Shown here: positions 1 to 17,822 of the stretch, piece by piece
How the letters are laid out: the number at the start of each line of letters is the position of its first letter
Numbering within the stretch: the first letter of the stretch is position 1
Assembly: GCA_033764315.1 (NCBI GenBank)
Contig: JANRJA010000103.1
Coordinates: forward strand, 1 to 17,822
Length of the DNA: 17,822 bases
Source: Oculatellaceae cyanobacterium bins.114
GTDB lineage: Bacteria > Cyanobacteriota > Cyanobacteriia > Elainellales > Elainellaceae
Reading direction: 5' to 3'
Notes under the pieces: model-generated
Seen by the model: the letters and a program-made list of their open reading frames with translations, nothing else
Database searches by the model: none
What the model was told of the DNA's origin: nothing
Made by a program: the position numbers and the translations under genes

Positions 1-139
1 AGAGAACACACTCATGGATGAATCGATTTCGACGTTTGTTGATACGTTGGGAGAAACATGAAGAAAACTACCTTGGCATGATTCATTTAGCTTGTGCATG
101 TATTGTCATAAGGGCAATTCAAGTTTTCGGATAGGCACT
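1..139 (+). mobile_element. Right end of an IS5-family insertion sequence (transposase C-terminus 3..134 plus right terminal inverted repeat ~124-139); cut by the window edge
   Basis: Frame 3 from base 3 reads RTHSWMNRFRRLLIRWEKHEENYLGMIHLACACIVIRAIQVFG*, matching the (VE)RTxSWxxxFRRLxxRWE C-terminal signature of IS5-family DDE transposases. The TAG stop (132-134) lies inside TTTTCGGATAGGCACT, followed by TAG/TTA. Not in the ORF track. Confidence 0.85.
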
Positions 140-564
140 TAGAATATGCCAACTTCAACAAAGCCAGCCTTTGTGGAGCCAATCTGGTGCACGCCCGGTT
201 GTTTCGTGCTCATCTGTTTGAAACTGATTTGCGCCCTACCTCTGACCAAGTCACTGATTTAGGACATGCGATTTTAATCGATGCCGATTTGTCTTATGCC
301 AATTTGAGTGGAGCTATGCTCTATCGAGCCAACTTGAATGGGGCAAAGCTGTGTCGTGCTCATTTAAACCGCACGTTGCAACAGGGGTTAAGACCTACTG
401 ATTTGCGCGAGGCTAATCTGAGCAAATCAGACCTGAGTTATGCCGACCTGACAGGAGCTATCTTGCAAAAGGCAAATTTGCAAGGGGCTGACTTGACAGG
501 AGCAATCCTCACCGATGCTGACTTACAAGGCGCAATTATGCCAGACGGCACGATTCACGACTAA
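139..564 (+). pseudogene. 3' fragment of a pentapeptide-repeat protein gene, cut off at its 5' end by the IS5 element
   Basis: A(D/N)Lxx repeats run throughout. The repeat register continues upstream of the called GTG (187) as LEYANFNKASLCGANLV right up to the IS end at 139. There is an in-frame TAA at 109-111 inside the IS and no ATG in between. Ends with the typical MPDGT motif. Confidence 0.8.
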
Positions 565-641
565 AAGCCTCACAAGATTCTCAAATTTCAGTCCTATGAT
601 GAAGCGTCGTTCGTAAATAATCTTCATCTTAAAACTGCATT

Positions 642-1082
642 ATGCCGATCGCACTTTGGCTCAATGAATACTGCACTGGCAACGATCAAGTCGATCGGGA
701 ACATCAAGTTTTATTCCACATTGTTAACTCGTTACACGAAGCAATGGGGCAGCAAGCCGCATTACCAATTCTCAAAGACTTGCTCAATACGCTGGCGACT
801 CATACTGTGCTTCACTTTGAAAGCGAAGAACGGTTAATGCAGGCTCACGCCTATCCGGGATACGATCGCCACAAACAGTCACATGAACGGCTGAAAGCAA
901 AAGTAATTGCGCTATCTCAAAAGTTTCATACACAGGGTGAGAGTGCGATTGAAGAGTTAACTGGCTTTTTGGCAGAGTGGTTAGTGCACCACATCAAAGG
1001 AGAAGATCAAAAGATGATTCGATTCTTTCAAGAGAAAGCTAATCAAGCATCGGTTCTCTTACCCGCTTCAGGGGATAGATAA
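642..1082 (+). CDS. Bacteriohemerythrin (single-domain di-iron O2-binding protein)
   Basis: W...G...D.EH, HFxxEExxM, YP..DRHKQSH and WLVHHIKGED iron-ligand motifs are all present. Confidence 0.92.
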   Translation: MPIALWLNEYCTGNDQVDREHQVLFHIVNSLHEAMGQQAALPILKDLLNTLATHTVLHFESEERLMQAHAYPGYDRHKQSHERLKAKVIALSQKFHTQGESAIEELTGFLAEWLVHHIKGEDQKMIRFFQEKANQASVLLPASGDR

Positions 1083-1305
1083 ATTTAGGTGTTGCCCCAG
1101 GTAATACCCCTGATATGAAGTTCTGCTATGAAATGTCACTTAACCCCACCGCGGTTCGACGGCTTGACTGATCTTCTCCAAACCCTAATACCAATTCTCT
1201 AAAGTAGCCCCCAAAGAGAGGTTGGGAGGGGTACGTTTTGTAGGGCTGTTTTGCCACCCAGATTTCGTGGGAGTCCTGATCTAGAACCTAGAGTCATTAA
1301 CGACA

Positions 1306-1326
1306 AAGCCCCTGAATCAGGGGCTT
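1306..1326 (-). terminator. Intrinsic terminator downstream of the HU gene
   Basis: Perfect stem AAGCCCCTG-aat-CAGGGGCTT about 40 nt past the HU stop, with a short T tract on the minus strand. Confidence 0.65.
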
Positions 1327-1364
1327 CTAACTCAATTCCAAACCTGTTAATTGATTCGCTTCAA

Positions 1365-1658
1365 TTAAGCAGCTTTGCCATTAGGGGGTGAGACTTTTTC
1401 TTTAAAGAGTTTTCCTGCACTAAAAGCAGGAACACGGGTTGCTGGAATTTTCATTGCCTCGCCACTCTTAGGATTACGACCCTCACGTTCTTTGCGATCG
1501 CGAGGTTCAAAAGTACCAAAACCAACCAACGTAACCTTTTCGCCACCAGCAACGGCATCTTGAATCGCTTCAAATGTAGCTGACAAAATTCGATCAGCTT
1601 CTTTCTTAGTGACCCCTGCTTTTTCTGCAACGGCGTCAATCAGTTCACCTTTATTCAT
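1365..1658 (-). CDS. hup: HU family DNA-binding protein
   Basis: MNKGELI start; VTLVGFGTF, GRNPKSGE and PAFSAGKLFK motifs; GAGGA RBS upstream. Confidence 0.96.
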   Translation of the reverse strand: MNKGELIDAVAEKAGVTKKEADRILSATFEAIQDAVAGGEKVTLVGFGTFEPRDRKEREGRNPKSGEAMKIPATRVPAFSAGKLFKEKVSPPNGKAA

Positions 1659-1827
1659 GAAACTCAGTCCTCACAAGCATCTGGAGCATTTAGAAGAAAA
1701 TTGTAGTGCAGATGTTTAGAAATGAATCAACCAAATCAAGAATTTGATAAAAATCGAGATGAAATGGCTCTGAGTTGGACACTGTCACAGCCCTTGAGCG
1801 ATTTATAGACCGGATCAAACTGCATGG

Positions 1828-2295
1828 TTATGAGTTGATAAGTGGAATAATTTGAGCCTCAATTACAGCTCCGTCAATGTATAGAAAAGCCAGACAGATA
1901 GGCAGTTTGAAGCGTCTTGGTCCGGCACTACCAGGGTTCACAAATAAGACTCCCTGTCGCTCTTCGATCTGGGGTTTGTGAGAGTGCCCACTGACAACGA
2001 CCTGAACCGTTGTTGTTAGTGGGTTCAGGTTAAGATTTTTAATGATGTGGAGCAGATGAATAGAGACCGCTTCAACGGTGACTGTCTGTTGCTCTGGAAG
2101 CACCTCTGCCCAGCCACCCGTGTCATTATTGCCTCGTACTGCGATAACAGGGGCGATCGCCGCCAGTTGTTCTAATATCTCCGGTGTGCCAATATCTCCA
2201 GCATGAAGAATTAAATCGGCTGTCTGAAGAGCATCTATTGCTTCTGGGCGCAATAATTTATGTGTGTCTGAGATGACTCCAACTTTGGTTCCCAT
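1828..2295 (-). CDS. YfcE/MJ0936-type metallophosphoesterase
   Basis: SDTH, HAGD, VRGNND, GHSH and NPGS motifs of calcineurin-like phosphoesterases. Confidence 0.92.
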   Translation of the reverse strand: MGTKVGVISDTHKLLRPEAIDALQTADLILHAGDIGTPEILEQLAAIAPVIAVRGNNDTGGWAEVLPEQQTVTVEAVSIHLLHIIKNLNLNPLTTTVQVVVSGHSHKPQIEERQGVLFVNPGSAGPRRFKLPICLAFLYIDGAVIEAQIIPLINS

Positions 2296-2404
2296 TGATC
2301 AGTTCCATCGATCCACTCTGTTTGCCATCTTCCACATTACAGGGCTTGGCTCAGGTGATCCTCACCCCTGAAGTGACTCTCTTTGTAAACAAACTTCTCC
2401 ATAC

Positions 2405-2431
2405 AAAAACCCCCTGCATTGCAGAGGGTTT
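2405..2431 (-). terminator. Intrinsic terminator of the DUF4278 gene
   Basis: Minus strand reads AAACCCTCTGC-AAT-GCAGGGGGTTTTT, a stem with one G:U pair and a U tail, about 46 nt after the stop. Confidence 0.7.
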
Positions 2432-2477
2432 AGGCAATTGTTATTAACTGTTGTTACCAACTGTTATGGTTCAAAGC

Positions 2478-2918
2478 TTATGCAGCGATTTGATTGAGCT
2501 CTGCTTCTAACATCCGAACTAACTCTTGATCGCCTCGCTCGCGAGCGACTTGAAGACGACGTTGAACGTTTTGCAACAGATTTGCTTTGTGGACTTTAGC
2601 AATGTAGTTGCGAGATAATGCAGCAGGAACTGCTTTTGATGGAGCTTGAGGCTTATTTGCAGCTTGCACAGTTGTCGTGGTCACACCTTGAGCATCTCGA
2701 TTGACATGATAAGTCATGCCCCGATAGATCAGGTCATAGGACGACGGTAGAGGAGCCTGAGCCACTTCAACGGTTGGATCAACCACTTGGGTCGTTCCAC
2801 GATAGGTTAGGGTGTAGGGAGCATGATAACCATTGACCGTTTTGAAAGGGGCATTGGCACCCGTGCTCGAAAGTTCAGGATGATAGTCGTAACTGTTGCC
2901 ACGATAGATGAGTTTCAT
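2478..2918 (-). CDS. DUF4278-repeat protein with a C-terminal PirA-like helical segment
   Basis: Three L(I/T)YRG repeats (MKLIYRGNSY, YTLTYRGTTQ, YDLIYRGMTY). The C-terminus HKANLLQNVQRRLQVARERGDQELVRMLEAE resembles the PII-interacting regulator PirA. Lies downstream of a glutamine riboswitch. Confidence 0.85.
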   Translation of the reverse strand: MKLIYRGNSYDYHPELSSTGANAPFKTVNGYHAPYTLTYRGTTQVVDPTVEVAQAPLPSSYDLIYRGMTYHVNRDAQGVTTTTVQAANKPQAPSKAVPAALSRNYIAKVHKANLLQNVQRRLQVARERGDQELVRMLEAELNQIAA

Positions 2919-2964
2919 AATGTCGCTTCCCCAGATAACTCTAGATTGATTTGTCGAAGAGAAG

Positions 2965-3029
2965 CGCGTTCCTTCGGGGGGTTGTCCCTACTTCCGTCCC
3001 CTTAATGTCATATAGAGGGGATGAACGAT
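2965..3029 (-). ncRNA. Glutamine riboswitch (glnA RNA motif, type I)
   Basis: Minus strand: ATCGTTCATCCCCT...AGGGGACGGAAGTAGGGACAACCCCCCGAAGGAACGCG. It contains the conserved AUCGUUCA, GACGGAAGUAGG and CGAAGGAACGCG blocks with P2 (CCCCT/AGGGG) and P3 stems, in the 5'UTR of a DUF4278 gene. Confidence 0.93.
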
Positions 3030-3039
3030 GTTTTCTTCT

Positions 3040-3053
3040 GTATCTAAATTTAC
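3040..3053. promoter_or_regulatory. NtcA binding site
   Basis: GTA-TCTAAATT-TAC is a perfect GTA-N8-TAC, 10 nt upstream of the riboswitch 5' end, in a position likely to overlap the -10/TSS (repressive). Confidence 0.75.
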
Positions 3054-3315
3054 CATTTTTCAATTTAAAAGCCATATCCCCCAATAGGGTGAAACTGCGG
3101 CTCAGATCGCTATAACCTTTGATGGACAACAGCTTTGGTTTTATAGGGACTGAAAAAGAATAATAAAAATTTATATATCCTCACAAACGCTTTAAATAGG
3201 GATTCCTCTTGATCAGACATCCACGTGTTACCAGTCAAAGAAACTGGATGATTAGGACTGATAGTTTGAACCCCCTTTAAGTAGGAGAACTTAATGAAAC
3301 TCAATTGAGGTGTGG

Positions 3316-3397
3316 GTTTCGACTGCGTTCAACCCGCTGCCAGAGAGATTTAGACATTGAGCGGTTTGTCTTGAGCGAGTCAAATGGGAGTCGAAAC
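3316..3397. repeat. Degenerate REP-like inverted repeat
   Basis: GTTTCGACT (3316-3324) pairs with AGTCGAAAC (3389-3397); internal GCGTTCAA and TTGAGCG half-sites; just downstream of the TetR stop. Confidence 0.4.
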
Positions 3398-3426
3398 GCA
3401 TCTTACCGTTCATGACACCCACCTTC

Positions 3427-4059
3427 TTACACTTGATAGGTTTGTAAATAGGCAGTCAATAGGGTTTTTGTCTCTGCCACAAGCTGTTCTCGGAAACTGC
3501 GATCGCGCGTCAGAGAGAGCCACAATAACTCATTTGTCGTTTTTATCAGCACAGTAGCCATCAACTCACACTTAGATGGCTCTAAGGATGCATTGCGCTG
3601 ATGGAGAAATTGGGCAAGTTCTTGAAAAATCTGGTGATCATAGTCATCTAAGGTACTGGCATCAGCGACTGTCATTAGATCAATGAGTTGCTCTAAAACC
3701 GCTCGATAACCGGGATGATCGGTCGCAAATTGATCAAAGGCATCAATCATCCGATCGATATAGGTGGTGATAGGTGCTGTTGCTAAATCAATATGCAGGT
3801 CTTTAAACAGCTCATACTCTTGCTTAAAGTAGCGATTTGCCAATGCTTTGAGAATTGCTTCTTTGTCTGGAAAAAACTGATAGAGCGACCCAATGGCAAC
3901 GCTGGCACGAGTGGCGATCGCTCGTGTAGTCGTCTGGTCATAACCCACTTCAATAAACAGTTGCTCAGCCACATCCAGAATGTGGTGGACTCGCTCTTGA
4001 CTGCGGGCTTGCTTGGGTTGCCGTCGCATAGTTGAGGGGGGTTGAGAATCAGCCGTCAT
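3427..4059 (-). CDS. TetR/AcrR family transcriptional regulator
   Basis: N-terminal RRQPKQARSQERV..ILDVAEQLF.EVGY..TTTRAIA.RA.VAIGSLYQFFPDKEAI helix-turn-helix. Confidence 0.95.
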   Translation of the reverse strand: MTADSQPPSTMRRQPKQARSQERVHHILDVAEQLFIEVGYDQTTTRAIATRASVAIGSLYQFFPDKEAILKALANRYFKQEYELFKDLHIDLATAPITTYIDRMIDAFDQFATDHPGYRAVLEQLIDLMTVADASTLDDYDHQIFQELAQFLHQRNASLEPSKCELMATVLIKTTNELLWLSLTRDRSFREQLVAETKTLLTAYLQTYQV

Positions 4060-4075
4060 GGGAAGTGAGATATCC

Positions 4076-4129
4076 TTGACAAAATGTGAGCAATGTTCAT
4101 ATTATTGAAATGTGAGCAATGTTCATATT
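4076..4129 (+). promoter_or_regulatory. Sigma70-type promoter of the coq4-like gene with two tandem TetR operators
   Basis: TTGACA (4076-4081), 18-nt spacer, TATTAT (4100-4105). Exact 22-bp direct repeat AAATGTGAGCAATGTTCATATT at 4082-4103 and 4108-4129; each copy is an imperfect palindrome (AATRTGARCA-W-TGYTCAYATT). Confidence 0.8.
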
Positions 4130-4185
4130 CTATCCTGGTTGCGTTTCTTGGTACTTATTCTCATTCATTGATTTAGGAGATCTAT

Positions 4186-4896
4186 ATGCAGTCAATGACT
4201 TCTCAGAAACCGTTGCAAGACCTGTTATGGAGCAATGTGAGAGAGCTTTTTTGGATGTTAAAAGGGGCAAAGGCATTTCTAACGCTGCTGGTTGATGACA
4301 GCGGTAGTCTGGAACCTGTTGATGAGCTAAGCAACAGTTTGGTGGATAGCCGTGCCTTTCAGCTTGCTCTTGCTGATATGAAGACCGTACCTGAGATTGA
4401 GGCTATTATTGCTGACCGCTATATGGCTCCGGCTCACAACTTAGACCTGCTGTTGCAATATCCTCAAGATTCTCTGGGTTACGTCTATGCCAGCCACTTA
4501 AAGCAAGCAGGGTTTAAGCCCCTGACAGCGGCTGTCGAAATTAACTCTGACACTCGCTATGTAGAAAATCGCTGGCAACAAACCCATGACATCTGGCATG
4601 TAATTACCGGATTTGATACCAGTGAAATAGGTGAGATGGGGTTACAAGCCTTCTATTTAGCACAGTTTAAGCTTCCTCTGGCTAGTCTGTTAATTGCCAA
4701 TGCTCTGATTAGTGCCACTGTGTTGCAGCCTGAAGCGTTGTCGCCCCTGTTAAAAGCGATCGCCCAAGGATGGGAGATGGGGCAACTTGCCAAACCATTG
4801 ATTGCTCAAAGATGGGAGGAAGCCTGGGAAAAGCCCGTTTCGGTGTGGCGGACAGAGTTGAATATCAGGCTAGAGGCAGACGATGCGAGAGGGTGA
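4186..4896 (+). CDS. Coq4-family protein
   Basis: Metal motif HDxxH-x11-E (HDIWHVITGFDTSEIGE), preceded by LLQYPQDSLGYVY; AGGAGA RBS. Confidence 0.88.
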   Translation: MQSMTSQKPLQDLLWSNVRELFWMLKGAKAFLTLLVDDSGSLEPVDELSNSLVDSRAFQLALADMKTVPEIEAIIADRYMAPAHNLDLLLQYPQDSLGYVYASHLKQAGFKPLTAAVEINSDTRYVENRWQQTHDIWHVITGFDTSEIGEMGLQAFYLAQFKLPLASLLIANALISATVLQPEALSPLLKAIAQGWEMGQLAKPLIAQRWEEAWEKPVSVWRTELNIRLEADDARG

Positions 4897-5198
4897 GGGA
4901 CTAGCAATATGGTTTTGTGTAGGTTTTATTGGAAAACCCTTCGCCTCACCTATCCTTGGGGACTCCTGATTGTTAGACTTTGGAGCTTACTGGTTGTTAC
5001 AGGCGATGGGAAACAGTTTCCCCTGCAACGCGATCGCCACAGTCTTACTCAGATCCGGGTTTGGGTGTTGTTGGCTAAGATTGACTTTGCCAACTTATTG
5101 GCGATCGCCATTGAGTTAGCTCAACCTGAATTTTGGATTTAATGAGTTTTAGCGACGACTGAAGTAGATGGACAGAATTAACTGAGAAACTGAACTGC

Positions 5199-6596
5199 CT
5201 AAATGGCTTTAGAGAAGCCAGCGGTGGTTCGCTTTTCTAAATAGGTGTCAAACACAGCCGCAATATTACGAATCAACAAACGCCCAACAGGAGTGACTTG
5301 AATGTGATTAGGCGAGTGTTCAATTAATCCATCTCTTTCAAGTTGGTTTAAAGCGGGTTGCTCTCTTGCAAAATAGTCATCAAATTCTTGGTCAAAACTT
5401 AGATGATACTTCTCTTGCAACGCTTCTTTTGACAGTTGAAATTGACACATCAACTCCATGATGATGGTACGACGAATGATATCTTCATGACTTAGAGATA
5501 CTCCTCGCTCAATCGGCAATACATCTGAATCGATCGCCCGATAAAAGTCTTTTAACCGTTTGTGATTTTGCACATACACATCATGCAACATGCTGATCGA
5601 AGTCATGCCAAAGCTAACCAGATCAGATTCTGGTTTAGTGGTATAACCCTGAAAGTTTCGATGCAGTTGTCCGTCTCGTTGAGCGATCGCCAGTTCATCA
5701 GTGGGCTTAGCAAAGTGATCCATCCCAATGTAGGTATACCCGTTGCTGGTTAGCTCCTCAATGGTCATTTGCAGCATATCTAACTTTTCAGATGTTTGCG
5801 GCAGTGCCTCCTCAGGAAGCCGACGTTGAATTGGTTTCAGCCAGGGTACATAGGCAAAGTTAAAAACGGCAATGCGATCGGGGTTAAGCGCGATCGTTTG
5901 TTGAATCGTTTCTTTAAACGTTTCTCGCGTTTGATGGGGTAAGCCATAGATTAAATCGACATTGACACTGTCAAATTGAGCTTCGCGCATCCAATCCATC
6001 ACGCTGAACAACTGTTCTTTGGGTTGAATACGGTTAATTGCTTCCTGCACCACTGGGTTGAAATCTTGAATGCCAAAACTAATGCGGTTGAAACCTAGCG
6101 TTCGCAAGAACTGCACATACTCTCGATCGAGATAGCGGGGATTGACCTCAATTGAAATTTCAGCCGCTGGGTCAAACTTAAAGCGGTTATGAAGTGCTGT
6201 CCACAACGTTTCAACTTGTTGAGTTGAGAGATAGTTGGGTGTGCCGCCGCCCCAATGCAATTGCTGAACTGGGCGATCGCTGTCAATCAAGACGTCCAAT
6301 TGGTGAATATTGCGAATTAAGTAGTCAATATAAGGATCAGCAAGTTCTTTGCGTGATGTAATAACTGTGTTGCAACCACAAAAATAACAAGCTGTTTCAC
6401 AAAACGGAATGTGACAATACAACGATAGGGGTGTTTTTTTATAGTTGCCTACTGCGATCGCCGCTCTAAAGTTGATGTCCTCAAACTCAGGCTTTAACTC
6501 GGTTGCAGGAGGGTAGCTCGTGTAACGGGGAAGAGCTTGGTCATACTTGCGGAGCAATTGTGAATCAAATTGAACGGTAGGCAGCGAAAGGCTCAT
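5199..6596 (-). CDS. hemN: Oxygen-independent coproporphyrinogen III oxidase (radical SAM)
   Basis: PRYTSYPP, HIPFCETACYFCGC (CxxxCxxC), HWGGGTP, GMDHFA and RNFQGY motifs. Confidence 0.97.
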   Translation of the reverse strand: MSLSLPTVQFDSQLLRKYDQALPRYTSYPPATELKPEFEDINFRAAIAVGNYKKTPLSLYCHIPFCETACYFCGCNTVITSRKELADPYIDYLIRNIHQLDVLIDSDRPVQQLHWGGGTPNYLSTQQVETLWTALHNRFKFDPAAEISIEVNPRYLDREYVQFLRTLGFNRISFGIQDFNPVVQEAINRIQPKEQLFSVMDWMREAQFDSVNVDLIYGLPHQTRETFKETIQQTIALNPDRIAVFNFAYVPWLKPIQRRLPEEALPQTSEKLDMLQMTIEELTSNGYTYIGMDHFAKPTDELAIAQRDGQLHRNFQGYTTKPESDLVSFGMTSISMLHDVYVQNHKRLKDFYRAIDSDVLPIERGVSLSHEDIIRRTIIMELMCQFQLSKEALQEKYHLSFDQEFDDYFAREQPALNQLERDGLIEHSPNHIQVTPVGRLLIRNIAAVFDTYLEKRTTAGFSKAI

Positions 6597-6646
6597 GGAC
6601 AGTGGTTCTCTCTAAATGATGAATGGGAGGATGGGACAGTAAACTG

Positions 6647-6686
6647 ATGTCGGGTGCATCCTTTAGTTAGAAATGCACCCTGACAT
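6647..6686. repeat. Intergenic stem-loop between ho and hemN (REP-like or mRNA-stabilising)
   Basis: ATGTC-GGGTGCAT ... ATGCACCC-t-GACAT inverted repeat. Confidence 0.5.
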
Positions 6687-6699
6687 TTGGGCAAGTCGG

Positions 6700-7485
6700 C
6701 TAAATGCTATATTCCGCTATGGGTTTTGTCGTTGGTTGATGAGGCGATTCAGAGAAATTCTCTCCGTGGGGCGATCGCTCAGTGGCTCCAGGAATTGTTT
6801 GACGAGTTAGCAGATCAAACACGTGCTCACCAACAACGGCTTTAACATCGTCTTCTAAAGCATGAACCACATCCCGATTTAAGGTAAATGCATAGTTTGC
6901 CTCAGCGATGATGTGCTGAATCGTGTCTTCATCAACTGGCAGCGCATTTAGTGCATCCCGATATTTTTCCTTAAACAATCGCTTGGCTTCAGGCGTTGGC
7001 AACTGTTCAAATTCGTGCAGGGCAGTTCCCTGATCAACAGGCAAGTTCATCGCACTGCGAACAATATTTTTGAGTGCTTGTCCTCCAGATAGATCGCCCA
7101 TATAGCGAGTGTAAGCGTGGGCAATGAGCAAGGCGGGGTTAGTGCTGGCAACCTCATGGATGCGATTGACATATACTTCACCTTCAGGCAAAGGAGAGAT
7201 TTGGTCGCGCCATGTATCGCCATAATAATAAGCTAAATCTCTCTCTAGATTGGCCGTGCGGTTGATCTCTGGAAAATAAAGTAGCTTCACCGCGGGATGA
7301 TCTTGATGCTGGCGCAATTCATCTTCTAGCGCACTATACACAAAATAAAGATTGGCTAACAGTTTACGGAAGGGTTCGCGTTCTACAATTCCTTTCAAAA
7401 AGCATTTCATGAATGCAGTGTTTTCAGCTGCCGTATGAGAGTGTTTAGTGCCTTCTCGTAGGCGTTGGGCTAAATCATGGCTCAT
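6700..7485 (-). CDS. ho2: Heme oxygenase (biliverdin-producing), probably the low-O2 isoform HO2
   Basis: LREGTKHSHTAAEN and HAYTRYMGDLSGGQ motifs. The true start is probably ATG at 7485 (MSHDLAQ), which has a GAGGA RBS, rather than the track's 7542. Isoform inferred from clustering with hemN and acsF. Confidence 0.92.
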   Translation of the reverse strand: MSHDLAQRLREGTKHSHTAAENTAFMKCFLKGIVEREPFRKLLANLYFVYSALEDELRQHQDHPAVKLLYFPEINRTANLERDLAYYYGDTWRDQISPLPEGEVYVNRIHEVASTNPALLIAHAYTRYMGDLSGGQALKNIVRSAMNLPVDQGTALHEFEQLPTPEAKRLFKEKYRDALNALPVDEDTIQHIIAEANYAFTLNRDVVHALEDDVKAVVGEHVFDLLTRQTIPGATERSPHGENFSESPHQPTTKPIAEYSI

Positions 7486-7663
7486 GGGACATTCCTCGTT
7501 ATTAAAAGCAAAACTGAAGCGAGTAGACATCTTATTAAGCACTTTATAGCTATTTGGTGATTAAATGCATCACTTTTCATAACTTAACGATTATCCAAGC
7601 TTCTTTGGAGCGATCTTTACAATCCTGTAATGAGTATTGCGCTCATTTCACCATTATCATAAC

Positions 7664-7677
7664 TTGATAGCTATCAA
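7664..7677. promoter_or_regulatory. Perfect 14-bp palindrome identical to the FNR-box consensus (TTGAT-N4-ATCAA)
   Basis: TTGATAGCTATCAA, 23 nt upstream of the acsF ATG in the ho/acsF divergent region; the binding protein is unknown. Confidence 0.45.
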
Positions 7678-7700
7678 CTCTTATTAGCGATCTTCAGCAT

Positions 7701-8774
7701 ATGGTCAACTCTCCATCCAAGCCTGCTTTGCAGATGTCAGAAACCAAAACGAAGGCACTAACAGAAAACATTCTGACTCCTCGTTTTTACACAACCGATT
7801 TTGAAACCGCAGCAGGGCTAGACTTATCCGCTCAAGATGCTGAGTTACAGGCGATGCTGGCAGAGATGCGAGCTGATTACAATCGTCATCATTTTGTGCG
7901 CGATAGTGCATTTGAGCAATCGTGGGATCACATTACGGGTTCGACGCGCAAAGCTTTTGTCGATTATTTAGAGCGATCGTGTGTTTCAGAATTCTCTGGG
8001 TTTTTGTTGTTTAAAGAACTCTCGCGCAAAGTCAAAGAACGCAGTCCACTGTTATCGGAAATGTTTAGCCTGATGGCACGCGACGAAGCCCGTCATGCCG
8101 GGTTTCTCAACAAAGCTATGGGAGATTTTGGCTGCACGATGGATTTGGGGCACCTCACTAAAAATCGGGTTTATACTTTCTTTCCGATCGAATGGGTGCT
8201 TTATACGGTTTATCTTTCCGAAAAGATTGGCTATTGGCGTTACATCATCATCTATCGCCATTTAGAAAAACACCCAGAAAATGAGTTTTATCCTCTGTTT
8301 CGTTATTTTGAGAGTTGGTGTCAGGATGAGAACCGTCATGGCGATATTTTTAAGGCATTGTTGCGGTCTCAATCCAATCTCTGGAAGACCTGGCAATCTC
8401 GCCTGTGGAGCCGATTCTTTTTGCTGTCTGTGTTTGCAACTCATACGCTGACGGTGCATGAACGTGCGGAGTTTTACCGCATTTTGGGGCTTGACCCCAC
8501 TGAGTTTGATGCAGCCGTGATTCGTAAGACTAACGAGACAGCAGCGCGAGCTTTTCCATCGGTCTTGGATACCGACCATCCTGAATTTTTCCAACGACTG
8601 CATCACTGCTCTAATCTCAATCTACAGATATCCCAGATCAGTGGCAGCACCCAGCCCAAGTGGCTAAAATCAGTCCGCAAATTACCGTTACAGTTGGCTA
8701 TTGTAGGTCATCTGTTGCGCCTTTATTTGCTCAAACCGATTGATGCAGAAGCCCTGCGAGCAACAGTTCGTTAG
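7701..8774 (+). CDS. acsF: Mg-protoporphyrin IX monomethyl ester (oxidative) cyclase, probably the low-O2 paralogue (ChlAII/AcsF2)
   Basis: LTPRFYTTDF, DYNRHHFVRD, SEFSGFLL, RDEARHAG, SEKIGYWRYI and QDENRHGD di-iron motifs. Confidence 0.97.
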   Translation: MVNSPSKPALQMSETKTKALTENILTPRFYTTDFETAAGLDLSAQDAELQAMLAEMRADYNRHHFVRDSAFEQSWDHITGSTRKAFVDYLERSCVSEFSGFLLFKELSRKVKERSPLLSEMFSLMARDEARHAGFLNKAMGDFGCTMDLGHLTKNRVYTFFPIEWVLYTVYLSEKIGYWRYIIIYRHLEKHPENEFYPLFRYFESWCQDENRHGDIFKALLRSQSNLWKTWQSRLWSRFFLLSVFATHTLTVHERAEFYRILGLDPTEFDAAVIRKTNETAARAFPSVLDTDHPEFFQRLHHCSNLNLQISQISGSTQPKWLKSVRKLPLQLAIVGHLLRLYLLKPIDAEALRATVR

Positions 8775-8809
8775 CGGGTTTATTAGTGCCCTAAAAGAAT
8801 TATTTTGAG

Positions 8810-8860
8810 GTAAGGATGTGGCGCATTTTGTACGACACATCCTAAACCAGTAAGGATGTG
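8810..8860. repeat. REP-like hairpin and direct repeat between convergent genes
   Basis: AGGATGTG (8813-8820) pairs with CACATCCT (8836-8843); GTAAGGATGTG is repeated at 8810 and 8850. Confidence 0.45.
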
Positions 8861-8863
8861 CCT

Positions 8864-9343
8864 TTATCGATTAGAGGTTGCTGCTGCGTCAGTAAAAATT
8901 GACACAGAATATTGACCGCTAGCCGCAGAATCAGGCGCAGCAATAATCACACGATACATTCCAGCTTCAGATAGGCTAAAGCCTGCGGAAGCTCCGTTGG
9001 AGGTGGAATGGGTCTCCAGGTTTTGAATAGCAGGAGAACTGGCATCTCGAATCAACTCCCCGTTTGAGGCAATCATGGCAATGATGTTATAACCAGAGTC
9101 CAACAAAATTAGATTGGCTGGAAACTCATTACTAGACCAGTCGATGCGAATGGGAATATTAGCATTGCCCTCAAAGGTGTATTCATCATAGAAGATGCCG
9201 CTGGAGGACAGCGTCGAATCACCCGTTTCAAGCACACCTGTTTCTTGCAACAAAATTTCAGAGCTAGACTGTGCTCCCGCTTCTAAATTCACTAGAAGCA
9301 AGGAGGCCACTAAAGAGACCAGAAGAAGAGGAAAGGCTCTCAC
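8864..9343 (-). CDS. Secreted protein with a pre-peptidase C-terminal (PPC)-like domain
   Basis: Hydrophobic signal peptide ending AGA-Q; G.L..GD...FYDEYTFEG...I...S.EF...LILLD and L..AG.YRVI...GQYSV patterns; GTG start with a TAGGA RBS. Confidence 0.7.
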   Translation of the reverse strand: MRAFPLLLVSLVASLLLVNLEAGAQSSSEILLQETGVLETGDSTLSSSGIFYDEYTFEGNANIPIRIDWSSNEFPANLILLDSGYNIIAMIASNGELIRDASSPAIQNLETHSTSNGASAGFSLSEAGMYRVIIAAPDSAASGQYSVSIFTDAAATSNR

Positions 9344-9690
9344 AAACGTATCCTACTTAAAAATGAGGTTGGCATTGGATTCAGTGTGAGTTTATGCCAT
9401 CTCAACAAAATCCTCAACCATTAAGGCAGCAATTTTTGTGATGGACAATGAGGTCTAGAGAGTACTTAGGAACGGCTCCGATAGAGTCATAGGACTGGTT
9501 TTTAAGGCACCCATCAAACATAGGAGGCTGCTAAACACTAATCTTTGAGTGTATTGAAGAATAGTTTTCACAGCCGTCTTTTGATTTTTCTGCTACGCCC
9601 CTTCTTGCAAATTTTGTCTCCTTGGACTCCCTGTGTTGGAGAATAGTGCAAGATCTCAGATAACCAAAAATGCTTTTGCCTATCAGTAAA

Positions 9691-10761
9691 TTACAAGCAA
9701 TCTCGATTTTCCACTGTATTATCAGGCATGGTAGTGCGACACAAAATAGCTCTTTCCACAACTGGCGACTTAGCTCCACTTAAACTAGCACCAGTTAAAT
9801 TTGCTTTAGTCAATGTAGCTCCTTGCAGGTTAGCTTCAGTCAGATTAGCTTCCTCCAGGTTAGCATTATAAAAATTAGTGCCGTTCAAGTTACTGCGGTA
9901 GAAGCGAGCCTTGACTAAAGTAACATTCATCATCTCAGCATTACTCAGATTAGCTCCTACTAAATTCGCATCACTCAGGTTACTTCCTGTAAGATCTGCC
10001 TCTTCCAAATGAGCATTTCTAAAATTTACATACTCTAATTTAGAATTACGAAAATCTGCTCTCGTCAGACGTGCGTATTCTAAATTAGCCCCTCGAATAT
10101 CTACTTCTTTAAAGTCAATAGGAGGAATATCTTCTTTCTCATACATATTGAGTAGTCTTTTAATTACATCTAAGGCTGCTTGAACATCAGTTGGAGGCTT
10201 TGGCGGCGTTTCTGGCTTCTGATTTTTTTGCAAAACAATCTGCTGAAGATGAACTTTGCGAGCTTCCCCCTCTAGAGAAGAAGTTGGACGTTTTACAAAG
10301 GAAGTACATTCTCGAATATAGGTAATCAAAACTTTGATAACAGCTTCTCGATCCCTTAGGTCTTGGGCATCTCTAGCAATCCACTCAAAGGTATAAATTC
10401 CACCTAAACGAATTTCTAATCGTTCATGCCCAAGCTGCTCCACGGCTTTAGAAAAGCGATCAGTAATCAGCCGAGCTTCTGCCAAACTAGCATTTGTCTG
10501 GGCAATTCTAGTGTTTTTCTGAGCATTGAGAAGATTAAGAAAAACAACTATTCCTCCTATGATTGTTGCTAATGTTCCAATGAAATTAAGGATGAACTTA
10601 GCTTTTTCTTTATCTTCAACTAGCGTCCATAAACGTGTCATTTCTGACCAAATCTGCAGTTTTGTGTTAATGGCTACAATGGTTATTGTTACAATCCCCA
10701 ACAACAGAACTAGCAATAACCATTTTTTCGATTTGTAAAGAAATTTTGTAATTACAGGCAT
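9691..10761 (-). CDS. Membrane-anchored pentapeptide-repeat protein
   Basis: Two N-terminal hydrophobic helices, the conserved ITDRFSKAVEQLG..RLGGIY and PTDVQAALDVI blocks, then roughly 20+ AxLxx repeats. Confidence 0.9.
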   Translation of the reverse strand: MPVITKFLYKSKKWLLLVLLLGIVTITIVAINTKLQIWSEMTRLWTLVEDKEKAKFILNFIGTLATIIGGIVVFLNLLNAQKNTRIAQTNASLAEARLITDRFSKAVEQLGHERLEIRLGGIYTFEWIARDAQDLRDREAVIKVLITYIRECTSFVKRPTSSLEGEARKVHLQQIVLQKNQKPETPPKPPTDVQAALDVIKRLLNMYEKEDIPPIDFKEVDIRGANLEYARLTRADFRNSKLEYVNFRNAHLEEADLTGSNLSDANLVGANLSNAEMMNVTLVKARFYRSNLNGTNFYNANLEEANLTEANLQGATLTKANLTGASLSGAKSPVVERAILCRTTMPDNTVENRDCL

Positions 10762-10770
10762 TCTCTCAAC

Positions 10771-10806
10771 AGTGATTGTTATAAACGACGGTAGTTAACC
10801 ATCACT
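10771..10806. promoter_or_regulatory. Inverted repeat in the 75-bp divergent promoter region (candidate operator)
   Basis: AGTGATTGTTA-N14-TAACCATCACT (10 of 11 complementary). Confidence 0.4.
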
Positions 10807-10836
10807 AAATTAACTTGTGTTGAAGAATGAGGATAG

Positions 10837-11571
10837 ATGTCAAATAAAATTTTTATTACTTATTGCTTTGAAGATGAGCGAATAGCAGCAGAGGTTGTAC
10901 AAGCTCTTAGTAAAGTTCAAGGGTCTAGCCTTATTCCTTATATCAAACAGAGAGAACTAAGTTCTGTAGGTTCCTCTACTCAAGAATGGCTTAATGATAT
11001 TGAGGAATGGGATCACGTAATTGTTCTAGTTTCATCCTCATTTCTAAAGCTATTCTCTCAATTTCAGCAGGATCTTGATCAATGGATTCTAGAGTGCGAT
11101 CGCCAAAAAATTTTACTATTGCCACTCCTGGTTCATCCCTGCTCAGTATCATCGTTAATGTCAAGCATTATGTATGCTGACTACAGCCAGGATCAATTAG
11201 GGGCTTTAGAGAAGCTGCAAGCAGCGTTTGAACGAGCAGCAATGCCCGGTGTGGAACCACGACGTAGCCAAAAATCGAGTCTAGCAAGAGAATTAGCTAG
11301 TCAACCCCGATTGATTATTGCAGAGATCGCTTCGACCTGTTTAACTTCAAGTGATTTTCAAAGTTTTCTACAAGCCACTAATATTAGTTGGAGTTGTACT
11401 GGTTTGGTGCAACAAGACATCCGCCAATTTGTTGTAGATTCGCAAGAAGCTCAAGTAGAAGAGTTTGCTTTTTGGTTAGTTCAAGATGATTTACGGATAG
11501 AGATCATTCAGCAACGATTAGCTGAAGTAACAACGACTGCTAGGAAAGGTTGGCTATCTCGATTTATTTAG
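10837..11571 (+). CDS. TIR-domain protein (degenerate) with an uncharacterised helical C-terminal domain
   Basis: KIFITY..ED...A..V..AL, IEEWDHVIVLVSSSFL and KILLLPLLVHPC...L.SIMYADY follow the bacterial TIR_2 pattern; GAGGA RBS. Confidence 0.75.
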   Translation: MSNKIFITYCFEDERIAAEVVQALSKVQGSSLIPYIKQRELSSVGSSTQEWLNDIEEWDHVIVLVSSSFLKLFSQFQQDLDQWILECDRQKILLLPLLVHPCSVSSLMSSIMYADYSQDQLGALEKLQAAFERAAMPGVEPRRSQKSSLARELASQPRLIIAEIASTCLTSSDFQSFLQATNISWSCTGLVQQDIRQFVVDSQEAQVEEFAFWLVQDDLRIEIIQQRLAEVTTTARKGWLSRFI

Positions 11572-11589
11572 AATTCTCCTAAACATACT

Positions 11590-13062
11590 ATGAACATTAC
11601 TCAAGAGATTGATGTATTCCTAGCTGGTAAAATTCCACGTCAGTTAATTGAACGATTTGATAGTGATATTGATATCCCACTTGTACACAGTCGCTGTACT
11701 GGCCTGTTAGAAATGCTCAATGCGTATGATCCACACCACTCTAAAGACGTACTTAAACTCGCAGAGCGTGTTGGAGCCTACTGGTGTCGCATTGTGCAGA
11801 GTGATGTACTCTACAATCGTTTAGCTGGATTAGAAGCGATTGAAGTATCTCAGGCAGATGCTAAAGCTCTGGCTAGCAAAGTTTTGAATAATGAACTTGG
11901 CTTAAGTGATGAGAGCGATCGCCGCTGGGTTACCTATGCCGTGGCTCGATGGCATGATGGAGCGGGAAAAATTTATTATCGGCTCGCTGAATATACTCAA
12001 GCAAATGACCTACTTGAAAACGCTAAACAATTGGCACAGCATGCTGATCTTTGGTATTGCCTTCCTGATATCCAAAGCAACGTAGTACGAGCCAATTTTG
12101 AAGCTCAACGAATTGCTGGTAGACCTATGAATCATGAAACCCTGATCGAAGAATTTAGAAACTTATTCTCAGAAGTTCGTGATGATTCAGTTGATGTCGC
12201 TGTACCCAACATTAATGCTGATCTTGAGTCTTTTGTTACAATTCCTCTACAAAATATCTCTCCACAAGAAAAAGAATTTTTTAGGGGGATATCAAGTCTT
12301 TTGCACAATTGGTCAGTTGCATATTATGACCAGTACAAAAAAGAAACAAAAAATGAGCAGAACTTAGACCGCTCACTGGAACTTTCACAGAAGTCAGAAG
12401 CGATTTGCCGTCAATTGGAAGATGATTATCGCCTATCTCAAGCACTAAATCATCAAGCATTAATTGAAAATGAAAGGAGAAATTGGAATATAGCTCGAAA
12501 ATTATTTGAAGAAGTCACTACCCGCAAATGGATTCGAGGAAAGCGCATTGCCCGACAGCGGTTAGCCGAAATTGATGCTGATGAGGGAAATTTTGATAGA
12601 GCATTTAAAACTATTGAGCAGTTAATTAGTGAGTTACGAGAAGAGCGTCAACGTCAACGGGGTGAATTAGGTTATGACAACCATTTTCTTTACTACACAG
12701 TCAATGTTGTTTTTAAGAAAATTCTTGAAGCTGCTCAAGAAAAACGAGTGAAATTAGTTGAAAGACAGCTTAGTTATTATCAAAATTTATTCCAAGAAGA
12801 ACAGTTGCAAATGATTCGTTCTGTTCGTAATGTTGTCAAGATATCAACTTATAAAAATGATTTTGCCAAAATCTTTTATCCTATCTATCAAGATTTGATT
12901 GGAGGGCAAATCGCACCCATTCTTACTTCAGAAAAAACTCTTAATCAAAAAGTGGAGTTAAAACATTTAGAGAAGGCGTTTAGTTTTGTTGAAGAAGCAA
13001 GTAGCCGTGAATTGCTTGATCTTTTGCAGTCAGTTCAATTAGACGAAGAACAAGAATTTTAG
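11590..13062 (+). CDS. TPR-repeat protein; N-terminal half of a TPR-CHAT protein
   Basis: TPR-like helices (GKIYYRLAEYTQANDLLENA, SQALNHQALIE..RNWNIARKLFEE, LAEIDADEGNFDRAFKTIEQ). Ends with AFSFVEEASSRELLDLL, the AF..AE.AKAR.LLDLL motif that precedes CHAT domains. Confidence 0.8.
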   Translation: MNITQEIDVFLAGKIPRQLIERFDSDIDIPLVHSRCTGLLEMLNAYDPHHSKDVLKLAERVGAYWCRIVQSDVLYNRLAGLEAIEVSQADAKALASKVLNNELGLSDESDRRWVTYAVARWHDGAGKIYYRLAEYTQANDLLENAKQLAQHADLWYCLPDIQSNVVRANFEAQRIAGRPMNHETLIEEFRNLFSEVRDDSVDVAVPNINADLESFVTIPLQNISPQEKEFFRGISSLLHNWSVAYYDQYKKETKNEQNLDRSLELSQKSEAICRQLEDDYRLSQALNHQALIENERRNWNIARKLFEEVTTRKWIRGKRIARQRLAEIDADEGNFDRAFKTIEQLISELREERQRQRGELGYDNHFLYYTVNVVFKKILEAAQEKRVKLVERQLSYYQNLFQEEQLQMIRSVRNVVKISTYKNDFAKIFYPIYQDLIGGQIAPILTSEKTLNQKVELKHLEKAFSFVEEASSRELLDLLQSVQLDEEQEF

Positions 13063-14411
13063 TGGAGAGTAAGCATATGGATAAGGGACAGGAGTTGAAT
13101 ACTACTGAATCCGCACATTCCGATCCTTTCTATGGAAAACGGCGGAGTAGTTTACGCAGGCAAGAATCTGTTGATGAATCTGTCATTAAGGTATTAAGCC
13201 AACGTAGAAGCGATTATGATGCTTGGTCATTAAAACATCCCATCACGACGACTCCCCATAATAGTGAGATTGCCTATGAAATTCGTATGTTCACTGCTAA
13301 TCATCCAGGAACTGTTATTCTTCGATACTTCCTTTATAAAAATCCATCCTTAGAAAACAATAATTTAGAACTGGGTGTTTATATTTTCCGTGATGCCAAG
13401 ATGGACTGTATTCCTTTAGATTGGAGGCATGTTATACAAGCGATCCAACAGTGGAATGAAACACTGAAATTGACAGCTAATCCTGATACCCGGATTACAG
13501 AATTGCAAGCAGCATTGTGCAACAGTAGTGAGCAACTTTCCCAGTGTTTACTTAAGCCTATTTGGAAACATATCGGCAGAATTGATCAGATTCAACACTT
13601 AGTTATTATTCCTGTTGAAGAACTATTTCGTGTGCCATTTCATATTGCCTTTATGCCAGGAGAACAAATTCCTTTATGTGCTGTTGTTCCTCTTTCTTTC
13701 TCAGTGAGTGCTGCTGCTTTTGTAGGCAGAGGAAGACATTTATTCCGTCGGCAGAGAGTTGAGCATACCGATGATTTGTGTGCCCTAATAGTGCAACGGG
13801 GCGAAAACGATGTAAGTGGCAAGGAACTGGTCAATCTTAACTGGGATGAAAGGCATTTTCATATTGCAGGGAACAAGAAGCAGTTACCTGATTTTATTGG
13901 TTCATATCAATATGTAGGGAGTGCAAACCAAGCGGGTTTAGAAAAACTGGTACAGCAAAAACCAGAATTTTTTATTTATGGTGGTCATGGAGAGTACCAC
14001 AATAGTTATAGTATTTTAGGTCCTGCATTAATATTGGAAGAAGAAGGCAGCTTTTTAACTCAATTTGATATTGCGATGGGATTGCGTTTGCCTAGAAACA
14101 AATTGACCTTATTAGGTGCTTGTGTTTCTGGTCAAGGAGTTAATCTAGGTGGAGGTGAGGTTTCAGGATTCCTTCGTGCTTTTATAGCGGCTGGATGTGG
14201 AGCCATCGGCATAACACTTTGGGAAGTATTGGATGATGAAATTGCTAATAGTGTTCGACATCTTCTCAATCAAGCCAAAAAATCTGCGGATGATCCTTCT
14301 TCGGTATTTGATGTGGTGCAGGAACTACATCAGTATTATAAAAACACTTGTTCATCATTAGAGTCTGTCGCAAAACAGATTGAAGCCTGCCCATTTGCAC
14401 TGTATCTTTGA
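13062..14411 (+). CDS. CHAT-domain caspase-like cysteine protease (HetF family); start uncertain
   Basis: HLVIIPVEELFRVPF motif; catalytic His in IYGGHG (13986-13988) and Cys in LLGACVSG (14121-14123); GFLRAFIAAG....TLWEVLD motif. Confidence 0.88.
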   Translation: MESKHMDKGQELNTTESAHSDPFYGKRRSSLRRQESVDESVIKVLSQRRSDYDAWSLKHPITTTPHNSEIAYEIRMFTANHPGTVILRYFLYKNPSLENNNLELGVYIFRDAKMDCIPLDWRHVIQAIQQWNETLKLTANPDTRITELQAALCNSSEQLSQCLLKPIWKHIGRIDQIQHLVIIPVEELFRVPFHIAFMPGEQIPLCAVVPLSFSVSAAAFVGRGRHLFRRQRVEHTDDLCALIVQRGENDVSGKELVNLNWDERHFHIAGNKKQLPDFIGSYQYVGSANQAGLEKLVQQKPEFFIYGGHGEYHNSYSILGPALILEEEGSFLTQFDIAMGLRLPRNKLTLLGACVSGQGVNLGGGEVSGFLRAFIAAGCGAIGITLWEVLDDEIANSVRHLLNQAKKSADDPSSVFDVVQELHQYYKNTCSSLESVAKQIEACPFALYL

Positions 14412-14441
14412 ACCTAAAGTTTTCAAAACGTACCTATTCCA

Positions 14442-15095
14442 ATGCAAATTCATTATTTATCAAAGGTTTTAACTCAACATCCCAATTTTTCTCCAGGTTG
14501 GCATCCACAAGGAATAGATTGTCCTCTTACTGGTGAAAAGTTTGGCACAATTCTGCATATCGTTGTTTGCAACGATGCAGGGTATCCCCTTTATGACCAA
14601 CCCGTATGGGCAGAGCCAGTTGGGGCAATTATAGTGCCAGTCGATGAAACCGGCAGAATTGGATTTATAGAAACATTCCGGGTTGCGCCCCCGGCTAAAG
14701 GAAATAGGAGCATTTATCCCCCTACTGAACTTAATCAGCATGGTTTGTTGTCTCTTGAGCTACCACGTGGCTTTCCCGAACAAGGTGAAGCACCGGAGGA
14801 AACGGCGCGACGGGAAACCGAGGAAGAGATGGGAATCGTAGTACGAGATGTTGTTTTACTTGGAGAAAATAATACAAATACGACGTTTTTCTTAAACAAT
14901 ATTCCTGTTTGGCTTGCCCATGTTGACAAAGAAGCGACAACATTACAGTCTCCCGATCCCATCGAATTGATTAGGAAAACAAAATTTTTCTTAGTCTCAG
15001 AGGTGATGGATTTAATAACATCTGGAAGGATTGTGTGTGGAATAACAAAAGCAGGTCTTCTTCATTACCTAGCATGGCTCCAGCAGGGGTCATAA
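14442..15095 (+). CDS. Nudix hydrolase, ADP-ribose/NDP-sugar pyrophosphatase-like
   Basis: Complete Nudix box G-x5-E-x7-RE-x2-EE-x-G-U (GFPEQGEAPEETARRETEEEMGI), preceded by LELPR. Confidence 0.9.
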   Translation: MQIHYLSKVLTQHPNFSPGWHPQGIDCPLTGEKFGTILHIVVCNDAGYPLYDQPVWAEPVGAIIVPVDETGRIGFIETFRVAPPAKGNRSIYPPTELNQHGLLSLELPRGFPEQGEAPEETARRETEEEMGIVVRDVVLLGENNTNTTFFLNNIPVWLAHVDKEATTLQSPDPIELIRKTKFFLVSEVMDLITSGRIVCGITKAGLLHYLAWLQQGS

Positions 15096-15237
15096 TTTGA
15101 CTGGTAACTGTATGCTTGATTTTTGAGACTCAGTAAATTATTGGTGAATTTTTAAGCGGCATGAACAACGACGAAATGGTACGAGTTATTCTAGTAGTGG
15201 CTTGTGATTAAGAAATGTAAATAGATGTAATTCGGAT

Positions 15238-16299
15238 ATGACAGGATCTCGCCGATTGCTTGTGACGGGAGGAGCTGGATTTATTGGTTCCAATTTTGTT
15301 CATTATTGGTGCGAACAATATCCGAGCGATCATATTGCTGTATTAGATAACTTAAGTTATGCAGGGAATCGTAGTAATCTAGCATCTCTCGATGCTAATA
15401 CTAATTTTCGATTTGTACAGGGAAGTATTAGCGATCGCCCTTTAATAGAAGAGCTTCTAAATGATGAAGCGATTGATACAGTTGTCCACTTTGCAGCAGA
15501 ATCTCATGTTGATCGATCAATCTTAAATCCTGGTGATTTCGTTCAAACTAATATTGTTGGAACGTTTACGTTGCTGGATGCTTTTCGGTGTTATTGGGAA
15601 GCTAGAGACAAGCCTAACGATTATCGATTTTGTAATATTTCAACAGATGAAGTATTTGGGAGTTTAGAAGATGATGCGCCTGCTTTCTCAGAATCAACTC
15701 CTTATGCTCCAAATAATCCCTACTCTGCATCGAAAGCAAGTGCAGATCACATCGTTAGAGCTTATTTTCAAACCTATGGACTACCTACACTTACAACAAA
15801 TTGCTCCAATAATTATGGGCCCTATCAATTTCCTGAAAAACTAGTTCCATGTGTATGTACTAGTGTTTTAACTGAGCAGCCTATATTCATTTATGGAGAT
15901 GGGCAGAGTATAAGAGATTGGATTCATGTGAGAGACCATTGCACGGCTCTAGATAAAATATTGAGTAGCGGTAAGCCTGGAGAAACCTACAATATAGGTG
16001 GCAATAATGAAGTGAAAAATATTCATTTAGTCCATAAAATATGCAATTTATTGCAAGAATTAGTTCCTAATTTAACCGTTTGTCCCCATTATCTGATTCG
16101 ATTTGTTGCAGATCGACCTGGACACGATCGCCGTTATGCCATTGATGCAACAAAGATCCAGACGCAATTAAATTGGCATCCTAGTATTAGTTTTGAAGAA
16201 GGTCTGAAACATACAGTCCAATGGTATGTTGAATATAAAGATTGGTGGTTGCCACTGCTAAACCGTAATGACCTCACTCCAATTCATTTGAAAGTTTAA
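15238..16299 (+). CDS. rfbB: dTDP-glucose 4,6-dehydratase
   Basis: VTGGAGFIGSNF, HFAAESHVDRSI, STDEVFG, YSASK, CSNNYGPYQFPEKL and DRPGHDRRYAID motifs. Confidence 0.95.
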   Translation: MTGSRRLLVTGGAGFIGSNFVHYWCEQYPSDHIAVLDNLSYAGNRSNLASLDANTNFRFVQGSISDRPLIEELLNDEAIDTVVHFAAESHVDRSILNPGDFVQTNIVGTFTLLDAFRCYWEARDKPNDYRFCNISTDEVFGSLEDDAPAFSESTPYAPNNPYSASKASADHIVRAYFQTYGLPTLTTNCSNNYGPYQFPEKLVPCVCTSVLTEQPIFIYGDGQSIRDWIHVRDHCTALDKILSSGKPGETYNIGGNNEVKNIHLVHKICNLLQELVPNLTVCPHYLIRFVADRPGHDRRYAIDATKIQTQLNWHPSISFEEGLKHTVQWYVEYKDWWLPLLNRNDLTPIHLKV

Positions 16300-16371
16300 A
16301 GCAATTTATTCGATTGCCATAGTGGAAGCGTAAGCGGTTGCTCGTCGGGATGCGAAGCAGTTTCCCCTTAG

Positions 16372-17815
16372 CTCGACTTTATCCAAGTTAGGTAGCATAG
16401 CACAACAGGCTAGACCAGCAATCTAGCAAGGGTTTTGGTATTTTTACCATATCGGTTGCTGCACCAGAGAACTGAAAAAGTCGGATTTGCCAAAACCGTT
16501 GACGGACCAAAGCTAACGCATCAATGAACGTGGGTAGCTCTTTGTTATACCAAGCCGATTGAGGCAACAAGAAACTCATTTGTGATTGCAATTGATGGGC
16601 CAGCAGAACAACCATTGAGAACAAAGCAAGCAGAGCAGGGGTCGTGCGTAGAATCGCTAAGTCTGACCACTGCCGTTGAGTTTCCACCCCTAAATGCGCC
16701 CGCACTTCCTCAAACGTCACTTCCACTTGCCAGCGTTGCCGAAACCACAACAAGATTTGTTTAGGGGTGGCGTTCAAATCCGTCGAGAGAAATGCTTGCG
16801 GCTCAAACTTGCCCTTTGGGTCTTTGACGAGCACCCAACGAATCGGCACCGCAGGCAGTCCACTGTGATACCACACAGCCGTTTGAGAGGTAATCTGAAG
16901 CTTGCAGCACCGTCCCCCATACCACCCCTTGAGATGCACAGGTAGCCAAACCGTTTCTGGGTTCTCTAACAGCTTGTGCAGGGTGGGTCGCCGCTTGCCA
17001 ACCTTGCGGGGTCGTCCCACCTGCTTCGGTTCGCGCTGAGGAGCAGGATCATAGAGAGCAGCATCCAGGCGTAAACGGGTCACGACATGAACGGCTTTGG
17101 GCAGTTGCCGGAGCGCCTCAAGCAACTCCAGGGCAGCAAAAGAGCTATCTGCCACCAGGACAATGGCACGCTGAGGCACCCATCGTCTGACTTGAATTAA
17201 CATCTGTCGTGCCCAATCCGTCAGGGTTTTATGACGTTGATGGTGCAGTTGGTCATAGCGCTCTGAGGGCGCTAAAACGGTGAAACAGGGCAGTGCCCAC
17301 ACTCGCTCTGCCCAAGGAATCTTCACCAGCAGCATCAAACTCAGCCAGCGCAATCCACTGGTTTTGACAAAGTGACTGTCACTGGAACACACCGGGTCAC
17401 GGTAAATGCCTCGGGCTGCAATGCGTTTGCCCCATCGTCGCTCAATCGTGTCATCGATACCCATCACGAGTACCCCTCGGGGGGCAAAGACTTTGACTAA
17501 TTGTTGCAGGAGCAATCTGCTGGCATGACGACTCGACCACACCGCACGATTGAGCACCCGATGGTATCTCTGAAATTGCAACTCCTGCTCTAAGCCCATC
17601 ACTCGTAAAATGGCACTCACTGTCCGCTTCCCAGGAGCCAGGATTGCACCGACTAACAGCACCACGGCTGATTCCCATACCGGCTTGGAAAACAATGGGG
17701 CAAACGTTACGATTAAGGGTAGAAATTCTTGCGGTAGCAGGTTCATCAGGATAAATCCAACAACTCTTTCCTGATCTTGCTACCTTTCCTCCACTTCAAA
17801 ATGGATAAAGTCGAG
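16372..17815 (-). mobile_element. Complete IS701-family insertion sequence (1444 bp)
   Basis: Perfect terminal IRs CTCGACTTTATCCA (16372-16385) and TGGATAAAGTCGAG (17802-17815), flanked by the direct repeat CTTAG (16367-16371 and 17816-17820). Confidence 0.92.
16388..17746 (-). CDS. IS701-family DDE transposase
   Basis: Uninterrupted 452-aa ORF with IDDT, VADSSF and RWQVEVTFEE catalytic motifs, lying between the IRs. Confidence 0.93.
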   Translation of the reverse strand: MNLLPQEFLPLIVTFAPLFSKPVWESAVVLLVGAILAPGKRTVSAILRVMGLEQELQFQRYHRVLNRAVWSSRHASRLLLQQLVKVFAPRGVLVMGIDDTIERRWGKRIAARGIYRDPVCSSDSHFVKTSGLRWLSLMLLVKIPWAERVWALPCFTVLAPSERYDQLHHQRHKTLTDWARQMLIQVRRWVPQRAIVLVADSSFAALELLEALRQLPKAVHVVTRLRLDAALYDPAPQREPKQVGRPRKVGKRRPTLHKLLENPETVWLPVHLKGWYGGRCCKLQITSQTAVWYHSGLPAVPIRWVLVKDPKGKFEPQAFLSTDLNATPKQILLWFRQRWQVEVTFEEVRAHLGVETQRQWSDLAILRTTPALLALFSMVVLLAHQLQSQMSFLLPQSAWYNKELPTFIDALALVRQRFWQIRLFQFSGAATDMVKIPKPLLDCWSSLLCYAT

Positions 17816-17822
17816 CTTAGAA

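Follow-up and report, generated by a model that had tools for sequence, protein, structure and literature searches.

The window, by which we mean the whole 17,822-nucleotide stretch of DNA analysed, carries five same-strand ORFs followed by an insertion sequence (IS):

10837–11571, + strand: TIR ORF (Pfam TIR_2, E 3e-8)
11590–13062, + strand: N-terminal (TPR sensor) half of a ~900-aa TPR-CHAT protease (match to homologue P0001; Pfam TPR weak, below cut-off)
13030–13079, + strand: putative one-base frameshift zone in the protease linker (codon spacing compared with relatives; sequence)
13062–14411, + strand: C-terminal (CHAT caspase-like protease) half (Pfam CHAT, E 1e-15; His309 and Cys354)
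14442–15095, + strand: Nudix hydrolase, ADP-ribose pyrophosphatase-like (Pfam NUDIX, E 4e-11)
15238–16299, + strand: RfbB, dTDP-glucose 4,6-dehydratase (NCBIfam TIGR01181, 473.6 bits against a cut-off of 365.1)
16367–17820, − strand: IS701-family element, contig-terminal (NCBIfam NF049999, above cut-off)

Re-measurement reproduced the ORF spacing given in a preliminary description of this DNA (intervals of 18, 30 and 142 nt, plus a 1-nt overlap between the TPR and CHAT ORFs), and its reading of the catalytic motifs also held: both the CHAT dyad (His309 at 13986 and Cys354 at 14121, in CHAT ORF numbering) and the Nudix box, at residues 110–132 of its ORF, are intact. The block beside the IS is AT-richer, as had been claimed, with a GC content of 39.2% compared with 44.9% for bases 1–9400 and 47.6% for the genome, and the third-position GC of all five genes ranks in the lowest 0.1–2.1% among 2,474 long ORFs. 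The same block takes in a divergent pentapeptide-repeat gene (9691–10761). Promoter and terminator scans of the locus gave matches at chance level only. The IS701-family element is a bystander; its 19-bp terminal inverted repeats lie at 16367–16385 and 17802–17820. RfbB, earlier counted as a possible member of the module, was found near 1 of 68 related loci, there on the opposite strand, and its co-clustering does not exceed chance, whereas that of TPR-CHAT and Nudix does. We rejected its membership; all 12 family relatives have RfbB, this is the single close copy in the assembly, and it is a housekeeping bystander inside the AT-rich block.

We found that the TPR ORF aligns to P0001 residues 1–463 (43% identity, frame 1) and the CHAT ORF to residues 462–903 of the same protein (51% identity, frame 3), and that both halves are matched by all 37 long homologues. 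Independent evolution of the two genes was rejected, since they belong to one ~900-aa family in which TPR and CHAT are fused in 62 of the 68 loci. The two ORFs are halves of one protein, and a one-base frameshift within its disordered linker separates them. A frameshift had been suspected before, and codon spacing bears this out: the motifs flanking the junction lie 89.67 codons apart, compared with 88–94 in six close relatives. The linker of P0001 is predicted to be disordered (model pLDDT <50). At the junction, the stop codon of the upstream ORF overlaps a GTG, and a GGAG 9 nt ahead of the ATG at 13077 is a candidate ribosome site for the CHAT half. The TPR half has 68 conserved columns, 39 of which hold polar, charged or aromatic residues. 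Searching PDB sequences with the protease family returned no match. The homologue search gave a single other match, G344 (94 aa, E 4e-4), which we set aside as a generic TPR.

The most constant feature of the related loci is the Nudix gene. It lies within 3.5 kb of the protease in 57 of the 68 loci, across six phyla, a count that overstates independence because 24 loci form one Streptomycetaceae clade and that is partly by construction, the Nudix and effector profiles having been derived from the same 68 loci. In 9 of the 11 loci without it, the contig stops within 1.5 kb to one side; in two Catellatospora loci (L008 and L009) the protease lacks both Nudix and effector. Protease and Nudix trees, the former a quick tree, show matching subgroups, and a search of 752 genomes found no stand-alone copy of the Nudix clade in the 749 others. 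The preliminary description had asked whether synteny of TIR, TPR-CHAT and Nudix recurs; the TPR-CHAT/Nudix part does, while TIR adjoins the core in just 2 of the 68 loci.

The best-scoring solved relatives of the Nudix protein are ADP-ribose pyrophosphatases (E 7e-13). Its NCBIfam scores all fall below cut-off. A proline after the Nudix box is a signature of ADP-ribose pyrophosphatases; it is missing in the window's Nudix and present in several relatives. The protein resembles the ADP-ribose pyrophosphatase NudF in its intact box and top solved relatives, but its clade differs by insertions of its own and an Asn-rich motif after the box. That it is the housekeeping NudF was rejected; the genome carries a separate NudF-like gene (C209). 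On sequence grounds, the Nudix protein is a dedicated, constant partner of the protease and is ADP-ribose pyrophosphatase-like.

The third gene of the module varies. A CATRA membrane protein fills this slot in 38 of the 68 loci, and CATASP-like ORFs were found in 35 with a profile of our own. Of the 30 CATRA-less loci, 13 have a recognised neighbouring effector: gasdermins (L005 and L050), C14 caspases (5 loci), a second CHAT protein (3), an alpha/beta-hydrolase (1), an Mrr-like nuclease (1), an FGE-sulfatase domain (1) and TIR (both TIR-adjacent loci are CATRA-less; there is also one TIR fusion). None of the 38 CATRA loci matched the gasdermin, caspase, hydrolase, TIR, nuclease or FGE-sulfatase profiles. 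In the other 17 CATRA-less loci, many of them on short contigs, no recognised effector was found. The gasdermin of L050 has a caspase of its own; at L005, no other caspase-family gene was found in 20 kb searched. Gasdermins and alpha/beta-hydrolases are described, in the accessible parts of two sources, as protease-activated death effectors (10.1101/2021.06.07.447441, PMC12642450). Across six phyla, the core is one TPR-CHAT protease inherited together with Nudix, and the third position is taken in turn by pore-formers, zymogens or conflict domains.

In the window, this slot is occupied by a degenerate TIR protein with a possibly EAD-like tail in place of CATRA-CATASP, the commonest occupant. 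The protein comprises a TIR domain (residues 5–126) and a C-terminal helical domain, and aligns over both with the core-adjacent TIRs of L003 and L013 at 22–26% identity; no homologue of it was found among proteins of 134–427 aa. The tail of the L003 TIR gave EAD7/EAD1 matches at 0.80–0.81, under the tool's bar. The window's tail gave no usable match directly, its link to the L003 tail is weak, and a search of the genome returned no EAD7 match. We rejected TIR as a core gene, given its occurrence beside 2 of 68 loci plus one fusion.

Burroughs and Aravind (2020) reportedly defined CATRA conflict systems as a caspase with TPR, CATRA-N/CATRA-C (PF20269/PF20270) and CATASP (PF20271). In the portions of the literature accessible, CATRA is a predicted caspase-dependent conflict system (PMC8195603) and CATRA-CATASP is counted among protease-linked modules with poorly understood function (PMC12642450). 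The earlier label 'undescribed' is not supported: the protease family is the caspase of the 38 loci with CATRA, already named in print. The window shares the caspase with TPR repeats, here encoded as two ORFs; across the 68 loci the constant partner is Nudix, not CATRA. Neither CATRA-N nor CATRA-C was detected in the window or the assembly (90.7% complete), while the control search was positive in 2 of 2 known genomes; the CATASP profile found nothing in the six-frame-translated assembly, and CATRA-N was absent from all 5 genomes of the nearest loci. No PADLOC model matches the TPR-CHAT/Nudix core, a point against the cell-death reading. The earlier proposal of a conflict or cell-death locus that combines a TPR-gated CHAT protease with Nudix is supported; the locus recurs and is unnamed in PADLOC. 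A literature search, which covered neither subscription papers nor bioRxiv supplements that may bear on novelty, turned up no account of a system pairing CHAT/TPR with Nudix.

Other known systems share single elements. As in gasdermin–protease operons, a sensor-fused CHAT protease adjoins gasdermin in L005 and L050, which match the PADLOC bGSDM model, but the window contains no such match, and the accessible portions of the operon literature make no mention of Nudix. The closest solved fold to the P0001 model is Csx29 of the type III-E Craspase (Z 26.4, rmsd 7.7 Å, 531 aligned, 12% identity, a model-based comparison); Cas genes, Cas7-11 included, and CRISPR arrays were not found in the 9–17.8 kb part of the window or among the recurring neighbours, the protease's partner being Nudix instead. 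Type IV Thoeris (TIR-caspase, N7-cADPR) likewise places a TIR gene beside a caspase-like protease, but in the accessible part of its description the operon consists of two genes and the protease carries an additional domain at its C-terminus (10.1101/2024.10.24.620036), whereas the window has an N-terminal TPR solenoid, an optional degenerate TIR and Nudix. A survey of new Thoeris types contains no occurrence of CHAT or Nudix.

The best reading is that the window holds a relative of the CATRA systems that lacks CATRA itself, a variant of a module in which a protease gates cell death. A conflict or cell-death role is likely, and we consider it reasonably probable that horizontal transfer brought a copy of such a module, probably anti-phage, into this genome. 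We propose that the TPR solenoid, in which most invariant positions hold polar or basic residues, would bind a single conserved ligand; the likeliest candidate is ADP-ribose, or a derivative of it, from NAD+ cleavage during infection. Binding would activate the His/Cys site, the protease would cleave the slot protein to cause cell death or arrest, and Nudix would hold the ligand under threshold in healthy cells. Activation of the slot protein by the protease is somewhat favoured; an ADP-ribose-type trigger with Nudix as its eraser is more tentative. Against this, none of the module's constant members produces an ADP-ribose signal, which leaves the trigger without a visible source.

In a rival, Thoeris-like reading, TIR would make an NAD-derived signal that activates the CHAT protease and is turned over by Nudix. 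Type IV Thoeris offers a precedent in the accessible part of its description (10.1101/2024.10.24.620036), and TIR is a neighbour of the core in L003, L013 and the window, with a fused form in P0003. The L003 and L013 TIRs also retain a Glu at one position of the three-sequence alignment. This Glu is the catalytic glutamate of TIR domains. The window's TIR carries Gln82 or Asp79 there, and this, with the scarcity of TIR adjacency among the 68 loci, tells against the earlier suggestion of TIR as signal source. These TIRs moreover end in a tail resembling an adaptor and interchange with other effectors. We regard the Thoeris-like reading as very unlikely. The Nudix protein could alternatively be a guarded partner or decoy that binds and restrains the protease until a phage protein or loss of Nudix frees it. 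Tight co-inheritance, gaps of 3–66 nt in most of the closest loci and clade-specific conserved residues beyond the box are consistent with this. However, the box is intact in 28 of 28 aligned members, the two Nudix clades share merely 21–27% identity and the gene is divergently transcribed in 9 loci, so activity fits better than a fixed complex and we regard a decoy as improbable. Co-folding of the TPR half with Nudix scored 0.31 against a mark of 0.32 and counts neither way.

Genomic context bears on whether the module serves defence at all. Association with defence islands proved weak: in about 20 loci the flanks consist largely of metabolic or housekeeping genes, which counts against the defence reading. 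Flanks of this kind, hosts that are predominantly mycelial, filamentous or social, and the CorA-like channel architecture of CATRA would suit a developmental or stress-signalling protease circuit of filamentous bacteria. Against this, spread is very patchy, the locus is an AT-rich insertion and swaps among gasdermin, nuclease and caspase are typical of conflict systems, leaving a developmental role distinctly improbable. A search of 401 genomes from the phylum, and one of 57 from the order, found the protease family in the window's own genome alone; a same-genus genome lacks the module at the equivalent site. One of 72,556 plasmid records holds a relative, and viral contigs and annotated phages hold none. 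A different concern, to which we assign a little under an even chance, is that the family is as described but the window holds a remnant in decay, its protease killed by the split and its TIR drifted, or else that an assembly error produced the frameshift. All 9 other members of the protease's tree clade are fused, codon spacing is consistent with one base lost at a T run, the TIR has diverged and lacks the Glu, and an IS adjoins the AT-rich block; another cyanobacterial copy, L013, is interrupted by an IS, and a 516-aa fragment shares a protein cluster with a 909-aa member. Yet 130 of 139 conserved columns are retained, the break falls within the disordered linker and a plausible ribosome site precedes the second half. 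Seven other family members (one marked partial) stop at the same boundary (profile positions 449–459), compared with 5 ending anywhere from 460 to 800, suggesting that a two-gene form may be natural. We place the odds that the window's copy still functions at about even.

Within the cell-death reading, an extension that we regard as speculative and rather unlikely is that the TPR solenoid acts as the receptor of ADP-ribose or something derived from it and the module is a guard sensing NAD+ breakdown of any source, with Nudix setting the threshold, a plug-in executioner, and a sensor and protease that also work as two chains. Sources of NAD+ breakdown would include phage enzymes or other defence systems, and executioners CorA-like CATRA, gasdermin, hydrolase and TIR-adaptor.

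The window's copy is of less importance here, save as a possible natural two-chain form; intact operons were identified in Tumidithrix (L003), Syntrophobacter (L005) and several Streptomyces. The question these address is what activates most bacterial CHAT proteases, including gasdermin- and CATRA-adjacent ones. Having one constant enzyme partner would narrow the trigger to the Nudix substrate, testable with a small nucleotide panel, and would recast CATRA-CATASP as one interchangeable effector.

The five ORFs of the locus, their gaps and their motifs were as the preliminary description had given them, on ORF, profile and motif checks:

10837–11571, + strand, TIR protein
11590–13062, + strand, TPR half of the protease
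13062–14411, + strand, CHAT half of the protease
14442–15095, + strand, Nudix protein
15238–16299, + strand, RfbB

The TPR and CHAT ORFs, originally taken for two genes, are halves of one. All 37 homologues found by a search among longer proteins (877–1880 aa) match both the TPR ORF (frame 1) and the CHAT ORF (frame 3). We fetched 68 loci with relatives of the protease (45 genomes and 23 metagenome contigs); both halves occupy a single ORF in 62, while the remaining 6 are cut off at a contig end or broken by an IS; the window's split was seen in none of the 68. The motifs flanking the break are 89.67 codons apart in the window compared with 88–94 in six close relatives, a spacing that fits one missing base, consistent with the frameshift suspected previously. 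The window's copy retains 130 of 139 conserved columns, and the break maps to a low-confidence linker in the predicted structure of homologue P0001 (pLDDT 86.8), whose nearest folds are Csx29 and separase. An exhaustive search recovered 101 family members, 67 of them full length. Besides the window's, 7 members end at profile positions 449–459 (five on 5–25 kb contigs, one marked partial), compared with 5 ending between 460 and 800; this clustering counts against simple decay of the window's copy. A natural two-gene form of the protease is possible but unproven, and the window's own copy may be impaired. Self-cleavage at the linker motif RR...R, present in 20 of the 32 homologues in which the upstream motif was located, would, speculatively, account for tolerance of the split.

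Five divergent members (P0047, P0073, P0084, P0085 and P0090) stop just past the last helix of the TPR half, like the window ORF, and are possibly a natural split or sensor-only subfamily. Among fused proteases, P0009, P0010 and P0034 are extended at the N terminus by a domain of ~300 aa that no Pfam profile matched, and P0003 has TIR and nSTAND1 fused onto the protease.

The constant partner of the protease is the Nudix gene. Using a profile built from 28 of these same proteins, we found a Nudix within 3.5 kb of the protease in 57 of the 68 loci (downstream in 46, upstream with the same orientation in 2, divergent in 9), and this part of the proposed synteny recurs across six phyla. The hosts belong to Cyanobacteriota, Actinomycetota, Myxococcota, Thermodesulfobacteriota, Pseudomonadota and Planctomycetota, with 24 rows forming one Streptomycetaceae clade and several rows being near-duplicates. 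In nine of the 11 loci without a nearby Nudix, the contig stops within 1.5 kb on one side, and one of the nine has a related Nudix 6.6 kb away; the true misses are 2 loci, both from Catellatospora. As a lone query, the window's Nudix gave 52 matches, 50 of them adjacent to the protease. Searching 752 genomes with the alignment of window-type Nudix proteins returned 3 matches, each beside the protease and each resembling rows of the alignment; more informatively, no stand-alone copy was found among these genomes. For 7 of 24 Nudix homologues, the source assembly was indirectly matched to one with a fused protease, and subgroups of the protease and Nudix trees correspond (quick trees, in which kin share labels). 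The best-scoring solved relatives of the window's Nudix are ADP-ribose pyrophosphatases; the same genome has a separate NudF-like gene.

The gene beside this core varies. CATRA-N/C proteins flank 38 of the 68 loci, and CATASP-like ORFs, some of them weak matches, flank 35. All tree-placed CATRA loci fall in one 48-row, mainly actinobacterial clade, while the window belongs to a clade of 10 rows in which all named members are cyanobacterial. A search that detected CATRA-N in 2/2 known-positive genomes, and in none of 3 further CATRA-less genomes, found it neither in the window's assembly nor in any of 5 genomes of nearby loci. At their C termini the CATRA proteins have four hydrophobic helices (for example, L033 8240–9862, and 37 other loci), and their predicted fold has a likeness to CorA/Mrs2 channels (Foldseek E 1.6e-3; Z 11.2, rmsd 3.3, 127 aligned) that is weak but consistent, in a score range also common for helical proteins in general. 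Known or predicted conflict effectors adjoin the core at 13 of the 30 CATRA-less loci, and the profiles for these effectors matched 0/38 CATRA loci.

Known or predicted non-CATRA effectors and the loci that carry them
Gasdermin: L005 (E 8.5e-35 to a solved gasdermin), L050
C14 caspase: L018, L028, L050, L053, L054
Second CHAT: L014, L051, L052
Alpha/beta-hydrolase: L014
TIR: L003, L013
Mrr-like nuclease: L007
FGE-sulfatase domain: L006

In Syntrophobacter (L005 13604–14548), the gasdermin directly follows protease–Nudix. A metagenome contig carries a gasdermin–caspase–TPR-CHAT operon with gaps of <10 nt (L050 7110–9963), possibly a protease cascade. L014 (13689–21206) forms a small island rich in caspases, in which the genes after protease–Nudix are, in order, those for an alpha/beta-hydrolase, a TCAD7-CHAT protein, a further CHAT and a TIR.

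No close homologue of the window's TIR protein was found among proteins of 134–427 aa. It aligns with the TIR proteins of L003 and L013 across both domains and lacks their Glu. The best reading is that it is a degenerate effector, a decoy or a substrate; related systems have been noted to contain inactive enzyme domains (PMC7159879). The C-terminal tail of the L003 TIR resembles EAD7, a lead only. RfbB, provisionally included in the locus, proved a bystander: it is single-copy here, occurs in 12/12 family relatives, and lies near 1 of the 68 loci, on the opposite strand. It shares 66% identity with the same-genus copy, compared with 89% for a neighbouring core gene; sequence comparison suggests either that a foreign copy has displaced the native gene or that the assembly has a gap.

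The window is one entire contig of a 6.6 Mb assembly (90.7% complete). Block 9500–16366 has a GC content of 39.1% compared with 47.6% genome-wide, and the third-position GC of its genes is in the lowest 2.1% among 2474 long ORFs. The upstream genes are also present in a same-genus genome, which lacks the block at that site, and a search of 401 genomes from the phylum and 57 from the order found the protease in the window's own genome alone. Given the low GC and these absences, the block was probably acquired horizontally. A pentapeptide-repeat gene (9691–10761, − strand) runs divergently from the TIR gene and equals the module in AT-richness; its product has two N-terminal hydrophobic segments, and no homologue was found near any of the 68 loci. 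The genes at 5199–8774, which we take to be hemN, haem oxygenase and acsF (a low-oxygen tetrapyrrole cluster), are kept in two relatives, with hemerythrin and pentapeptide genes rearranged there.

Nearness to defence islands, a check proposed earlier, found little: in a survey of 125 + 22 ORFs picked from ~25 loci (237 candidates listed), wider flanks were mostly housekeeping, with a few transposases and integrases, which counts against a defence-island setting. About 4.5 kb separates the core of L074 from a PD-T4-4/PDC-M47-like defence pair (1727–3681; genome G513). The two-gene core of L091, which has no recognised effector, lies beside tyrosine recombinases on a linear Embleya plasmid (NZ_CP108778.1).

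Our comparisons demonstrate the module's architecture, catalytic residues, co-inheritance and effector swapping. Polar, charged or aromatic residues, eight arginines among them, occupy 39 of the 68 conserved columns in the TPR half, which suggests that it recognises a single conserved ligand and not phage proteins, which vary. Judging by the Nudix, that ligand would be an ADP-ribose-type molecule, and the activated protease would then cut the slot protein. In published work, gasdermins are switched on by CHAT proteases and alpha/beta-hydrolases are zymogens activated by proteases (10.1101/2021.06.07.447441 and PMC12642450), NAD+ and ADP-ribose are Nudix-domain targets in virus–host conflicts (PMC9503650), and the TPR domain of type VIII Thoeris is presumed to perceive cADPR (10.64898/2025.12.03.692087). 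Equally, the conserved TPR residues could bind a peptide, for which RRNPP receptors score Z 19–21 against the model, or contact the protease domain instead of a nucleotide. Since such partners would serve as well as a nucleotide and no signal-making enzyme is constant among the loci, the trigger is the weakest step of the proposed mechanism.

Sensor-gated proteolysis, as proposed here, is also that of gasdermin- or Craspase-type systems; the module is neither Craspase nor type IV Thoeris. We found no published description of a TPR-CHAT plus Nudix system, in a search whose scope did not extend to the paper defining CATRA (CATRA is named in PMC8195603, and CATASP in PMC12642450 and 10.64898/2026.10.19.760177). 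Calling the locus undescribed, as first suggested, is not supported: the window lacks two defining features of CATRA systems, yet its protease family is that of the named CATRA loci. The module is real, a CATRA-related variant of an already predicted kind, with a predicted function.
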